A stretch of 64,000 bases of DNA, taken from Oceanispirochaeta sp. GTDB lineage: Bacteria; Spirochaetota; Spirochaetia; DSM-2461. Every line of letters starts with the position of its first letter. The stretch's first letter is position 1. Location of the stretch: assembly GCA_963663385.2 (NCBI GenBank), contig CAXXXD010000001.1, positions 64,001-128,000 on the forward strand, given 5' to 3'. Under the pieces are notes generated by a model that worked only from the letters and a program-made list of their open reading frames with translations, was not told the DNA's origin and ran no database searches. Shown here piece by piece: positions 1 through 64,000 of the stretch. A program made the translations under genes and the position numbers.

Positions 1-579
1 CTGAGCCAGTTCATCCCTGTAGGAAAGAACCCTATCCACATATTTAAGGGTCATCATGGGGGTCCGGCTGGATTTCACACGGTTTGGGCCGGCATTATAC
101 ATGGCCAGAGCTGTAACCTCATTCACACCCGTATCCAGACAGTAACGCAGGTAGGCGACACCCAGGGGGACATTGATTTCCGGATCAAAGAACTGACTCT
201 CCGTAAGCTCGGGGAAGGATCTGGAATTCAACTGAAAGACACCACGGTCAATAGAGTTGCTGTTATGATTGACGGCTTTTATATCGAATCGGCTCTCTGT
301 AAAGGCAAGAGCAAAGGCAAGAGCCGGATCAACATTATTCAACTCGGATTCCCTTATAATAAGCTCCGCCAGATTCCGGTCTCCCGTAATCAGGCTGTAA
401 TATTCCAGCCTGTCCTTATCTTCTGCAGAAGGATTTCTATATACGATTTCCTTCAGAAGTGATTCATATGTATCCCGCTCAACCAGTTCAGGAGCAGCGG
501 CTGTAGCAGCAGGTTGCGCCAGGCAGCCTGAAAACAGAAAGCTCAGGAAGCCAAGGGCTGTTAATTGTAATAATTTCAT
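1..579 (-). CDS. Lytic transglycosylase (SLT domain) lipoprotein, 3' end runs off the window
   Basis: Manual translation from ATG at 579: MKLLQLTALGFLSFLFSGC (lipobox)...LAFTESRF...DRGVFQLNS...FDPEINVPLGVAYL...ALAMYNAGPNRV, which are SLT motifs. Not in the ORF track because the frame is open at the window edge. Confidence 0.85.
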   Translation of the reverse strand, partial: MKLLQLTALGFLSFLFSGCLAQPAATAAAPELVERDTYESLLKEIVYRNPSAEDKDRLEYYSLITGDRNLAELIIRESELNNVDPALAFALAFTESRFDIKAVNHNSNSIDRGVFQLNSRSFPELTESQFFDPEINVPLGVAYLRYCLDTGVNEVTALAMYNAGPNRVKSSRTPMMTLKYVDRVLSYRDELAQ

Positions 580-727
580 CAGTTCCCAACAAATAAATTC
601 ATAAATATTCTCCGACAGATCATCCGGAAATATCCGTCCTTACTCAAGACAGCAAACAGGCGATTTATGAATTTTTCTGATAAAACACTGGTTTTCTCCG
701 GTTTTGAGTGATATTAATAATGACACA

Positions 728-1681
728 ATGAAAGAATCCGTCGATAACCATTCCCCTCTGTCAGATAGAATCTCTCCCCTTGCCTTCGGAGCCTGGGGAA
801 TCGGCGGAGAGTACTGGGGCCCCCAGGAGCATAAGGATTCGGTCAGAGCTGTCCATAAGGCTCTGGCCCTGGGAGTGAACCATTTTGATACGGCTCCGGT
901 TTACGGGAAAGGCCGGTCGGAGCAGCTGATCGGACAGCAGCTGAAGAAGATCCGCAAAGACTGTTTCATCGCCAGCAAGGCATTCTATACAACTCCCGAA
1001 AAAATGGAAAAGAGTCTGAAAACAAGCCTGAACAGACTGCTGACGGACTACCTGGACATCTTCTATATTCACTGGCCCCTGGGCGGAGCGGACATGAGAC
1101 CGGGAATGGAGATGCTGGAAAAGATGCGGCGGCAGGGCAGGATAAGAGCCATCGGAGTCAGCAATTTCACAATTGAGCAGATTAAAATGGTCCGGGAAGC
1201 CGGAGATGTGGATATTTATCAGGGAGGATACAGTGTTTTATGGCCCCTGGCGGAAAAGGAGATCATCCCCTATTGCCGGGAAGAGAGGATCCCTTTCATC
1301 CCCTACGGGATACTGGCTCAGGGGCTGCTGACGGATACGGGACTGGAAAAACTCAATCATCCCCCGGAAGGATTCCGGCATAACATGCTCCTCTTTCAAA
1401 GGGGTGTTAAAGACGCCGTACAGTCCCAGCTCATCAGCATTCAGGAAAGCTGCCGTAAACAGGGATGGTCTGTAGAACACGCGGTAACCCTGTATACACA
1501 GGAGCGGACACAATCGCCCAGCCTTCTGCTGGGCACCCGGACCAGGGAACAGGCGGAAAAGAATTTCCGTCTGCCCGGTTCCCCCCTTCCTGACGAAATC
1601 AGATGCCGGCTGGACAGGAGCCGCAGTGAAATTGATAAATATTTACCGAAGGCGGACAATATGTTCGGCCATAAAAGTTGA
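728..1681 (+). CDS. Aldo/keto reductase
   Basis: LAFGAWGIGG, HFDTAPVYG, YLDIFYIHWP and IGVSNF motifs. ATG 728 preferred over TTG 704. Confidence 0.9.
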   Translation: MKESVDNHSPLSDRISPLAFGAWGIGGEYWGPQEHKDSVRAVHKALALGVNHFDTAPVYGKGRSEQLIGQQLKKIRKDCFIASKAFYTTPEKMEKSLKTSLNRLLTDYLDIFYIHWPLGGADMRPGMEMLEKMRRQGRIRAIGVSNFTIEQIKMVREAGDVDIYQGGYSVLWPLAEKEIIPYCREERIPFIPYGILAQGLLTDTGLEKLNHPPEGFRHNMLLFQRGVKDAVQSQLISIQESCRKQGWSVEHAVTLYTQERTQSPSLLLGTRTREQAEKNFRLPGSPLPDEIRCRLDRSRSEIDKYLPKADNMFGHKS

Positions 1682-1723
1682 AGTTCCCGAAATAACATGG
1701 GATAATAACCAAGAGGTATCAGG

Positions 1724-2077
1724 ATGGGAAGAACACTGCTCTATGCGGAAGATGAATTTACAAACAGAAAGATTGTCGAAATGGTCTGCCGTAAAATGAA
1801 TATAAACTGCATTCTTGCAGAAGACGGACTCCAGGCGCTGGAACTCTTCAGGCAGGAAACGCCCGACCTGGTGATCCTGGATCAGTATATGCCCGGCTAC
1901 AACGGAGATATTGTTGCGGAAAAAATCCGGAAGGATAATAAGGAGATTCCCCTTATTGCCATAACAAGTGATGATGATGCTGTAACCAGACTGGAAAATT
2001 CCGGTTTTAATCGTGTACTGGTAAAACCGGTCAAAAACAGGGATTATGAATCCCTGTTAAATACGTACCTGGAGTAA
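1724..2077 (+). CDS. Single-domain response regulator (CheY-like receiver)
   Basis: AEDE, ILDQYMPGYNG (phosphoacceptor Asp) and LVKP motifs; 117 aa. Confidence 0.9.
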   Translation: MGRTLLYAEDEFTNRKIVEMVCRKMNINCILAEDGLQALELFRQETPDLVILDQYMPGYNGDIVAEKIRKDNKEIPLIAITSDDDAVTRLENSGFNRVLVKPVKNRDYESLLNTYLE

Positions 2078-2080
2078 TAC

Positions 2081-3631
2081 ATGGGTTTCCTGAAAAAAGC
2101 AGGATTGATTCTGATCCTGTTCCCCCTTCTTTCGGCTGTCGTATCTGCTGAAGAGACTGCGCCCTTTACCGTTAACTTTTCCCCTACCCGTTTTTCACTG
2201 AATCCCCAGTATGGGTTTACAACAGCAGAAGCACAGATATACACCGCCCTCTATGAAGGTCTGGTCAGCTATCACCCGGCCAACCTCCTGCCTCAGCCGG
2301 GGATTGCCGAATCCTGGGAGATTGATGAAGACGGCACCCTTTATACTTTTCACCTCAGAGAAGATCTGAAATGGAGCAACGGCGATACCCTGACCGCATC
2401 CCAGCTCCGCCGGTCCTGGATTAAGCTGCTCTCACCGGAAGTTTCTGCGGATTATGCATCCCTTCTGGATGATATCCCCGGTGCGAAGGAGTACCGGCAC
2501 GGTTCGGGAAAAGCGGAGGATGTGGCCATTGAAGCCCCCGACGACAGAACGTTCATTGTCCATCTTAAACAGAAAGTTCCCTACTTTCTTCAGATTCTCT
2601 GCCACTACAGCTTTGTCCCCATACACCCCAGTCTTCTGGATCAGGAAAACTGGTGGGAACTGAAGGATATTCCCGTAAACGGTCCTTTTGCCTTTTCCGG
2701 GGAAACAAGCAGGAAACAGATAAAACTGACCGGGAATGAACAGTACTGGGACAGAGATATCCTGAAAATAAGCTCTTTGAATCTGCAGTTCAGCGAAGAC
2801 AGGGAAGAACTTATGGATCAGTTCCGTCTCTATCAGGTGGATTGGGTTGTTTCCGGATGGGATGGAGCTTCACTGGATCCTCAGAGACTTGAAATCAATC
2901 CTCTGTTTGCCACATCCTACTACTTTTTTAACAATAAACAGAAACCATGGGATGACTGGCGTGTCAGAAAAGGTCTGGCTCTACTCCTGCCATGGGATAA
3001 AATCCGATCCCAGGAATTCCTGCCCACAACACGTCTGATACCGGCCATTCCCGGATACCCGGATTTGAAGGGGATTGAAAAGGCCTCCGTTCAGGAAGGA
3101 CTCGATCTTCTGGAGGAGGCAGGTTATCCGGAGGGAGCCGGTCTGCCGGAAATCCGGATCAGGGTACCCTATGCGGACAGCATGGCCCTGAATCTGATCA
3201 AAACAAGTCTGGAGGAACTGCTGAAAACCACTGTTGTTCTGGATGAGATTTCCTCCTTTTCCGAGTACTACAAGTCCCTGAGAAACGACGATTACGCCCT
3301 GGGACAGATCACCTGGATTGGGGATTATGCAGATCCCATGACCTTCCTGCAGATGTGGGAGGAAAACAGCAGCCTGAATGATGCGGGTTTTTACAATAAA
3401 GAATATGATACGCTGCTGGATGAAGCGGACGATGACAACCGCCTGGAGAAGATGGCCGAAGCGGAAGGGATCCTGCTGGACACCGCCCAGGTTCTACCCA
3501 TGAGCCACTCACCGGCCCTGAACCTTATAGACCTGCGTTTTATCGAAGGCTGGTATCATAATGTTCTGGATATCCATCCTTTCAAGTACATCAGGTTCCG
3601 GAACAGCTTCGAAATCCCCGGTACTATCTGA
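2081..3631 (+). CDS. Oligopeptide ABC transporter substrate-binding protein (OppA family), orphan
   Basis: LYEGLV, PGIAESW, YTFHLREDLKWSNGD, VNGPF and WIGDYADPMTFL motifs; signal peptide. Confidence 0.88.
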   Translation: MGFLKKAGLILILFPLLSAVVSAEETAPFTVNFSPTRFSLNPQYGFTTAEAQIYTALYEGLVSYHPANLLPQPGIAESWEIDEDGTLYTFHLREDLKWSNGDTLTASQLRRSWIKLLSPEVSADYASLLDDIPGAKEYRHGSGKAEDVAIEAPDDRTFIVHLKQKVPYFLQILCHYSFVPIHPSLLDQENWWELKDIPVNGPFAFSGETSRKQIKLTGNEQYWDRDILKISSLNLQFSEDREELMDQFRLYQVDWVVSGWDGASLDPQRLEINPLFATSYYFFNNKQKPWDDWRVRKGLALLLPWDKIRSQEFLPTTRLIPAIPGYPDLKGIEKASVQEGLDLLEEAGYPEGAGLPEIRIRVPYADSMALNLIKTSLEELLKTTVVLDEISSFSEYYKSLRNDDYALGQITWIGDYADPMTFLQMWEENSSLNDAGFYNKEYDTLLDEADDDNRLEKMAEAEGILLDTAQVLPMSHSPALNLIDLRFIEGWYHNVLDIHPFKYIRFRNSFEIPGTI

Positions 3632-4037
3632 ACTCAAATACCTGAACCTTAACCAGCGCCACCGTTACAATCCCCGGTACACTCTTGAACTTCTCGTACC
3701 GGTGGAGGTGGTAATTCACAAGTTCCACAATCTCTTCTTTCAAAAGCTCCTCATTCACGGATGAAAAATCTACCGCCTTTTTCTGACAGAACAGATTTCT
3801 GAGAGCATCAATGAGAACGGGCTTCAGCTCGGCCAGACTGTACTGGGTCTTCTTGTCTCCCCAGGCATAGGCCAGTTCTACTTTCAAAATGAAGAAGAGA
3901 GGGTTCTCATCGCTGGTTGTACCGGATATTTCCGGTATGTTCTTGTAGTAGGAAACTTCTGCCAGCTCTTTGGAACAGGAGGGAAATAGTAGCAGGAGAG
4001 GCAGCAGCAGAAGTATAATCTTTTTTTTTCCGGACAT
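3624..4037 (-). CDS. FliL-like flagellar basal body-associated protein, probable lipoprotein
   Basis: Hydrophobic N-terminus ending in FPSC; FILKVELAY...LIDALRNLF...LLKEEIVELVN resembles the FliL core. Confidence 0.6.
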   Translation of the reverse strand: MSGKKKIILLLLPLLLLFPSCSKELAEVSYYKNIPEISGTTSDENPLFFILKVELAYAWGDKKTQYSLAELKPVLIDALRNLFCQKKAVDFSSVNEELLKEEIVELVNYHLHRYEKFKSVPGIVTVALVKVQVFEFR

Positions 4038-4110
4038 ATTTCTAGTGTCGGCAGGAAAGAGTCGCCGGTCAAGCTCTTGTCAAAAAGGGCGTTACGATTT
4101 ACTCTATCCC

Positions 4111-4623
4111 ATGGAAAAAATCTACATAAGCTATAATCAAATTCACAATACAATGAAGGACCTATCCAAACAGGTTAAAGACTCCTCGTTTGATCCTGAT
4201 CTGATGGTTGCTATCGGTACAGGCGGCTTTATTCCAGCCAGAATGGCAAAGACCTTCCTTAATATACCAATCCTGACCGTCGGGATTGCCTACTATGATC
4301 TGGACGACAACCCCACAGACAAACCGGCTATTACCCAGTGGGTGGATCAGCCGGATAAACAGCTCAGGGGAAAAAGAATTCTTCTGGTTGACGAAGTAGA
4401 TGACACCCGGGCGACCATAGGATTCTGCCTGGACGAACTGATGAAGCATGAACCGGCGGAAATCGCCCTGATGGTTATCCACAACAAGGAAAAAGAGAAA
4501 AAACACGAAGTCCCCGAATGGATCAACCACTATTTTATCGGTAAAAACTTCCAGGACCAGTGGATCTGCTACCCCTGGGATGCGGAGGATACGGACTATC
4601 AGGAGAAGATGGCTAACAGCTGA
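4111..4623 (+). CDS. Type I phosphoribosyltransferase (xanthine/hypoxanthine PRT-like)
   Basis: AIGTGGFIPAR, ILLVDEVDDTRAT (PRPP loop) and WICYPWD motifs; start ATG 4111. Confidence 0.85.
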   Translation: MEKIYISYNQIHNTMKDLSKQVKDSSFDPDLMVAIGTGGFIPARMAKTFLNIPILTVGIAYYDLDDNPTDKPAITQWVDQPDKQLRGKRILLVDEVDDTRATIGFCLDELMKHEPAEIALMVIHNKEKEKKHEVPEWINHYFIGKNFQDQWICYPWDAEDTDYQEKMANS

Positions 4624-4632
4624 GCCTCTCGA

Positions 4633-4845
4633 ACCTCCCCCGCCCCCTCCTCAGGAGGGGAGTAAGTTCTGTTTTTCTCCTTCGTAAGATTGCTTATTAG
4701 ATCAGAAAGGGACTAAGCAATGAAGTGAAACAGAATGACCAAGAGCTGAAGTAGTCATGTTTTCTCCTCAGGACCATTATCTATCTCTACAAAGGTAAAA
4801 AGCAAGACGATTTCCCCTTCCACGAGGAGGGGGCCAGGGGGAGGT
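4633..4845. repeat. REP/REPIN-like element with imperfect inverted GC-rich termini, between convergent genes
   Basis: Left end acctcccccgccccctcctcaggagggga (4633-4661). Right end 4813-4845 reverse-complements to acctccccctggccccctcctcgtggaagggga. Related to 33997-34203. Confidence 0.65.
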
Positions 4846-7800
4846 CTACATGGACTTCTTCAAATCCTGTCTCTTACCGGCAGCTGCCGGGTACTTCAGA
4901 TAAGGAACTATGGCATCGTTCTTCAACCCGCCTGTTCCATCATAGGTAATGGAGAGAACGGGTACCCCCGTTACTTCTCTGATTCTTTTACTCATGGCCT
5001 CCGTCACAAGTCCGGCACAGCAGAATCCCGGATTCAATTGGATAAAGAGGGAGAGGTCCGGATACTGTCTGCTGATATACCATGTCTTCAACAGATTGTC
5101 CTGAGATTCGCCCTCATGATCCACCCGGACGGAAAATTTTTCCAGAATCGCTTCGGGGTTTTCATCAAACTGGGCCACTGGCTCTTCCAGAACTTTTTCA
5201 AAATGCCTGTAATACCACTTTTCCATGGTGCCCAGAGCCCCCATCAGGGGCTTCAGCGTCAGAAGTTTTCCGAACTTCATCTCTCTGGTCCAGCGGTGAA
5301 AGTAATTCTCCACGGTCATACGGGTATACTCGTGATAGGGCATGGTGACAACTTCCCCGCCGTTCTTCTCAATGTAGTGAATCACATCCTGGTTCATCAC
5401 GGGATTATCCCTTACATACACATCACCAAACAGAGTGACCTTGGGCCTTCTCTGGTCCCGGTTATAGGGTATCCATTCAAAAAGCTGCATAATTTCCTGA
5501 ATGGCCTGAACTTTGTTACCCTTTCCGGCAAACACTTCTCCCAGCAAGGCAAGAGACTGCGCCACGGCTCTATCCGTTTGTCCGGGATTGTACTCATAAG
5601 GCCTTATCCGGCAGGCGATCCGTCTGATCAGACCGGAAAACATATAGGCCAGGTAGGCGTTGGCCGTTACAAGAGGAGACAGATCAATATAGGTCATCTG
5701 CCCCAGATAGACTTTTGCCTTTTCCAGCCCTCCGCCATAGGCTTTGAACAATTCCTGAACCTGATGGGGAAACATCTTTATATTGCAGGAGAATTCCGCA
5801 CTGGGGATCCAGAGGTTCGTATCCTCCGGTTTGAGTTTGTACTTTTCCAGGGTAGCAGCAAAACCGTTTACAAGGGCATTCATGGGAATACACTGGCCAT
5901 TGTTCCATTTCAGGCTCTGCCGGATGGTTTCCTCCGTCTCTTCCATAACCCAGGTTTTGTAGCCCTGATTATTCAGAACAGAAGCGATCAGGGGAACCGC
6001 ATAATCATCCCAGTTGGGTATAACAAGGTTTTTATGCCTGGAAAGCTCTCTCAGATAGGAAGGATTTATCCCGTCATAATTCCGGTCGAATCGTCCCTCT
6101 TCCCGGGAGAGATGATTCCCGAAGGAACGGGCTGCCGCTTCAATACGGGTTTCGTACCCGACGGAAGAATCGTGTTCATCCAGCTCCAGAATCAGATAAG
6201 GCTTTTCGTGCCGGTCCAGGATTTTCTTTACATACTCTGTAATAAACGAATCGGGGCCGCATTTGAAGGATGTAACCAGGACGGGGTATAGACCGGGTGT
6301 CCGGGCCGTAATCTCAGCAGCCTCCAGGATCTTCGCCCCATAGACCCAGGGTACGTCCTTCAGCAGAGGGGCTATGGCCTTAAGAGAATCCTGATCATAG
6401 TCCAGCATATCCTGATAGAAAACCCTGATTCCCAGGGAACCGAATATCCCGGGGATCCCCTTATTCATCTCGGGGGGCAGTACCGAATAAGGCCGTCCCA
6501 GCAGGACAACATCAACCCTGTCATCAGCCGTTTTATTCTCTTTATAGAGAGACCTGTACGAAAGATCGCGCATTTTTCGGAATTCCTCGGCCTTGTCCAG
6601 GGCAGAGGAGATCTGCAGAACCGACCGCTTCAATCCGGGAACATCCTGCAGGGCATGGTAGAGCTCACTGATCAGTTGAAAGGAGGAGTAACGAGTGGAA
6701 GCGAGAGGCGCAATCACCTTTTCTTCTCCCCCGATCTGTTTAATAAGAGATGAAGCGAACTGGGTGAAGTAACAGAACTTCCGCAGCTCTCCGTTCTTTC
6801 CGCGCTTCCTTTCCAGGTATACCGGCATAAAAAGGTAGTCGCACTTTTTCAGCAGAGAGACCGCATGACCGTGCAGAGCCGAAATGGGGGCACAGAATTC
6901 AGCCCCCGTATAGGGTTTTCCAGTCTTAATGGGGTGAGTCATACCCCGGCTGCTTATAACAGGGATTCCCAGCTCCCGGAAGAAGATCTCCCAGTATATC
7001 CGGTCCTCAGTCAGGTAGAGGCCGTCGGGGATCCCGATAAGAGGAGCTTCTGCCGGAAATTGATGAGCCTCCCCGTTTCCGGCCGATAACTCCCGGTCAA
7101 CCCGGGCTCTCTCCTTCAGAAGATCCCAGCCGCTGCTGTTTTTGCTGACATAACTTTCCGTTTCATAATCCCGGCCGCAAAGGAAACCGAAAGCAACGCT
7201 GCGCCCGTCCAGATCGGCAATAGTTAACTTGCAGTGATTCCCGCAGAGCTTGCAGACTTCCCGTCTGAGGGGCACCTCTTTCTTATAGAATTCCACTCCG
7301 ATAAAGTTATCCCTCCGGACCTGATTATCCGCCAGAGTCAGGGCAGCCCCCAGGGCTCCCGTGAGATGACAGTAGGGAGACACCAGGATAGGTTTCTGCA
7401 GCTTCTGTTCAAAAGCCGCTACCAGAGAACGGTTACGGGCTGTGGCCCCCTGGAAAAAGACTCTGTTTCCGATGTTATTTTCAACAGCCACCTTTCTCAG
7501 ATAGTTCTCCCGCACCGCATGAAGAGCCGCCGCAAGGACTTCGGAGACACTGCAGCCTTCGGAAAGGAGATGATTGATATCCCTCTCCATAAATACGGTG
7601 CAACGGTCGCTGACACCGGGGGCCTCAACCCCGTCCGCCAGATTCGCATAATCCCGGATACTTACCCCCATACGGGCGGCCTGTTCTTCCAGAAAACTGC
7701 CTGTACCGGCGGCGCAGACATTATTCATTACAGAAAGGGTTACCCTGCCGTTTTTCAAAGTGGTGAACTTGGCATCCTGCCCTCCGATCTCCAATATGGT

Positions 7801-9099
7801 ATCCACGTGGGGGTCCAGTTCACAGGCGGCTCTGGCATGGGCGCTGATTTCATCCAGAACCACATCGGCATGAATCAGGTTTCCGATAAACTTCCGCCCC
7901 GATCCTGTGGTCGCGCTGCCCAGAACCAGCAGTCGGGTATTTTCTTTCCCGGCAGCAATGGAAACAGCTTCCAGCAGGGCCTGGACCGCTTCCAGAGGCC
8001 TTCCGGCAGTCCTGGTGTAGAAACCGCCCAGAACCTTCCCTTCCGTATCACATACCACCGCCTTGGTGCTGGTAGACCCGATGTCGATACCCATATAGCA
8101 GTCCAGCACTTCCGGCCAGGATTCGAAGAGTTCCACCTCCACAAAGGGCTGGCCGGGCCGTCCCTGAATAGGCTGGTCCCAGCTCAGATAGGATGAAAAA
8201 TCGGGGTAGTCGGATAGTCTAAGAGTCAGGGGAGGATAGAAACAGCTCCTGTCCACCTCTTCCGCTTTATAGAGGGACTCCCCGTCAGAACAGAGGGACA
8301 GCTCTTCATCTGTAACGGACCCCTCCCTTTTCTCATCCAGAAGAGAGAGGGCGGCTCCGATAGCCCCCTGCCAGGGGCCGTCGGGATCGATCAGCAGCTC
8401 GGACCCGATCATGGAAGAAATATGCCGGTAGACAGCTTCATTCAGGGAAACCCCGCCTGTAAACAGAACAGGCCCTTCCAGGTCATCATCCTTAAAAAGG
8501 GTATCAACCAGATTGGCAGCCAGTCCCTGGCAGAGCCCCTCACTGATACCGGGCAGGGAGTATCCCTCCTGCTGAGCATGTATCAGATCCGTCTTGGCAA
8601 ACACGGCGCATCGGGTTGCTACCAGGGGCACGGGATCCCTGTTCTCCAGGGCCGTCCGGCTCAGCTCTGCACTGTTCCCCATATTGAGCCGTCCCGCCTG
8701 CTGATCCAGAAAACTGCCCGTACCGGCAGCGCAGGATGTATTGGTCCGGATGCTTTGATAGTTTCCTTCCCTGTCGAAGCGGATAAGGGAGAACTGCTCT
8801 CCCCCTACCAGAAGGATCGCTCCGGTATGGGGATAACGTTCCTTTACCGAACGGATACAGGCCATCCTGGAATCGTAGCTGCGGTCGTAGATGAGACGGG
8901 TTATATTACGGCCGGTAGCCGCGCAGCCCCTGACCCTGCTCCAGTCCATGCGGGACGATACAGTTACAAGCGCCTCCCGTACATTCCCTTCGTGAGGAAC
9001 ACATTCCCTCTGCAGAATTCTTCCCCCTGAGTCTATCTCGACTGCTGCGAGAGAGACGGATCCGATATCGATTCCCAGTACGGTACTGTTTTCACTCAT
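4846..9099 (-). CDS. Fused double CoA-activase (BcrAD/BadFG ATPase x2) + DUF2229/2-hydroxyacyl-CoA dehydratase-like protein; probable single-chain plasmalogen synthase
   Basis: Two GIDIGS..K/CAAGTGSFL/RC.VF modules; CxxCxxxC; FCAP, KCGPD, GQCIP and FCCAG motifs; 1417 aa. Confidence 0.8.
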   Translation of the reverse strand: MSENSTVLGIDIGSVSLAAVEIDSGGRILQRECVPHEGNVREALVTVSSRMDWSRVRGCAATGRNITRLIYDRSYDSRMACIRSVKERYPHTGAILLVGGEQFSLIRFDREGNYQSIRTNTSCAAGTGSFLDQQAGRLNMGNSAELSRTALENRDPVPLVATRCAVFAKTDLIHAQQEGYSLPGISEGLCQGLAANLVDTLFKDDDLEGPVLFTGGVSLNEAVYRHISSMIGSELLIDPDGPWQGAIGAALSLLDEKREGSVTDEELSLCSDGESLYKAEEVDRSCFYPPLTLRLSDYPDFSSYLSWDQPIQGRPGQPFVEVELFESWPEVLDCYMGIDIGSTSTKAVVCDTEGKVLGGFYTRTAGRPLEAVQALLEAVSIAAGKENTRLLVLGSATTGSGRKFIGNLIHADVVLDEISAHARAACELDPHVDTILEIGGQDAKFTTLKNGRVTLSVMNNVCAAGTGSFLEEQAARMGVSIRDYANLADGVEAPGVSDRCTVFMERDINHLLSEGCSVSEVLAAALHAVRENYLRKVAVENNIGNRVFFQGATARNRSLVAAFEQKLQKPILVSPYCHLTGALGAALTLADNQVRRDNFIGVEFYKKEVPLRREVCKLCGNHCKLTIADLDGRSVAFGFLCGRDYETESYVSKNSSGWDLLKERARVDRELSAGNGEAHQFPAEAPLIGIPDGLYLTEDRIYWEIFFRELGIPVISSRGMTHPIKTGKPYTGAEFCAPISALHGHAVSLLKKCDYLFMPVYLERKRGKNGELRKFCYFTQFASSLIKQIGGEEKVIAPLASTRYSSFQLISELYHALQDVPGLKRSVLQISSALDKAEEFRKMRDLSYRSLYKENKTADDRVDVVLLGRPYSVLPPEMNKGIPGIFGSLGIRVFYQDMLDYDQDSLKAIAPLLKDVPWVYGAKILEAAEITARTPGLYPVLVTSFKCGPDSFITEYVKKILDRHEKPYLILELDEHDSSVGYETRIEAAARSFGNHLSREEGRFDRNYDGINPSYLRELSRHKNLVIPNWDDYAVPLIASVLNNQGYKTWVMEETEETIRQSLKWNNGQCIPMNALVNGFAATLEKYKLKPEDTNLWIPSAEFSCNIKMFPHQVQELFKAYGGGLEKAKVYLGQMTYIDLSPLVTANAYLAYMFSGLIRRIACRIRPYEYNPGQTDRAVAQSLALLGEVFAGKGNKVQAIQEIMQLFEWIPYNRDQRRPKVTLFGDVYVRDNPVMNQDVIHYIEKNGGEVVTMPYHEYTRMTVENYFHRWTREMKFGKLLTLKPLMGALGTMEKWYYRHFEKVLEEPVAQFDENPEAILEKFSVRVDHEGESQDNLLKTWYISRQYPDLSLFIQLNPGFCCAGLVTEAMSKRIREVTGVPVLSITYDGTGGLKNDAIVPYLKYPAAAGKRQDLKKSM

Positions 9100-9117
9100 G
9101 GGTTCTGTCTCCCTCTT

Positions 9118-9591
9118 TCAGATTTTATCCCGGACAACACTCCAGAAATCATCTACCCCTTTTTTCCACCCTGTTAAAACGGTCTTTTTAAATGCATCTA
9201 TCCCTCCGGCCATAAGGGAAGGGAACTGCTGCAGCTGATCCAGAGTTGCCTGAAGCTGTACTTCAAGATGGGGGATAGCCAGAATCTGATCGGGAGAAGC
9301 GGATACAGCGGTTAAAAGGTCTTCATAATGGGCGCGGGAAGCCCAGAGCTGACCGGCCTCTTCCGCCTTCAGAAAGATTTTCCGTTCCCAACCGGATTTC
9401 TCCTGTTTCAGCCTCTTGATAATATCATTCAGCCCTTTGTCTTCGCTGATTCTCTGCTGGAACTCTTCCTTTCTGCAGATTGCCTCGGATACGGCATCCT
9501 GAAAGATACGGGACATATTAAAACCGGAACGCCACTCGTCTATCTTCTGATACAGGGCATCCGGTACGGTCAGGGTTATTTTCCTTGCCAT
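9118..9591 (-). CDS. Hypothetical protein with an N-terminal ribbon-helix-helix-like DNA-binding domain
   Basis: MARKITLTVPDALYQKIDEW...FNMSRIFQDAV fits an RHH/CcdA-like pattern. GGAGG RBS before ATG 9591; 18 bp upstream of the activase gene. Confidence 0.7.
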   Translation of the reverse strand: MARKITLTVPDALYQKIDEWRSGFNMSRIFQDAVSEAICRKEEFQQRISEDKGLNDIIKRLKQEKSGWERKIFLKAEEAGQLWASRAHYEDLLTAVSASPDQILAIPHLEVQLQATLDQLQQFPSLMAGGIDAFKKTVLTGWKKGVDDFWSVVRDKI

Positions 9592-9603
9592 GATTTGCCT
9601 CCG

Positions 9604-9660
9604 GCACGTGTCTTTAAATACTATACGTATTATTTTAAAAGCACGTGTCTTAATTGGCAA
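9604..9660 (-). promoter_or_regulatory. Sigma70 promoter with two 11-bp operator-like direct repeats
   Basis: Minus strand TTGCCA(9660-9655)-N17-TAAAAT(9637-9632). AAGACACGTGC occurs at 9641-9651 and 9604-9614. Confidence 0.7.
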
Positions 9661-9692
9661 GTTTTTTCTGAACGCAATTCTTTTTGAATTTT

Positions 9693-9725
9693 AAAAAAGG
9701 GCCTCCCGAAAGAAGCCCTCAAAGG
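9693..9725 (-). terminator. Rho-independent terminator of the amidohydrolase operon (copy 1 of a 33-bp direct repeat)
   Basis: Minus strand GGGCTTCT-TTCG-GGAGGCCC followed by T6. Confidence 0.8.
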
Positions 9726-9743
9726 AAAAACCGGAAAAATGTC

Positions 9744-11072
9744 TTATACATCCATATTTTTAACTTCAATCCTGTTCATATTTTTCTGCATCAGAGAGAG
9801 ATAGGATTCCCTGGTCATTGGGGGAATAAATCCGTCCAATATCCCCTCAGCTTTCCCGGCTCCATCAGCCAGCAGATCTATTACTGTCATTGCCATGGCT
9901 TTGGCGGGTAGAAGATACGCCGTCTCCTTATCGGTAAGGTGAAAATCTCTGGTATGAATGGCCCCTTTCACCCCCCCCATCATTGGATGAAGACTCGGCA
10001 TAATCTGGGAAACATCACCGAAATCAAAGGATCCGGTAAAATCACCTCCTTCGAGGATATTATCACCGCAGCCCAGCTTTTTTAAATTCTCCCTGAAGAT
10101 AGAGTCCATCCGGGGATAATTCAGAATGGGCAGATATCCTGAAATATCTTCGATTTCGATATCTGCCCCTACCGCAAAGGCGCCTGCTTTCAGCGCACGG
10201 TTTACTTTATCATTCGAATCAACCATCCCTTCTATGGTTCTGGCCCTTACATAAGCTTCCATTCTGACATCTGCAGGTATGACATTTACAATATCACCGC
10301 CTTTGGTGATAATCGGATGAACCCTGACCCTGTCGGAGTCTTTAAACGTCTCCCTCTGAACCTGAATATTCATCATAGCCAAAGTAGCGGCATTTAAAGC
10401 ATTGACACCTAATTCCGGAGCAGAACCGGCATGGGATTCTTTCCCTGTAAATCTGACTTTTTTACCAATGAATCCATTACTGACAGGCCCGATCAGGGCC
10501 TTATTGTCTCCCATATCGAGTGCATGAAACATAATACTCATATCAACATCATCAAAATAGCCTCTATGGATTAATTCCTGCTTCCCCCCGAAGTAGGAGA
10601 TTTGACCTTTTTTTCTTAAGCTTTCACGGTATTCCAGTTCAACAAACTCTTCCGCCGGAACAGCCATAACAGAAATTCTGCCATGAAGACTGGAAAGAAC
10701 TCCGGACTGAACCAGACCATAGACCGCACCAAGAAGACCGGCCAACTGGATATTATGCCCACAGGCATGGACATGTCCGGAACTGTTGGCAGAGGCATGA
10801 TCCTTTACGACAATGGCATCCAGCTCCCCCATCAACGCTATACAGGGGCCCGATGAATTCCTGTTCAGAAAAGACCGGCAGCCGGTTACGGCAATATTAT
10901 GTTCCACTTCAAGTCCCAGAGATTCCAGGAAGTCTGCCACAATTTCGGTTGTCTTCACTTCCCGATACCCCAGCTCAGGAGTATCGAAAATCTGATCACC
11001 GATCCTGTATATAGCGTCCCTTCCGCTTTCAATCGCCTCAATGGTTCTTTGTTTAAGCTCATCCACCGGCAT
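9744..11072 (-). CDS. M20 family amidohydrolase (ACY1L2/AbgB-like)
   Basis: PELGYRE, GELDA, HACGHN, PAEE, GKESHAG and GSFDFGDVSQ motifs. Start ATG 11072 follows GAGGAGG. Confidence 0.88.
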   Translation of the reverse strand: MPVDELKQRTIEAIESGRDAIYRIGDQIFDTPELGYREVKTTEIVADFLESLGLEVEHNIAVTGCRSFLNRNSSGPCIALMGELDAIVVKDHASANSSGHVHACGHNIQLAGLLGAVYGLVQSGVLSSLHGRISVMAVPAEEFVELEYRESLRKKGQISYFGGKQELIHRGYFDDVDMSIMFHALDMGDNKALIGPVSNGFIGKKVRFTGKESHAGSAPELGVNALNAATLAMMNIQVQRETFKDSDRVRVHPIITKGGDIVNVIPADVRMEAYVRARTIEGMVDSNDKVNRALKAGAFAVGADIEIEDISGYLPILNYPRMDSIFRENLKKLGCGDNILEGGDFTGSFDFGDVSQIMPSLHPMMGGVKGAIHTRDFHLTDKETAYLLPAKAMAMTVIDLLADGAGKAEGILDGFIPPMTRESYLSLMQKNMNRIEVKNMDV

Positions 11073-11093
11073 ATACCCCTCCTCAATCACCTG

Positions 11094-11549
11094 TCAGATA
11101 GTCCCCTGCAGTGTCAGCAGGATCTGGGCTATAATAGCAGAACCAAAGAATGTACTGGTAAATACGATCAGGGAAACGAGCACCAGTTTCCAGGATATTT
11201 TCTTTAATATGCCAATTTTATTGCCCACAGAAATACCGGCAAAAGCCAGAATAGGTGTGGTTGTGGCAAGAAAACCGACTTTATTGGTGTACTCAAGCAG
11301 TACGGCAGATGTGGGAAGCATGGGCAATGTCAGGATAAACGCAATAAGAGTAGCCCAGGCAAAGGCAGGAAACTTCAAGGGAACCAGATCTTTCAGTACC
11401 AGAGCCGACATGGCTATCATAACAATAAGAACCATTCCCGGAAGGGCAGCTACAGTAGAAGCGCCGGAGCTTACAAACTGACCGATGAGAACCAGCATCC
11501 CTACAATCAACATCAGTTTTAATTGATCAAGTGTTTTAGCGAAATCCAT
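11094..11549 (-). CDS. Small integral membrane protein, usual partner of DUF3100
   Basis: About 5 hydrophobic segments; LATTTPILAFAGISVG motif; abuts DUF3100. Confidence 0.7.
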   Translation of the reverse strand: MDFAKTLDQLKLMLIVGMLVLIGQFVSSGASTVAALPGMVLIVMIAMSALVLKDLVPLKFPAFAWATLIAFILTLPMLPTSAVLLEYTNKVGFLATTTPILAFAGISVGNKIGILKKISWKLVLVSLIVFTSTFFGSAIIAQILLTLQGTI

Positions 11550-11550
11550 A

Positions 11551-12420
11551 TCAGGCTCCCTCCCCTTCTTCTACCAGAACAGCTGTCTTCTTTTCAAATT
11601 TAGGTGCAAGTTTTTTGTAGTACCAGTTGGTAAAAGGCAATGCAATGAAAATAACCGAATAAATTCCGGTAATACCCGTAAGCATATTACTGGTCGCAGC
11701 ATAGGCGAGGACCGTGTCCTTCATACCAGCGGAAACGGTCTCCGCCAGCGCGGCAGAACCGGCAGCCATCATACTGCCGCTTCCTACACCGCAGGCCATA
11801 GCCAGAGCATAGGGATGCAGACCTGTATTAACAGCCAGAGACCCCAGAAATCCAAAGAAGATCGTACCAAACACAGTCCCGACCATATATGTTCCCAAAA
11901 CACCGTTACCTTCGGCAGAACTCATTCCGTAGCGCTCGCCGATAACTCCCAGGGTAGGTTCACGGCAGATACTGACCGTACCGCCGACAGCCTCTCTCCT
12001 CAGACCTAAAACGAGAGCCAGTGGGAGCGCAATAAGCGGAGTGAACAGATTCCCCAGCTCCTGGAGAATCAACGCAGGGCCGGCTTCCAGAACTTTTACT
12101 ATATTGGGGCCGACCAGGGTTCCGTATTTTACCCCTAATGGAAGCAGAGCAATCATTACTCCGACTCCCGCCAACTCAATGGTCTCATTGTTGACGACTT
12201 TCTTCAGAACTTTAATTCTCTTTCCCAGGATGTCCGGTGTTATAAGTATTCCCATGATAACAGCAAACAGCATGGGCAGGAGAACCACAGTTCCGGGGCC
12301 CAGAGGAATTTTGATAATACCAATCAGCTCAGCCAGTACTACCAGAACCAGAATAACCGGAAGAAGGGAAAGAAAGATTCCACTCCGACCGTTCCATGAC
12401 AAGAGATCTTTTTCTGTCAT
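11551..12420 (-). CDS. DUF3100 family membrane protein (putative transporter)
   Basis: AGPALILQELGNL, REAVGGTVSICREP and LAMACGVGSGSMMAA motifs; AAGGAG RBS before ATG 12420. Confidence 0.8.
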   Translation of the reverse strand: MTEKDLLSWNGRSGIFLSLLPVILVLVVLAELIGIIKIPLGPGTVVLLPMLFAVIMGILITPDILGKRIKVLKKVVNNETIELAGVGVMIALLPLGVKYGTLVGPNIVKVLEAGPALILQELGNLFTPLIALPLALVLGLRREAVGGTVSICREPTLGVIGERYGMSSAEGNGVLGTYMVGTVFGTIFFGFLGSLAVNTGLHPYALAMACGVGSGSMMAAGSAALAETVSAGMKDTVLAYAATSNMLTGITGIYSVIFIALPFTNWYYKKLAPKFEKKTAVLVEEGEGA

Positions 12421-12508
12421 TCGACACTCCTTTATGGCCTTGTCATTAAATAGACCATTATTAGTTATCTCATAATACGCAGTATGCAATTGATCTGTAA
12501 AGGAATAT

Positions 12509-13825
12509 TTAAAATATTTTTAGACGGATCAGATTTTTTGGCCTTCCTCGACTGCTGCTGCTCTCTTTGGCCGTAACCTCGCCCAAACCGCTGTCAAGGG
12601 CTTTTTTCAGAACTCTCCTGGCTGTTCGCTCCCCTATATTCAGAGCATAAGACAGCTCGGTACTGTCAAAAGTATCCTTACCGGATTTATCCATATAAGC
12701 TTTTATCTTTGTCAGATAGGCCGCATTGATCCCGGATCTCTCCGACTGTTCGAGTATTACCGGATCATCCACACGGATTAGATATTCCAGTTCCCGGGAT
12801 TCAGCTATGGGTCCTTTTATCTGGTCATCATCAACAATATAGGCAGAACTGAACTCCAGCTCCTGAGCATTGGCAAGTGCCTTTCGGGCGGATTTTTCCG
12901 CTTCGTATGCGGTACTTCCAAATCCGATTCCCGAATAGAATTGAAGACGGGCTGAATCACTCCAGCGAATCAGTTCATGAAAAAGCCTGCGATTTTCCTC
13001 CCGCTCTATTTCTCCACGGGTGCTGTGTATGATCATCTCTTCCCTGCCATATGCGAAAAGAGACCCCTGAACACCTCTCACATAGGGCATCAATTCCAGA
13101 TAGAAACGCCCCCTCTTCTCCAGATCATCATATTTACACAGAGAGTTATGAGTCAGACCTCTTACTCTTATAATCTGAAGAGCGATTCCCGCAGAACGGA
13201 TACTCCTGGAACGAATCCTGTAAATCAGTTTATCCAGCTGCTGCCTGATCTGAATCAGACTGGGATAAAGCCGGAGGACAGGAAGGCCTTCCCCGGAAAG
13301 CTGTGTGTACACAGAACCGAAGCCTGTCAGGATAATATCTATTTTCCCATCATTAAAAAGACTGCGGTGTCTGTCAGTATAGGAAGATTCAGGATGCTCA
13401 AGGGAAAAAGGCATGGTAAAGATTTCATCAAATTCAATATTGAATTCTTCCATTACTTCCCTGATTACCTGATCGGGAACAACATCCACGCTGATCCGTC
13501 CGGAGGGAAGATTTTTCTGTGTCATCTCCCATATGGCACTCATCAGGCTGTATCCGCTCCTTGGAATAAACTCATAGGGTTTCGTCATGTTCCGGTTCTT
13601 GCGGATTTCTTCCATCACCCCTACTCCGGTAAAGAAAAAACCGTCATTTTCTGAATTGCAAAGATCAAAGATATCTACGGTTTCTACGACTTTTTCTCTT
13701 ATATACGGCGTAATTGTGACTTCGGGATACTGCTGCTCGGTTGCTTTCAATATCTTTTCAACGGAATCCCGAGGTCCGATGATCCCTATTCGTAATTTAG
13801 CGGTTGTGCTTCCATTGGATGTCAT
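12509..13825 (-). CDS. Putative transcriptional regulator with a C-terminal HTH
   Basis: IGIIGP N-terminus, central GIGFGSTAYEAE, C-terminal STELSYALNIGERTARRVL...GRP. Confidence 0.7.
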   Translation of the reverse strand: MTSNGSTTAKLRIGIIGPRDSVEKILKATEQQYPEVTITPYIREKVVETVDIFDLCNSENDGFFFTGVGVMEEIRKNRNMTKPYEFIPRSGYSLMSAIWEMTQKNLPSGRISVDVVPDQVIREVMEEFNIEFDEIFTMPFSLEHPESSYTDRHRSLFNDGKIDIILTGFGSVYTQLSGEGLPVLRLYPSLIQIRQQLDKLIYRIRSRSIRSAGIALQIIRVRGLTHNSLCKYDDLEKRGRFYLELMPYVRGVQGSLFAYGREEMIIHSTRGEIEREENRRLFHELIRWSDSARLQFYSGIGFGSTAYEAEKSARKALANAQELEFSSAYIVDDDQIKGPIAESRELEYLIRVDDPVILEQSERSGINAAYLTKIKAYMDKSGKDTFDSTELSYALNIGERTARRVLKKALDSGLGEVTAKESSSSRGRPKNLIRLKIF

Positions 13826-13864
13826 GTTTTTAAAGTATAAGAGTAAATGGAATTTTACAAGCGC

Positions 13865-13897
13865 AAAAAAGGGCTTCCCGAAAGAAGCCCTCAAAGG
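13865..13897 (-). terminator. Rho-independent terminator of the sugar ABC operon (copy 2 of the 33-bp direct repeat)
   Basis: Minus strand GGGCTTCT-TTCG-GGAAGCCC followed by T6; 32/33 identical to 9693-9725. Confidence 0.85.
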
Positions 13898-13922
13898 TGT
13901 CACTAGATAAAAGTTTTATCGA

Positions 13923-15020
13923 TCAGTCGTAAAGAAGACCCTTGATATCGTCGTTATCCATATTGTCTTTATTGTAGAACTTGGCGCCTGTATCCACGTC
14001 GGATACGGATTTTCCTTCGTAAGCCTGGAAAGCCAGTTCAACAGCCTTGTAACCGATTGAATAGGGATCCTGGGTAATGGAACCGAGGAAGTATTCGCTT
14101 CTTACAGCATTTTTCTGTCCTTCACCGGCATCGAAACCAAGAACAACGAGTCCTTTGTATTTGGAAGCCAGGTCGGCACCGTCATTGGTTGCGGCAAGCA
14201 GTCCCTTGACAGTAGCTTCGTTGGAACAGAAGATACCGAGGATATTTACATCTTCAACCTTGTTCAGAACAGCTGCGGCAGAAGCCATGGCGTCCGTATT
14301 GGCGGCAGAAGCGGGAACAACCATTTCGATCATTACTTTGTCACCGCTTGTAGGATTCTTGGCATCAACGTATGCGGGGTTACCCATTACTTTGATGTCA
14401 GCTTCGCTGAGAGCAGTTTCTTTAACAATCAGGTCTACCATTGTGTCTCTGAAACCTTTACCACGGCTAAGCAGAGATTCACCGGAAGCATCCTGGTTCA
14501 TTACTACAATAGTTACGGGGTTAGCTGCTGTTGCAGCTTCGATGTCAGCTTTTATAACTTTGAACATCTCTTTGGCAGCCATACCGGCAGCGTTGAAATT
14601 GTCTGTAGAAGCGTTGGCATAGATAGATCCGGCAGGTGCGTTGGGAACACCGGAGTCAAAACCGATTACGGGGATTCCACCATCTTTACATTCCTGAAGC
14701 TGATCCATTACAGAGTTTGTATCCAGAGCGGCCAGTGCGATGGCAACAGGGTTTTTAGCCATAGCATTGTTCAGCATTTCTACCTGAATCTGAACATCAC
14801 TTTCTGAGGGCGGTCCCTCGAAGGTTACATCCAGGCCGTATTTCTCGGCGGCGTCCATGGAGCCGAGTTTAACCTGCTGCCAGAAGTCATGCTGTTCACC
14901 CTTAGATACAACTGCGATGTAAGGCTTCCCTCCATCATCACTCTGTCCATTGGCAAAGGCACTGAAACTCATGGCTAAAAGCACGATCAGTACGATTGCA
15001 ATTTTCTTAGATAATTTCAT
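13923..15020 (-). CDS. Monosaccharide ABC transporter substrate-binding protein (RbsB-like)
   Basis: VSKGEQHDFWQQV, IGFDSG, STDN, GFDAG and TQDPYSIGY motifs; signal peptide. Confidence 0.9.
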   Translation of the reverse strand: MKLSKKIAIVLIVLLAMSFSAFANGQSDDGGKPYIAVVSKGEQHDFWQQVKLGSMDAAEKYGLDVTFEGPPSESDVQIQVEMLNNAMAKNPVAIALAALDTNSVMDQLQECKDGGIPVIGFDSGVPNAPAGSIYANASTDNFNAAGMAAKEMFKVIKADIEAATAANPVTIVVMNQDASGESLLSRGKGFRDTMVDLIVKETALSEADIKVMGNPAYVDAKNPTSGDKVMIEMVVPASAANTDAMASAAAVLNKVEDVNILGIFCSNEATVKGLLAATNDGADLASKYKGLVVLGFDAGEGQKNAVRSEYFLGSITQDPYSIGYKAVELAFQAYEGKSVSDVDTGAKFYNKDNMDNDDIKGLLYD

Positions 15021-15107
15021 AAAATCCTCCTGTATTTTAACCCGGCTTACCCTTGGGGATCCGGGGTCATACCATTGTTATTTCCGGAATCGGACTCTGC
15101 CGGGGAT

Positions 15108-16331
15108 CTAGTCCTGCTGAGCCTTCATTTCCAGCTCGAACTGTTTTTCCGCTTCCCTCTCTTCTGCCAGCAGACGGGCTTTTTCCGCTTTTTCTTCAGC
15201 TTTCATTTTGACAAAAGTGGCTTTCATTTCCTGTTTCAGTCTGGAAGCTTCTTCGGTCTTTCCCTCTTTCTTCAGGGCATTGATATTTCGTACCGTATTC
15301 TCTTTGTAGAGATCCGAAGGTGAAAGGATTCGTACTTCCGAAGCCTTCTTGTTCCGGTAGATATCCAGCAGTACCGCACCGATTACAACAATCCCCGTAA
15401 AGAAAGTCTGGTAGTGGGCCTGAAGGTCCATGGAAGGCAGACCGGTTCTCAGCACACTCATGATATAGACACCGATCATGGTTCCGAAAATGGTTCCGAT
15501 ACCGCCTGACAGGGATGTTCCCCCGATTACGGCACCCGCGATGGCATACAACTCAAATCCCTGTCCGCGGGCGGGCATAACCGTTGTATATACGGCAGCA
15601 AAGGCGATTCCACCGAAACCGGACATCACACCACTCACCACATAGGCCATCATTTCCCATTTCTTGACGTTTACACCGGACAGCCTGGCGGCTTCCTTGT
15701 TGGAGCCTACTGCAAAGATATATCGTCCCATCTTTGTTTTGGTCAGAATAATAAAGCAGATAAAAGCCGTGCCGAACAGAACAATGGCACCCGTAGGAAT
15801 GGATTGTTTCCCCTCTGTTATGTATTTGAAAATATCCTTGAACCAACCGTCGGGATTGGATCTGGTAGGGAATGTGGCACTCCTTACATTGGATACGATT
15901 GAACCGACTCCCATGGAAATCATCATGGTTCCCAGAGTGGCGATAAAGGGGGGCAGTTCCAGACGGGAAACCATAATCCCGTTAAAAAACCCGAAGGCAA
16001 TGGCTACGGCCATAATAAGGACCAGAGAGAGCCACATCGGCCATTCCCAGCTCTTGTAGGCTGTACCGCCGATAATGGCTGCACACATCATAACCGTACC
16101 GCAGGAGAGGTCTATCCCCCCTGTGATAATAACAAAGGTAACACCGATAGCAATGAATCCGATGTAGTAGGATGAATCCAGGATATTTACCAGAGTGGTA
16201 TAGGAAAAAAAGTTTCTTCCGAATATCCCGAAAAAAATGTAGAGGATGACCAGTGCGGCCGGCGCCAGAAACTTCTGAAGCCCGACTTCCCGGATCTTCT
16301 CTCCCAAGCTTTTTTGATTAATGTTTTCCAT
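15108..16331 (-). CDS. Monosaccharide ABC permease (RbsC-like) with a charged C-terminal extension
   Basis: [25 protein letters not shown] and [11 protein letters not shown] motifs. Confidence 0.9.
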
Positions 16332-16337
16332 ATCTTC

Positions 16338-17837
16338 CTAATCCCTCTTTGTCGCGTATTTCATGATCTCTTCCTGATTGGCATCCTTGATGTCCAGCTC
16401 ACCGGTAATACGGCCTTCACACATAACCATAACCCTGTCGCTCATACGAAGAACTTCCGTCAGTTCCGAAGAGATCATAATGATGGATTTTCCTTCTTTA
16501 ACCAGTTCGTTCATAAGAGTGTAGATTTCACTCTTTGCTCCAACGTCGATTCCCCTTGTAGGCTCGTCAAAAATCAGGATTTCGCTGTTTTTGATCAGCC
16601 ATTTGGCAATAACGACTTTCTGCTGATTTCCTCCTGAAAGGTTTTTCAGCAGCTGATGAACAGTCGGCGTTTTAATTTTAAGAGTATCCACATACTCTTT
16701 GGTAATGTCATCGATCTTCTTCCTATGGATAAACAGTCCTTTTTCAAAATCGTCATATGACGCCAGAATGGAGTTTTCCGTTACACTTAATCCGGTAGCC
16801 AGTCCGAAACGCTTCCGGTCTTCCGACAGATACCCGATTCCGTAATGAACAGCATCCATGGGAGAAGAGATACGAACCGGTTTACCGTGAATCTCCACAG
16901 TTCCCGTTTCAACTTTATCAGCACCGAACAGGGCACGGGCCGTTTCAGTCCGTCCCGCTCCCATCAGACCGGCAAATCCCAGGATTTCTCCTCTGCGCAG
17001 CTCAAAGGAAACATCCTTAACCATACGGCCGGCATTGAGATTTTTTACCCTGAGTACAACTTCGGCATCTTCTGGAACATTGCTCTTCTGTTTGGGATCT
17101 TCGTAAATAACCCGGCCAACCATCATATTGATGATATCATCCTTGGTCAGGTCTTTGGTGTCGCCCATACCGGCATTCTCACCATCCCGCATAACCGTAA
17201 CCCTGTCGGTGATCATTCCTATCTCATCCATACGGTGGGAAATGTAGATCATTCCCACTCCCTTGGCAGCCAGGTCACGCATAATGGTAAAAAGTTCATT
17301 GATCTCGGTTTCGGTTAACGCTGCAGTCGGCTCGTCCAGAATCAGTATCTTCAGATTGTGGGAGACCGCCTTGGCAATTTCCACCATCTGCTGCTTTCCG
17401 ACTGTCAGATTCCCCAGAGTTTCCCTGGGATCAATATTCATGTTCAGGCGTTTAAAAAGCTCTTCCGCTCTCTTATTCTGAAGTTTCTTATCCAGAAAGA
17501 GGCCTTTTGCTTTGGTAGATTCTCTACCGATGAAGATATTTTCTGCTACGGTAAGATGGTCCATCATATTCAGTTCCTGATGGATGATTCCGATTCCCCG
17601 TCTTAGAGCCTCCTTGGGGCCGCGGGGATTGTACAGTTTACCAAGATAGTGGATCTCTCCTGTGTCCTTGGGGAATATACCGGTGAGAGCTTTCATCAGG
17701 GTCGATTTTCCGGCTCCGTTTTCACCGACTAGCGCGTGAATCTCTCCTGCGCGTAATTCGAAGTCAACCCCTTTCAGGGCATGTACTCCGGTAAAACGTT
17801 TATCGATTTTTTGCATCGAGAGTATTGTTTCTCTCAA
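16338..17837 (-). CDS. Sugar ABC ATP-binding protein (RbsA/MglA-like, two ABC domains)
   Basis: GENGAGKST, LSGGNQQK and DEPTRGIDVGAK motifs; TTG start after AAGGAG. Confidence 0.93.
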   Translation of the reverse strand: MRETILSMQKIDKRFTGVHALKGVDFELRAGEIHALVGENGAGKSTLMKALTGIFPKDTGEIHYLGKLYNPRGPKEALRRGIGIIHQELNMMDHLTVAENIFIGRESTKAKGLFLDKKLQNKRAEELFKRLNMNIDPRETLGNLTVGKQQMVEIAKAVSHNLKILILDEPTAALTETEINELFTIMRDLAAKGVGMIYISHRMDEIGMITDRVTVMRDGENAGMGDTKDLTKDDIINMMVGRVIYEDPKQKSNVPEDAEVVLRVKNLNAGRMVKDVSFELRRGEILGFAGLMGAGRTETARALFGADKVETGTVEIHGKPVRISSPMDAVHYGIGYLSEDRKRFGLATGLSVTENSILASYDDFEKGLFIHRKKIDDITKEYVDTLKIKTPTVHQLLKNLSGGNQQKVVIAKWLIKNSEILIFDEPTRGIDVGAKSEIYTLMNELVKEGKSIIMISSELTEVLRMSDRVMVMCEGRITGELDIKDANQEEIMKYATKRD

Positions 17838-18039
17838 AATCTCACACTCCTTAAAAGGATTTTCCTTTGGGGGATGAAAAAATTATCCCCCCGAATTCGG
17901 AATCGCGAAATTGAGGATTTTACGGAGAATGTTTAAAAATATCCTATTCCCGGTTTATCTTCGAATATTTGAATAAATTCAAGAGATCTGTAAAAGAATA
18001 TGAGAGAGGGTTCCACCGTTACACCTCCCTCTGCAGACA

Positions 18040-19029
18040 TCATCTCTCTTCGGAAAAAGGAAAGAGCAGTTCCTGGTACTCCCGTTCAAACATATTTTCT
18101 TTTGTAATCAGAACAGAACCGGTATCCTGAAAAGAGAGAAGGGTCTTGCCATTCAGGTATTCAGAAGCGGCCTTTACCGAAAGGTAGCCCATATTATAAG
18201 GTCTTTGTACAACCGTTGCCTTGATCACCCCGGCTTCCAGATAACTGAGTTCCTCTATGGCGTTATCAAAACCGACAAGGGCGACACGGTCTTTGGCTCC
18301 GGCGTCTTCAATAGCCGAGGCGACTCCCAGAGTGGCCACCTCGTTCAGGGCGACAATTCCGCCCAGCTCATCATTCTTTAAAAGTTTTTTTGTGATCTCA
18401 TAAGCCTTATTCCTGTCGACTTCGCAGGACCAGGATCCCAGAACAGCTTCACCTTCCAGAGCGCTTCGCACACCCAGTTCCCGGTCAATAGCTGTAGCCG
18501 TTTCCTTTATATGGGTAACAATAGCTATCTCCTTTCCCTCTGAAAACTGAATAAGCCGCTTCATTTCCCGTCCGGCCTTATGGCCGGCTATAACATTGTC
18601 TGTCGCTATGAAAGAAACGGGCAGATCCGAATCCACACCGGAATCAATTGTGATAATCGGTATGCCCGCAGCAGCAGCTTTCTCAACGGATTCAACCAGC
18701 TGGGAGTAGTCTGTGGCAGCCAGAATGATCAGAGGCGGATTTTTTGCAATAATGCTGTCCAGAATATGGACCTGCCGCATAATCTCTCTTTCATAGCGGG
18801 GTCCTGAGATCTCCACCTCCAGTCCAAACTCCTTGGCCGCTTCCTGAATTCCCTGATCCACAACAGTCCAGAAATCCATAGTAGGACCGATAGTCGATTT
18901 CAGAACGATTTCAATCGGAGCGTCCGGAGCAATTGGATCTGTTCCGGAAGAGTTGTACAGAAAGGAGAGAGCCATAAAAAGGATCAGCGCCGCCATTAAA
19001 CTGAGCAGCAGCAGGTACCAGTTCTTCAT
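18040..19029 (-). CDS. Membrane-anchored sugar-binding protein, sensory partner of the histidine kinase
   Basis: RbsB-fold motifs FWTVV, IATDN, VGFD and VVQRPYNMGY; overlaps the kinase stop codon. Confidence 0.8.
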   Translation of the reverse strand: MKNWYLLLLSLMAALILFMALSFLYNSSGTDPIAPDAPIEIVLKSTIGPTMDFWTVVDQGIQEAAKEFGLEVEISGPRYEREIMRQVHILDSIIAKNPPLIILAATDYSQLVESVEKAAAAGIPIITIDSGVDSDLPVSFIATDNVIAGHKAGREMKRLIQFSEGKEIAIVTHIKETATAIDRELGVRSALEGEAVLGSWSCEVDRNKAYEITKKLLKNDELGGIVALNEVATLGVASAIEDAGAKDRVALVGFDNAIEELSYLEAGVIKATVVQRPYNMGYLSVKAASEYLNGKTLLSFQDTGSVLITKENMFEREYQELLFPFSEER

Positions 19030-20813
19030 ATCAGAGCCTCCTGGGAAGAAACAGGCATCCGTACCTGAATAGTCGTACCCTCTCCGGGGATACTGGAACA
19101 GACAAGGCCGTATTCCGGCCCGAAATAGAGTTTAATCCTTTCGTGAACATTCCGGACTCCCATACCCTGCCGGGACAGTCGCGGGCGTTTCTCAAGCGGG
19201 GTTTCCAGGCCCTGAATCATCTCCTCCAACTGTTCCTTGTTCATACCGGACCCGTTATCTGTCACTTCAAGGATAACCAGATCATCCTCCAGGTAGCCGG
19301 AGATGGTAATTTTACCCTCGTAATCCACCTCTTTAATCCCGTGATAGATGGCATTTTCCACAAGAGGCTGAAGGGTAATCTTCAATGTAATCATATCGTA
19401 CAGATCGGGGTCGATCTTCATTTCGTAGGTGAATTTATCCTTATACCGCATTTCCTGGATGGTCAGATAGGAACGCACATGTTCCATCTCGTCCCGGATA
19501 GGAATCAGCTCCCGTCCCTTGCTGATACTGATCCGAAAGAGTTTGGACAGGGCCGATGTCATCTGCACGACCTTTTCGCTCTGGCCCATCTCGCCCATCC
19601 AGATAATGGAATCCAGGGTATTATAGAGAAAGTGCGGATTAATTTGTGCCTGCAGGGCTTTCAAATCACTCTTCCGTTTTAATTCCTGCTCCTGCATATT
19701 GGCTTCCATCAGCTCCCTGATACGGGTAACCATTATGTCATATTCACGGGCCAGCTCCCGGATTTCATCGGTAGCCTTGATCGATCCGACAAGGCGGAAC
19801 TCCCCCGTATCGACACTCTGCATTATTTCCTGCAGCCTGCGGACCGGTTTTGTGATACCAGAGGAGATCCTGTTTGTGGCTAACCCGACAATAAGGAATA
19901 GAATCAGACCTATTAAGGCATAGATAATCTGCATATATTTCCAGTCAGTCACTATATCGCTGTCATGGGTAACACTGACGACATGCCAACCCGTGAGATC
20001 CGATGTTTCCACCATATAGTAGCGGTCTCCGTTTTGATAGAAGGTTACTTCCGGATCATCAATCATGTTCAGGATCCCCGCGATAGGTTCTTCTTTAATG
20101 TTGCTGTAAACCAGCTGCTGGGTGGGATGAAAAACATAATTGCCCTGATCATCAAGGATAAAGTTATACCCCTTCCTTCCAATAACCAGAGACTGGCAGA
20201 GTTCCTTTATCCGGTTGAATTTAAGGTCAACGAGAAGGATTCCCATTATTTTACGGTCTACGGAGGAAAGGATGGCCCGGCTGAGAGACACAACCCAGGA
20301 ATAGCGGTCCTGAATCAGATTCTGGACATAGGAAGAGGAGACTACAGTCGAATCAAACGCCTCCTCTGCCCCCAAGTACCAGTCCTTTTCCATAACAGAG
20401 GTCCAGGGGTTTATTCTGGCTTCGGGATCACTGGGGATAATGACACCGTTATAACCGATGACCAGGATATCCGAAATATCCTCTCTGGCCCTTATATAAT
20501 TGGAGAGGCGGGCCTGTATCAGAGAGACATAAGGGCCGGCATCAGAGGGGGGGACATCTGCCAGAACCGCCTGAATATCCGAATCTTCCGCTACGGCAAG
20601 GGAGATCTGCTCCATTCCCTCTATATAGGAATTCATCTGAAATACCAACTGCTCCAGCATGGACCGGTTACTGTCCAGAGTCGAACTGCGCACTGTATTT
20701 ATGGTGAAATGGAATGAGACAAGCTGCATAATGAAAATAGCCGCAAAGATCATCAGCGTAAAGATGGTGTAAATACGGGAGTCCAGGGTACCAAAACGGA
20801 GGGATTTTTTCAT
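19026..20813 (-). CDS. Sensor histidine kinase, YesM/LytS type (Cache-HAMP-His_kinase)
   Basis: LQAQINPHFLYNTL, LQPLVENAIYHG, DNGSG and GMGVRNV motifs. Confidence 0.92.
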   Translation of the reverse strand: MKKSLRFGTLDSRIYTIFTLMIFAAIFIMQLVSFHFTINTVRSSTLDSNRSMLEQLVFQMNSYIEGMEQISLAVAEDSDIQAVLADVPPSDAGPYVSLIQARLSNYIRAREDISDILVIGYNGVIIPSDPEARINPWTSVMEKDWYLGAEEAFDSTVVSSSYVQNLIQDRYSWVVSLSRAILSSVDRKIMGILLVDLKFNRIKELCQSLVIGRKGYNFILDDQGNYVFHPTQQLVYSNIKEEPIAGILNMIDDPEVTFYQNGDRYYMVETSDLTGWHVVSVTHDSDIVTDWKYMQIIYALIGLILFLIVGLATNRISSGITKPVRRLQEIMQSVDTGEFRLVGSIKATDEIRELAREYDIMVTRIRELMEANMQEQELKRKSDLKALQAQINPHFLYNTLDSIIWMGEMGQSEKVVQMTSALSKLFRISISKGRELIPIRDEMEHVRSYLTIQEMRYKDKFTYEMKIDPDLYDMITLKITLQPLVENAIYHGIKEVDYEGKITISGYLEDDLVILEVTDNGSGMNKEQLEEMIQGLETPLEKRPRLSRQGMGVRNVHERIKLYFGPEYGLVCSSIPGEGTTIQVRMPVSSQEALI

Positions 20814-22372
20814 TCTTTCCGGCTCCTCCGGTACTCCATGGCGGTCATTCCCGTCTGTTTTTTGAAAATAATGGTAAAATACCTTGGATCCGCATAACCC
20901 ACCTGCTCCGCCACTTCGTACCCTTTAAGATCCGTACTGAGGAGAAGTTTTTTTGCTTCGTCCACACGGCAGGCTGTCAGATACTCCACAAAAGTCTGCC
21001 CCGTTCCCTCCTTAAAGAGCAGACTGAACTGACTGGTTGAGAGGTAGAGCTCGTCACAGATGTCCTGCAGGGAGAACCGGTTTTCGCGGAACCTTTTATT
21101 AATAATGGCTTTGGCCCGGTCAATACGGGAAAGGAGCATATCGTTTCGCCGCTTGTGAATCTGAGTGTCGATTTTCTCAATAAACTCCCGAAAAAATTCC
21201 TCGGCTTTATCCAGGGATGAAAAGGATTCAGGTGAGACCGGAACCGGATCCTGATCATCCCGGAACAGTTCCATTTCGTGGGCAAATCCGCTCAGCATAT
21301 AGTAGAATTTCATAAATCCGACATTCAGCTGATCTTCTGTCAGATAGTGGGAGGTCAGGTACTCCCGGAGTTCCTTCAAGGCATTCTGCCCTGCTGTTAT
21401 CCCCCCCTCTTTCAGAAGATCAATCACATTATTGCATTGAGAAGTGAACTCTGCCGTGGACAGATTCTCCCGGCTGGTTATGTCTTTCAGGGAGAGAATG
21501 TGATCCAGTCCCAGGATACGGGAGTACTCCCCCGCCTTGGACGCGCTGTCATAGGAAAGGGATATTTTTTCCTTTCCGTCCACAATATCTCCGCAGCCCA
21601 CTGAAACATGACTTTTTCCCAAACCGGAAATAAAGCGGAAAGCAGCTTCGGCAAGAGCCAGGGACCTTCTGTCAAGCTCGTCCTCGTCTGTATCCTGCAG
21701 CAGCAGGACCAGATCTTCATTCCTGTCAAAAAATATTTCATCCCCCGGCCTGACCTTTTCCTGAAGGGCTTCGGAGAGGGAAAACTGATCCAGATCGTTC
21801 CAGTCCGCAGGGAAACTGATCAGTACGACCCTGTAATAGGCGGAAAGATCTATCAGCCCGAAATAGTCCTTGCGGGTATCCAGAGACTCGACGTTACTCC
21901 CCGATACAAGCCGGCATAAAAACCGTTCCTTTAATAGGGGAAAACTCTGTTCGAGTTTTGCCAATAGGATTTCATGAGCCTTCCTGTCCGCACGCCTGAC
22001 ATCCAGCTCCTCTTTTATGGTGCTGATCACCCTGGAGAGTTCAATCTGTGTAATCGGTTTAAGAAGGAATTCCCTGACCTGGTTCCGGACGGCCTCCTGG
22101 GCGTATTCAAAATCGTCATAGCCTGTAAGGAGTATTACCGTAATATCCGGAAAACGCTCCCCCAGTATACGGCTCAGTTCCAGGCCGTCCATCCGGGGCA
22201 TATTGATATCCGAAAGGACCACATCTACCGGGTTATGTTCAATATACTCCAGAGCCTGCTGCCCGTGTTCAAATACACCGGCCAGAAAAAAACCGTTCTC
22301 CTCCCAGGGAACGCAGCTGGAAATACCCTCCCGGATGATCGCTTCGTCATCCACCAGTATCATTCTATACAT
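20810..22372 (-). CDS. Response regulator, YesN type (receiver + AraC HTH)
   Basis: LVDDE, SDINMPRMDG and VAEQVGYADPRYFTIIFKK motifs. Confidence 0.92.
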   Translation of the reverse strand: MYRMILVDDEAIIREGISSCVPWEENGFFLAGVFEHGQQALEYIEHNPVDVVLSDINMPRMDGLELSRILGERFPDITVILLTGYDDFEYAQEAVRNQVREFLLKPITQIELSRVISTIKEELDVRRADRKAHEILLAKLEQSFPLLKERFLCRLVSGSNVESLDTRKDYFGLIDLSAYYRVVLISFPADWNDLDQFSLSEALQEKVRPGDEIFFDRNEDLVLLLQDTDEDELDRRSLALAEAAFRFISGLGKSHVSVGCGDIVDGKEKISLSYDSASKAGEYSRILGLDHILSLKDITSRENLSTAEFTSQCNNVIDLLKEGGITAGQNALKELREYLTSHYLTEDQLNVGFMKFYYMLSGFAHEMELFRDDQDPVPVSPESFSSLDKAEEFFREFIEKIDTQIHKRRNDMLLSRIDRAKAIINKRFRENRFSLQDICDELYLSTSQFSLLFKEGTGQTFVEYLTACRVDEAKKLLLSTDLKGYEVAEQVGYADPRYFTIIFKKQTGMTAMEYRRSRKE

Positions 22373-22455
22373 GGATTTTCCTTTTTTTAAAACTGTGCTA
22401 TGACAGTATAATCCACTTTAGGAATACGTAAACAGATTTCTTTTAAACCCTTGAA

Positions 22456-23202
22456 TTACAGATTGGAGAGTTCATCCCGGGAAACTTTCGCCTTAAGATC
22501 CGGATCGGCGGAGCGGATAATTTCCGGAAGGTCCCCGATTGCCCCGAGTTTGTCATCCCGGATAATTAAAGCCCCCCCTATGCCGTCAATAGATGCAAGC
22601 CGGTTCAGAACTTCCTCGATGTCGGCATCCGGTGTTACAAGATTCCCCCCCAGGGTGGCAGCTGCGTCTGCCAGGGAGGCGTCATTGGAGAAGATGGTCA
22701 CAACATCCGCATCCCCCAGGCTCAGGGAGTGGCCCATCCGCCCCGAGGAAGAACAGACCGCCAGGGGCATCATATCCGATGAAATTTTCAGGGCCAGAGG
22801 GCCGAACCGGTGGTTGGGGCCTGTAAAGAGTCCCAGGATAACCGGTTCCCGGCAGTCCAGAAAGAGATCCCCCCCGTTCTCGACAATACTTTCCGGAGAT
22901 CCGCAGCGCCGGGACTCTTCCGCCGCCAGCTGGGCCATGGTACCGGCAACGGCAGCCATCGGCCCCAGACCGCTGGCCAGGGAGGCCCTGTGCATACGCC
23001 GGACGGATTCGGGGGCGTTATCCAGATCCTGTACAGAAAGATTCAGAGGAACAAGGGATGTGGAAAAATCCGGACAGCCGCGGATAAAAGCTTCCAGATT
23101 ATGACGGTCCTCCAGAATACGATTGGTAACGCATTCCCAGGCGGAGGTATGGATATGAAAATGGGCGTCCTTGTAGTGGAATTCCCGGATATTCCGCTTC
23201 AT
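22456..23202 (-). CDS. UPF0280/ApbE-like (COG2122) protein
   Basis: GPMAAVAG, IVENGGD, VCSSSGRMGHSLSLGDAD and ADAAAT motifs. Confidence 0.88.
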   Translation of the reverse strand: MKRNIREFHYKDAHFHIHTSAWECVTNRILEDRHNLEAFIRGCPDFSTSLVPLNLSVQDLDNAPESVRRMHRASLASGLGPMAAVAGTMAQLAAEESRRCGSPESIVENGGDLFLDCREPVILGLFTGPNHRFGPLALKISSDMMPLAVCSSSGRMGHSLSLGDADVVTIFSNDASLADAAATLGGNLVTPDADIEEVLNRLASIDGIGGALIIRDDKLGAIGDLPEIIRSADPDLKAKVSRDELSNL

Positions 23203-23248
23203 ACATTATCCTGCCGGCAAATAAAAGGCTGACTATCCGGCTTATTAA

Positions 23249-23677
23249 TTAAAACAGAGAGGAAACCGCACTGTAGGGACAGACCTTTATACAGCTGAGG
23301 CACTCTATACACTCTTCCGATTTAAACACAATTTCCATAGTACTGCGGTCAGGGATGGAAAGGGCATTGGTGGGACAGTGGGGAACACAGCTGCCGCACT
23401 GGGCACAGCGGTCCTTATCCCATTGAACTCCCGTATGGGTAGTATTGATACGGATGTCAAACTCTTTTATAAATTCAATACCCTTTGCAATATTCTCTTC
23501 CGTCCCGGTAACGTCCAGCATCAGAAAACCTTCCTCATCCGGGGTAACCTTGGCTCGGAAGATATTTATAATCAGATCATAATCCTTGACCAGGTGGTAG
23601 ACAATGGGCTTTTCCGCTTCGCATTTGGGAAAGTACAGCATCAGTTTCTTGGTAATTCTTCCGTTTCCGCTGCTCAT
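23249..23677 (-). CDS. NIL domain + 2x[4Fe-4S] ferredoxin (homocysteine synthesis partner)
   Basis: KPIVYHLVKDYDLIINIFRAKV; two CxxCxxCxxxCP motifs. Confidence 0.9.
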   Translation of the reverse strand: MSSGNGRITKKLMLYFPKCEAEKPIVYHLVKDYDLIINIFRAKVTPDEEGFLMLDVTGTEENIAKGIEFIKEFDIRINTTHTGVQWDKDRCAQCGSCVPHCPTNALSIPDRSTMEIVFKSEECIECLSCIKVCPYSAVSSLF

Positions 23678-24858
23678 GCATTACCCTCCTTCATGGGTTT
23701 CATCCCCTGCTCGACAGGCAGGGCGGCAATGGGAGAGGAAAGCAGGAATTTCCCGTCCCGGATCTCTTCCTTCAGAATAGCCGCTATTTTCCGGGCCCCC
23801 GCATAAGAGGAGAGTCCTCCCGTTTCAACCTTCTTTCCATTCAATTCGATCTGACCGGACTTTAAATCCTCATAGTTCACGGTACCCACCACATTACCGT
23901 TCCGTTCGGGGTAATCCTTTGAATAATCAATAACCTGGGCCATAATGTCCCGATCCCGGATGGTCGTCTGCAGGAGCATCTGTTCATCCAGGATGGGGAT
24001 GGGGATGCCCACTCCCAGTGAAAGGGATACGCCGTACCCCTTGAAGCTCACTCCCCTTACAAATTCGGATCGCATCTTTTTCATATCCCCCGTCAGGGCC
24101 AGAGTTCCCGCTCCTTCCGAGGGGACCCCCATAACACCCCGTTCGCATGTCGGACAGTGCTGGGTCCCTTCCGAATAGACATGCCCCTGAGCTCCGGCCA
24201 GCCAGACCCGGGTTCCCACACCGATGGTCCTGTAGAAAGGATCATTCAGAAGGGGAGAGAGCTGCCCGGCACTGGAGTAGCCGCAGTTTTTCATATTAGC
24301 CTTGAGATACCCCAGATAGGTATGAATGGGTTTATCTGAAGTATTAATAGCTACATTATAGTTCTGATAACAGTTGCGGGGGTTTACCATAACCGCCTGA
24401 TTCAAATCGTCAATGGTAAAAGTGGTTCTAAGTTCTTTCCGGGGGTACTCATCCGTTCCGTAGGAAAGGGCGAACAGCTGAACTTCTTCACCGGCGACCA
24501 GTTTTTCAATAACATGCCCGCCGCCGAACCTGAATTCCCCGGGGTAGTCCGTATTGGCCGGATCATTTGCCCGCAGCTGGGTGGCTCCCATATACAGGTC
24601 AACCGCGGCGATCCCGGAATAGGCCAGTACATCATCCAGCCAGGCCTCGGTTATCCGCATCTTCGGCTTGCTGTGTCCGAAGTTCAGGAAACAGCCGGAG
24701 GAACACATGGGACCGAATGTGGCGGTTGTCACGACATCCACCTCTCTGGCAGCCTGTTCCACCCCTTTTTTATCTACATAATCAATAACTTCCTCAGCCG
24801 TCAGAACAACGGCCTTTCCGGAGCTGATTTTTTCATTAATCTGTTCAACCGTCTTCAT
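23674..24858 (-). CDS. Homocysteine biosynthesis protein, DUF39 (L-aspartate semialdehyde sulfurtransferase), without CBS domains
   Basis: KTVEQINEKI, VDVVTTATFGPMCSSG, GGGHVIE, PRNCYQNY and GQLSPLLNDP motifs. Confidence 0.88.
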   Translation of the reverse strand: MKTVEQINEKISSGKAVVLTAEEVIDYVDKKGVEQAAREVDVVTTATFGPMCSSGCFLNFGHSKPKMRITEAWLDDVLAYSGIAAVDLYMGATQLRANDPANTDYPGEFRFGGGHVIEKLVAGEEVQLFALSYGTDEYPRKELRTTFTIDDLNQAVMVNPRNCYQNYNVAINTSDKPIHTYLGYLKANMKNCGYSSAGQLSPLLNDPFYRTIGVGTRVWLAGAQGHVYSEGTQHCPTCERGVMGVPSEGAGTLALTGDMKKMRSEFVRGVSFKGYGVSLSLGVGIPIPILDEQMLLQTTIRDRDIMAQVIDYSKDYPERNGNVVGTVNYEDLKSGQIELNGKKVETGGLSSYAGARKIAAILKEEIRDGKFLLSSPIAALPVEQGMKPMKEGNA

Positions 24859-24959
24859 GGTTATTCAGGATATCGGATTCAACAGAAAAAATCGAGCGGA
24901 ATTCGTTGCTTTAGATGCAATTTATCGGAGGGGTAAAACCAGAGAGTTGCTTCTCCCAG

Positions 24960-25029
24960 CCCCACTCAATCTCCCCAAAGGGGAGACGACAATTCAGTTC
25001 CCCTCCTTTGGAGGGGTCAGGGGAGGCCG
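24960..25029. repeat. 70-bp REP-like twin-hairpin unit
   Basis: 61/70 identical to 34118-34187. Hairpins tctcccc-aaa-ggggaga and cccctcc-ttt-ggagggg. Confidence 0.8.
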
Positions 25030-25046
25030 GGGGAGATCGAGAGGGG

Positions 25047-25805
25047 TCAGGGAACTGTATAACCCTCCAGAGGCAGATCTTCCGTCCGGATCAGTCCGGC
25101 TTCAAGCTGCCTGATAATCCCCATGGCATCGCTCAGGGACCGGATAACAACATCCGCCAGCATCTCACCCAGCAGGGTATGTTTTCCGCAGAAGTGTATT
25201 TCCGGACCGTATCCGGAAAAAATCAGGATGGAATCCGTTCCGGTCCCGCTGGCCCTGCGGCCGGAAACGGGGCTTATCACATCAAAGTCCAGAAGGGTCC
25301 AGGCCCGGGATTCCGCAGCCAGCATCAAAGCTTCCGCCATAGCGGATTCACTTAAGGACGCATTGGTTCCCACAACCATATTGATTGTCCCCGAACCGGC
25401 CTGATGAGCTTCCAGTTCCAGGCAGTCCGCCGGATCTCCCGCCGCCCGGGCGTTTGTTGTTCCCACAGTCATACCGCAGAAAGCATACAGTTCGGATTCC
25501 TGCCTCAGACGCCAGCGGAAACTTTTCATGGAGGCGGAGGTCATCATCCCTGCCAGGGGCTTCCCCAGCCCCAGTTCGCACGCTTTTTCTTCAAGCGTTA
25601 TTTCCGGTGGTTCAAATCCGCCGTATTCATCTGCCGTATTGTGATCCACCAGCAGATTCAACAGGGATTTATGCTTACAGCGCCCTCCGCCGTACAGGGC
25701 GGAAGAGAGGGTTTCGACCGGCTCCTCCCATTCCAGGCAGACACAGCTTTTGTCATGAATCACCTTCATATTGAGAGATCCCATACTGATATTAAAGCTA
25801 CTCAC
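25047..25805 (-). CDS. cbiZ: Adenosylcobinamide amidohydrolase
   Basis: LSSALYGGG, GMMTSA, TVGTTNA, GTINM, ASGTGTDS and CGKHTLLGE motifs. Probable GTG start at 25805 after GGAAGG, overlapping the ATPase stop. Confidence 0.85.
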   Translation of the reverse strand: MSSFNISMGSLNMKVIHDKSCVCLEWEEPVETLSSALYGGGRCKHKSLLNLLVDHNTADEYGGFEPPEITLEEKACELGLGKPLAGMMTSASMKSFRWRLRQESELYAFCGMTVGTTNARAAGDPADCLELEAHQAGSGTINMVVGTNASLSESAMAEALMLAAESRAWTLLDFDVISPVSGRRASGTGTDSILIFSGYGPEIHFCGKHTLLGEMLADVVIRSLSDAMGIIRQLEAGLIRTEDLPLEGYTVP

Positions 25806-26610
25806 TGACAGACCTTCCCGTTTTTTTTCTGCCGGGGCCCAGAATGGGCAGCCCCTCCGGCCAGGGGGGAGTATAGTAGGCCATTTCCGTACCATAAACC
25901 TGACGGACCCGATCGGGGGTCAGTATGTCCTTAACCCTGCCGGCTCCCGCACAAATCCCGTCTTTCATCATAATCACCTTATCCCCATGCAGAAGGGCCT
26001 GGTTCACATCATGCAGAATGGCAATTACCGTTTTACCCCGGCTTGCCTGTTCCCGCAGCAACCGGAGAAGGGTTTCCTGATGGCAGAGATCCAGATGATT
26101 GGCCGGTTCATCCAGCAGAAGAACCTGCGGGTCCTGCAGAAGAACCCGGGCCAGGAGCACCCTCTGATACTCACCGCCGCTCAAACTGTCAACTGGTCTG
26201 TGACGGAACTCCGTAAGATCCGACTCCGCCAGAATATCATCCAGCCTCCTATGGCTGTCTTTCCCTTTCCTTCCGTAAAAACCTTCATGCCTGTAAGCTC
26301 CCATCCGGACAACATCTTCCACAGAAAATCCAAAGGGGGTTTCATTCAGCTGCGGCACAAGCCCCACAAGGGAAGCCCGCTCCCTGTCGTTTACGGAGGA
26401 GATCTTCCGGCCATGGATACGGATCGATCCTTTCTCAGCCTTAAGCCGTCCCCGGATAAGAGAGAACAGGGTGGACTTCCCCGAACCGTTAGGCCCCAGA
26501 ATGGCCGTAAACTCGCCCTTATTCATTGCCAGATCCTTAAGCGAGATCCGGAATCCTCCGGGATAGGAAAAACTCAGATTTTCAAGTTCGACACTCTTCT
26601 GACCATCCAT
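25798..26610 (-). CDS. btuD: Cobalamin ABC transporter ATPase (BtuD/FecE family)
   Basis: GPNGSGKST, LSGGEYQR and LDEPANHLD motifs; B12 riboswitch context. Confidence 0.85.
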   Translation of the reverse strand: MDGQKSVELENLSFSYPGGFRISLKDLAMNKGEFTAILGPNGSGKSTLFSLIRGRLKAEKGSIRIHGRKISSVNDRERASLVGLVPQLNETPFGFSVEDVVRMGAYRHEGFYGRKGKDSHRRLDDILAESDLTEFRHRPVDSLSGGEYQRVLLARVLLQDPQVLLLDEPANHLDLCHQETLLRLLREQASRGKTVIAILHDVNQALLHGDKVIMMKDGICAGAGRVKDILTPDRVRQVYGTEMAYYTPPWPEGLPILGPGRKKTGRSVSE

Positions 26611-27638
26611 CAGGGAAGCCTCCTGGATTTAACATACTGCTTCAGCAGATAGAGAAAGAAAGGCCCCCCCATCAGGGCGGTAATAACACCCACCGGGATC
26701 TCTGTGGGAGCCATAAGGCTCCGGGCCACCAGATCGGATAGGATCATCAGGATCGCACCGGCCGGTAGGGAGAGGCTCATAACCCGGCGGTTTTCCGAAC
26801 CCGCCACAAAACGGACCATATGGGGGACCAGAAGTCCTGTAAACCCGATGATCCCGGAAAAAGAAACGATAGCCGATGTAATGATACAGGCGATTACCAA
26901 TAGGAGAAGCCCCTCTTTTTCCGGGTTGATCCCCAGAGAGTGGGCTTCTTCGCTTCCCATGGCCAGCAGATTAAGCTCCCGGCTCTTAAACAGCAGATAG
27001 CTGACTGTCGGGAAAAGAACGATTATAAGGATTGTTATCCTGAGCCAGTCCGCGCTGCCGAAACTGCCCATCATCCAGAAGATGATCCGCTCCGCCCGGT
27101 CCCGGTGGAGCATCATCAGAAAGGAGACCCCTGCCTGGGCGATATTACTGAAGGCTATCCCCGCCAGCAGAAGGCTCCCTACATTCCCCCGGGAGCGACC
27201 GGCCACAGCCATGATAAACACCATGGTCACCAGACCTCCCGCAAAAGCAGATACGGTTACTCCCAGAACCGGAAAGAACAGCACCGGCAGATTAAGCAGA
27301 AAGAACAGGGCGGCCCCGAAGGAGGCTCCCGATGAGATCCCCAGCAGATAGGGTTCCGCCATGGGGTTCCGGAAAATCCCCTGAAAAACCACACCCGATA
27401 CGGCCAGTCCCGCTCCGGCCAGACCGGCATAGATGACACGGGGAAGGCGGATCTTCATCAGGATGGTGCGGTGGGAATCACTCAGGCCGGATTCCCCCAG
27501 ACTGCCTATAAAGCGGAGAATATCCCGCGGGGCTATGGAGACGGCTCCAATGGAAGCGGCCAGGGGAATCAGCGCAGCCAGGATCAGCAGGAGAAGAGGC
27601 ATAATCCATGTGCGGTTCGACGGATTACTGCTATTCAC
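26610..27638 (-). CDS. btuC: Cobalamin ABC permease (BtuC/FecCD family)
   Basis: IRLPR, FRNPMAEPYLLGISSGA, GIIGFTGLLVPH and EIPVG motifs; probable GTG start at 27638. Confidence 0.85.
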   Translation of the reverse strand: MNSSNPSNRTWIMPLLLLILAALIPLAASIGAVSIAPRDILRFIGSLGESGLSDSHRTILMKIRLPRVIYAGLAGAGLAVSGVVFQGIFRNPMAEPYLLGISSGASFGAALFFLLNLPVLFFPVLGVTVSAFAGGLVTMVFIMAVAGRSRGNVGSLLLAGIAFSNIAQAGVSFLMMLHRDRAERIIFWMMGSFGSADWLRITILIIVLFPTVSYLLFKSRELNLLAMGSEEAHSLGINPEKEGLLLLVIACIITSAIVSFSGIIGFTGLLVPHMVRFVAGSENRRVMSLSLPAGAILMILSDLVARSLMAPTEIPVGVITALMGGPFFLYLLKQYVKSRRLP

Positions 27639-28605
27639 GGATACCTTCGAACAGGAGAGCCAGGGTTTCAAGTCCATCAATCAGACGGGGCCCCTGACGG
27701 ACAAGCATATTTTCATCCAGCTCATAGATCCGCCCCTCCTGCACGGCCCGCAGATCTTTATAAAGGGAAAGAGAGGTAAAGGATTCTTTCTTTCCCAGAC
27801 CCAGAAAGATAATATCAGGATCCCGTTCAACCAGTATTTCTTTTGAAAAGGACCAGCCCTCTTCGGTTGCGATATTCTCGCCCCCGGCCATGGCAATCAT
27901 ACTGTCTATAAAAGTCCCGGCCCCGGCGGTCCAGTCTCCCCCGTCTCCGAAACCAAGGGCATAATAGACGGCAGGCCTGTTATCCCGGCCTTGCACAGAC
28001 AAAAGGACCCTGTCCTTTCTCTCCATCACATCAGTCATCAGAGCCTCGGCCCTGCTTTCGGCATTCAGCAGCACACCGCAGCCCAGGATAACATCCCCCA
28101 GACCGCTGAAATCCTCAGGGCCATAGAGAAGAGCCACGGGGATTCCCATTTTTTCCAGAGTTTGAACGGTTTCCTCCGACACATGAGTCGATGCCAGGAC
28201 AAGGTCCGGTTCCATGTTGATAATCGTTTCGATATTGGGTTCCATCAGCGTTCCGACCGAGGGGACAGAAAGGGCCGCCGGGGGAAAATTGCAGAAATCG
28301 GTCCGGCCGATCAGCAGGTCTCCCCGGTTCAGGGCATAGACGGTTTCGGTCAGATTCGGCCCCAGGGAAACAACCTTTTCCGGGTAGGCAGACAGTATAA
28401 TCTCCCGTCCTTTGGAATCCTTCAAGACAATGGAACCACTAGGTTTTCCAGAAGAAGAAAGATCTGTCGTCCCATCCGGTCCATCCTCAAAAACTTTGAC
28501 TGGTGGACTATCATTCCCGGATTTTTCCGGTTGTCCGGATGAAAAAGCAAATCCATTAAGGGAAAAGATCAGGAGTATGATTAAAAATCGAAAACGGCCT
28601 GTCAT
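27631..28605 (-). CDS. btuF: Cobalamin ABC substrate-binding protein (BtuF family)
   Basis: VVSLGPNLTETVYAL, GRTDFCNFP, PNIETI and RQGPRL motifs; lies downstream of the riboswitch. Confidence 0.85.
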   Translation of the reverse strand: MTGRFRFLIILLIFSLNGFAFSSGQPEKSGNDSPPVKVFEDGPDGTTDLSSSGKPSGSIVLKDSKGREIILSAYPEKVVSLGPNLTETVYALNRGDLLIGRTDFCNFPPAALSVPSVGTLMEPNIETIINMEPDLVLASTHVSEETVQTLEKMGIPVALLYGPEDFSGLGDVILGCGVLLNAESRAEALMTDVMERKDRVLLSVQGRDNRPAVYYALGFGDGGDWTAGAGTFIDSMIAMAGGENIATEEGWSFSKEILVERDPDIIFLGLGKKESFTSLSLYKDLRAVQEGRIYELDENMLVRQGPRLIDGLETLALLFEGIRE

Positions 28606-28641
28606 AAGTATATACCTCGTATACTGAATTCAGATAATTTT

Positions 28642-28797
28642 TCATAACAGGCAGGTTTTCTGGCTTACAGATCAGCAGCTGATTCCCCCTTCCCGGTTTC
28701 CCAGTGGCGAAAGGCATAAATACCCCGGAAACAGCTTCCCTGATTACAGCGGCGGGACCGCAGAGGCATCTCACCTCACTTCCCTATCCTGTATGAT
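28642..28797 (-). ncRNA. Cobalamin riboswitch controlling btuFCD-cbiZ
   Basis: Minus strand AGGGAAgtgaGGTGagAtgCCtctGCGGtcCCgCCGCTGTAA...GCCACTGggaaaCCGGGAAGG...AAGCCAGaaaACCTGCC. Confidence 0.9.
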
Positions 28798-28963
28798 GGA
28801 TTCTATGAAAATAAAGGGATACACTCTTTCCTGTCAATATTGTAATTCCATCATTCCCGAAAGATATAGTCATGCCCCAGGCTGAGTAATAATTTACAAA
28901 ATATCACCAAATAATTCATAGATAATCCCTTGAAGAGAGGCTTACAATACGAAATTACTTAAA

Positions 28964-29098
28964 CAATATTTCAGAGGAAGTCAGGTGAGAAACCTGCACG
29001 GACCCGCCACTGTAAGGGCGTGACGCTTTCCGCATAACCACTGGAACAATCCGGGAAGGGCGGAGGAGTAGACCCCGAGTCAGGAAACTCTGGTATTG
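28964..29098 (+). ncRNA. Cobalamin riboswitch controlling the lipoprotein/TonB-receptor operon
   Basis: GAGGAAgtcaGGTGagAaaCCtgcACGGacCCgCCACTGTAA...ACCACTGgaacaatCCGGGAAGG...GAGTCAGGaaACTCTG. Downstream CTTCC(29170-29174)/GGAAG(29183-29187) could sequester the RBS. Confidence 0.85.
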
Positions 29099-29192
29099 AA
29101 AAATTATTCAGGCTTCGCGGATTAAGCCGGGATATGCGTGCCCTCAAAGAGTACTGCCTGTCCTGTCTGCTTCCGGCCTAAAGGAAGAAAAA

Positions 29193-29684
29193 ATGAAAGA
29201 ATTGAAAAAGTGGATTGTTCTGCTTGCCGCCCTGTTCGTACTTTCAGGAATGATGTCCTGTGAGATGTTTGAATCAGATGATGAAGAAACCATCGAAGTT
29301 AAGGGAGAGTGGGATACGGGTTATGGTTCAATTATCATAACAGATTCAACTATCTCATGGTATGGGACAGATGGAACTCTCAGCTATGCGTACGATATTG
29401 AAAGCTTCAGCAATGACTCCTGGAACGGATCAGAAACAGGAGAAGGTGATTACGGTTATATGGTTATCAAATATACAACTGCACCAACCTGGAATGACAG
29501 CGTTAACGGATTATATAACATTTTTCGATGGCAGAACCTTAATAGTTCAGGATCACCAGCAAGCTTCGAGTATGGAGAAGCTTATCTGGATGGAACCTAC
29601 CATGAAAGTGCAAGCGAGTCAAAAAATACAGCAACATCATCTAATGGCTATTATTGGTTTTCCTCTGCTACAAAAGTTGATTAA
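29193..29684 (+). CDS. Hypothetical lipoprotein, first gene under the B12 riboswitch
   Basis: Signal peptide ending in GMMSC; aromatic-rich, probably beta-rich; no family recognised. Confidence 0.75.
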   Translation: MKELKKWIVLLAALFVLSGMMSCEMFESDDEETIEVKGEWDTGYGSIIITDSTISWYGTDGTLSYAYDIESFSNDSWNGSETGEGDYGYMVIKYTTAPTWNDSVNGLYNIFRWQNLNSSGSPASFEYGEAYLDGTYHESASESKNTATSSNGYYWFSSATKVD

Positions 29685-30641
29685 ATGATTGAAAAATCCA
29701 TTAAAACAGCCCTGCTCGTCCTGACGACAGGGCTGTTTTTTTTAATAAGCAGCTGTTCAAACGATTCGTCTCCGGCATCGCCCTATAGTCCTGATACCCC
29801 GGACACCTCTGAGGATAATGATAAAACATGGGAAGAGGTCTTATCGGAGGATCCCTCCTACCCTCCCAATGTGTACCTTACAGAATTTGTCGAATGGTCC
29901 CCGGGACAGGTTGGCAGCTCACGGATGGGAACCGAATATACCGATGCAGAGGGTTATCCTCTGGAATCAGGTACGGTGAATGCCTTTGGTCCCCCTGAAG
30001 GCGGAGGATCCTATACCGGGGGCGATGGATTAACCTGCCCCATCGGGATAGACGGTTGGGCCGTGTGGAAGTTCAACCCGGACTATATCATTGTAAACGG
30101 AGAAGGGGCCGATTTTACCACCTTTACAAAGACCTGGGCCTGGAGCAGCAAGGCCGACGGTCTGTGCTGCGAACTGGCACGCGTGGAAGTGTCCGAAGAC
30201 GGTACGGTATGGTACGAAATGGATTCCGCCCTGATCCGATATGACGAAAACCCCATCCCTGCAGAAAGCAACGGCAGCTACATCTATACCAATGTGCAGG
30301 GACTGCACGGCAATGCTCCCACCTGGGCCAATTTCCGCAGGGATATGCCGGCGGAAGAGCTGCAGACAGTCGACGGGGTTTTAAAGTGGGTGGAAACGGA
30401 AGAGACCGTCAGCCGTTACTTTACGGCTGGAGACACAAATCTGGGAGGGATTTCCTTTGATCTGTCCGATTTTCACCTGAAAGGGGATCCCGCAGAAAGC
30501 TGGCCTGCCGATGGGAAAATGAGATATCTTAAGATAATAGACGACAGCTCCATCCTGGACGGACAGGACTATGCCAGAGAGTGGGCTTTGGGGGCCAATC
30601 TGATGGCTGCCATGGGGCTCCATACCGCTCCGGCCGAGTGA
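29685..30641 (+). CDS. Cell-surface lipoprotein, BtuH-like (putative B12-binding)
   Basis: Lipobox LISSC; EWSPGQ, GIDGWAVWKF..IVNGEGADF, ELARVEVSEDG..WY, GGISFDLSD and RYLKIID resemble the Bacteroidetes BtuH-type domain. Confidence 0.6.
   Translation: MIEKSIKTALLVLTTGLFFLISSCSNDSSPASPYSPDTPDTSEDNDKTWEEVLSEDPSYPPNVYLTEFVEWSPGQVGSSRMGTEYTDAEGYPLESGTVNAFGPPEGGGSYTGGDGLTCPIGIDGWAVWKFNPDYIIVNGEGADFTTFTKTWAWSSKADGLCCELARVEVSEDGTVWYEMDSALIRYDENPIPAESNGSYIYTNVQGLHGNAPTWANFRRDMPAEELQTVDGVLKWVETEETVSRYFTAGDTNLGGISFDLSDFHLKGDPAESWPADGKMRYLKIIDDSSILDGQDYAREWALGANLMAAMGLHTAPAE
29703..29743 (+). terminator. Intrinsic terminator-like hairpin inside the 5' end of the BtuH-like gene
   Basis: aaaacagccctg(29703-29714) pairs with cagggctgtttt(29728-29739); T8 run at 29736-29743. 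Confidence 0.6.
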
Positions 30642-30645
30642 TAAT

Positions 30646-32604
30646 ATGAAATATGTAAAAAGAACAATACTTTCCATTCTGATCCTGCCCGCTCTCCTTA
30701 TTTCGGAGGATCTGAATATGCAGGACCTGGACACAATTTATATTACAGAGGATCGGCCTGAAACAGAAACCGGCGCCGGTCAGAAAACCGTTATTGAAAA
30801 AGAGACATGGGAGAGGAAGGGCGCACGGACTGTCGCGGAAGCAGTACACCTGACCCCCGGGGTAACGGTCAGCCGCTCCGGCACGACCCTGGACAACTCA
30901 ACCGTCAGCATCCGGGGCGCCGGTGGAGAACAGGTGCTTGTCATGATTAATGGGATCCCTCTCAATAACGGAAAAGGGGACCCGGTCAATCTCAGCACCC
31001 TCTCTTTAAACAATATTACAGAAATTGAGATTATCCGGGGCGGCAACAGCGCCGTTTACGGTGAGGGGGCCTTCGGAGGTGTTATCAATCTGATACAGAC
31101 CGAAGAACCCGTTTACTACTCCGAAGGAGATATTTACGCTTCTGCCGGATCCTTCCAGACCTATACCGGGGGCGGATCCTTCAAACTACCCCTCAGCTTA
31201 TCGGGAAACCTGACGGCAGACCTGGCCGGAGAGTATCGCCGGACAGAAGGGGAGTTCGATTACGAATCCCGGGACGGCAGTCTCAGCCGGAGAAACAGTC
31301 AGGGCTGGGCCGATAATATCAGCAGCGGGCTGGACTGGAATGCGGGAGGTCTGGACCGGCATAAGGCATCCTTCGATTTCAAATGGTATGAGGGAGAGAG
31401 GGGAATCCCGGGACTGATGGAATTCCTCACCCCCGATGCCCGGCTGGCAGACTCCCGCCTGAGCCTCTCTACCCGGTACCGCTTCAAAGGCTACGCCGGA
31501 CAGACTCTGGATGCGGAGTACTCTCTGATCCGGCAGACCTCCTGTTTTTCCAGCGAGGAAGAATCCGTAGATGACAAACATGAAAACCTGTCCCATAGAG
31601 GCCGTCTTGACCTCAGCTATAAAAAAGAAACGGGGAGCTGGTCATTTACCCCTTTACTGGGAGGGGTCTGTTCCTATGACAGTATGACCTCCACCAGCCT
31701 GATGAGCAGCAACGGAACAACCCTTCCGGGAGAAGCGAATCAGACAGGAGGTTCCCTGTATGGGCGACTGGAATTCTCCGGTAAAAATATAACTATTACC
31801 CCGGCGGGCCGCTGGGATTTCAGCCGGACCGAATATGCGGGCTGGGATGACAGTGAGGACGACAAGGCGTCCTGGTCTTTAACTACCGTTTACAGCCTTC
31901 CGTCGTTTAAGGATAAAATCAGTCTGAAAGGGAATACGGGAACCGCTTATCACAGCCCTGGCTTTGACGACCTCTTCTGGAGCGGCGGTTCCTTTGCAGA
32001 GGGAAATCCGGATCTGCTGCCCGAAGAGAGCTTTAACTGGGATGCAGGCCTGTACCTTACCCCGCTGACAGGTCTGGAGATTTCGACCGTTTACTTTCAG
32101 AGCTATACGGAGAACCTGATCCAGTGGCTGCCCACCGCAGGTGGAACCTGGCGACCCTCCAATATCGGCCGGGCGGAGGGATCAGGCCTGGAGAACAGCC
32201 TTTCCTGGCTGATCCCCCTGAAAGAGAAAGATCTTATATTCATGGAGCTTTCCGGAAGCTACAGCTGGATGAATATGATTGATAAAACGGCAGATTCGAT
32301 CAATACCGGAAACCGGCTGCCCTACAGGCCTCTTCACAGCGCCTCCGGATCCTGCTCCCTTACCAGAGACAGCCACAGCCTGACGTTCAGCGGCCGTTAT
32401 ATGGGACAGCGCTTTACCAATATGGCCAATACCAAAGATCTGGATCCGGTTCTTACCTTTGATACAGTTCTGAAACTGGTATTTGATTCGGGCTTTTACA
32501 GCTCCTTCTCCCTGCTGAATATGGGAGATATCCAGTACATTGACAAACTGGGCTACCCCATCCCCGGACGGGAGTGGTCCCTGAAAGGAGGCTACCGCTT
32601 TTGA
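30646..32604 (+). CDS. TonB-dependent outer-membrane receptor, BtuB-like
   Basis: LDTIYIT (TonB-box-like); plug SIRGAGGEQVLVMING..IEIIRGGNSAVYG...GGVINL; NPDLLPE; C-terminal PGREWSLKGGYRF. Confidence 0.9.
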   Translation: MKYVKRTILSILILPALLISEDLNMQDLDTIYITEDRPETETGAGQKTVIEKETWERKGARTVAEAVHLTPGVTVSRSGTTLDNSTVSIRGAGGEQVLVMINGIPLNNGKGDPVNLSTLSLNNITEIEIIRGGNSAVYGEGAFGGVINLIQTEEPVYYSEGDIYASAGSFQTYTGGGSFKLPLSLSGNLTADLAGEYRRTEGEFDYESRDGSLSRRNSQGWADNISSGLDWNAGGLDRHKASFDFKWYEGERGIPGLMEFLTPDARLADSRLSLSTRYRFKGYAGQTLDAEYSLIRQTSCFSSEEESVDDKHENLSHRGRLDLSYKKETGSWSFTPLLGGVCSYDSMTSTSLMSSNGTTLPGEANQTGGSLYGRLEFSGKNITITPAGRWDFSRTEYAGWDDSEDDKASWSLTTVYSLPSFKDKISLKGNTGTAYHSPGFDDLFWSGGSFAEGNPDLLPEESFNWDAGLYLTPLTGLEISTVYFQSYTENLIQWLPTAGGTWRPSNIGRAEGSGLENSLSWLIPLKEKDLIFMELSGSYSWMNMIDKTADSINTGNRLPYRPLHSASGSCSLTRDSHSLTFSGRYMGQRFTNMANTKDLDPVLTFDTVLKLVFDSGFYSSFSLLNMGDIQYIDKLGYPIPGREWSLKGGYRF

Positions 32605-33980
32605 AAAGAGTCAGCCCTGTACACACAACATTAGTCCTTTTATCTCTGCTGTTTTTTTCCTGTGAAGAGGAGATAAAAACCGACTATCAGAGCTTTATGG
32701 ACAAGGATTACCCTTCGGCTCTCTTGGTTCTGAATGGAGAGGCCGAGACCATCAGCGCCTACAGTGCAGAGGATGACAAGGTATATAAAAACCTGCAGCT
32801 GGTGGGGCACAACGGTACAAGCGAAGCCTGGCCGGCTGATATGGTACAGTCCGGGGACAGCCTCTATGTGGTCTGTTCGGGACAGAATTCCATAGAGAAG
32901 TATAACGCAGAGACTCTGGATTATGAGGGAGAGATCTACCTGAAAAACGGGTATAACCCCATGACCCTCTGTTTACTGGAAAACGGGACAAAAGCCGCTG
33001 TAGCCGGATATGAATCGGATGAGATTGTTGTGGTGGATCTTGCCGCCATGACCAGGCTCTCCGGCTATATACCGTCCTTTGAGGAAATTGCTCTACCGGC
33101 GGGAAGTCACCGGGAGAGCCGGATATCTGAAAGTGACAAAAATGCTGTAGGAGAGAATCACAGCAGAGGGACAACCGGCCTGGCCGTTTCCGGAACTGTT
33201 CTGTATGCGGGGAATGTCCGTTACGACAGCAGTATCCTCCTGACGGATTCAAACGGAAACCTGATTAGCTACGAAGGCTCTGATGCCAGGGCCGCCGGAT
33301 ATTTCCGGGAAGGGACCCTCAGCGTTTTCCAGCTGGGAGACAACTTTGCCTCCGCCTCCCTTATCCGCGAAATCAACCTGCAGGAACAGTTCGAAACTCT
33401 GGGAGGCACCCCCTACTTCCCCGGTGACGGCCTGAACCCCCAGTCCCTCTTTGTTCTGGAGGGGAAATTGCATATTATCTGCACGGGAACCAACGGCGGT
33501 TCGGCACGAACCTACACCTCCGGCGAATATATCCCGAATGGGTATAGCGAGGGAAATATCGTCCCGGGAACCGATCCGGATGACGGGGTTGTTCTTGTCA
33601 TGGACCTGACAGATCCCCTGAATCCCGGCCTTGAAAAAATCATCTCTATAGGCGGTTCCCCCTCGGGATTCCGGGATTCTGCAGATACGGCGGGAAAAGT
33701 CCTCTACCTGGCGGGAGTGGGCGGAATCCAGTCCTATAACTATGCAGCGGAAACAGTACTCAGAGGATCGGACAATACCATTCTGGCCGGCAGCGATCCT
33801 TCGACGGACTTCTACTCCCATGTTCTCTACAGTTCAGGACGACTCTATGTTTCGGATTACACCCATGACAAACTGAATATTCTGATTGTTTCGGATAACG
33901 GTACGAATTACAGTTATGAACTGGCGGAATCCCATACCATAGGAGATGGACCGGGGGCTTTGACGGTTATGACGCGGTAG
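32601..33980 (+). CDS. Beta-propeller lipoprotein, YncE/BtuG-like
   Basis: TTG start at 32601 after AGGAGG; lipobox FFSC; repeated blades LYVVCSG, LYAGN, LHIICTG, LYLAG, LYVSDY; C-terminal GDGP. Confidence 0.65.
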   Translation: MKRVSPVHTTLVLLSLLFFSCEEEIKTDYQSFMDKDYPSALLVLNGEAETISAYSAEDDKVYKNLQLVGHNGTSEAWPADMVQSGDSLYVVCSGQNSIEKYNAETLDYEGEIYLKNGYNPMTLCLLENGTKAAVAGYESDEIVVVDLAAMTRLSGYIPSFEEIALPAGSHRESRISESDKNAVGENHSRGTTGLAVSGTVLYAGNVRYDSSILLTDSNGNLISYEGSDARAAGYFREGTLSVFQLGDNFASASLIREINLQEQFETLGGTPYFPGDGLNPQSLFVLEGKLHIICTGTNGGSARTYTSGEYIPNGYSEGNIVPGTDPDDGVVLVMDLTDPLNPGLEKIISIGGSPSGFRDSADTAGKVLYLAGVGGIQSYNYAAETVLRGSDNTILAGSDPSTDFYSHVLYSSGRLYVSDYTHDKLNILIVSDNGTNYSYELAESHTIGDGPGALTVMTR

Positions 33981-33996
33981 AGAGTTTAAAAACCAA

Positions 33997-34203
33997 ACCT
34001 CCCCTTTCACCTCCTCAGGAGGGGGATAATCTCCTGTGTCCCCTTTTCTCAGGAGGGGAATAGTCCGTTTTGCCTGTTTATACAAAGGAGAAAATGAAAA
34101 CTATGACTCCCCTCCAACCCCACTCAATCTCCCCGGAGGGGAGACGTCAATTCGGTTTCCCTCCCTTGGAGGGATTAAGGGAGGCCGAGGGGTTGGGGGA
34201 GGT
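33997..34203. repeat. Composite REP-like cluster between the convergent BtuG-like and tonB genes
   Basis: acctcccctttcacctcctcaggaggggga resembles 4633; contains the 70-bp unit at 34118-34187; right end ggggttgggggaggt. Confidence 0.75.
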
Positions 34204-34226
34204 CTGGATTAGGTGAGGATTAGCCC

Positions 34227-34964
34227 TTAAATCAACCGGAAAGAAAAAGTCTTCCAGACCTGGACAGATTCTTCCCTCCGGGGGAAACGCCACCCTTTTT
34301 TCACCGTATTGAGAACAGCTTTATCCAGGAGCTCATGACCGGAACTCTTTTCAAGGATAAGGGATTCCACTTTCCCCTTTTTGTTTATCACGAAAGAAAC
34401 GGTAACATCCCCTTCCCACTCCATCCGCTTTGCCTGAGAGGGGTAGGAGGGAGGAGGCATTTGAGCCCTGCCGGAAAAATCCAGGGAATCCAGCTTCTGA
34501 CCTGTAAACCCGGCAGACTCGACAGGTTCGTATTCCTGTGAGACAAATTCTTCTCCCTGTCGGGTAGGGTCGATTCCGGACTCTGCAAACCCGTCGTTCT
34601 GCAGAACAGGTGCATTTTCAGCCATAACCGGTTCGCGTCCCTGTTCATCAGCTTTGATTTCGTCTACAACAGGACCTCTATCTGATTCGACAGGTTTGTC
34701 ATTCTGCGGGGCGGTCTCCACTTTCTGTATGGCCGGTACCGGAATCTGTGGCGCCGGGAGGTCTTCACTGATCCTCTCCGGCCCGATTGTTTCTGGTTCC
34801 CCTATAACCGGAGGGGCCGCAAGAGAAACTGAGAGAACCGGCAGGGACTCAACTGCTTCCAGAAAGGAAAACTTCAAATTCCTGTCCAGAACGAACAGGG
34901 CAATGCTGTGGAGGAGAACGGAGAGTATAAGGGCATTTTTAAAGATTTTATTCCGGGTATGCAA
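34227..34964 (-). CDS. tonB: Energy transducer TonB
   Basis: N-terminal TM with SVLLH; Pro/Glu-rich linker; PSYPSQAKRMEWEGDVTVSFVI...SSGHELLDKA...WRF. Confidence 0.88.
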   Translation of the reverse strand: MHTRNKIFKNALILSVLLHSIALFVLDRNLKFSFLEAVESLPVLSVSLAAPPVIGEPETIGPERISEDLPAPQIPVPAIQKVETAPQNDKPVESDRGPVVDEIKADEQGREPVMAENAPVLQNDGFAESGIDPTRQGEEFVSQEYEPVESAGFTGQKLDSLDFSGRAQMPPPSYPSQAKRMEWEGDVTVSFVINKKGKVESLILEKSSGHELLDKAVLNTVKKGWRFPRREESVQVWKTFSFRLI

Positions 34965-35085
34965 AAAATTATCCTGTCAATAAGTTCCTTAGTATAAACG
35001 GTTAAACCTTTTCCTCCAATAGAAGAGCCTTTGATCTTCCGGAAATCCCCTTGAAAAAAACAGATTTTTACCCTGTAATGTTTCT

Positions 35086-35724
35086 ATGAAGAGACGTCCT
35101 TTCTTTTTCCTGTTTATTCTATTCTGCCTGATTCAGCCGCTGACCGCCCATCCCCATATGATGCTCACCAGCCGCTGTGCCCTTCACTTTGAAAACGACC
35201 TTATCAAGGGGATTAAACTGGAATGGGAATTCGATAAGTTCTTCAGTGCGGATATCCGTTTCTCTTTTGATGCTGATAAAAACGGGACTTACGATAAAGA
35301 CGAAACAAATGAAGTGTACAAGTTCGCCTTCAGCAATCTGGAAAAATACAATTACTTTACCTTTTTCCGTGAAAAGGATCACCGTTTTACTCCGGACAGG
35401 GTTGAGGATTTCAGTGTCTGGAATATAGACGATGAAACAGTAGCCTACAGCTTCTACATTCCCCTGAACAACTTTACAGGAAATGAATTGAATATTGCCG
35501 TTTATGACTACAGCTTTTTCTGCAATGTCAGCTATGACGAGAAAAATCCCGTTGTCCTGGACATGACCGGCTGCACGGTTAGCCCGGAGTTCAAACTGGC
35601 CGAGAACAGGGACTACCCCGTTTATTACGATCCCTTTGCCCCGGCATCGGATCTTTCTCTCCATGACAAGTGGCGTCCCGGACTGGAGACATTCTACCCG
35701 ACGGAGATTCAGATTGAATTCTGA
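35086..35724 (+). CDS. DUF1007 family periplasmic protein
   Basis: Signal peptide followed by AHPH; WEFDKFFS; VYDYSFF. Confidence 0.8.
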   Translation: MKRRPFFFLFILFCLIQPLTAHPHMMLTSRCALHFENDLIKGIKLEWEFDKFFSADIRFSFDADKNGTYDKDETNEVYKFAFSNLEKYNYFTFFREKDHRFTPDRVEDFSVWNIDDETVAYSFYIPLNNFTGNELNIAVYDYSFFCNVSYDEKNPVVLDMTGCTVSPEFKLAENRDYPVYYDPFAPASDLSLHDKWRPGLETFYPTEIQIEF

Positions 35725-36604
35725 TCTGTATAGAAAGCTGATCCTTATCGGCTTTATCATTCTGCTCCCCGGACTGTACATCGGAGCCAATCCTTTTCTG
35801 GGTTCTGCCGAAGAGCCGGCGGCACAGGCAGCCAGCTCCGGTCCCACACCGGAAGGACTGGCTGAAAAACAGCTGGACTTGAGGAACCGGATGGGCGACA
35901 TCCTGATATCCCTTAAAGAGGGACACTCTACCCGTTTGCTGATGGTATTGTACGCACTCTCCTTTCTTTACGGAGGGCTTCATGCTTCCGGTCCGGGGCA
36001 CAGGAAAACCATAGTATTCTCCCTTTTTCTCAGCCGGGAGGCAAGAATATGGGAACCCCTGGGATTCGGTTTTCTTCTGGCCCTGCTCCATGGAGGAAGC
36101 GCGGTTCTGCTGATCCTTTTCTATAAGTCTACAGCAGGTCCCCTGCTTTCCCGGAATCTCAATGCGGCCACACTGCAGATGGAGGGCTGGGCTTATACAC
36201 TCCTTCTGGCACTCTCCCTCTTCCTGCTGGCAGGAGCGGTCCGTCATGCCGTAAAGGGACACAGTCACAGGGAGTCAGAAAAACGCTCTCTGATGGCTAT
36301 TGCCCTTACAGGATTTTTCCCCTGTCCGGGAGCAATTATGATTCTGATTTTCACCCTGACCCAGGATCTTCTGGGCATGGGAGTAACAACAGTCCTTATC
36401 ATGTCCGCCGGGATGGCCCTCCCCATCAGCCTGGCCGGCTACCTGGCGTACTTCGGGAAAAAAGGTGTTTTTACGGCGTTAAAAAACAGGGAAAAACTAC
36501 TGCATAAGACTGCTACCGGAATGGAAATGGCCGGATACTCTTTCCTGCTGGTTTTTTCATTTGTAATGGCTCTTCCCTTTTTAAGAGGGATGATACAGGT
36601 TTAA
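35714..36604 (+). CDS. Nickel/cobalt transporter (NiCoT/RcnA-like)
   Basis: YGGLHASGPGHRKT, HSH and GFFPCPGA motifs; probable TTG start at 35714. Confidence 0.82.
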   Translation: MNSDLYRKLILIGFIILLPGLYIGANPFLGSAEEPAAQAASSGPTPEGLAEKQLDLRNRMGDILISLKEGHSTRLLMVLYALSFLYGGLHASGPGHRKTIVFSLFLSREARIWEPLGFGFLLALLHGGSAVLLILFYKSTAGPLLSRNLNAATLQMEGWAYTLLLALSLFLLAGAVRHAVKGHSHRESEKRSLMAIALTGFFPCPGAIMILIFTLTQDLLGMGVTTVLIMSAGMALPISLAGYLAYFGKKGVFTALKNREKLLHKTATGMEMAGYSFLLVFSFVMALPFLRGMIQV

Positions 36605-37932
36605 TCAAAAACCTCTTCTTCCCTTTTCTCTTCCCGTTCCTCCAGAACAAGATCGTATAGGGTGTGTTCCTGGTTCACCAGGAATCCGATGACCGCTGCA
36701 AGTCCGGCTGGAAGGCTGTAATACATCCCGAAAAGTTCAATGGTAATAATAGCTGCCGCTATGGGTGTATTCATAATGCTGGAAAAATAACCGGCGAATC
36801 CTGCTGCCAGAAGGGCGAAGTACTCAACCGAACCGAAGGGGATGGCAAAGATCTCCGCAAAACCCGCTCCCAGGAGCAGCCCCATCAGAATAGCCGGCCC
36901 CGCAAACCCGGCGCTCATCCCCGAACCGACCGTAAAGATATTCCCCATCCCTTTTAAAATAAACATAACAAAAAGGATCTGCAGAATAGCCGTGGAATGG
37001 GGCAGGTTCCCGTACAGGGGAACCCGGGCTCCCGAAAGGATGGCCGTAAACAGATCCTTACTTGTCCCCATAAGAGCGGGATTGACAAAAACAACCAGGG
37101 AAGCGACCAGAGACCCTGTCATCATATAAAAGGTCCGTCTGCAACGGGAGGTTTTATGATTCCGCCTGAACAGGCGGGATATCCCCGAATAGGAGAGTAT
37201 AAAGACTTTTCCGATAAACCCTGCGGCAAATGTTACAACCAGAAGGATCAGCAGCAGGTCCACATCCATGATGCCGTGAACTTCCGGGAATTTGATTATG
37301 GGGTCCAGCCCCAGGTGCCGGGCGAAAAAAACACTTGAAGTACTGGCCAGAATAGCCGGAAACATCTGCTTGTAGCGCATATTGGTTTTATGAATGATCT
37401 CAACCGCAAAGATTCCTCCCCCGATGGGACTGTGAACCAGGGCTCCCACAGCCGCAGCCATGCCGCAGATGGGAAAGACATGCTTCAATGACTCGGGGAG
37501 AATCCGTTTTGTCAGGATCCTGCCGATAAAGGACATGACACCGGCGCTCATACGGCCGGCAGGTCCCAATCCTCCGCCGCTGCCGAACATCCCCAGGGTA
37601 ATCAGTGCTGCAAAGAACTTAAACACAGTCTCCCGGAAGGAGAGGTAGCCGTCCCCCCTCCGGATACACTCAAGGTAGGAGGGGATTCCCTCTCCCATAG
37701 CTCCGGGAACCAGATTATACACAATCAGCCCCACAGGAACAGTACCCAGAACAGGCCAGAGAAAGAGAGGCACCTTCCTGAACGATAGAAGAATGGCATT
37801 CAGATTATCAACCAGGCTGAACAGCCCATGAATACACAGATTCCCCACAGCCCCCGCCAGAACGGCAATAAAGGACCATTGAATGAGATACATCAGGGAG
37901 ATCCGGTCTTCTCTATTGTATAGGTTCAGCAC
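36601..37932 (-). CDS. ClC chloride channel family protein, atypical
   Basis: GxGIP, CGMAAAVGALVHSPIGGGIFAVE and NTPIAAAIITIELFG motifs; many TM helices. Confidence 0.82.
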   Translation of the reverse strand: MLNLYNREDRISLMYLIQWSFIAVLAGAVGNLCIHGLFSLVDNLNAILLSFRKVPLFLWPVLGTVPVGLIVYNLVPGAMGEGIPSYLECIRRGDGYLSFRETVFKFFAALITLGMFGSGGGLGPAGRMSAGVMSFIGRILTKRILPESLKHVFPICGMAAAVGALVHSPIGGGIFAVEIIHKTNMRYKQMFPAILASTSSVFFARHLGLDPIIKFPEVHGIMDVDLLLILLVVTFAAGFIGKVFILSYSGISRLFRRNHKTSRCRRTFYMMTGSLVASLVVFVNPALMGTSKDLFTAILSGARVPLYGNLPHSTAILQILFVMFILKGMGNIFTVGSGMSAGFAGPAILMGLLLGAGFAEIFAIPFGSVEYFALLAAGFAGYFSSIMNTPIAAAIITIELFGMYYSLPAGLAAVIGFLVNQEHTLYDLVLEEREEKREEEVFD

Positions 37933-38064
37933 AAGAGAAATTGTACTTGGAACAAAAGGAATAAGCCAGCAGGTTTTTTTATTTCATAATGCTCGCTGAG
38001 AAATTATATCGGAGGATTCGAAAAATCAAATCCCTCTGCCCTATAATTAAACAGGAGGAAACCT

Positions 38065-38877
38065 ATGGAATCCAGCGAAATCATTATTGAAACAGTAAAT
38101 ACCGACAACCTTATCCCCTACTGCTCCTGCCTGGAGGAGTGGTCTCCTGAGATAAAGGAAGCGGGAGATCTGAAATACCGCTGGTATGAGCAGATGAAGG
38201 AAAAGGGATTGGGTGTTCTGATTGCGAAAAACCCACGGAATGAACACGTCGGGATGATTCAGTATCTGCCGTCGGAATACACCAATGTACAGGCTGATAA
38301 TACCTATCACATTTTCTGTACCTGGGTACATGCCTATAAAGGGAAAGGAGTAGGAGATCAGCGGAACAAAGGCATTGGAAAGGCTCTGTTGGAAGCCGCG
38401 GAAGCGGATATCCTAAGCCGTAATGCCGCAGGCATAACAGCCTGGGGCCTTGGCATACCGGTCTGGATGAAAGCATCCTGGTACAGAAAACAGGGATATG
38501 TAAAAGCCGATAATAACGGGATAGCGCTTCTGATGTGGAAGCCCCTGAAGAGGGATGCCCCCAAACCAGTCTGGCGGAAACCGGCCGAATCCCTGACAGA
38601 TCCGGGGGAGAATGATAAAATCAGGGTTCTGTCCCTGATTAACGGGATTTGCCCCGGCTCCAATATAGGACATGAGAGAATAAGAAAGATTCTCAGTGAT
38701 TTCGGCGGCAGGATAGAATACGAGGTACGGCATACCCGGACATCGGAAGAAATCGAAAAATGGGGCATTATGGACGGGCTTTATATCAACGGAAAAGCTG
38801 TTCCCCTCGGACCTCCGCCAAAAGAGAAGAAATTACGAAGGATCCTGGAGAAAGAAATAAAAAAGATGAAACTCTAA
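38065..38877 (+). CDS. GNAT N-acetyltransferase (YoaP-like)
   Basis: GMIQYLP, IFCTWV and QRNKGIGKALL (acetyl-CoA motif); AGGAGG RBS. Confidence 0.82.
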   Translation: MESSEIIIETVNTDNLIPYCSCLEEWSPEIKEAGDLKYRWYEQMKEKGLGVLIAKNPRNEHVGMIQYLPSEYTNVQADNTYHIFCTWVHAYKGKGVGDQRNKGIGKALLEAAEADILSRNAAGITAWGLGIPVWMKASWYRKQGYVKADNNGIALLMWKPLKRDAPKPVWRKPAESLTDPGENDKIRVLSLINGICPGSNIGHERIRKILSDFGGRIEYEVRHTRTSEEIEKWGIMDGLYINGKAVPLGPPPKEKKLRRILEKEIKKMKL

Positions 38878-39199
38878 AAGGTTTCTTCAAGCCTCCGGTC
38901 AAACCGGCTGTATAGTTTACAGCAACCACAGCCATACCGCTCTCTCTGAGGCGGTGCAGAAAGGGATCAAGAATCCGAATCATACTCTTATCACCATGCA
39001 GCCAGGATCCTCCATGTATAAATACAAGCACGGGAGATAACTCTGAATTGTAGCTGCCGTATATTACCGAAGCAGGTTTCAAGGGGTAATAAATATTCAG
39101 CTTATACTCATGATAAGGAAAAACCGTTTTATAGGTAACATCTTCCAGAACGACTCCTTCGGGAGAGTCCAGGGTATCGATTCCTTATTTATTATTCAC
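38878..39199 (-). pseudogene. Truncated alpha/beta hydrolase (esterase/lipase) remnant
   Basis: GTG AAT AAT AAA TAA (in-frame stop), then ...EDVTYK...KLNIYYP...PVLVFIHGGSWLHGDK...AVVAVNY. Ends at the GNAT stop with no GxSxG. Confidence 0.7.
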
Positions 39200-39263
39200 T
39201 ATTATATCCTGATTTTTCCAATCTATCCGGACAATTTCCGTATTCCACTCTATAATGGAACAC

Positions 39264-40478
39264 ATGAAAACAAGTTCATTTAATACTCAACGTTTTGCAG
39301 TAAGAGAGCTCCTCCCTGTCCTTATGCTGCTTCTCCTTTCCGGTCTGGCGGAACTCAGCCCGGTATACGGCCAGTCGGCGTCCCTGTCTCTGGCCCTGCT
39401 GCCCTTTGAAAATATGAACAGCAACCCGGAACAGGACTACCTTAAAGGGATAATCAGCTCCCTCCTGGAAGAGGATCTGACCAGTTCCGATGCCCTGCAG
39501 ATTGTGGAAAGGGACAGCCTTGAAGAAGTTCTGAAAGAGCAGAAACTCCGGATGACCGGACTGATGGATGACAAAAACGCCCTGGAGGCGGGACGGCTGC
39601 TGGGCGCCTCCTATATGCTCAAAGGGGAATTTGTTTTTCTGGGCCAGGATATTTTTATCAATATTACTTTAATAGAAGTGGAAACCGGCAGGACCCGGGC
39701 CTTCTCCAAACGGGGGTATCAGGAAAACACGGTTCATGCCCTGTCGGAAGAACTGGTTGAACATATGACAGGGAACGCCCTGTATTTTCAGAATCCCGAG
39801 GGAGAAAGGAGCATACTGGCCCTTCTGCAGCAGGAACCGGGAACCGTGGAACTGTTCTCCTACATTGTTGATGCCCGTGTTTATATAGATGAGGAGTTTG
39901 CGGCCTACACAACAGGAGACAGAACAGTTCCCCTTGTTCTGACAGTTGCCCCGGGAAGGCATACGATCCGTCTCCATCTGTCCAAAGATTTCGGAGTAGT
40001 CAAAATGCCTGAAATACTGTTTTCCGACTGGCAGGAGGATTTTGAACTCCTCCCCGGTGAAAAAATCATACTGGAAGATAAAACAGCCCACTTCAATGGT
40101 ATTATCTACGACCTGCAGCAGATAATCCGGGATGAGCTGAAACTGAACCCCAAAGAAGAGTCCCTGCTGACTGCGGAACATTCCGGAAGTTTTGTCGATA
40201 GGGACGGTAAAACAATCGATATCGATTTACAGATAAGATGGGAAAAAACCGAATCCCCCGAACAGGGAGGGAAAGCGACGGTCCTGCTGGTCTATAACGG
40301 AGAGGAACACAATTACGAATACTTCAGTCCCCAGGGGGAAGATCTGGATATCGAGGAGACCGTGGGAAAAGTAAAACTGGATATGGAACTGGAGTGTCGC
40401 AGCGAATGGTACTGGGATCTGGATTATGGAATCTGGCGGACCGATATCTACCAGGGACTGCACAGGGAGGAGTACTGA
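39264..40478 (+). CDS. CsgG/TolB-N-like domain exported protein with a PEGA-like region
   Basis: LALLPFEN, IVERDSLEEVLKEQKL and AGRLLGASYML motifs; ARVYID...PGRHTIRL. Alternative start 39255. Confidence 0.7.
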   Translation: MKTSSFNTQRFAVRELLPVLMLLLLSGLAELSPVYGQSASLSLALLPFENMNSNPEQDYLKGIISSLLEEDLTSSDALQIVERDSLEEVLKEQKLRMTGLMDDKNALEAGRLLGASYMLKGEFVFLGQDIFINITLIEVETGRTRAFSKRGYQENTVHALSEELVEHMTGNALYFQNPEGERSILALLQQEPGTVELFSYIVDARVYIDEEFAAYTTGDRTVPLVLTVAPGRHTIRLHLSKDFGVVKMPEILFSDWQEDFELLPGEKIILEDKTAHFNGIIYDLQQIIRDELKLNPKEESLLTAEHSGSFVDRDGKTIDIDLQIRWEKTESPEQGGKATVLLVYNGEEHNYEYFSPQGEDLDIEETVGKVKLDMELECRSEWYWDLDYGIWRTDIYQGLHREEY

Positions 40479-40481
40479 ACT

Positions 40482-41324
40482 CTACTCCTGATGAATCCGG
40501 GACAGGCTCTTCCGGTACTCTCCGGGTGGCATACCGTACTGTTTGGAGAACAGTTTATAAAAGTAGTTCAGATTCCCGTATCCCAGAGAGAGGGCTATAT
40601 CGAGAACGGGGGTATTGGAATGCTCCAGCAGCAGACAGGCCCGTTTCAGTTTCTGGTCATTCAGCCAGCTGGAAGGGGTGGTCTGCAGATAGCGCTTGAA
40701 ACTGCGGGCCAGATGCTCGGGAGAACGCTTGCAGATTCCGGCCATCTCCTTTGTCGTCAAACCGCTGTCCAGCCGTTCCCGGGATTCCTCCAGAAGAGAC
40801 TCAAGCCATCCGGGAAGGGTGTGTACTGTATGCTTTTCCTGCGGTTCGGAGAGATCGGCAATAAGGGTTGTCAGGACTTTCTGAAGCAGAAGATCCCCGT
40901 AGGGAGTTTTCTGATAGAGAAAAAGCTCGTCCAGACCGTTCATCAACCGGGCCCGTTTGCTGGGAGGAACATTAAGATTCAATCCCCCGCCGGGAGCAAG
41001 GTTTCTGTAGGCATTCCCCAGTTCCGGCTGGGACAGAAATGCGTCCCAGTCTTCCACAGGAAGGATCAGATTGTAAAACCCGAAAACCCGGCCGTATAAA
41101 CGGTGATACTCCTCCTCTCCCACTGAGAAGAAATCTCCGGTTTTGGCCGGGTGCTCTCCATCGTCCAGAACATGGGTCAGGGATCCCTCAAAAAGATAAT
41201 AAAATTCAAAGACCCTATTATGCCTGTGACGGGGAAAAGACCAGCCGTTGTGGGTTCTTATCCTGTGAAGGATATACCGGAAGGGACGAATATCCTCTAA
41301 CTGTACAGTGACAACTTTGTCCAT
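40482..41324 (-). CDS. AraC family regulator (cupin + HTH; ChbR-like)
   Basis: HRH...EFYY; SPEHLARSFK; IALSLGYGNLNYFYKLF. Divergent from the GH1 gene. Confidence 0.9.
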   Translation of the reverse strand: MDKVVTVQLEDIRPFRYILHRIRTHNGWSFPRHRHNRVFEFYYLFEGSLTHVLDDGEHPAKTGDFFSVGEEEYHRLYGRVFGFYNLILPVEDWDAFLSQPELGNAYRNLAPGGGLNLNVPPSKRARLMNGLDELFLYQKTPYGDLLLQKVLTTLIADLSEPQEKHTVHTLPGWLESLLEESRERLDSGLTTKEMAGICKRSPEHLARSFKRYLQTTPSSWLNDQKLKRACLLLEHSNTPVLDIALSLGYGNLNYFYKLFSKQYGMPPGEYRKSLSRIHQE

Positions 41325-41471
41325 AAGGTTATTATCATCTAAAACATCAAATAATTACAACAAAATATCATTCAACTTGAAGAGGAAATCAAATAGAAAG
41401 TGATTTAATACAAACATAGAATAAACAGCATGCTGAAACAGACAGATAATATTCCCGAAAAGGAGCGCATA

Positions 41472-42818
41472 ATGGAACAGAAATACCTTTACCCTTCAGA
41501 TTTTATCTGGGGAGCCGCTACAGCATCCTACCAGATAGAGGGAGCCTATAACGAAGACGGGAGGGGAATGTCCACCTGGGATACCTTTTCCAGAGAACCG
41601 GGCAGAGTTCTGAACGGCGATACCGGAGACATAGCCTGCGACCATTATCACCGTACAAAAGAAGATATTGCCCTGATGAAAGAGATGGGATTGAAAAACT
41701 ACCGTTTTTCCATTGCCTGGCCCCGGATCATGCCTACCGGCGAAGGCGAAGTTAACCAGAAAGGACTGGACTTCTACAGCCGGCTTGTGGACGATCTTCT
41801 GGAGGCGGGGATCGAACCGCTTATCACCCTGTTTCACTGGGATCTGCCTCAGGCCCTGCAGGATAAATACGGAGGGTGGAAAAGCAAGGAAGTCAGCCGT
41901 CTTTTTGCAGAGTACGCAGACGTGGTTACAAAAGCCCTGGGAGACCGGGTAAAACGCTGGGCCACCATTAACGAAATAATGTGCTTTACAATCCTGGCCC
42001 ACGAGGCGGATGTCCATGCCCCGGGAGGAAAGGAACCTAAAGCCGTCACCAATCAGACCGTGCACAATGCCCTTCTGGGACACGGGCTGGCGCTGGAGAA
42101 AATCCGGGCGAATGTCCCGGACGCCATAGCCGGGATTGTAGAAAACCTCTCCGCCCCCTGGCCTCTACTGACGGAAGAGCCCTACCTGACAGCGGCCGGA
42201 ACAGCATGGAAGTATAAAAACTCCCAGATACTCTTCCCCCTGATGACAGGCAGATATGACAGAGAGATCTTCGAACGCCAGTTCGGTCCCCTTCCCGAAT
42301 ACACGGAGGAAGAGATGAAAAAAATCGGCGCTCCCATCGATTATATAGGGTATAACTTCTACTTCGGGACCCCCGTCCGGGCTGATGATAATGTAAAAGG
42401 CTATAGGGATATTGAAATGCCCGCAGCCTTTCCACGGACTGCTATGGGATGGGAGATCAACCCGGAAGCCCTCTACTGGTCTCTCCGGTATACAAAAGAG
42501 TATTTTGGAGACATTCCCGTTTATATTACCGAAAACGGGATGGCCGCCGATGACAAAGTGGAAGAAGACGGTTCCGTCCAGGATATAGACCGGATCAGCT
42601 ACCTGCGCTCCCACCTTAAATCCATGCACCGGGCCATTGAGGAGGGGATAAACCTGAAAGGCTACTATGTCTGGTCCCTTATGGACAACTTCGAGTGGGC
42701 TCTGGGTTACTCAAAACGCTTCGGCGTTGTCCGGGTTAACTACGAGACCCAGGAAAGAACTGTTAAAGAGTCGGGCAGGTATTACAGCCGGGTAATGGCG
42801 GCTAACCGGGTTTTATAG
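41472..42818 (+). CDS. Beta-glucosidase, glycoside hydrolase family 1
   Basis: WGAATASYQIEG, YRFSIAWPR, TINE (acid/base), YITENG (nucleophile) and WSLMDNFEW motifs; start ATG 41472 after AAGGAG. Confidence 0.95.
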   Translation: MEQKYLYPSDFIWGAATASYQIEGAYNEDGRGMSTWDTFSREPGRVLNGDTGDIACDHYHRTKEDIALMKEMGLKNYRFSIAWPRIMPTGEGEVNQKGLDFYSRLVDDLLEAGIEPLITLFHWDLPQALQDKYGGWKSKEVSRLFAEYADVVTKALGDRVKRWATINEIMCFTILAHEADVHAPGGKEPKAVTNQTVHNALLGHGLALEKIRANVPDAIAGIVENLSAPWPLLTEEPYLTAAGTAWKYKNSQILFPLMTGRYDREIFERQFGPLPEYTEEEMKKIGAPIDYIGYNFYFGTPVRADDNVKGYRDIEMPAAFPRTAMGWEINPEALYWSLRYTKEYFGDIPVYITENGMAADDKVEEDGSVQDIDRISYLRSHLKSMHRAIEEGINLKGYYVWSLMDNFEWALGYSKRFGVVRVNYETQERTVKESGRYYSRVMAANRVL

Positions 42819-42852
42819 AGCAAACCTTCACTTGTATTCAGACTGAACGAAA

Positions 42853-42887
42853 AGGCTGTTTCCCGAAACGGAAGCGGTCTTTTTTTT
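42853..42887 (+). terminator. Rho-independent terminator after the GH1 gene
   Basis: aggctgtttcc-cgaaac-ggaagcggtct followed by a long T run. Confidence 0.75.
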
Positions 42888-42900
42888 ATTTATAGAAGAA

Positions 42901-42964
42901 TTAGTTTGACGTGTTTCAACATTAATGATAAATTCGCCTTACCATCTTACTAAGTTAAACTAAG
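42901..42964 (+). promoter_or_regulatory. Sigma70 promoter and probable ROK operator
   Basis: TTGACG(42906-42911)-N17-TAAATT with TGn extension. Imperfect palindrome CTTACTAAGTTAAACTAAG (42946-42964), plus a TTAGTTT half-site at 42901. Confidence 0.6.
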
Positions 42965-42988
42965 CATGTTAATCAAGGCGGTTCAGAA

Positions 42989-44170
42989 GTGAAATCATCC
43001 AGGAATTCAAAAGAACAGAGACGGGATAACGCATTCAATGTTCTGAATATTATTCGCAACAATAAGCAGGGAGTTACCCGGAAACAGATTACGGAAAAAA
43101 CCGGACTCAGCTATCCGTCTGTAAACGATATAGTGAATTACCTTGACAGCTTCGGTTTCCTGGAAACGTTCGAAGGAGAGGGAGACAGCCGGAAGAAAGT
43201 TCCCTGCTACAGATTCTCCGGAGGAAACTACCGGGTCCTGGGATTGAGTATCATCCCCCGAAAGATCATTGGCGTCTGCTGCGATCTGAAAGGGAATATC
43301 CTCAACCGCTTTGAAGAACACTATGATGAGATTCAGGACAGGTTCCCGGAAACAGTTCTTGCCCGCTTCAGGAAGATCAAGACTGATATGGAAAAAGCAG
43401 ATACAGAAGTTCTCGGCCTGGGGATAGGTGCCCCGGGTCTCCTGAACCCGAAGGAAGGCATAATCCGCTATGCGGCCCAGTTCCATGAACTGGAAGGTCT
43501 GAACCTGAAGGAGACCTTTTCAAAAGGGCTGAACCTTCCGGTATTCCTGGAACACAACCCCAATCTGAGCGCCTTTGCAGAAAAGCGAATCGGTGCGGCA
43601 CAGGATCTATCGGATTTCCTGTATGTCATACTGGACTCCGGAATTGGAGGCTGCCTTTTTCACGGCAACAGACTATTCCGGGGCAGCTCTCCTTTTCTGG
43701 GGGAACTGGGACACTCATCCGTACACTATGATGGTCCTCTCTGCCAGTGCGGAAACCATGGCTGCCTGGAATTATATGCCGGTTATGATGTGTTGAACAA
43801 GAAAATGGCAGCCTGTTCAAATAGGGATGAGAGTGAAAGGATCCTGGAAGAAGTGTCCAGTTATATCGGATCCTCGATCAGCAATCTGGTCAGTTTTCTG
43901 GGAATCTGCAATATCATATTCTGCGGAAAATCCATAAGGGAATACCCCGAACTCTTCTATAAAACAAGACAGGTTCTTCTGACCAGGACCCTGCCGGTTT
44001 TTGAACCGGATTTTAATATCAAACAAACGTCTCTGGAGCATGATGCCTCCCCCCTGGGGGCAGCCCTGTGGATGGGTGAGATTGCCCTTTCAAATTTGAG
44101 TTCCCAGTTCTTCCCGATGGCGCCGGATCTGGATTTGAAACTGGACGGAGTTATGAAATCAAGTATGTAG
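42989..44170 (+). CDS. ROK family transcriptional repressor
   Basis: N-terminal HTH (TRKQITEKTGLSYPSV), GIGAPG, GELGH and CQCGNHGCLE motifs. Confidence 0.9.
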   Translation: MKSSRNSKEQRRDNAFNVLNIIRNNKQGVTRKQITEKTGLSYPSVNDIVNYLDSFGFLETFEGEGDSRKKVPCYRFSGGNYRVLGLSIIPRKIIGVCCDLKGNILNRFEEHYDEIQDRFPETVLARFRKIKTDMEKADTEVLGLGIGAPGLLNPKEGIIRYAAQFHELEGLNLKETFSKGLNLPVFLEHNPNLSAFAEKRIGAAQDLSDFLYVILDSGIGGCLFHGNRLFRGSSPFLGELGHSSVHYDGPLCQCGNHGCLELYAGYDVLNKKMAACSNRDESERILEEVSSYIGSSISNLVSFLGICNIIFCGKSIREYPELFYKTRQVLLTRTLPVFEPDFNIKQTSLEHDASPLGAALWMGEIALSNLSSQFFPMAPDLDLKLDGVMKSSM

Positions 44171-44219
44171 AAAGGTTCCCGGTAAAGGGGAATCGTAAGG
44201 TTACATAAAGGAGTTATTT

Positions 44220-45563
44220 ATGAAAAAGATCACATGTATGAAACGCATCCTCGCTGCCAGTCTGATGAGCATCGGATTGTGTGCCCCTGTTTTTGCGGAG
44301 GGACAGAAGGAAAAGGCTGAAACGTCCGGCAGTCTGGAGATTTTCGCCTTTGCCGGCCCTATAAAGGAAGCATTCTGGCAGGAAGCCATAGCAGAATATA
44401 ACAGCCGTTACCCCGATGTGGAGGTATCTCTTACCGCCGGCCCCAAAATCAACGATCAGGTCCGGATCAATATTGCCGCCGGGAATGCACCCGATATCTA
44501 TTTCAGTGCGGGAGCCGGTAAGATTACCATCCCCCAGATGGTTGCGGAAGACCTGATCCTCCCTCTGGATGATCTGCTGAATGGGCCGGACTGGAATGAT
44601 AAGGGGACTCTGAAGGATTCCCTTATCAACGGAAGGGTTCAGAAGATTGACGGGACCACATACGGAATAGAAGTTCCCTTTCATCTGGTCGGATTTTTCT
44701 ATCATGAACCGACCTTTGCAGAGAACGGATGGAAAGTTCCGGAAAACTTTGATGACTTCCGCCGGATAGCACCTGAAATCCAGGCGAAGGGAATATCTCC
44801 CATGGTTACCACCGGTGTTTATCCCTACTATTTTGAAGAGTTTGTCATGCGCGGCGCCGTTGCCGCTGCCGGTGGCAAGCAGGCTCTTCTGGACTGGGCA
44901 AACCTGAAACCCGGCTTTTTTACATCTCCCGCTTTCAAACGTGTGGTTGAAAAGTATGAATGGACCATATCCCAGGGGTATCAGATGCCGGAAAGCGCCG
45001 GTCTGAACCACACAGCCAGCCAGACGGAGTGGGTTCACAGCAAAGCAGCCCTCATTCCCTGCGGGACCTGGATTGAGAGTGAAATGAAAAACGACTTCCC
45101 CGAAGGATTCACCGAAGGGATCCGCTTTCTGCCCTCCTTCTTTATCGACAATAATCAGGACATGATCGTGACCCCTTATGGGAATGCTCCTGTAACAGTA
45201 CTCAAAGGTGACGGCGAAGAGAATGCGAAAAACTTTATCCGGGCCCTCTATGCCCCCAGGGTTATGGCGAAACTGACAGAGATTACCAATATCCTCAGCA
45301 ATGTTCCGGAAGCCAACTCAATCTCTCAGAAAAGCCCTGCCATCAGCAGTGCGGTGGACTGGTATGAAAATGCCCGGAGTATTAACTGGCCCGTTGGCGG
45401 TTATGCCACTCAGGATATTACCAAAACGCTCCAGGGCAACCTGCAGAGCCTGATGAGCGGAAAGATTACAGCTGATGAACTCTGCAGCAATATGGAAACT
45501 GCCGCAGAAAAAGTCCGCAGCGACAAAAACATTTCCTATTTCGACGCTTACATCCCCGAATAA
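44220..45563 (+). CDS. Carbohydrate ABC substrate-binding protein (NgcE-like, CUT1)
   Basis: AGNAPDI, GVYPYY, LNHTASQTEW and IPCGTWIESEM motifs. Confidence 0.85.
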   Translation: MKKITCMKRILAASLMSIGLCAPVFAEGQKEKAETSGSLEIFAFAGPIKEAFWQEAIAEYNSRYPDVEVSLTAGPKINDQVRINIAAGNAPDIYFSAGAGKITIPQMVAEDLILPLDDLLNGPDWNDKGTLKDSLINGRVQKIDGTTYGIEVPFHLVGFFYHEPTFAENGWKVPENFDDFRRIAPEIQAKGISPMVTTGVYPYYFEEFVMRGAVAAAGGKQALLDWANLKPGFFTSPAFKRVVEKYEWTISQGYQMPESAGLNHTASQTEWVHSKAALIPCGTWIESEMKNDFPEGFTEGIRFLPSFFIDNNQDMIVTPYGNAPVTVLKGDGEENAKNFIRALYAPRVMAKLTEITNILSNVPEANSISQKSPAISSAVDWYENARSINWPVGGYATQDITKTLQGNLQSLMSGKITADELCSNMETAAEKVRSDKNISYFDAYIPE

Positions 45564-45645
45564 CAAGCTTTTTTTCAAACGGGGCCATTACAGATAAGAC
45601 TTCTGCCGTGGCCCCTGATTTCAAAACACCCCCGGAGGTACTCAT

Positions 45646-46569
45646 ATGTCCCGACCATCCCTTATCAGCGGAAAAGGACGGACCAATCCCGAATTCCTGA
45701 TATTTGTCATTGCCGGTATGGCCCCGGCTGTCATTCTATCCTTCTGGCTGCATATCTATCCCGTATTTCAGGGTCTGTTTATCAGCCTTTTCAGGTGGAG
45801 CGGATTGTCCCCTAAAAAGACTTTCGCCGGTCTTGGTAATTACAGCGCAATTTTTTCTGATCCCATTGTATGGACCGCACTGGGCCATGACCTTTATCTC
45901 GTATTTTTCAAAAGCCTTTTTACTATCAGTTTGGCTCTTTTCTTCTCGGTGCTGCTCTTTTTCTCATCCAAAAGAAGACAGAAACTCTACCAGGGTATCT
46001 TTTTCTTTCCCAATATCCTTTCGGTTGCCATCGTCGGCATCATCTTTACCTTTGTCTATAATCCATCCATTGGAATTTTAAATACCCTGCTGAATCAGAT
46101 CGGTCTTTCCCAGCTGGCCAGACCCTGGCTGGGAGATCCGGGAGCAGCCCTGAACGCCGTACTCTTCCCCTCCATCTGGGCTGCCGTAGGCTACCAGATG
46201 CTTCTGATAAGCGCCGGAATGGCATCACTGCCTTCAGTCTATTTTGAAGTCGGTCTTCTGGAGGGAGCGTCCCGGTTTCAGGAATTCATTTATATAATTT
46301 TCCCCCTTCTGAGGAATATCCTCAAAACATGCCTTTCCCTTCTTGTAATCAATACCCTGAACGAATCCTTTATTTTTATCAGGGTCATGACAAACGGAGG
46401 ACCGAATCATGCCACGGAGGTTCTGGGAACCTATATGTATTACCAGGCCTTCCAGAACTTCAAATTCGGTTATGGAACGACCGTGGCGGTAGTGAACTTT
46501 CTGGTCGCCATGGCCCTGACAGTCCTCGTTACAAAATTACTGAAAAAGGAGGGCCTGGAATATGCCTGA
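45646..46569 (+). CDS. Carbohydrate ABC permease 1
   Basis: FAGLGNY, FFPNILS and MTNGGPNHATEVL motifs. Confidence 0.9.
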   Translation: MSRPSLISGKGRTNPEFLIFVIAGMAPAVILSFWLHIYPVFQGLFISLFRWSGLSPKKTFAGLGNYSAIFSDPIVWTALGHDLYLVFFKSLFTISLALFFSVLLFFSSKRRQKLYQGIFFFPNILSVAIVGIIFTFVYNPSIGILNTLLNQIGLSQLARPWLGDPGAALNAVLFPSIWAAVGYQMLLISAGMASLPSVYFEVGLLEGASRFQEFIYIIFPLLRNILKTCLSLLVINTLNESFIFIRVMTNGGPNHATEVLGTYMYYQAFQNFKFGYGTTVAVVNFLVAMALTVLVTKLLKKEGLEYA

Positions 46570-47404
46570 CAAAAAACGGATTTCCTTTGGCGCAGCTGCC
46601 TCCATGACACTCCTGCTTATATGGACACTGATAATCATCTATCCCATGATCTGGACTTTTCTGGGTTCATTCAAGGACAACATGAGCCTGTATGAAAATC
46701 CCTGGGGCATCCCTTCTGTTTTTCATTTTGAAAACTACAGCAGAGCCTGGGGCGAGGCAAATATCGGACGCTATTTCTTCAACAGCGTTATAGTAACAGT
46801 GATTTCCCTGGGAGCCGGCGTTTTTATTTCCGTTCTGGCAGCCTATATTGTCTGCCGCTTTCCCTTCCGTCCGGTAAAAATCTGTTTCCATATAATGACG
46901 GTATCCATGATGCTGCCGCTGGTACTGACCCTGGTACCCAAGTTCATGATCATTCAGAAAACCGGACTGCTGGACACTCATATAGGTCTTATCCTGATCT
47001 ATGTGGCCGGAGGAATCCCATTCGGGGTCTTTACCATGGAAAGCTACTTCCAGTCCCTGCCGATTGACTTTGAGGAGTCAGCCTACCTGGACGGGGCTTC
47101 ACCACTAAGGACATTCATAAGTATTATTATGCCGGTTACCACATCCGGAACAGTTGTAGTCTCTATCTTCCTTTTCCTGCGGAGCTGGAACGAAGTGTAC
47201 CATGCCATGATCCTTCTGCTTACTGAAAGCAAGTATACCATCCCCCTCGGTATGATCCGCTTGATCGAAGTACAGCAGTATTCAGTCGAATGGGGTCCGA
47301 TCCTGGCGGGAGTTACTATAGCTATCGTTCCGATCATACTGTTCTATATACTATCACAGAAAAAACTGGTCGCAGGACTGACCGAAGGAGGACTTAAAGG
47401 ATGA
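46562..47404 (+). CDS. Carbohydrate ABC permease 2
   Basis: FENYSRAW, EESAYLDGAS (EAA loop) and GGLKG motifs. Confidence 0.9.
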   Translation: MPDKKRISFGAAASMTLLLIWTLIIIYPMIWTFLGSFKDNMSLYENPWGIPSVFHFENYSRAWGEANIGRYFFNSVIVTVISLGAGVFISVLAAYIVCRFPFRPVKICFHIMTVSMMLPLVLTLVPKFMIIQKTGLLDTHIGLILIYVAGGIPFGVFTMESYFQSLPIDFEESAYLDGASPLRTFISIIMPVTTSGTVVVSIFLFLRSWNEVYHAMILLLTESKYTIPLGMIRLIEVQQYSVEWGPILAGVTIAIVPIILFYILSQKKLVAGLTEGGLKG

Positions 47405-48870
47405 AAGAACAGAACATACTTTATATACTGACAGATCAACACCGCTGGGACATGCTGGGAGCCTATGGTCACCCTCAGGTAAAAACACCCCATATAGATT
47501 CTCTGGCCAGGGACGGCCTGACCTTTAATCATGCCTTTACCCCCTCTTCTATCTGCGGTCCCGCCCGGACCAGCCTTTTTACCGGGCAGGTCCCCACTAC
47601 ACACGGGGTAGCGCAGAATGCGGAAACCGGACACCTGCAGCATCATAAGGCTGATCCCCTGCCCGAGATCCCGACTCTGGGAGACTATCTGGCTGATTAT
47701 GAAAAGATCTACCTGGGAAAATGGCATATCGCCGAAACCAGACTGCCCTCGGATTACGGCTTCAAGGGCCACAATTTCCCCGGATACGGCTACCCGGGTT
47801 CTGGGGTTCACAAGAATCTGGTATTTGATCAGGGACCGGGAGAGAAAAACCGCTACAGGGACTGGCTGGAGGAAAAAGGGTACCCCATCCCGGAAGTCAG
47901 CGAAAGCTTTATGGGGAATAACCCCAATCTTCAGAAACAGGAACTGAGAGGAAAACTCAGCGGCACAAAGGAACACACCATCCCGGCCTTCCTTTACGAT
48001 GAGGCAAAAAGATACCTGACAAACAGAGATAAATCAAAACCCTTCTTTATGTGGATGAATTTCTGGGGCCCCCACACCCCCTGTACCATCCCCGAACCCT
48101 ACTACTCCATGTACGATCCCCGGGAAATTGCCGAAGACCCCGCCTTCAGGGAATCCTTCGAAAATAAACCTCTTCACCAAAAGCATATATCCTATATGTG
48201 GGGCGTACACGATTTGAACTGGGAGGAGTGGAGCCTTATAATCGCCCGCTACTTCGGATATATTACTTTGATTGACGACTATATCGGCCTTTTACTGGAT
48301 TTTTTGAAAGAAGAAGGCCTCTATGATAACACGACTATTGTGTTTACAGCTGATCACGGGGATGCCATGGGGGCCCACAGACTGATAGAAAAGGGTGAGT
48401 TCATGTACGATGAAACGTACCGGATTCCCATGATCGTCAAATCGCCGCTGATTAGAGAACCCGGATCCGGAAATGACGATTTCGTCTACCTTCATGATCT
48501 GTTTCCCACGGCCCTGGAACTGGCCGGGGAAGATCTGCCCGAACTGGACCAGGCCCGGAGTCTTGTTCCCATACTGAAAGGGGAATCCTCCCGGGCACCC
48601 AGAGAATTTGTCTACGGTCAGTTCACCGGACACTTTACCGACTACAATCAGAGAATGATACGGACAAAAGAGCACAAGCTGGTCTTCAATGCCCCGGAGA
48701 AGGGAGAACTCTACCACCTGACGGAGGACCCCTGCGAAATGATAAATCTTATCCATCACCCCGACTATAAAGGAGTAAAAAAAGATTTGATTAATCAGCT
48801 GCTGAAAGAAATGCGGCAGCTGAAGGATCCCATGACCGAGTGGGTAACCCGGATAAGTCAGTATTATTAA
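47401..48870 (+). CDS. Cys-type (formylglycine-dependent) sulfatase, cytoplasmic
   Basis: NILYILTDQHR, CGPARTSLFTG, GKWH, GPH and TADHGD motifs. Confidence 0.92.
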   Translation: MKEQNILYILTDQHRWDMLGAYGHPQVKTPHIDSLARDGLTFNHAFTPSSICGPARTSLFTGQVPTTHGVAQNAETGHLQHHKADPLPEIPTLGDYLADYEKIYLGKWHIAETRLPSDYGFKGHNFPGYGYPGSGVHKNLVFDQGPGEKNRYRDWLEEKGYPIPEVSESFMGNNPNLQKQELRGKLSGTKEHTIPAFLYDEAKRYLTNRDKSKPFFMWMNFWGPHTPCTIPEPYYSMYDPREIAEDPAFRESFENKPLHQKHISYMWGVHDLNWEEWSLIIARYFGYITLIDDYIGLLLDFLKEEGLYDNTTIVFTADHGDAMGAHRLIEKGEFMYDETYRIPMIVKSPLIREPGSGNDDFVYLHDLFPTALELAGEDLPELDQARSLVPILKGESSRAPREFVYGQFTGHFTDYNQRMIRTKEHKLVFNAPEKGELYHLTEDPCEMINLIHHPDYKGVKKDLINQLLKEMRQLKDPMTEWVTRISQYY

Positions 48871-48893
48871 GCCGCCACAGGGAAGGTTCAGAC

Positions 48894-49976
48894 ATGAAAG
48901 AGAAAACAAGGATACTGGTCGCCGGCTGCGGTGCCATGGGCCGTTCTCACAGCCTGGCTTACAGCAGACTGGAAGAGTTTGAAATTGTCGGGCTCGTCAG
49001 CCGCAATCCGGAAAGCCGGGAGGCTCTCGCCGGGGAACTGAACCTTTCCTGCCCCCTCTACAGTAACTATCAAACAGCGTTAAACGAACAGAGACCTGAC
49101 GCCGTGTCTATTAATACTCTGACCGACAGCCACTACAGCTATGCGAAAGCAGCATTGGAACAGGGATGCCATGTCTTTATGGAAAAGCCGGCGGCAGAAA
49201 CTGTCAGGGAAGCAGAAGATCTGATCCGGCTTGCCCGGAAGAAAAGCCGGGTGCTCCTGATCGGATACATTCTGCAGCATCACCCGGCCTGGCAGGAGTT
49301 TACCAGAGCGGCCCGTAACCTGGGCAGTCCGCTGGTCATGAGAATGAACCTGAACCAGCAATCCAGCGGCAGGGGCTGGGAAAAACACAAAAGCAAACTG
49401 GAAACCCTGTCGCCTCTGGTGGAATGCGGCGTCCATTATGTAGAGATCATGTGCCGCATGACTGGCTCACAGCCTCTCAGGGTCAGTGCGGCAGGAGCAC
49501 GGCTTACCGGGGAGATTCCGGAATCTTCCCATAATTACGGGCATATGCAGATAGAGTTTTCCGACGGTTCCATCGGCTGGTATGAATCAGGCTGGGGTCC
49601 CATGATGAGCCGGAATGCTTTTTTTATCAAGGATGTCTGCGGCCCCGGGGGAAGCGTCAGCCTTATCCCCTCTCCGAATAAAAGGCCCTATGAATCCAGT
49701 TCGCTTGATGATCATACAAGAACAGACTGCCTGGAAATACACAGAAGCAAACTGAACGACTGCGGTGATTTTGCCGGGAAGGACAGGATACACGAATTCA
49801 GTCCGGAAGAGTCTCCGGGGCATGACGGACTTTGCCTGCTTGAGCAGAGATTTTTCCTTAAGGTGATTCAGGAGGGTTTGGACCTCGGGGATCATCATAG
49901 AACCGTTGTCAACAGCCTGAGAATTGTTCTGGCTGCTGAAAAGTCAATCAGAACAGGAGAAACGGTGCCCCTGTAG
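48894..49976 (+). CDS. Gfo/Idh/MocA oxidoreductase
   Basis: GCGAMG, HVFMEKP and ECGVHY motifs; start ATG 48894. Confidence 0.9.
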   Translation: MKEKTRILVAGCGAMGRSHSLAYSRLEEFEIVGLVSRNPESREALAGELNLSCPLYSNYQTALNEQRPDAVSINTLTDSHYSYAKAALEQGCHVFMEKPAAETVREAEDLIRLARKKSRVLLIGYILQHHPAWQEFTRAARNLGSPLVMRMNLNQQSSGRGWEKHKSKLETLSPLVECGVHYVEIMCRMTGSQPLRVSAAGARLTGEIPESSHNYGHMQIEFSDGSIGWYESGWGPMMSRNAFFIKDVCGPGGSVSLIPSPNKRPYESSSLDDHTRTDCLEIHRSKLNDCGDFAGKDRIHEFSPEESPGHDGLCLLEQRFFLKVIQEGLDLGDHHRTVVNSLRIVLAAEKSIRTGETVPL

Positions 49977-50083
49977 TATCCATAGCAGACAATGGCACCG
50001 GGTACAGATATCTCACAGTCACTGAACAGTCAACAGCAGACCAGAAGTTTGACTCATCCTTAATGGGGAACTATTCTTGTATT

Positions 50084-50668
50084 ATGATAAAGAAATTCCT
50101 GTCCGTACTGAAAAAACGCGATTTGAAAATAAGGGATCTCTACAGGATTCAGGGGAAACGGGTTCAGATTGATATCAGGATTTCCAGCTATCAGGATTTT
50201 TTCAGTGACTGGGATTATTCTCCGATTAAAATGAGAGATCTTAACGATGACCTTTTTTCCTATCTTCTGGAATGCAGCATGGAGATTCCCCAGAAATACC
50301 CGCTGGATATCGTCCTTCATATACCTGAAGGAGTTAAAAACGAAAAAAAGGAACTGTCCAACAGAACCAGTTACAGGAACTATCTGCTGTATCGCCACCG
50401 CCTCTGCCTGCGGGAAAGGCAAAACAGCTATATCAGGATGGTGTGGTTCTTTCTATTCGGAGTTCTGTTTATCGGTATTGGATATTTCCTTGAAGGACAC
50501 GAAAGGTTCGCGGTCATAAAAATCCTTAAAGAAGGTTTTTTTATCGGAGGCTGGGTCCTTTTCTGGGAACTCTTTTCTTCGCTGTTCTTCAATATCAGGG
50601 AGTTGGACAAACGCATCTCAATGGTCAATCGACTGGTGAAAGCCGGCCTGGAATTCCATTATCACTGA
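50084..50668 (+). CDS. Hypothetical membrane protein (2 TM)
   Basis: FSDWDYSP..RDL motif; EGFFIGGWVLFWE; start 50084 inferred from the promoter position. Confidence 0.7.
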   Translation: MIKKFLSVLKKRDLKIRDLYRIQGKRVQIDIRISSYQDFFSDWDYSPIKMRDLNDDLFSYLLECSMEIPQKYPLDIVLHIPEGVKNEKKELSNRTSYRNYLLYRHRLCLRERQNSYIRMVWFFLFGVLFIGIGYFLEGHERFAVIKILKEGFFIGGWVLFWELFSSLFFNIRELDKRISMVNRLVKAGLEFHYH

Positions 50669-50827
50669 TTCGGAGCGGGAATCCCATTGTATTCGTAATG
50701 ATAATCAGCTCTGGTTCATCCTCTCAGATGCAGTATTATCTATGCATACCAGCCCCGGAGCCGGGGCGACAGCAGACTGGACAGGAGATATATCGCCGGC
50801 CATAATACCGGGACGAGGAACACCGGA

Positions 50828-52087
50828 ATGAAAAAGATTATTCAGAACACATTACTTGGTTCGGAAATTCAGGATATCCTGATTGAGGGGAGCAGAATTG
50901 CCGCTATAGGCTCCGGACTGGCAGCGGCTCATCCTGATGCAAGGATTATAGACGGCAGCGATACAGCAGTCTTCCCCTCTTTTATCAACGGGCATACACA
51001 CTCTCCCATGACCCTGCTCAGAGGAGCAGGGGACGACCTGGCTCTCAAGGAATGGCTGGAAGACTGCATGTGGCCCCTTGAAGCGCAATTTACAGATGAG
51101 GATTTCTACTGGGGCAACAAAATGGCCCTGATGGAAATGATCCGTACAGGGACCGGTTTTTTTAATGAAATGTACTGGAACCCGCACATTGCGCTGAAAG
51201 CCCTTGAAGGGGTTCCCCTTAAAGCTCGGATAAACTTTCCCGTAATGGACCTGATGGATCCGGATGAAGGAAAGAAGCAGTGGAAAAACTGCGAAGAATT
51301 TTTCAGAAAGACAACTGCACCTCCCGGTGTTCAGCTGGGGACTGTTCTTCACTCGGTCTATACAAACAGCAGGAAATCCCTAGAGTGGATCAGAGATTTC
51401 GCCGCAGAGAGAAACCTTCCCATCCATATTCATATATCTGAAACAGAAAGAGAGGTGAAGGACTGCATGGAAGCCCATGAAGGTCTCAGTCCTGTCGAAT
51501 ACCTCCACAGGCTGGGAGTCCTGTCGGAGCGGACTTTTGCGGCCCATACGGTCCACCTTTCGGATCGGGATTTGGAGATCCTGTCCGATACAGGAGTAAA
51601 TGTAATACATAACCCGGGATCCAATATGAAGCTTTCATCCGGAGTATTTCCCTACAGGGCACTGAAAGACAGAAACATACCGATCCTTCTGGGAACTGAC
51701 GGAGTCGCCTCAAACAATAACCTGGATATGCTGGAAGAGATGAAACTGGCGGCCCTGCTGCAGAAGGTGCATTCCGGGGACCCCACACTGATGACCGCTG
51801 AAGAGATTTTTACGATTGCGACACAGAAGGGCGCGGATCTGTTCGGTACAGGCGGAGGAGTTATTGAGGTTGGCAGGGAGGCGGATCTGATTCTGATGGA
51901 CCTGAAGTCCCCCGCTCTTTTTCCAACCTGGAATCTGATTTCCTCCATGGTTTACAGCGCTTCGGGCAGGGATGTGAAAACCCACATTTCAGCCGGTAAT
52001 GTTCTTATGGAGGACTATAAAATACCCGGCTATGAAGACGCTTTGGAGGGAGCGGCCCGCTGCTTCAACAGATTGAAATCCCTATAA
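50828..52087 (+). CDS. MTA/SAH deaminase-like amidohydrolase (paralog 1)
   Basis: NGHTH, HIHISET, AHTVH, HNPGSNMKL and GTDGVASNN motifs. Confidence 0.82.
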   Translation: MKKIIQNTLLGSEIQDILIEGSRIAAIGSGLAAAHPDARIIDGSDTAVFPSFINGHTHSPMTLLRGAGDDLALKEWLEDCMWPLEAQFTDEDFYWGNKMALMEMIRTGTGFFNEMYWNPHIALKALEGVPLKARINFPVMDLMDPDEGKKQWKNCEEFFRKTTAPPGVQLGTVLHSVYTNSRKSLEWIRDFAAERNLPIHIHISETEREVKDCMEAHEGLSPVEYLHRLGVLSERTFAAHTVHLSDRDLEILSDTGVNVIHNPGSNMKLSSGVFPYRALKDRNIPILLGTDGVASNNNLDMLEEMKLAALLQKVHSGDPTLMTAEEIFTIATQKGADLFGTGGGVIEVGREADLILMDLKSPALFPTWNLISSMVYSASGRDVKTHISAGNVLMEDYKIPGYEDALEGAARCFNRLKSL

Positions 52088-52116
52088 CTGGAACCGCTTC
52101 AATTAACTTCAATGGT

Positions 52117-52148
52117 TTCCGCCTGCTTCCCGGAGTAAACAGGCGGAA
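52117..52148. terminator. Hairpin between convergent genes (possible bidirectional terminator)
   Basis: ttccgcctg pairs with caggcggaa; U-tails are weak. Confidence 0.45.
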
Positions 52149-52168
52149 CGATTAACGGAGTGTATCGA

Positions 52169-52825
52169 TCATTTCCCCTGGCCGTAATGATTCCTGGCAA
52201 AATCCTGCATGGCGCGAATGTCTTCTTCCGAGATAAGCTTGGGAGTCCCGATAGCTCTGGCCATATAGTAGATCCGTGCGGATTTCTCCACTACAAAGAT
52301 ATTTTTCATGGCACCGGGGAAATCCGCTCCGACCACAACGGTCCCGTGATTGGGAATCATAACGGCATTTCTTTCGCCCAGGCCTTTAACGACATTCTCT
52401 GCCAGTTCGGGCGTTCCGGGCAGAGCATAGTCACAGTTGATAATCTTATCGCCGATGATCTGTACAAAATCTTCACTTATCCCGGGAAGATCTTCGTTGA
52501 GAACTCCGAAAACACTGGAATAGACCGGATGGGTATGAATAACGACATTCACATCCTTTCGGGCATTCATAATTGCAATATGAAAATTGAACTCGATTGA
52601 AGGTTTTCTATGACCGTCAACGACTTCGAAGTCCGAGTTCATTACAACAACATCCTCTTCCTTTATATCCGGGTAGGGCATTCCGCTCGGCTTGATATAA
52701 ATCAGGCCGGTTTCGGGATCTCGTGTACTGAGGTTCCCCCAGGTCCCTACGGTAAGTCCCTGATCAAGCATATTCATACCGGCATCAACAATTTCTTTTT
52801 TCAACGCTCTGGAAATTTTCGGCAT
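52169..52825 (-). CDS. Class II aldolase (FucA-like); likely methylthioribulose-1-P/5-deoxyribulose-1-P aldolase
   Basis: GTWGNLS, KPSG, PSIE..FH, HTHP and NHG motifs; divergent from the mtnA operon. Confidence 0.8.
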   Translation of the reverse strand: MPKISRALKKEIVDAGMNMLDQGLTVGTWGNLSTRDPETGLIYIKPSGMPYPDIKEEDVVVMNSDFEVVDGHRKPSIEFNFHIAIMNARKDVNVVIHTHPVYSSVFGVLNEDLPGISEDFVQIIGDKIINCDYALPGTPELAENVVKGLGERNAVMIPNHGTVVVGADFPGAMKNIFVVEKSARIYYMARAIGTPKLISEEDIRAMQDFARNHYGQGK

Positions 52826-52936
52826 TGTATTTCTCCTTGGTCTTTTATATCCAATACATTTATAAGAATTTTATCCTGCCTCTGTAACAGGCAAAGAGAA
52901 CAATTCTTCTCTAAATAGTAATAATACCCTCTTCCC

Positions 52937-52957
52937 TTCCTGTCAACCTGACAGGAA
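52937..52957. promoter_or_regulatory. Perfect palindrome, probable operator
   Basis: TTCCTGTCA-ACC-TGACAGGAA; contains a minus-strand TTGACA facing the aldolase gene. Confidence 0.6.
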
Positions 52958-53053
52958 ACCCATATCTGATTTATCCAACATAAATTAATAAAACCATGAT
53001 TTTAGCAAATATTATTTGACAACACAAACATTCAGTTATAACCTGAGCAATAT

Positions 53054-53863
53054 ATGTCTGAGGAATCAAACGATATTATGCCTAAAATTGCAAATTTGTC
53101 CGACATTTCAAAAACACGAAACAAGGCTCTCAAGAAACTCAAAGGAAGCAAGGGCCAGACTCTCAGCCATATGGCGCGGAAGAGGATTATCGAGTATATC
53201 AAAAAGAATGAGGTCCAGCCCAACGACGCCCTTCCTACTGAAGCTGCCTTTATGAAAATTCTGGATGCCAGCCGGCATACCGTAAGAGAAGCCCTGGTTC
53301 TGATGGAACAGGAAAACCTTATCTACAAGATTCAGGGAAAAGGGACATTCCTGAAAAAACGGCCGATTCATATTGAGAGCGGCCTGGAAAAGCTGGAAAG
53401 CATCACAGAAACGGTAGAAGGATATGATCTGACCCCGGGAACGCAGTGGATCGGCATAGAGATCAAGAATCCTACCGAACAGATGACCGAAGAGCTGAAT
53501 CTGACACCCGGAGAAAAAGTCATAACCTTTAAAAGGGTCAGAACCGCAAACGGGAACCTGGCTTCCTACTGTGTCGATACCATGCCCCTCAGATACTTTG
53601 AGACGATTCCTCATGAGATCAATGAGGAATCGCTCTTCTCCTATCTGGAGAAGAATCTGGGGATTCATATTGAGAGCGCTGTTACCTATCTTGTCCCCAC
53701 TCTCCCCACCGGAGAGATGACTCATGAACTGGGAGTCCCGCAGGATCAGCTCTTTCTTCTGCTTCAGCAAATCCACTTTGACAGCAAAGGAACCCCGATG
53801 ATTTTTTCCAATGATTATTTCCAGCCGGATATTTTTAAATTCAAAGTCAATAGAACACGTTGA
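53054..53863 (+). CDS. GntR family regulator (HutC/UTRA)
   Basis: LPTE, ASRHTVREAL and QGKGTF motifs; C-terminal UTRA with SLFSYLE. Confidence 0.9.
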   Translation: MSEESNDIMPKIANLSDISKTRNKALKKLKGSKGQTLSHMARKRIIEYIKKNEVQPNDALPTEAAFMKILDASRHTVREALVLMEQENLIYKIQGKGTFLKKRPIHIESGLEKLESITETVEGYDLTPGTQWIGIEIKNPTEQMTEELNLTPGEKVITFKRVRTANGNLASYCVDTMPLRYFETIPHEINEESLFSYLEKNLGIHIESAVTYLVPTLPTGEMTHELGVPQDQLFLLLQQIHFDSKGTPMIFSNDYFQPDIFKFKVNRTR

Positions 53864-53872
53864 GAGGTAGTG

Positions 53873-54931
53873 ATGAGCAAAATTATTTCGATGAAGTATG
53901 AAGAGGGCGTTTTAAAACTGATAGATCAGAGAAAACTCCCCGCAGAGTATGTCTATTTTGAGTGCAGGACTTATACGGAGGTTGAGTTTGCCATCAAGGA
54001 TATGGTTGTAAGGGGGGCTCCTGCCATCGGTGCGACCGCAGCCTACGGCGCACTTCTTGCTGCCCGTCAGTTTATCACCGATTATCCTGAGGATCGTTCC
54101 CGCTTTCTTTCAGAAATGGATAAGGCCCTCGATTTTCTGAATAACTCCAGACCCACAGCCGTCAACCTGATGTGGGCCGTAAAGAAAATGAAAGACTGCC
54201 TTGCCGCCAATGCGCAGGACCCGGATTCCCTTCTCATGGAAAAGATTCAGAGTCTTGCAGACAGCATCTTTGAGGAAGACAGGGAACTATGCATCAGCAT
54301 GGGACGACACGGTAACACGGTAATCCCCGAAGGAGCGACAATCCTGACCCACTGCAATACGGGGGCCCTGGCAGCGGCAGGACCCGGTACGGCTCTGGCA
54401 GTTGTACGGGAAGCCCACAATACGGGTAAGGGGATTTTCGTTTATGCTGATGAAACCCGTCCCAGAATCCAGGGCGGCCGTCTGACCGCCTGGGAACTGA
54501 TGCAGGAAAAGATCCCCTCCAAACTGATTGTGGACAGCACGGCGGCCACACTTATCCGCGACGGAAAAATCGATGTTATCCTTGTGGGTGCCGACCGGAT
54601 CGCCAACAATGGAGACGCCGCCAACAAGATCGGGACCTTTATGCTCTCGGTTCTGGCAAAAACCTATAATGTCCCCTTTTATATTGTAGCTCCGGTTACA
54701 ACCATTGATTTTGAGATGGAAAGCGGAGATGAAATTGAAATCGAAGAAAGGGATGCCTCGGAAATTACCCATATCAACGGGGTACAGATTGCTCCGGAAG
54801 GGATGGAAGTATACAATCCGGCCTTCGATGTAACACCCCATGAAAATATCACCGGTATTGTTACAGACCGGGGAATCATCTATCCGCCCTTCAAGGAGGG
54901 GATTGCAGACCTTAAGGAGTCTATAAAGTGA
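53873..54931 (+). CDS. mtnA: S-methyl-5-thioribose-1-phosphate isomerase
   Basis: DQRKLP, MVVRGAPAIG, SRPTAVNL, LTHCNTGALA, DETRP, GADRI and NPAFDVTP motifs. Confidence 0.95.
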   Translation: MSKIISMKYEEGVLKLIDQRKLPAEYVYFECRTYTEVEFAIKDMVVRGAPAIGATAAYGALLAARQFITDYPEDRSRFLSEMDKALDFLNNSRPTAVNLMWAVKKMKDCLAANAQDPDSLLMEKIQSLADSIFEEDRELCISMGRHGNTVIPEGATILTHCNTGALAAAGPGTALAVVREAHNTGKGIFVYADETRPRIQGGRLTAWELMQEKIPSKLIVDSTAATLIRDGKIDVILVGADRIANNGDAANKIGTFMLSVLAKTYNVPFYIVAPVTTIDFEMESGDEIEIEERDASEITHINGVQIAPEGMEVYNPAFDVTPHENITGIVTDRGIIYPPFKEGIADLKESIK

Positions 54932-56682
54932 GTTCTGCAGCCAATGCTATAGAAATCAGAGACCTTTCTTTCCGCTATAAAAGCGAAACCAGCGAAAAGA
55001 ATCCGCTTGCCCTGGATAATATCAACCTTGATATAAAGAAGGGCGAGTTCGTAGTCATTATGGGGCCAAGCGGCGCGGGAAAGTCCACCCTGGCCAACTG
55101 TCTCAACGGCCTTATCCCCCATTTTCAGCGCGGAGAGTATGAGGGCGAAGTAAAAGTCGATGAACTGATTGTTAAAAATGAGAAAGTCGGCCGCATGTCC
55201 AAAGAGATCGGCCTTGTTTTTCAGGACTTTGAAGCCCAGCTTTTTTCTACCAACACCATGCTGGAGCTGGCCTTCGGACCGGAAAACTTCGGAGTCCCCA
55301 GAGAGGAGATTCACAGACGGATTCTGGATGTCCTGAAAACAGTACAGCTTGAAGGGTTTGAGGAACGTCAGCCCTCCACCTTGTCGGGGGGACAGAAACA
55401 GCGACTGGCCATCGGATCCATACTGGCCACGGAACCCGAAATCATCTGTATGGATGAGCCCACTACCGACCTGGATCCTGTGGGGAAAATGGGAATCTTC
55501 AAGATTGCCCGGCACCTGCACTCCAAAAGTGAGTTCACCCTGCTGATTATTGAACACGAAACAGAAGAGGCTCTTCATGCGGACAGACTTATTCTGATGG
55601 AAAACGGTATCGTTCTCAAAGACGGCAGGCCCCGGGATATTCTGAAGGAAGTCGCCCTGACCGACAGAATCGGAATCCAGTCCCTTCAGGTGCCCAAGTT
55701 CTTCAAGGATCATCTGAAAGCTGAAACAGCCACTCTCCCCATGACTCCGGAGGAGGGATACGAAGCTTTTAACAAACTGGGAATTTCCATAGATGAGGAA
55801 GCTTATAACACAATCCTTAAAGCAGATGAAACCCGGGAGGCATCCTACGGTGAAGTTCTTATCGATGTCAAAGATCTGGTACATGTCTATCCCAACGGGA
55901 ACAAAGCGCTCAGGGGAGTCAGCATCCAGGTCCGGAAGGGAGAGTTCCTGGCTGTATTAGGGCATAACGGCAGCGGCAAGACCACCATGGTCAAACATTT
56001 CAACGGATTACTGTCTCCCAGTGAAGGGGACATCATCGTAAGAGACAAGAATACGAAGGAATCATCCATATTTGAAATCGGCAAAACGGTAGGTTATGTA
56101 TTCCAGAATCCCGATCATCAGATTTTCTCCGATACAGTATTCGAAGAGGTATCCTTCAGCCCCAAACTGAGAGGCTGCAGCAAAGAAGAGATCAGAGAAC
56201 GGGTAACGGAAGCCCTTAAAGCCGTTGGAATGGAGGGAACCGAAGAGGAAGATCCCTTCTCCATGACCAAAGGACAGAGACAGCGGATCGCGGTTGCCTC
56301 GGTACTGTCTGCCAAACCGGAAGTCATTATTCTGGATGAACCCACAACCGGACTGGATTACAAGGAACAGCGCCAGATGATGGAGCTTATCCGGAATCTG
56401 AACCAGAAGGGACACACCATTATCATGATTACCCATACCATGTGGGTCGTTGCCGAATACGCCCATAAAGTCGCTGTGGTTAAGGACGGTGAAATGAGTA
56501 TGTACGGCAGAACAAGAGATGTCTTCAAGGATGAGGACACCCTGATGGAATCCTATCTGAAAACCCCGCATATTGTTAATTTAAGCAACAAATTAGGCAA
56601 GACCGTTCTCTCTGTAGATGAGATGAAAAGCTGTGTAAACGCAGCCGCCGAAAAGACGGTGTCCGCAGGAATAGGAGAATAA
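54928..56682 (+). CDS. ECF transporter fused double ATPase (A-A')
   Basis: Two ABC domains: GPSGAGKST/LSGGQKQR and GHNGSGKTT/FQNPDHQ. Confidence 0.9.
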   Translation: MSSAANAIEIRDLSFRYKSETSEKNPLALDNINLDIKKGEFVVIMGPSGAGKSTLANCLNGLIPHFQRGEYEGEVKVDELIVKNEKVGRMSKEIGLVFQDFEAQLFSTNTMLELAFGPENFGVPREEIHRRILDVLKTVQLEGFEERQPSTLSGGQKQRLAIGSILATEPEIICMDEPTTDLDPVGKMGIFKIARHLHSKSEFTLLIIEHETEEALHADRLILMENGIVLKDGRPRDILKEVALTDRIGIQSLQVPKFFKDHLKAETATLPMTPEEGYEAFNKLGISIDEEAYNTILKADETREASYGEVLIDVKDLVHVYPNGNKALRGVSIQVRKGEFLAVLGHNGSGKTTMVKHFNGLLSPSEGDIIVRDKNTKESSIFEIGKTVGYVFQNPDHQIFSDTVFEEVSFSPKLRGCSKEEIRERVTEALKAVGMEGTEEEDPFSMTKGQRQRIAVASVLSAKPEVIILDEPTTGLDYKEQRQMMELIRNLNQKGHTIIMITHTMWVVAEYAHKVAVVKDGEMSMYGRTRDVFKDEDTLMESYLKTPHIVNLSNKLGKTVLSVDEMKSCVNAAAEKTVSAGIGE

Positions 56683-56686
56683 AGTT

Positions 56687-57481
56687 ATGGATATGTTTTT
56701 ATACCTCGACAAGGATACCTTTCTGCACCGTCTTGATCCGAGAACAAAGATGTTTGTCATGCTCTGCTCTTTTATCATCGCCCTCAGCTTCACATCACTC
56801 TATGTTCTGGCTGGACTCTCGATAGTTATCATTGCCTATGGGATGGCAGGACGGGTTCTGAGCAATCTGAAACGCATCTGGTTCATACTTGTTATGATAT
56901 TTCTGTTTTCAATTGTCCTCTGGTCGCTTACCTTCGGCGGCCCGACAAAACTCTGGGGCCCCATTTCCCTGGAAGGGCTGGAGTACGGAATTATGACGGG
57001 AATCCGTTTCGATATCATGATCGTATCGGGGATGATCTTTCTCAGTGCGTCCAAGATTGAAGAGATATCCCTGGGACTTGTAAAGCTGAAACTGCCCTAC
57101 CGCGGCGCCTTTGCGTTTTCCACCGCCATCCGCCTGGTCCCCATGATCGTTGCGACCAGCTACACCATTGCGGAAGCCCAGAAATCCCGGGGGCTGGATC
57201 TTGAATCGGGAAACTTTTTTCAGAGGGCCAGAAAATTTGTTCCCCTTCTGGTTCCCACACTGATTTCGGTAATCCGGGGTACAAATGTGTTTGCCATGGC
57301 ACTGGAATCCAAAGGCTTTGGCTATTCAGAAAAAAGAACCAACTATATGGATATCCATTTTAAAAAAAGTGATGGCATGGTATTCACAATATCATTTATT
57401 CTAACAGCAGGAATGATTGTCGCCCATATCATGGGACTTGATGACACTCTGTATTCATGGATCAAAAGTCTCCGGATCTAG
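56687..57481 (+). CDS. ECF transporter T component
   Basis: LHRLDPRTK, AQKSRG and AMALESKGF motifs. Confidence 0.9.
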   Translation: MDMFLYLDKDTFLHRLDPRTKMFVMLCSFIIALSFTSLYVLAGLSIVIIAYGMAGRVLSNLKRIWFILVMIFLFSIVLWSLTFGGPTKLWGPISLEGLEYGIMTGIRFDIMIVSGMIFLSASKIEEISLGLVKLKLPYRGAFAFSTAIRLVPMIVATSYTIAEAQKSRGLDLESGNFFQRARKFVPLLVPTLISVIRGTNVFAMALESKGFGYSEKRTNYMDIHFKKSDGMVFTISFILTAGMIVAHIMGLDDTLYSWIKSLRI

Positions 57482-57544
57482 TCCGGATTCTTTCTGATAG
57501 ATAAAGACTTTGATAATCAGATAAATATCTGAGGAGGAAAGAAA

Positions 57545-58345
57545 GTGAAAGACGTTTTCAAGATGTGGAAAGAGACAAAAATGGTTGTTCTCGTCGCCCT
57601 TTGTGCGGGTATCTACGCAGCGGTACTGATTCCTTTTAAGGGATTTGTAATCATCCCCGGTTTTACAGAGTTCAGACCCGCCAGCGGCCTTCCCATTATG
57701 ATGGGACTTCTCTTCGGCCCCGCAGGAGCATGGGGAGCGGCTATCGGTAACCTGATCGGAGACTTTTTCGGCTCCCTGGGAATCGGCAGTACATTCGGTT
57801 TTGTCGGAAACTTTCTGTTTGCCTATGTCCCCTACAAAGTATGGAGAAACCTGGGAATCATGAAAGAGGATGAACTGGAACCCAGCCTCAAGTCAGGAAA
57901 ACAGATCGGAGCTTTTGTACTGGTTTCTTTCCTCGGAGCGGCAGCCTGTGCCCTCTTTATAGCCTGGGGTCTGGACCTCCTTCAGATGGTTCCCTTTGCC
58001 GCGCTGGGAACAATCATTACAGCCAACAACTTTATCCCTTCCGTCGTTCTTGGTATCCCTCTTACTCTGGTTCTCTATCCCAGAATCAAGAAGTGGCACC
58101 TTCTCTGGACGGATATCATGGCTGAAGAAGATATTCCCGTAATCAATGCCAAATCAAGAATTTCCGGGATCCTTATGACCATCTTTACAGTCGGCGGAAT
58201 TGTGGGCGGTCTGTTTTTCGCTCTCGGAGGCGGACAGGAAATGTTTGCAGCCGGTTTTGGCGCAGGCGGTGCAGGAAACATCGGCGTAGCCGTTATAGCC
58301 GGTATCGGTTCAATCGGTATCCTCATTGCAGGTATTATCGAATAA
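57545..58345 (+). CDS. ECF transporter S component (QueT/MtsT-like), probably for MTA/SAM-related nucleosides
   Basis: IPGFTEFRPA, LLFGPAGAWGAAIGNLIGD and FGFVGNF motifs; operon context. Confidence 0.78.
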   Translation: MKDVFKMWKETKMVVLVALCAGIYAAVLIPFKGFVIIPGFTEFRPASGLPIMMGLLFGPAGAWGAAIGNLIGDFFGSLGIGSTFGFVGNFLFAYVPYKVWRNLGIMKEDELEPSLKSGKQIGAFVLVSFLGAAACALFIAWGLDLLQMVPFAALGTIITANNFIPSVVLGIPLTLVLYPRIKKWHLLWTDIMAEEDIPVINAKSRISGILMTIFTVGGIVGGLFFALGGGQEMFAAGFGAGGAGNIGVAVIAGIGSIGILIAGIIE

Positions 58346-58450
58346 TCTGTTTACCAGCAGACTCCCGGGCAGTCCGGGGGGCTGTTATTTATTTTTCAGG
58401 CTGGTCGCAAGCGGAGCTTGCTTCCCGCCTATGCAACCTAGGAGACTCCA

Positions 58451-59638
58451 TTGAAAAAAGATGATTTTAAATTCGACACCCTTTCCATACATGCCGGAGG
58501 TAAGCACAGGAATCCCGAAAACGCTCTCAATCCTCCGATTTTTCAGACATCCACCTTTGTATTCGAAAGTACGGACCATGTGGATGATGTTATGTCCTTC
58601 AAGAGCGATGACTATGTTTACACAAGGGGAAACAACCCGACATTGAGGCTCCTGGAACAGAGAATGGCCGTTCTGGAAAACGGCAGCTCCGCAGTTGCCT
58701 TTGCTTCGGGGATGGCGGCTATCAGCTCCGTTCTCTTCTCTCTCACAAAACCCGGTGATAATATTCTGGTTCACAAGACTCTCTACGGTTCGTCCTACAA
58801 TGTGGTGACCTCACTGCTTCCCAAATACAATGTTACCAGCCGGATCCACGATCTGTCCAATACAGAAAATCTGGGAGATGCCGTTGATGAGAACACAAAA
58901 GTTATCTATTTTGAAACCCCCAGCAATCCCAATCTTTCCATTATTGATATTGAAAAAATCACCTCCTTTGCCAAAGGAAGAGGTATAAAAGTCGTTATAG
59001 ATAATACATTTGCCACCCCCTACTTTCAGCGGCCCCTGGAAATGGGCGTCGATGTGGTGGTTCACTCGGCTACAAAGTACATCTGCGGCCACGGCGATGT
59101 GGTAGCCGGCATTGCGGTTGCCAGGGATGATAAATACATTCAGACTCTGAAGTTCGATTATATGTGCGAGTTCGGCGGCGTCATGAGCCCCTTCAACGCC
59201 TGGCTCCTCCTGAGAGGCCTCAAAACCCTGGGAGTCAGAATGAGACAGCACGAACAGAATGCCATGGCAATAGCCCGCTACCTGGAAAAACATCCCAAGG
59301 TTACCTCCGTTCTGTATCCGGGACTGGAGTCTTTCCCGGGTCACAAAGTAGCCGCCAGGCAGATGAGCGGGTTCGGCGCCATGATCAGTTTCGAGGTGGA
59401 CGGCGGTCTGGATAAGGCTAAAAAAGTTGTCAACAGCGTCAAACTGGCCCAGCTGGCTGTAAGCCTGGGAGACTGTGAAACCCTGATCGAACTGCCCGCA
59501 GCCATGACCCACAGGGGCTATGATAAAGCCAAACTGGCGGAATTCGGCCTGACAGAGAGTATGGTCAGGATCTCTGCCGGACTGGAAGACGTGGAAGATC
59601 TCATCAAAGATATCGATCAGGCCCTGGCGCAGATCTGA
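58451..59638 (+). CDS. PLP-dependent Cys/Met metabolism enzyme, methionine gamma-lyase-like
   Basis: PIFQTSTF, YTRGNNPT, SGMAAI, ETPSNP, DNTFATP, HSATKY (PLP Lys) and AVSLGDCETLI..PAAMTH motifs. Confidence 0.82.
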   Translation: MKKDDFKFDTLSIHAGGKHRNPENALNPPIFQTSTFVFESTDHVDDVMSFKSDDYVYTRGNNPTLRLLEQRMAVLENGSSAVAFASGMAAISSVLFSLTKPGDNILVHKTLYGSSYNVVTSLLPKYNVTSRIHDLSNTENLGDAVDENTKVIYFETPSNPNLSIIDIEKITSFAKGRGIKVVIDNTFATPYFQRPLEMGVDVVVHSATKYICGHGDVVAGIAVARDDKYIQTLKFDYMCEFGGVMSPFNAWLLLRGLKTLGVRMRQHEQNAMAIARYLEKHPKVTSVLYPGLESFPGHKVAARQMSGFGAMISFEVDGGLDKAKKVVNSVKLAQLAVSLGDCETLIELPAAMTHRGYDKAKLAEFGLTESMVRISAGLEDVEDLIKDIDQALAQI

Positions 59639-59732
59639 CAAACAGATATTCATCCGGTACGGCAGTATCCCGTTCCGGATACCCCCCGCTGCAGTCAACC
59701 GGCGGCAGTATTGATCACCATGGAGGAATATA

Positions 59733-61031
59733 GTGAAAATTCTGATACAGGGAGGACAAATCCTGACAATGGCTCAGGATGAACCCGAAATACTACAGAC
59801 GGATATCGGTATCGACAACGACAGGATTGCCTTTATCGGCGCTCCTTCAGCCGGATTCAAAGCAGACAAAACAATAGATGCCTCGGACACCCTGATAATG
59901 CCCGGTCTCGTAAATGCCCATACGCATATATCCATGTCCCTTCTGCGCAGCTACGCCGATGATCTTCCCTTCTGGGAATGGCTCTTTGAAAGAATTATGC
60001 CCGTTGAAGAGAACATGACCTCCGAATTTGCCTACAACGGGGCCCGTCTGAGCCTGATTGAGATGATAAAGAGCGGAACCACCACCTTTGCTGACATGTA
60101 TTTTTTTATGGACAGGGTCGCCCAGGCGGTGGAAGAGAGCGGTGTCAGAGCCAATCTGTCGCGGGGCGCGACTTTCATCAATGGCGACAGCGACCTGGAT
60201 AAACTGGATGAATCCGAAGAGTTTTTTACTAAGTGGAACGGCAGAGCCGATGGCCGTATTAAAGTGGATATTGCCCCGCACGCCCCCTATACCTGCCCTC
60301 CCAAATACATAAAACTCTGCGGAGAACTGGCCCGGAAGCTGGGAACCAACATTCATATCCACCTGTCCGAAAGCCGCAAGGAGGTTGAGGACAGCAGAAA
60401 GGAACACGGGAAATCGCCCATTCAGCATGTGCATGATCTGGGACTTTTTGATTCCCGTACCTATGCGGCCCACTGTGTCCATATTTCCGAAGACGATATA
60501 AAAATCATGGCGGAAAAGGGTGTTACAGCAGTAAACAATCCCACAAGCAACTTCAAACTGGCCAATGGATTCGCCCCTGTGACAAAACTCCTTGAAGCAG
60601 GTGTGAATGTGGCTCTCGGAACAGACGGTCCCGGCTGCAATAACAACACCAATATGTTTGAAGAGATTAACCTGGCGGCTCTGGCCAACAAGGCTGTCGA
60701 GGAAAATCCAACAGTAGTTCCGGCTTATACAGCTCTTAAAATGGCCACTGTTAACGGAGCGAAGGCTTTAGGACTGGAGGATGAAATCGGTACTCTGGAA
60801 AAGGGAAAGAAAGCCGATATGATACTGATTGACCTGAAAAAGGCTCATTTCTATCCCCGGTATAACCTGATATCCTCCCTGGTTTATTCTGCACAGGGAT
60901 CAGATGTAAAAACGGTACTCTGTAACGGCAGGATTCTTATGGAAGATTACAAACTGCTTACTCTGGATGAAGAAACAGTATTCAGGGAAGCAGAAATATC
61001 AGCCCGTAAAATGACAGGAGAGATGGCATGA
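59733..61031 (+). CDS. mtaD: 5'-methylthioadenosine/S-adenosylhomocysteine deaminase
   Basis: PGLVNAHTH, APHAPYT, HIHLSES, AHCVH and GTDG motifs; adjacent to the phosphorylase. Confidence 0.85.
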   Translation: MKILIQGGQILTMAQDEPEILQTDIGIDNDRIAFIGAPSAGFKADKTIDASDTLIMPGLVNAHTHISMSLLRSYADDLPFWEWLFERIMPVEENMTSEFAYNGARLSLIEMIKSGTTTFADMYFFMDRVAQAVEESGVRANLSRGATFINGDSDLDKLDESEEFFTKWNGRADGRIKVDIAPHAPYTCPPKYIKLCGELARKLGTNIHIHLSESRKEVEDSRKEHGKSPIQHVHDLGLFDSRTYAAHCVHISEDDIKIMAEKGVTAVNNPTSNFKLANGFAPVTKLLEAGVNVALGTDGPGCNNNTNMFEEINLAALANKAVEENPTVVPAYTALKMATVNGAKALGLEDEIGTLEKGKKADMILIDLKKAHFYPRYNLISSLVYSAQGSDVKTVLCNGRILMEDYKLLTLDEETVFREAEISARKMTGEMA

Positions 61032-61795
61032 GAAAAGCAATAATCGGCGGAACCGGAGTTTATGATACCCCGGGAATGACCCGCACAGAAACAGTTAATA
61101 CCAAATACGGTAATGTTGAGGTGGATATTGTAAAATGGGAGAATGAGGAAATTGTCTTTCTGGCAAGACACGGAAAAGGCCATTCGGTCCCCCCCCATCT
61201 GATCAACTACAGAGCCAATATGATGGCGCTCAAACAGCTGGATGTCAGTCATATCTATGCAACCTGTGCCGTAGGTTCCTGCAACAGAAACTATGCCCCC
61301 GGAGATACTGTGATTATCAGAGATTTTCTGGATTTCACCAAAATCCGCCCGGTAACGTTTTTTGACGGAGAAGAAGGTGTCAAGCATACCGATATGTCAG
61401 ATCCCTACTGTAAAAACCTGAGGGCCCTATACAGCAGGGAGGCCGCTAAAGAGGGCATTGAGATCAAGGGGGATGCCGTATACGTCTGCACCGAAGGACC
61501 CCGGTTTGAAACAGCCGCCGAAATCAGAATGTATGAAAAGATGGGCGGGGATGTTGTGGGAATGACCAATGTTCCGGAAGTGCAGCTGGCCAAGGAGCTG
61601 GGGATATGCTATGCCGCCGTAGGGCTGATTACAAACTGGTGTACCGGCTTCGTGAGCGATGACATTGTGATCCATGACATTATGGCAACCATGGCAGCCA
61701 ACAAGGATGCCATTACAAAGCTTTTTCTGTCTATTCTCTCAAATGATCCGAAGCGGGATAAATGCAGCTGTCGGAATGCCGTTATGGATATGTAA
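61028..61795 (+). CDS. mtnP: MTAP-family phosphorylase, likely S-methyl-5'-thioinosine phosphorylase
   Basis: IIGGTG, ARHG, NYRAN, EGPRFETAAE and VVGMT motifs; LITN in place of TDYD. Confidence 0.88.
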   Translation: MRKAIIGGTGVYDTPGMTRTETVNTKYGNVEVDIVKWENEEIVFLARHGKGHSVPPHLINYRANMMALKQLDVSHIYATCAVGSCNRNYAPGDTVIIRDFLDFTKIRPVTFFDGEEGVKHTDMSDPYCKNLRALYSREAAKEGIEIKGDAVYVCTEGPRFETAAEIRMYEKMGGDVVGMTNVPEVQLAKELGICYAAVGLITNWCTGFVSDDIVIHDIMATMAANKDAITKLFLSILSNDPKRDKCSCRNAVMDM

Positions 61796-62044
61796 CACCC
61801 CCCTGAAGATCCCCGGGGCATTCAGATCAACCAGGATCGGTTTCGAATGCTTTGGGGATTGGAATGACTGTTAAGTATTTATCGGAATAACAGAAGATAA
61901 ATACATACAAAAAAAGACATTTAATGTAAATAAATTAGAACAAAATCTTCTTATTCATGAATATTTATGTATAATATTGATGATATAGTCATTTTTGAGA
62001 TTATTGCGATAATCGATTATACTAACTGGTAAGGAGATTTATCC

Positions 62045-63235
62045 ATGAGCAGAGAACTCATCCGTCATCTATCAAGTGAACTGGCGGCCCTTCATGAACA
62101 GGGTCTGTATAAATCCGAACGGATTATCACAACGCCTCAGCAGGCGGATATTAAAGTAAAAGACGGCGGAGAAGTCCTGAACTTCTGCGCGAATAACTAC
62201 CTGGGGCTGTCGAATAATCCCGAGTTGATAAAAGCGGCCCAGAAGTCATTGGAAGAGTACGGCTACGGCCTGTCCTCTGTTCGGTTTATTTGCGGAACCC
62301 AGACCATCCATAAGGAACTGGAAGCCAGGATCAGCTCTTTTCTGGGAACGGAGGATACCATACTCTACTCCTCCTGCTTCGATGCCAACGGCGGTCTGTT
62401 TGAAACCCTGCTGGGTCCGGAAGACGCCATAATCAGCGATGCCCTTAACCATGCCAGTATCATCGACGGCGTCAGGCTCTGTAAAGCCCGGCGTTTCCGC
62501 TACGCCAATAACGATATGACCGAACTGGAAACCAGACTGAAAGAAGCCCGTACAGCCCGTTTCCGCCTGATTGCCACAGACGGCGTGTTCTCCATGGACG
62601 GCACAATAGCCAACCTGAAAGCCATCTGCGATCTGGCAGACAAATATGACGCCCTGGTTATGGTGGACGACTCTCATGCCGTCGGGTTTATGGGAGAAAC
62701 CGGCGCGGGAACCCCCGAGTTCTGCGGAGTGAAAGACCGGGTGGATATTATCACCGGAACCCTGGGCAAAGCTTTGGGCGGAGCCTCGGGAGGATACACG
62801 TCCGGAAAAAAAGAGATCATCAGCTGGCTCAGACAGCGCTCAAGACCATATCTGTTCTCAAACTCTCTGGCTCCTGTCATGACAGCCACGGCTATCCGCA
62901 CCCTGGAACTGCTCCAGGAATCAAGCGAACAGAGGGACCGGCTGTTCTCTCACACCCGTCTGTTCCGCCGTTCCCTGAAAGAAGCCGGGTTCAATATTGT
63001 GGAAGGAGAACACCCTATCGTTCCCCTGATGCTGGGAGACGCGGCTCTGGCTGTAAAAATGGCGGGGATTCTCCTGAACAAGGGAATCTATGCCATCGGA
63101 TTCTCCTACCCGGTGGTCCCCATGGGAGCCGCCCGTATCCGTTTCCAGATGTCCGCAGGCCATACGGAGGAGCAGGTAAAATATGCCATTGAAAAGATTA
63201 TCGAAACCGGGAAGGATCTGGAGATAATAAAATGA
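62045..63235 (+). CDS. kbl: Glycine C-acetyltransferase (2-amino-3-ketobutyrate CoA ligase)
   Basis: [32 protein letters not shown] and [12 protein letters not shown] motifs. Confidence 0.95.
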
Positions 63236-64000
63236 AAGCACTGTCCAAACTGAAAAAAGAAGAAGGCCTCTGGATGATAGACGCTCCCGAACCGGAGTAC
63301 GGTCCCAATGACCTTCTTATTAAAATCAAGATTACCGCCATTTGCGGTACGGATGTTCACATCTACAACTGGGACCACTGGTCACAGCAGACAATCCCTG
63401 TTCCCATGATTACCGGTCATGAGTTTGTGGGAACCGTTGAAGCCATGGGAAGCGAAGTGGCCGGATTCAAAATCGGCGACCGGGTTTCCGGCGAAGGCCA
63501 TATTACCTGCGGTCACTGCCGGAACTGCCGGGCCGGAAAGCGGCACCTCTGCCGTAATACGGAAGGAATCGGGGTAAACAGACAGGGCTGCTTTGCGGAG
63601 TACCTGGTTATGCCCGCCTACAATGCCTTCAAGCTGGATGATTTTATCTCCGACGAAACAGCGGCCATTTTTGATCCCTTCGGCAACGCCGTTCATACGG
63701 CCCTCTCCTTTGACCTTGTGGGAGAGGATGTGCTGATCACCGGAGCCGGTCCCATCGGGATAATGGCGGCATCCGTTGCCAGACATGCCGGAGCCCGTTA
63801 TGTCATTATTACGGACGTAAATGAATACCGTCTGAACCTGGCCCGTCAGATGGGCGCTACCCGGGCTGTCAACATACAGACAGACAAACTGGAAGATGTA
63901 ATGAGCGAGCTTCATATGCTGGAAGGTTTTGATGTGGGACTGGAAATGTCCGGGAATGTCCGGGCTCAGCATCAGATGTTCAGGATGATGAATAACGGCG
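63232..64000 (+). CDS. tdh: L-threonine 3-dehydrogenase, truncated by the window end
   Basis: Manual translation: [15 protein letters not shown]...[13 protein letters not shown]...GHEFVG...[17 protein letters not shown]...[14 protein letters not shown] overlap with kbl. Confidence 0.95.

Follow-up and report, generated by a model that had tools for sequence, protein, structure and literature searches.

The closest described relatives of the locus reported here are the BtuB-BtuG pairs of Bacteroides thetaiotaomicron (BtuB2G2, BtuB3G3 and BtuB1G1; structures 8BMX, 8P97 and 8BLW). In these, as here, a BtuB-type receptor lies beside a propeller lipoprotein in an operon governed by a B12 riboswitch. 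BtuG was reported to be exclusive to Bacteroidetes, in one study on the basis of BlastP searches of 313 gut genomes (PMC6143338; see also PMC10404256). A second lipoprotein, BtuH, is represented by BtuH1 (BT1488), BtuH2 (BT1956, 7BIZ) and the C-terminal domain of BtuG1, or BtuGH (BT1490). BtuH1 is reported to consist of the B12-binding domain alone (PMC13616437), and the residues of BtuH2 that contact B12 and Na/Ca-phosphate have been described (PMC8941943; PMC13616437). BtuJ (DUF4465) and BtuK of Bacteroides are likewise B12-binding accessory lipoproteins of B12 loci; the DUF4465 family has also been reported from Spirochaetota (PMC13398666).

We analysed a 64 kb stretch of DNA (the window) from a marine-type spirochaete. 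A preliminary description had placed in it two opposed riboswitches. One would control an orphan lipoprotein, a second lipoprotein, a TonB-dependent receptor and a beta-propeller lipoprotein, with a convergent tonB; the other would control btuF-C-D-cbiZ. Every one of these parts is present where it was placed, the riboswitches identified with Rfam and the genes compared with Pfam and NCBIfam:

25047-25895, minus strand: cbiZ (adenosylcobinamide amidohydrolase), last gene of its operon (Pfam PF01955, 143.7 bits; cut-off 27)
25798-26610, minus strand: btuD-like ABC ATPase (Pfam ABC_tran, 108.5 bits)
26610-27680, minus strand: btuC-like permease of the FecCD family (Pfam FecCD, 294.4 bits)
27631-28605, minus strand: btuF-like periplasmic binding protein (Pfam Peripla_BP_2, 100.9 bits)
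28633-28844, minus strand: cobalamin riboswitch aptamer upstream of btuFCD-cbiZ (RF00174, 79.0 bits, E 8.2e-18)
28932-29110, plus strand: cobalamin riboswitch aptamer upstream of lipoA-lipoB-receptor-prop (RF00174, 79.8 bits, E 5e-18, full length)
29193-29684, plus strand: lipoA, orphan lipoprotein of 163 aa, lipobox GMMSC (no Pfam, NCBIfam or PDB sequence match)
29685-30641, plus strand: lipoB, lipoprotein of 318 aa, lipobox LISSC (AF2 model; Foldseek against the PDB)
30646-32604, plus strand: BtuB-like TonB-dependent receptor of 652 aa (Pfam Plug, 88.1 bits)
32574-33980, plus strand: prop, beta-propeller lipoprotein of 468 aa, lipobox LFFSC (AF2 model; Foldseek)
34227-34964, minus strand: tonB, convergent with the receptor operon (Pfam TonB_C, 69.9 bits; cut-off 24.6)

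The two operons diverge from the riboswitches that lie between them. On the plus strand, neighbouring genes abut, are separated by 4 nt or share 31 nt, the last where the longest prop ORF runs into the receptor gene. Against an RF00174 gathering score of 31.5, both aptamers are far above chance, as they are the only Rfam matches in the window. The minus-strand aptamer spans model positions 1-189 of 189; for the plus-strand riboswitch no expression platform was resolved (z -1.29). Each of the accessory proteins (lipoA, lipoB and prop) carries a signal peptide that ends in a lipobox cysteine. Alignments of their relatives show this cysteine to be conserved, in 10 of 11 for lipoA, 31 of 34 for lipoB and 35 of 37 for prop.

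The minus-strand operon resembles other btuFCD-cbiZ operons behind cobalamin riboswitches (RF00174 aptamer, periplasmic binding protein, FecCD permease, ATPase and CbiZ) and is an ordinary example with nothing unusual about it. Genes for CbiZ often adjoin corrinoid transporters. The btuF-like gene comes first, its start codon 27 nt past the aptamer end, and encodes a protein with a signal peptide that lacks a lipobox cysteine. NCBIfam scores fall under the cut-offs for BtuF (58 bits), for the BtuC models that match the permease best (NF007081, 256 bits; NF003001, 227 bits) and for the corrinoid, heme and BtuD ATPase models. CbiZ aligns with positions 3-190 of the 191 in the PF01955 profile and scores 92.7 against bifunctional CbiS, under the cut-off of 250. 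Its longest ORF overlaps btuD, and therefore the true start probably lies further downstream. The locus had been called a complete capture-import-remodel pathway. The remodelling gene cbiZ is indeed there, but 'complete' was an overstatement, because the window encodes no enzyme of remodelling or salvage besides CbiZ: Pfam scans that covered the 55 (12 + 43) largest non-overlapping ORFs, down to a length of 90 aa, found no other cobamide-biosynthesis gene. The same scans found no exbB or exbD, in agreement with the earlier statement that these lie outside the window.

How constant is the plus-strand cassette? We compared the window with nine related loci (L001-L009). In all six Spirochaetales loci that are assessable, meaning those with enough upstream sequence, lipoA-lipoB-receptor-prop stands behind a B12 riboswitch. 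The window shares this collinear arrangement of the four genes with L001, L002, L004, L005, L008 and L009; L003 and L006 are incomplete, and there it holds over the extent covered. In L005 and L009, btuF-C-D-cbiZ follows directly after prop on the same strand, a link between the cassette and corrinoid transport. A tonB gene occupies the equivalent place in four of the nine loci (L001-L004); the protein in the window scores 61.1 against TIGR01352 (cut-off 27.1).

The receptor has a signal peptide and no lipobox. It scores 128 bits against TIGR01779 and 116 bits against NF007926, under the cut-offs of these two NCBIfam models for BtuB. Its top PDB sequence match is B. thetaiotaomicron BtuB2 (8bmx_C, 1.3e-17), followed by BtuB3 (8p97_A/8p98_A), BtuB1 (8blw_A, 2.9e-15) and then E. 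coli BtuB at about 1e-13. The solved structures closest to it in sequence are those of the three BtuB proteins with which BtuG forms complexes in B. thetaiotaomicron. The order lipoB-receptor-prop is also that reported for btuH1-btuB1-btuGH in operon 1 of B. thetaiotaomicron (PMC12751083), lipoB immediately preceding the receptor gene as btuH1 precedes btuB1.

Does prop correspond to BtuG? Its AF2 model is confident (pLDDT 91.4, pTM 0.88, 27 strands) and bears out the assignment as a beta-propeller; the predicted structure is a propeller of the seven-bladed type with a BtuG-like fold. When the PDB is searched with Foldseek, ranks 2-14 are mostly BtuG2, BtuG3 and the BtuG-related 3dsm (E 8e-12 to 8.5e-11, TMt 0.67-0.75), and BtuG1 also matches (E 1.5e-9). 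BtuK2 (4r5o_B; E 1.6e-8, TMt 0.50) matches more poorly than BtuG. Rank 1 is an archaeal YVTN propeller, and AztD (E 7.7e-11) and 6-phosphogluconolactonases (TMt 0.70-0.73) follow closely. Generic propellers thus score nearly as well as BtuG, so that the fold of prop alone does not single out BtuG. The protein is about 100-130 residues longer than BtuG (about 100 in the case of BtuG2), with 14-16% identity in structural alignments and no detectable sequence similarity: neither phmmer with the single sequence nor hmmsearch with the family profile, each run on all PDB sequences, gave a match to BtuG at E <= 10. None of the 37 relatives of prop matches PF16819, a propeller family reported beside B12 receptors (PMC13398666), at E <= 1. 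A language-model search independently puts prop closest to Atlas clusters of Bacteroidota DUF5074/PF16819 proteins (scores 0.94-0.95).

The model of lipoB is likewise confident (pLDDT 91.2, pTM 0.85). After an acidic, disordered Ser/Pro tether (about residues 24-45) comes a single beta-rich globular domain; the protein resembles BtuH1 in having one such domain and differs from BtuH in lacking PKD domains, in whose place it has the tether. The two solved chains with a BtuH domain are its only strong fold matches in the PDB: 8blw_B, BtuG1 with its C-terminal BtuH domain (E 9e-6, prob 1.00, TMq 0.38), and 7biz_A, BtuH2 (E 3.2e-3, prob 0.99, TMq 0.37). The rest of the 50 matches listed have E >= 0.033, and BtuJ structures are absent among those 50; DUF4465 has no match among the proteins of the locus. 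The modelled fold appears BtuH-domain-like at the level of fold alone, with low TM-scores to the BtuH chains (0.37-0.38) and an rmsd of about 11 A. The same phmmer and hmmsearch comparisons with all PDB sequences gave no match of lipoB to BtuH or BtuG at E <= 10, and its 34 relatives have no credible Pfam family match. In sequence searches lipoB falls within a superfamily of secreted domains that is very large and mostly without a known B12 link, with 488 hits at E <= 1e-3 in PEP-CTERM, T9SS, PKD and Big_2 proteins. Among named families, a sequence signal comes solely from that of the Leptospira lipoprotein LIC_13355 (NF033170): 18 of the 34 relatives match it weakly (best E 1.9e-4) and 25 of 26 distant profile hits match it too, every score falling far short of the 120-bit family cut-off; P0002 itself has no match. 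What lipoB has in common with this family and the wider superfamily is only its core, about profile positions 98-217. LIC_13355 is reported from the leptospiral outer-membrane fraction (PMC11891782); it has been studied as an adhesin and has no B12 link.

The description of lipoA as an orphan holds: it has no match in Pfam, NCBIfam or PDB sequences and no recognisable relatives outside the Spirochaetales clade. Orthologues occupy the same position in the six collinear loci L001, L002, L004, L005, L008 and L009; a word-based search gave six relatives. G38-x-W40, Y89 and W113 are conserved. The nearest Atlas cluster, from Spirochaetota and auto-named 'lipocalin-like' (score 0.94), is a lead only. 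The comparison of folds with BtuG2 and BtuH that the preliminary description proposed came out positive for two of the three lipoproteins, lipoB and prop; for these two the likeness holds at the level of the overall fold and does not reach the B12- and metal-binding residues of BtuG2 and BtuH2, and no sequence or profile link to BtuG, BtuH or PF16819 was found.

A B12 import locus with BtuH- and BtuG-like lipoproteins flanking an outer-membrane transporter is confirmed as a real system. We consider it probable that the locus is a scavenging system for corrinoids (vitamin B12) in which prop is a BtuG-like lid and lipoB a BtuH1-like catcher. Intracellular cobalamin would switch the locus off through the two divergent riboswitches. 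The plus-strand operon would supply an outer-membrane unit for capture and import, its BtuB-type receptor energised by the adjacent TonB. Docked on the receptor from the cell surface, prop would take corrinoid on one propeller face and pass it to the receptor; lipoB, on its long flexible tether, would catch corrinoid at a distance and deliver it to the receptor complex. lipoA may have an accessory role of some kind. BtuFCD would carry corrinoid from periplasm to cytoplasm, where CbiZ would cut cobinamide or unsuitable cobamides at the aminopropanol linkage, allowing the products to re-enter nucleotide-loop assembly encoded elsewhere in the genome.

One possibility, which we hold only tentatively, refines this explanation and does not exclude it: the cassette may be specialised for incomplete corrinoids (cobinamide) or non-preferred cobamides, forming with CbiZ a salvage or remodelling route. 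Such specialisation is plausible because BtuG paralogues are reported to differ more than 1000-fold in cobinamide affinity (PMC13616437, Table 1). cbiZ is linked to the cassette in the window, L004, L005 and L009, but is missing within 10 kb of it in L001, L002 and L008; the Pfam scan of the window found no further nucleotide-loop assembly gene, and substrate preference is not something the sequences reveal.

A different reading makes the three lipoproteins non-binders in a B12-regulated receptor operon, serving as clade-specific outer-membrane accessory or assembly factors or in some other co-regulated job. Their likeness to BtuG and BtuH would then be generic similarity of propeller and jelly-roll folds, as the missing sequence-level link, the generic propellers matching prop and the size of the lipoB superfamily, which has no known B12 role, would lead one to expect. 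BtuL and BtuK2 of B. thetaiotaomicron B12 loci are reported to be lipoproteins that do not bind cobalamin (PMC12751083). Yet among 350,542 PDB chains the top matches of the neighbours lipoB and (mostly) prop are B12-capture lipoproteins, the gene order around the BtuB-like receptor is that of another phylum's B12 loci, and the cassette stands strictly behind a B12 riboswitch in 6/6 assessable loci. We regard this reading as unlikely. Less likely still is that prop, lipoB or both are periplasm-facing chaperones on the inner leaflet of the outer membrane that carry corrinoid from receptor to BtuF as AztD serves AztC. In favour of this, prop has the periplasmic metallochaperone AztD (6n01_A, E 7.7e-11) as one of its good fold matches, surface exposure is not proved by anything in the sequence, and the export signal of Bacteroidota lipoproteins is not valid for spirochaetes. 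Against it, TMt to AztD is 0.52-0.57, below that to BtuG, a dedicated periplasmic binding protein is already encoded, and the tether of lipoB suits capture by reaching out.

The corrinoid-scavenging reading, with a lid and a catcher, thus remains the one we prefer. The preliminary description took such a system to be new to the Spirochaetota, and literature searches are consistent with this. Capture of B12 by BtuH and BtuG has so far been described only in Bacteroides and its relatives, and the locus reported here, from a different phylum, encodes what appear to be their fold counterparts in Spirochaetota.

Two cobalamin riboswitch aptamers lie back to back in the window, one at the head of each of two divergent operons. 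They are its sole Rfam matches over 64 kb, and both span the whole RF00174 aptamer with scores well past the gathering threshold of 31.5 bits. The features of the locus are listed below.

28932-29110, plus strand: cobalamin aptamer (RF00174, 79.8 bits, model positions 1-189 of 189)
29193-29684, plus strand: lipoA, lipoprotein of 163 aa, lipobox GMMSC
29685-30641, plus strand: lipoB, lipoprotein of 318 aa, lipobox LISSC
30646-32604, plus strand: TonB-dependent receptor of 652 aa with a Plug domain
32574-33980, plus strand: prop, lipoprotein of 468 aa, lipobox LFFSC
34227-34964, minus strand: tonB, convergent with the plus-strand operon (PF03544, score 69.9 against a cut-off of 24.6; TIGR01352, 61.1 against 27.1)
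28633-28844, minus strand: cobalamin aptamer (RF00174, 79.0 bits, model positions 1-189 of 189)
27631-28605, minus strand: btuF-like Peripla_BP_2 binding protein, minus-strand operon
26610-27680, minus strand: FecCD permease, matched best in NCBIfam by BtuC models
25798-26610, minus strand: ABC ATPase, minus-strand operon
25047-25895, minus strand: CbiZ (PF01955, 143.7 bits against a cut-off of 27, profile positions 3-190 of 191)

The plus-strand genes either abut, are separated by 4 nt or share 31 nt, and btuF starts 27 nt past the end of the minus-strand aptamer. LipoA, lipoB and prop each begin with a signal peptide that runs up to a lipobox cysteine. The TonB translation has a hydrophobic segment at its N-terminus in addition to the C-terminal domain that scores above cut-off. 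The Rfam, Pfam, NCBIfam, ORF and lipobox analyses bear out the preliminary description of two riboswitches, their operons and a convergent tonB, and also its remark that exbB and exbD are missing: Pfam detects no ExbB, ExbD or cobamide nucleotide-loop assembly enzyme among the window's 55 largest non-overlapping ORFs. The btuFCD-cbiZ half of the locus is ordinary.

Folding of the plus-strand expression platform is not significant (z -1.29), and no clear terminator was found in it. A terminator-like hairpin at 29718-29733 was set aside: it lies inside lipoB, and such sites number 12 against a shuffle expectation of 12.6. Base composition gave no sign of recent horizontal transfer either: the locus has a GC content of 0.45-0.56, the whole window one of 0.494, and no clear island stands out.

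Just past tonB, at 35086-36604 on the plus strand, are a DUF1007 protein (132 bits) and an overlapping NicO-like nickel/cobalt transporter (40 bits). Rfam finds no riboswitch before this pair in the window. The same pair stands beside the related loci L001 (upstream, on the opposite strand), L003 and L004; it may serve to take up cobalt or nickel and be retained close to the B12 genes. Directly downstream of cbiZ, at 23249-24858 on the minus strand, lie a homocysteine-biosynthesis enzyme (HcyBio, PF01837, 483 bits) and a NIL-domain 4Fe-4S ferredoxin. The HcyBio gene adjoins the locus in L004 too, and its first 31 residues are visible at the edge of L005; it may be tied to B12-dependent methionine synthesis. 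Farther away, Pfam outlines an apparent methionine salvage or sulfur amino-acid cluster with an ECF-type transporter (52169-63235): a class II aldolase, a GntR regulator, an IF-2B family (MtnA-like) protein, a double ABC ATPase, a CbiQ-type T component, a QueT-like S component, a Cys/Met PLP enzyme, two amidohydrolases, a PNP_UDP_1 phosphorylase and an aminotransferase. At 4846-9099 on the minus strand is a 1417-aa BcrAD_BadFG/DUF2229 protein, a CoA-enzyme-activase-type ATPase.

What does the receptor carry? By curated standards it is a generic TonB-dependent receptor, because its scores against the BtuB equivalog models fall far under their cut-offs (TIGR01779, 128.2 against 599.7; NF007926, 116.1 against 836). 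When it is compared with all PDB sequences, the closest are the Bacteroides thetaiotaomicron proteins BtuB2 (8bmx_C, E 1.3e-17), BtuB3 (8p97_A/8p98_A) and BtuB1 (8blw_A, 2.9e-15). Next is E. coli BtuB (about 1e-13), and then come siderophore receptors that match through the plug only. Given these BtuB relatives and the riboswitch, a corrinoid is a sensible reading of the receptor's likely substrate.

The four genes lipoA-lipoB-receptor-prop form a conserved, B12-regulated unit, not a chance neighbourhood. A word-based search of a large protein collection returned 42 relatives for prop, 38 for lipoB and just 6 for lipoA; all those named by organism are Spirochaetales, Spirochaetaceae or Oceanispirochaeta. 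Scanning GTDB, at one genome per species, with the prop alignment yielded nine loci (L001-L009), every one in a Spirochaetia metagenome-assembled genome (MAG). Tblastn and ORF inspection recover the same gene order in L001, L002, L004, L005, L008 and L009, the lipoA of L005 being an ORF at 6406-6978 that tblastn missed. L003 and L006 are truncated and collinear as far as their sequence reaches; L007 begins at prop. Receptor and prop are adjacent in 8/8 related loci that extend upstream of prop, and in the window as in seven related loci lipoB immediately precedes the receptor gene. The lipobox cysteine is aligned in 35/37 relatives of prop, 31/34 of lipoB and 10/11 of lipoA.

Regulation is conserved along with gene order. 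A B12 riboswitch directly precedes the cassette in all six loci with sufficient upstream sequence: five match RF00174, and L008, from a Thalassospirochaeta MAG, matches not that model but the AdoCbl model RF01482 (6328-6480, plus strand, 58.9 bits). A second, divergent riboswitch is found in L004, as in the window. The import genes vary more in placement. Within 10 kb of the cassette, btuFCD occurs in L002, L004, L005 and L009, and cbiZ in L004, L005 and L009; in L005 and L009 btuF-C-D-cbiZ follows prop on the same strand. A convergent tonB is present in L001-L004. Within the same distance in L008, neither btuFCD nor cbiZ nor tonB was found.

Acidic residues often follow the lipobox cysteine, as in CEEEIK (prop) and CEMFESDDEE (lipoA). 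Asp or Glu occurs within positions +1 to +5 in 28/35 sequences of prop, 22/31 of lipoB and 9/10 of lipoA. In all three lipoproteins these residues recall the lipoprotein export signal of Bacteroidota, here in a spirochaete.

The AlphaFold2 model of prop, built with 37 aligned relatives, is confident (pLDDT 91.4, pTM 0.88), and its 27 predicted beta-strands fit seven four-stranded blades. In a Foldseek search of the PDB the first rank goes to an archaeal YVTN propeller (E 5.5e-12) with a TM-score normalised to the target (TMt) of only 0.37. Ranks 2-14 are nearly all chains of BtuG2 (BT1954) and BtuG3 (BT2095), free or bound to BtuB, together with 3dsm, at E 8e-12 to 8.5e-11, TMt 0.67-0.75 and 14-16% identity; the matches to BtuG2 and BtuG3 have probability 1.00. 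BtuG1 matches at E 1.5e-9. Other propellers also score well: AztD at E 7.7e-11 (TMt 0.57), lactonases at 2e-9 to 7e-9 (TMt 0.70-0.73) and BtuK2 at 1.6e-8 (TMt 0.50). The predicted fold by itself therefore favours BtuG without proving it, as generic propellers match too. Prop conserves the motifs S102-G-Q-N105, N214-V-R-Y-D218, G284-x-G-x-N-P-Q290 and C303-T-G-T-N-G-G309, which are taken to lie on one face of the propeller.

Sequence comparison gives a different picture. Neither phmmer nor the family profile, run against all PDB sequences, finds a BtuG chain for prop at E <= 10, and none of the 37 relatives matches PF16819 at E <= 1; Pfam and NCBIfam scans give weak hits to generic propeller models (Beta_propel in 9/37, YNCE in 3/37). 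In an independent protein-language-model search the nearest clusters are Bacteroidota proteins of about 360 aa with PF16819/DUF5074, at scores of 0.94-0.95. This is the family to which we take BtuG to belong. PF16819 is named in a recent paper as the propeller family that neighbours B12 receptors and proteins with DUF4465 (PMC13398666). The likeness of prop to BtuG proposed in the preliminary description holds for the propeller fold and fails for the sequence. Prop shares with BtuG a predicted seven-bladed propeller, a lipobox, a btuB-like neighbour and an operon under a B12 riboswitch, but it shows no sequence homology to BtuG1/2/3 or PF16819 in these searches; the defining study of BtuG used a BlastP threshold of 1e-10. 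We think that prop is probably a BtuG-like lid.

The frames of prop and the receptor overlap by 31 nt (32574-32604). Prop orthologues conserve an 'RRIPIL'-like start, but this may be imposed by the conserved C-terminus of the receptor, read in the other frame, and the start of prop given here is therefore tentative. One relative, P0022, is an 810-aa form in which a TonB_dep_Rec domain is joined to prop; it may be a fusion or a gene-calling artefact.

The model of lipoB (34 relatives; pLDDT 91.2, pTM 0.85) shows a disordered, acidic, Ser/Pro-rich tether at residues 24-38, where pLDDT is below 50, followed by one beta-rich globular domain. Foldseek returns a sole PDB match at E <= 0.001, the BtuG1 chain 8blw_B (E 9e-6, probability 1.00). 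Second is BtuH2, 7biz_A (E 3.2e-3, probability 0.99), and all others have E >= 0.033. TM-scores normalised to the query are only 0.37-0.38 against both of these chains, with an rmsd of about 11 A. BtuG1 is reported to be extended at its C-terminus by some 250 residues that are homologous to BtuH2 (PMC10404256), and 7BIZ to comprise two PKD domains and a B12-binding domain (PMC8941943). Propeller-only BtuG chains are absent among the 50 fold matches listed. Taken together, the BtuG1 extension, the match to 7BIZ and the absence of propeller-only chains suggest that the element lipoB shares with 8blw_B is the BtuH domain. Within solved structures, then, the modelled fold of lipoB is nearest the BtuH domain. 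An assignment to DUF4465/BtuJ was rejected: Pfam gives no match, and BtuJ structures are absent among the fold matches listed.

Here too a sequence link was sought. No PDB sequence match to BtuH was found with lipoB (P0002), its profile A2 or the wider profile A4 of 65 sequences; a match of A4 to 2hdw_A at E 0.001 was discarded, since it aligns mostly over the signal-peptide region. Searching 1.84 billion representatives with A2 gave 488 matches at E <= 1e-3, 13 of them at E <= 1e-30. The distant ones share profile positions ~98-217 only and occur in PEP-CTERM, T9SS-tailed, PKD, Big_2 and Y_Y_Y proteins. BtuH could not be identified among the A2 matches scanned (40 of the 150 listed with Pfam, 26 with NCBIfam). 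NF033170, the Leptospira LIC_13355 lipoprotein family, matches 25 of the 26 distant hits scanned, below its cut-off, and 18/34 lipoB relatives weakly (best E 1.9e-4, short of the 120-bit cut-off); P0002 itself does not match it at E <= 1. The profile matches and the NF033170 signal place lipoB in a large superfamily of secreted domains that lacks annotation, whose ~98-217 core has no Pfam model and whose nearest named family is LIC_13355. Like BtuH, lipoB is a lipoprotein of a B12 transport locus, directly upstream of a btuB-like gene; unlike in a BtuH family member, no sequence homology is detected. BtuH itself is marked by a conserved Na/Ca-phosphate site and by corrin contacts, to which in BtuH2 belong Tyr510, Trp511, Trp577, His476 and Asn399 as well as Glu406, Asp522, Ser582 and Glu584. 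The chances that lipoB is a BtuH-like binder appear to us about even.

Longer forms of lipoB also exist: P0091 (615 aa) has two lipoB-like stretches, P0093 is 504 aa long, and P0098 is joined to a peptidase S41. All three may result from gene fusion or from faulty gene calling.

LipoA has no Pfam, NCBIfam or PDB sequence match, singly or as a family. The same PDB search found nothing relevant for any of the three lipoproteins (P0001-P0003) or for the profiles A1 (prop), A2, A4 and A5 (lipoA), and Pfam and NCBIfam scans of the three and their aligned relatives gave no credible family beyond the weak propeller models and sub-threshold NF033170. The lipoA family conserves G38-x-W40 just past the tether, Y89, W113 and further aromatics. 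Its nearest Atlas cluster, from Spirochaetota (0.94), is auto-named "lipocalin-like", which is only a lead.

How might the parts work together? In Bacteroides, BtuH and BtuJ are described as capturing corrinoid and passing it to the BtuG lid and on to BtuB, after which BtuFCD completes import (PMC10404256; PMC13616437). In B. thetaiotaomicron operon 1 the order btuH1-btuB1-btuGH is the order lipoB-receptor-prop seen here (PMC12751083), and BtuH1 comprises only a B12-binding domain (PMC13616437), like the single-domain lipoB. Observed are the two riboswitches, what the genes encode, the modelled folds, the lipobox cysteines and the conserved synteny. From them we consider it likely, with some reserve, that the whole is a B12-regulated locus for corrinoid capture and import with BtuG- and BtuH-like lipoproteins. 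Judging from the riboswitch family, cobalamin binding would turn both operons off; when B12 is scarce, the receptor and its TonB-coupled import unit would be made together with the three lipoproteins. By analogy with the Bacteroides relay, prop would cap the receptor and bind corrinoid on one face of its propeller, lipoB on its long tether would catch corrinoid and feed the receptor complex, and BtuFCD would carry it over the inner membrane. LipoA is proposed as an accessory part of the capture unit. CbiZ would open cobinamide or unsuitable cobamides for re-assembly, the genes for which are not in the window. Binding by the lipoproteins, their exposure at the surface, their docking and the order of hand-over are all inferred from the same analogy.

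Three other explanations, all held to be less likely, were weighed. The cassette may be specialised, together with CbiZ, for incomplete or non-preferred corrinoids, which refines a capture-import locus and does not contradict it. Alternatively, the lipoproteins may point into the periplasm and serve there as chaperones that link the receptor to BtuF. Finally, they may be accessory proteins particular to this clade and without corrinoid-binding activity, their fold matches being generic; the absent sequence link to BtuG and BtuH agrees with this, as do reports that BtuL and BtuK2, lipoproteins of Bacteroides B12 loci, do not bind B12 (PMC12751083), but the idea is weakened because two different neighbouring proteins each have B12-capture lipoproteins of another phylum as their best solved match.

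In its receptor half the locus resembles the BtuBG/BtuH systems, which published work regards as confined to one phylum. BtuG homologues are called "exclusively found among the Bacteroidetes" in a survey of 313 gut genomes by BlastP (PMC6143338), 37 gut Bacteroidota are reported to have BtuH homologues (PMC13616437), and Spirochaetota are merely listed among the phyla with DUF4465 (PMC13398666). Among the papers listed by full-text searches, whose coverage takes in few subscription journals, none describes a BtuG/BtuB system in spirochaetes, and none on Oceanispirochaeta deals with B12 uptake, as judged mainly by title and abstract; within that coverage, the earlier statement that such a capture system is not described in Spirochaetota fits the literature. 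The cassette is like BtuBG/BtuH in modelled fold, at low TM-scores in the case of lipoB, and in context, but it falls outside both families by sequence and adds an orphan lipoprotein. That it represents, all at once, a lipoprotein-capped, relay-type B12 capture outside Bacteroidota, in free-living marine Spirochaetales, with proteins so far diverged, or independently recruited, that sequence methods no longer connect them to BtuG or BtuH, and with lipoA, possibly lipocalin-like, as a new corrinoid-handling class, is a tentative proposal that we would rate as rather doubtful.

Were it true, a very large LIC_13355-like superfamily of secreted domains, so far without annotation, would have in the BtuH domain one of its members with a solved structure, which would hint at ligand capture for hundreds of uncharacterised surface proteins. 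The three cassette lipoproteins, two of them with models at pLDDT 91, are well-behaved targets for simple binding assays, and the requirements of a B12 lid and a B12 catcher could be defined from two sets of sequences, the spirochaetal one being very divergent. Competition for B12 shapes microbial communities, and the BtuBG/BtuH/BtuJ relay is now presented as a speciality of Bacteroidota. A structurally equivalent cassette, conserved and under riboswitch control in marine Spirochaetales, would make this capture strategy older or convergently evolved, and would suggest that spirochaetes export lipoproteins to their surface for the capture of nutrients.

Follow-up and report, generated by a model that had tools for sequence, protein, structure and literature searches.

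A cluster of nine genes in a genome of Oceanispirochaeta sp. (98.13% complete, 4 contigs) raises the question of how a bacterium in which no known S-adenosylhomocysteine (SAH)-recycling enzyme was found might dispose of the adenosyl by-products of SAM, namely methylthioadenosine (MTA), 5'-deoxyadenosine and SAH. The cluster lies within a stretch of 64,000 nucleotides that was analyzed as a whole and is referred to here as the window. The favored reading, to which a probability of about one half is assigned, is that the cluster encodes a transporter-linked, deaminase-first DHAP shunt for these by-products, which here replaces the missing Pfs/LuxS and AhcY. If true, this would represent a possible route of SAH disposal for certain free-living bacteria with none of the known SAH enzymes.

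The order of the genes was confirmed, and open reading frame and family assignments bore out the content given in the earlier note for all nine of them. A class II (metal-dependent) aldolase (52169..52825, minus strand; PF00596, 164.2 bits) is transcribed divergently from the remaining genes, which are all on the plus strand and begin with a GntR/HutC-type regulator containing HTH and UTRA domains (53054..53863; PF07702, 98 bits; PF00392, 47.4 bits). This gene is followed by MtnA, the 5-substituted ribose-1-phosphate isomerase (53870..54931; TIGR00512, 444.4 bits versus a cut-off of 279; PF01008, 281.8 bits), a fused ECF ATPase A-A' with two ABC domains (54928..56682; TIGR04520, 496.4 versus 315; TIGR04521, 488.2 versus 330), the ECF transmembrane T component (56687..57481; PF02361 CbiQ, 80.8 bits), and an S component of the QueT family (57545..58345; PF06177, 67.8 bits versus 33.7, residues 15–178). 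The operon is completed by a methionine-gamma-lyase-like PLP enzyme (58451..59638; PF01053, Cys_Met_Meta_PP, 487.4 bits), an MtaD-like nucleoside deaminase of the TRZ/ATZ amidohydrolase type (59733..61031; PF01979, 278.5 bits), and an MTAP-family phosphorylase (61028..61795). The genes mtnA/ecfA and mtaD/mtnP overlap by 4 bases, and the other gaps on the plus strand range from 4 to 105 bases.

A neighborhood survey, which the earlier note had proposed, was run from the S component and returned 2768 relatives and 461 confirmed genomic places, 80 of which were fetched. Orthologues of the PLP enzyme (66–93% identity) are present in 18 of these 80 loci. Of 19 loci, many of them truncated at the end of a contig, all contain the phosphorylase, 18 the PLP enzyme, 14 each the aldolase, GntR regulator and MtnA, and 12 MtaD; the MtnA orthologues in related clusters share 57–66% identity. 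Both Spirochaetes and Clostridia have loci with this gene set in the operon order, indicating that the arrangement is not due to chance. Furthermore, two genomes (G080 and G077) carry the mtaD-mtnA-mtnP-plp-ald core as a five-gene operon without any ECF genes. Retention of the PLP enzyme even where the transporter is absent indicates that it is an integral, conserved part of the enzyme module.

From homology and gene context we infer the following enzymatic steps, transported ligand and SAH branch. The ECF transporter (fused A-A', T, and QueT-type S) would import 5'-substituted adenosines, with endogenous by-products joining the route at deamination. The proposed ligand of the S component, which has a Gly-rich C-terminal extension after its QueT domain, is a 5'-substituted purine nucleoside. 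TCDB already has an ECF "Methylthioadenosine (MTA) family", MtaT (PMC3654945). One genome (G076) has, in place of the ECF transporter, a nucleoside ABC transporter of the PnrA/Bmp type adjoining the same enzymes, a substitution that fits a nucleoside substrate.

The MtaD-like deaminase is predicted to act on MTA, 5'-deoxyadenosine or SAH, turning the adenine into hypoxanthine. All of its NCBIfam scores are below cut-off (PRK06038, 518.1 versus 609; 5'-deoxyadenosine deaminase PRK07228, 394.4 versus 522; MTA/SAH deaminase PRK15493, 302.7 versus 779). Its best PDB matches are 4f0r (293.9 bits), which is named 5-methylthioadenosine/S-adenosylhomocysteine deaminase, and Tm0936 1p1m (272 bits), and its solved relatives are MTA/SAH deaminases by name. 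A second MtaD-family amidohydrolase (50828..52087, plus strand; 419 aa; PF01979, 216 bits) lies outside the region described by the earlier note. This paralogue shares ~37–40% identity with the operon deaminase and also scores below cut-off (PRK06038, 396.6; PRK07228, 273.6). A counterpart with 80% identity adjoins the aldolase in the congener G041 (locus L107), and no separate-gene counterpart was found in the other loci surveyed. The protein possibly deaminates nucleosides as well, with a preference for other substrates, and its membership in the system is uncertain.

The next step would be catalyzed by the phosphorylase, yielding hypoxanthine and a 5-substituted ribose-1-phosphate. A genome search indicates that this is the sole MTAP-family gene. 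The protein narrowly passes the S-methyl-5'-thioinosine phosphorylase model (NF006599, 224.5 versus 223) and fails the MTAP model (TIGR01694, 256.2 versus 274.85). The claim that an Asn takes the place of the Asp of adenine-specific MTAPs was borne out by alignment to solved structures: Asn203, within the motif GLITNWCTGF, occupies the position of the first Asp of "vtDyD" in the archaeal MTAPs 1v4n, 2a8y, and 9vs8, and matches the Asn of "vvNpaag" in PDB 3ozb in a MAFFT alignment. Across the 80 loci, Asn is invariant at this site among the 34 phosphorylase ORFs that adjoin a homologous ECF transporter, and three sequence types occur there (TNW, INW, and SNM). Consequently, the phosphorylase is predicted to be specific for 6-oxopurine (5'-substituted inosine) substrates. 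We know of no solved or characterized MTAP-family enzyme that accepts S-inosylhomocysteine.

MtnA would then convert the 5-substituted ribose-1-phosphate to the ribulose-1-phosphate, and the class II aldolase is proposed to cleave 5-substituted ribulose-1-phosphates to DHAP and an aldehyde, which would be acetaldehyde from 5'-deoxyadenosine and 2-(methylthio)acetaldehyde from MTA. No NCBIfam model attains its cut-off on the aldolase, and the MtnB model scores 59.5 bits (cut-off 137) with a match confined to the N-terminal half. Among solved relatives 6btd is best (143.9 bits), followed by 4c24 (132.8 bits) and E. coli FucA 1fua (97 bits), and the alignment retains Glu78 (equivalent to Glu76 in 6btd), H97-x-H99, and a later His-Gly. 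The DrdA paper cites 6BTD and describes DrdA-type aldolases as taking various aldehydes (PMC6079011). The similarity to DrdA is, however, only slightly closer than that to the fuculose-phosphate aldolase 4c24. The interpretation of the earlier note is thus borne out in part: the sequence of import, deamination, 6-oxopurine phosphorolysis, isomerization and cleavage to DHAP that it had put forward is well supported by, and remains the best reading of, homology and conserved context, given the invariant Asn and the exchange of the ECF system for a PnrA/Bmp-type transporter.

The enzymes missing from this genome bear on which by-product is the substrate. The absence of mtnB, mtnC, mtnD, and mtnK holds for the locus, as had been reported, and for the whole genome: searches gave no match for MtnK, no ARD/MtnD and no MtnC, and the best MtnB match (71.2 bits) is below the cut-off of 137. 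No spermidine synthase was found in the genome, and MTA may therefore be a minor endogenous by-product. AhcY and LuxS were likewise not found in this 98.13% complete genome, nor was Pfs, for which the sole weak match is DeoD. The genes that flank the luxS-pfs pair of the congener G043 lie 182 bases apart in the window genome, and the pair is thus missing from the syntenic site. This absence of every known SAH-recycling enzyme, which the earlier note had missed, suggests that SAH is a substrate, either in addition to MTA or in its place.

Of the three by-products of SAM, only SAH carries an amino-acid moiety. The earlier note offered no explanation for the role of the PLP enzyme. In the preferred reading SAH is also disposed of by the module, and the PLP enzyme would act on an SAH-derived thioether, taking off its homocysteine moiety or exchanging it. 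The aldehyde released from SAH would retain homocysteine, which the enzyme would strip either by gamma-elimination to 2-oxobutyrate, ammonia and a thiol or by gamma-replacement with sulfide to yield homocysteine; alternatively, it could act earlier in the route, on SAH or S-inosylhomocysteine. The best NCBIfam model for this 395-residue protein is methionine gamma-lyase (TIGR01328, 491 bits), below its cut-off of 549.7, and the best solved relatives are the methionine gamma-lyases 6egr and 7bqw (~389 bits). These contain YGC, whereas the window enzyme contains YGS, and YTRGNNPT replaces YTRLGNPT. Both YGS[ST] and RGNNPT are found in 18/18 cluster-linked orthologues, while three canonical lyase copies near divergent clusters (L018, L022, and L023) contain YGC, and G013 and similar genomes contain both a 73% and a 45% copy. 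Judged by these motifs, the PLP enzyme is a distinct methionine-gamma-lyase-like subfamily.

The distribution of the SAH enzymes was compared across genomes, which are mostly MAGs of unknown completeness and, where related, not independent: none of AhcY, Pfs (over cut-off) and LuxS is present in 12 of 18 other genomes with a PLP-type cluster, AhcY is present in 16 of 18 genomes having the ECF homologue only, and among 38 genomes of the window's order AhcY and Pfs are both absent in 5/6 S-positive versus 3/32 S-negative genomes. Counterexamples exist: in G043, G002, G004, G009, and G016 the cluster coexists with Pfs/LuxS or AhcY. Conversely, G062, G064, and G066 (71–90% complete) lack AhcY, Pfs, and the module, and G078 and G081 lack AhcY, Pfs, LuxS, and the module. 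G023 and G027 lack AhcY, Pfs over cut-off, and LuxS, and have a lyase homologue of only 41–46% identity; S-positive genomes of genus g6, in the window's order, have only a canonical YGC-type lyase (44–45%) or none at threshold. Genomes that lack both these enzymes and the module, or that have the cluster alongside such enzymes, make it possible that SAH is handled by some other route or that S-inosylhomocysteine is excreted.

A less probable, but still plausible, explanation is the earlier note's narrower one, that the module only scavenges MTA and 5'-deoxyadenosine through the deaminase-first DHAP shunt. Here the PLP enzyme would be an ordinary methionine/homocysteine gamma-lyase that shares its regulation with sulfur and nucleoside catabolism, and SAH would be handled otherwise, for example by deamination and excretion. 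All of the shunt enzymes are present, the TCDB name of the transporter family is that of methylthioadenosine, methionine gamma-lyases are the closest solved relatives of the PLP enzyme, canonical YGC-type lyases also occur near divergent clusters, and the genomes lacking both SAH enzymes and module suggest that another SAH route may exist. However, neither MTA nor 5'-deoxyadenosine supplies an amino acid for the lyase, which is kept inside the enzyme operon despite loss of the transporter, fails the gamma-lyase cut-off, and forms a separate YGS subfamily beside canonical copies in the same genomes. This explanation also sits poorly with the missing spermidine synthase, and leaves SAH disposal in a 98%-complete genome without explanation.

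The remaining alternatives assign other roles to the PLP enzyme or the aldolase. Gamma-elimination on SAM, giving MTA, 2-oxobutyrate and ammonia, with MTA then entering the shunt, would explain why a gamma-lyase-type enzyme accompanies the full set of MTA-processing enzymes, and a sulfonium is a good leaving group. This is nonetheless unlikely, as SAM is unstable and scarce outside cells, searches for a Cys/Met-family enzyme with such an activity found none, and SAH handling in genomes without AhcY, Pfs, and LuxS is left unaccounted for. Slightly less likely again is sulfur salvage modeled on the DHAP-shunt route reported for Rhodospirillum, in which the PLP enzyme would be a sulfhydrylase that forms methionine from activated homoserine and methanethiol derived from 2-(methylthio)ethanol. 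O-acetyl/O-succinyl-homoserine sulfhydrylase models do match the enzyme at ~394 bits, but these scores are ~100 bits below those of the gamma-lyase models, and the protein is lyase-sized. A Zn alcohol dehydrogenase is present in four related clusters (L030, L031, L033, and L039), yet no methanethiol-releasing gene was found in any cluster examined. Methanethiol-based salvage downstream of the shunt has been published (PMC10986504). Very improbable is a cluster of unrelated neighbors with a fuculose- or ribulose-type sugar aldolase: the top NCBIfam names for the aldolase are indeed fuculose-phosphate aldolase and ribulose-5-phosphate epimerase, and the genome contains 8 class II aldolase paralogues, but these matches are all below cut-off and the aldolase is linked to the other genes in 14/19 loci spanning two phyla, as well as within the five-gene operons of G080 and G077.

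With regard to novelty, the earlier note had considered the combination uncharacterized, which is only partly right. Deaminase-first routes have already been published, the TCDB entry for MtaT exists, phosphorylase-isomerase-aldolase clusters with transporters have been described (PMC6079011), and in E. coli a catabolic DHAP shunt operon that is regulated and includes a transporter has been characterized (PMC10986504; PMC12632272). The system is therefore less new than that note held.

Control of the operon would be exerted by the GntR/UTRA regulator, a homologue of which precedes mtnA in 14/19 loci. A perfect 9-base inverted repeat, TTCCTGTCA-ACC-TGACAGGAA, lies between the aldolase and gntR (52937..52957) and is a candidate operator. 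A repeat search with a minimum length of 10 did not list it, and the congener G041 keeps it only in part (TTTTTGTCAATCTGAAAG). A conserved TATTTGACA is present upstream of the GntR gene in both the window and G041. Finally, a consensus scan placed a GC-rich hairpin with a T-run on the plus strand directly after the S gene (58362..58386), in a scan that gave 18 sites versus 13.2 expected in shuffles; this putative internal terminator or attenuator may separate the import genes from the catabolic ones.

S-adenosylhomocysteine (SAH) inhibits methyltransferases and has to be removed. The 5.3-Mb free-living spirochaete from which the window comes and a dozen other genomes of Spirochaetes and Clostridia contain no recognisable Pfs, LuxS or AhcY, and they share a conserved operon that could remove SAH by a different chemistry. 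It is tentatively proposed, with a probability of about 0.4, that five enzymes of this operon (an MtaD-like deaminase, an Asn-type MTAP-family phosphorylase, MtnA, a class II aldolase and a PLP enzyme with a YGS motif) form a third, undescribed route of SAH disposal, which would make the loss of both Pfs/LuxS and AhcY possible in free-living bacteria. The locus suggests an extension that is testable and potentially important. If the proposal is correct, it would add a new branch to the metabolism of SAM by-products, provide a function for a distinct γ-lyase subfamily and for a long-predicted ECF transporter family, and alter reconstructions of the methyl cycle from metagenome-derived genomes. 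Should only a narrower reading hold, the locus would be a neat DHAP-shunt variant, though an expected one.

ORF and family searches found exactly the genes that the earlier note had listed for this region. The class II aldolase gene (52169-52825, minus strand) diverges from a plus-strand row encoding a GntR/UTRA regulator, MtnA, a fused double ECF ATPase, an ECF T component, a QueT-family S component, the PLP enzyme, an amidohydrolase and the phosphorylase. The row is tightly packed, with a 4-base overlap in two gene pairs and gaps of 4 to 105 bases between the remainder. MtnA passes its model (TIGR00512, 444.4 bits; cut-off 279). The ECF A and A' ATPases, T component and S component are encoded together (TIGR04520/04521 over their cut-offs, PF02361 and PF06177), and the A-T-S order is retained in most of the 80 loci fetched for comparison. 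The QueT domain of the S component (ORF 57545-58345) ends near residue 178 and is followed by a Gly/Ala-rich, hydrophobic C-terminal extension (residues ~190-266), which is present in most relatives of ~265-275 amino acids; Gly218, Gly222 and Ala226 of this extension are invariant in an alignment of 30 sequences.

The phosphorylase (PF01048, 144.9 bits) is the only MTAP-family gene genome-wide. Its motif GLITNWCTGF places Asn203 opposite the Asp of "vtDyD" in the solved archaeal MTAPs 1v4n, 2a8y and 9vs8, bearing out the Asn/Asp difference on which the earlier note had based 6-oxopurine specificity. The Asn of "vvNpaag" in 3ozb, which we take to be the methylthioinosine phosphorylase of Pseudomonas aeruginosa, aligns with the Asn of a Chloroflexi relative and falls in the same MAFFT column as Asn203; the primary accounts of this enzyme are reportedly those of Guan (2011, 2012). 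All 34 phosphorylase ORFs from the 80 fetched loci have Asn in this column of the MAFFT alignment; three sequence types (TNW, INW and a PNP-like SNM) are represented among them. The model for S-methyl-5'-thioinosine phosphorylase is passed only marginally (NF006599, 224.5; cut-off 223), and the MTAP model TIGR01694 gives a higher score (256.2 bits) that is yet under its own cut-off of 274.85. The operon deaminase, a TRZ/ATZ-type amidohydrolase, lies under all NCBIfam equivalog cut-offs (PRK15493, 302.7/779; PRK07228, 394.4/522; PRK06038, 518.1/609), and its closest solved relatives are 5'-methylthioadenosine (MTA)/SAH deaminases (4f0r, 293.9 bits; 1p1m/2plm, or Tm0936, 272; 4gbd, 270.9). Together, the model scores, the Asn203 alignments and these deaminase relatives make a deaminase-first, 6-oxopurine route a well supported prediction. 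Nothing usable was found in the literature on the Tm0936 residues that bind the homocysteine carboxylate, so no residue-level argument is offered for acceptance of SAH by the window deaminase.

Whole-genome searches agreed with the earlier statement that canonical salvage genes are missing: MtnK, MtnD and MtnC are absent and no protein exceeds the MtnB cut-off. Entry into a DHAP shunt via the phosphorylase would be available, and the genome has neither Pfs nor MtnK. Identity of the aldolase itself as an MtnB dehydratase was rejected, as it matches only the N-terminal half of the MtnB model with 59.5 bits against a cut-off of 137. No aldolase equivalog model in NCBIfam passes. The best solved relative is 6btd (143.9 bits), and the fuculose-phosphate aldolase 4c24 scores only 11 bits less (132.8); given this small margin, the family placement of the aldolase rests mainly on context. 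The window protein keeps a Glu aligned to Glu76 of 6btd together with the His-x-His and His-Gly metal motifs, and its linkage to the other module genes is conserved in the locus survey, including the five-gene operons of G080 and G077 (genomes of the Brassicibacter family). In the paper that solves the 5-deoxyribulose-1-phosphate aldolase DrdA, 6BTD appears and DrdA-type aldolases are described as taking various aldehydes (PMC6079011). The shunt part of the predicted pathway, in which a nucleoside would be deaminated, phosphorolysed, isomerised and cleaved to DHAP and an aldehyde, follows established knowledge of these families.

The PLP enzyme has as its best solved relatives the methionine γ-lyases 6egr and 7bqw (~389 bits). 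The Cys of a Tyr-Gly-Cys active-site motif is a hallmark of methionine γ-lyase. The window protein contains YGS and YTRGNNPT where 6egr and 7bqw contain YGC and YTRLGNPT, and it fails the methionine γ-lyase model TIGR01328 (491; cut-off 549.7). The PLP-lysine motif HSATKY is conserved. YGS[ST] and RGNNPT are found in 18/18 cluster-linked orthologues, and YGC is kept by three lyase genes near divergent clusters (L018, L022 and L023). Canonical lyase copies coexist with this type within single genomes; G013, for example, has one copy at 73% and one at 45%. The PLP enzyme is thus a separate, conserved subfamily, which suggests that its substrate differs from methionine.

The distribution of the module was surveyed with an alignment of S-component relatives. 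In species-representative genomes it led to 461 confirmed places, and the 80 best were fetched. The closest public locus among these best 80 of 461, from a Spirochaetales bacterium, has an S component with 93% identity. A tblastn search with the window proteins identified a PLP orthologue (66-93% identity) in 18/80 loci, which come from Spirochaetes and Clostridia and include Brassicibacter mesophilus (L031), Caldanaerobacter (L033) and Halanaerobium (L034, L037). Gene-by-gene inspection of 19 loci, many of which end at contig breaks, gave the phosphorylase in all of them, the PLP enzyme in 18, the aldolase, GntR and MtnA in 14 each and the deaminase in 12. The usual order is gntR-mtnA-ecfA-ecfT-mtnP-S-ald-plp-mtaD, with an extra Zn alcohol dehydrogenase in four loci and a second IF-2B-family gene, ~29% identical to MtnA, inside five clusters (L012, L016, L021, L019 and L039). 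L012 and L021 also each have two phosphorylases, one of the INW type and one of the PNP-like SNM type; such paralogue pairs hint at parallel branches for different substrates. A more distant version of the cluster that contains no PLP enzyme occurs in Chloroflexi loci, and many loci in Rubrobacter, Synergistetes and NC10 contain the transporter only. No shared enzyme neighbours were found at the ECF-only loci L020, L042, L051, L058 and L067, so the transporter family as a whole adds no clue to the ligand. The 63-75% identity between spirochaete and clostridial copies and the presence of the cluster in only 3/11 genomes of the window's genus suggest that the module has spread horizontally.

Loci with other importers, or with none, help to separate the enzymes from the transporter. 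G080 and G077 carry an ECF-free operon with the order mtaD-mtnA-mtnP-plp-ald. The genes mtaD-mtnP-plp of G076 precede a PnrA/Bmp-type nucleoside ABC transporter (L106 11235-19831). This locus, whose further neighbours include another PNP-family phosphorylase, a DeoR regulator, an MtnA-like isomerase, a DUF985 cupin and a short-chain dehydrogenase, is an alternative build of the same pathway. That an importer of nucleosides unrelated to the ECF system can take its place supports nucleosides as the substrate. The PLP enzyme is retained in ECF-free and ECF-swapped loci, which indicates that it is part of the pathway and not of the transporter. The system has the enzymes as its core and the transporter as an accessory.

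The genome of the window (5.3 Mb in 4 contigs, 98.13% complete) was searched for known enzymes of SAH removal. No AhcY or LuxS was found, nor any Pfs, the only weak match to the Pfs model being DeoD, a purine nucleoside phosphorylase. MetH is present in split form; MetE and spermidine synthase were not found in this genome. In the congener G043, luxS-pfs (L108 8607-10066) lies between two blocks that are syntenic with the window's genome, in which the same flanks are only 182 bases apart (G000 C2:1155079-1155261). This contiguous syntenic site rules out an assembly gap as the cause and shows that the absence of pfs and luxS is real; it looks like a clean loss in the window's genome, or a gain in G043.

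Genome profiles were drawn mostly from MAGs of unstated completeness, in which related genomes are not independent. Among the 18 genomes with a PLP-type cluster, AhcY was found in 4, Pfs over its cut-off in 2 and LuxS in 1; 12 lack all three, and in a further genome (G006) the only sign is a Pfs-like match of 50.5 bits. AhcY was found in 16 of the 18 genomes that have only an ECF homologue or the distant version of the cluster. Within the window's order, the S component occurs in 6/38 genomes, five of which lack both AhcY and Pfs, including the congener G041 (99% complete); the sixth, G043, has Pfs and LuxS. Of the 32 S-negative genomes of the order, both enzymes are missing from just three (G062, G064 and G066; 71%, 90% and 73% complete). 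Across the Brassicibacter family, AhcY is absent from 9/9 genomes, Pfs is present in only 2/9 and a 73-75% lyase is present in 7/9. The module occurs preferentially in genomes lacking any other means of SAH removal. However, some genomes stand against a simple picture: in the three S-positive genomes of one genus (g6) the only lyase is a canonical one at 44-45%, or none reaches the threshold used; G078 and G081, of the Brassicibacter family, have neither the lyase nor any known SAH enzyme; and G023 and G027 also lack AhcY, Pfs and LuxS.

SAH alone among the three adenosyl SAM by-products bears an amino-acid moiety that a Cys/Met-family PLP enzyme could use. Because of this moiety, and because the module is enriched where SAH enzymes are missing, it is proposed that SAH, too, enters the module. 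SAH would be deaminated, phosphorolysed, isomerised and then split to DHAP, and the lyase would convert the homocysteine-bearing remnant to 2-oxobutyrate or, with sulfide, to homocysteine. The target of the lyase might be the aldolase product or, at a prior stage, SAH or S-inosylhomocysteine. Coupled to an importer of the ECF or PnrA type, the module would also let cells feed on such nucleosides in their surroundings. The aldehyde range of DrdA-type aldolases and the naming of solved members of the deaminase family as SAH deaminases are consistent with this branch. We infer the branch as a whole, and the odds that the module processes SAH, and that the lyase takes off or exchanges its homocysteine part, are judged to be roughly even. 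The main rival is the narrower reading of the earlier note, in which MTA and 5'-deoxyadenosine are the only substrates and the lyase is unrelated. The presence of all the shunt enzymes, and the genomes that have neither a known SAH enzyme nor the module, speak for this rival; the retention of the PLP enzyme with the pathway when the importer is exchanged and the enrichment of the module argue for SAH disposal.

Several known systems resemble parts of the module, and they bear on what the earlier note had presented as new. Its interpretation is partly supported, and the claimed novelty was overstated, as the MtaT family of ECF systems, an E. coli operon and deaminase-first routes are all known. 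The DHAP shunt and 5-deoxyribose salvage (MtnP or MtnK with MtnA and Ald2, of Rhodospirillum and extraintestinal E. coli; DrdK-DrdI-DrdA of Bacillus thuringiensis) share with the predicted pathway of the window an isomerase together with a class II aldolase that yield DHAP and an aldehyde. Phosphorylase-isomerase-aldolase clusters, some with transporters, were described in 2018 (PMC6079011), and a regulated catabolic DHAP-shunt operon with a transporter has been characterised in E. coli (PMC10986504 and PMC12632272). The window differs in its predicted entry, which uses deamination and an Asn-type phosphorylase in place of Pfs plus a kinase or an adenine-type MtnP, and in its ECF transporter and GntR/UTRA regulator, where the E. 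coli shunt has the MtnR regulator. The γ-lyase-like PLP enzyme is integral to the window operon and was not found in any of the papers searched.

Deamination before phosphorolysis of the inosine form, with the same Asn as in the window, is found in the MTA deaminase and methylthioinosine phosphorylase (3OZB) of Pseudomonas aeruginosa, a route outlined in a review (PMC6302742). In contrast to the window genes, those of Pseudomonas feed ordinary methionine salvage and have no reported association with an ECF importer, aldolase or lyase. Methanocaldococcus jannaschii (DadD/MTIP) likewise deaminates before further processing, as proposed here; PMC6302742 and PMC10978960 describe initial deamination of 5'-deoxyadenosine, MTA and SAH and a promiscuous phosphorylase that acts on the inosine forms. 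M. jannaschii, however, cleaves S-inosylhomocysteine with an AhcY homologue, which the window's genome lacks, and directs the ribulose-1-phosphate to aromatic amino acid synthesis, whereas aldol cleavage is proposed for the window. An ECF "MtaT / Methylthioadenosine (MTA) family" (TCDB 3.A.1.33) is catalogued with an MTA cargo predicted from genome context (PMC3654945). It is, like that of the window, a dedicated ECF system, the likeness being one of family name and description only, and no measured substrate for the family was found in the literature searched. The full-cluster locus L033 comes from Caldanaerobacter, presumably the lineage from which the TCDB entry stems, and the original prediction is reportedly that of Rodionov in 2009.

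Methionine γ-lyases (Citrobacter freundii 6egr, Fusobacterium nucleatum 7bqw and Pseudomonas putida 1gc0) share with the window PLP enzyme the fold family, length, HSATKY and most active-site stretches, and differ in the Cys of YGC, which is Ser in the window, and in the Tyr-x-Arg loop (RLGN; RGNN in the window). The activated methyl cycle (Pfs with LuxS, or AhcY) would do the same job as the module if the SAH branch is real, although with unrelated enzymes and different chemistry: its carbon ends as ribose-derived DPD or adenosine, whereas the module would yield DHAP and 2-oxobutyrate (or homocysteine by γ-replacement). The literature searched, which included few subscription journals, yielded no description of an SAH route that uses phosphorolysis, an aldolase or a γ-lyase, and none of a γ-lyase-like module member or of its link to loss of Pfs, LuxS and AhcY.

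Regulatory signals were sought in and around the operon. There was no Rfam match at 49900-62200 with E up to 1, and thus no SAM or SAH riboswitch there. Promoter and terminator scans were near shuffle expectation (19 observed against 15.3 expected and 18 against 13.2, respectively), and only a hairpin after the S gene was singled out. A repeat search found no inverted repeat of at least 10 bases in the divergent aldolase/gntR intergenic region, in which a 9-base inverted repeat was spotted by eye.

Some further observations concern the surroundings of the module and of related loci. G027 (Peptoniphilus koenoeneniae, L051), G023, G064, G078 and G081 have no match to AhcY, Pfs or LuxS and no YGS-type module. 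In the Halanaerobium locus L037, an amino-acid-type ABC transporter, a class I/II aminotransferase and a LarA-family (lactate-racemase-like) gene (1463-6394) sit directly upstream of ECF-mtnP-S-plp. In the window, a second MtaD-family amidohydrolase (50828-52087, plus strand) lies directly upstream of the aldolase, outside the region covered by the earlier note. It occupies the same place in the congener G041 (80% identity) and has no separate counterpart in other clusters. Possibly it serves as another nucleoside deaminase, acting on a different substrate. A 201-residue ORF at 50063-50668 (plus strand) has a hydrophobic central segment and no Pfam or NCBIfam match. Directly downstream of the operon (62045-63999, plus strand) are kbl (glycine C-acetyltransferase, 656.6 bits) and tdh (L-threonine 3-dehydrogenase, 446.4 bits), the latter running past the window end; this pair is probably a separate unit of threonine catabolism.
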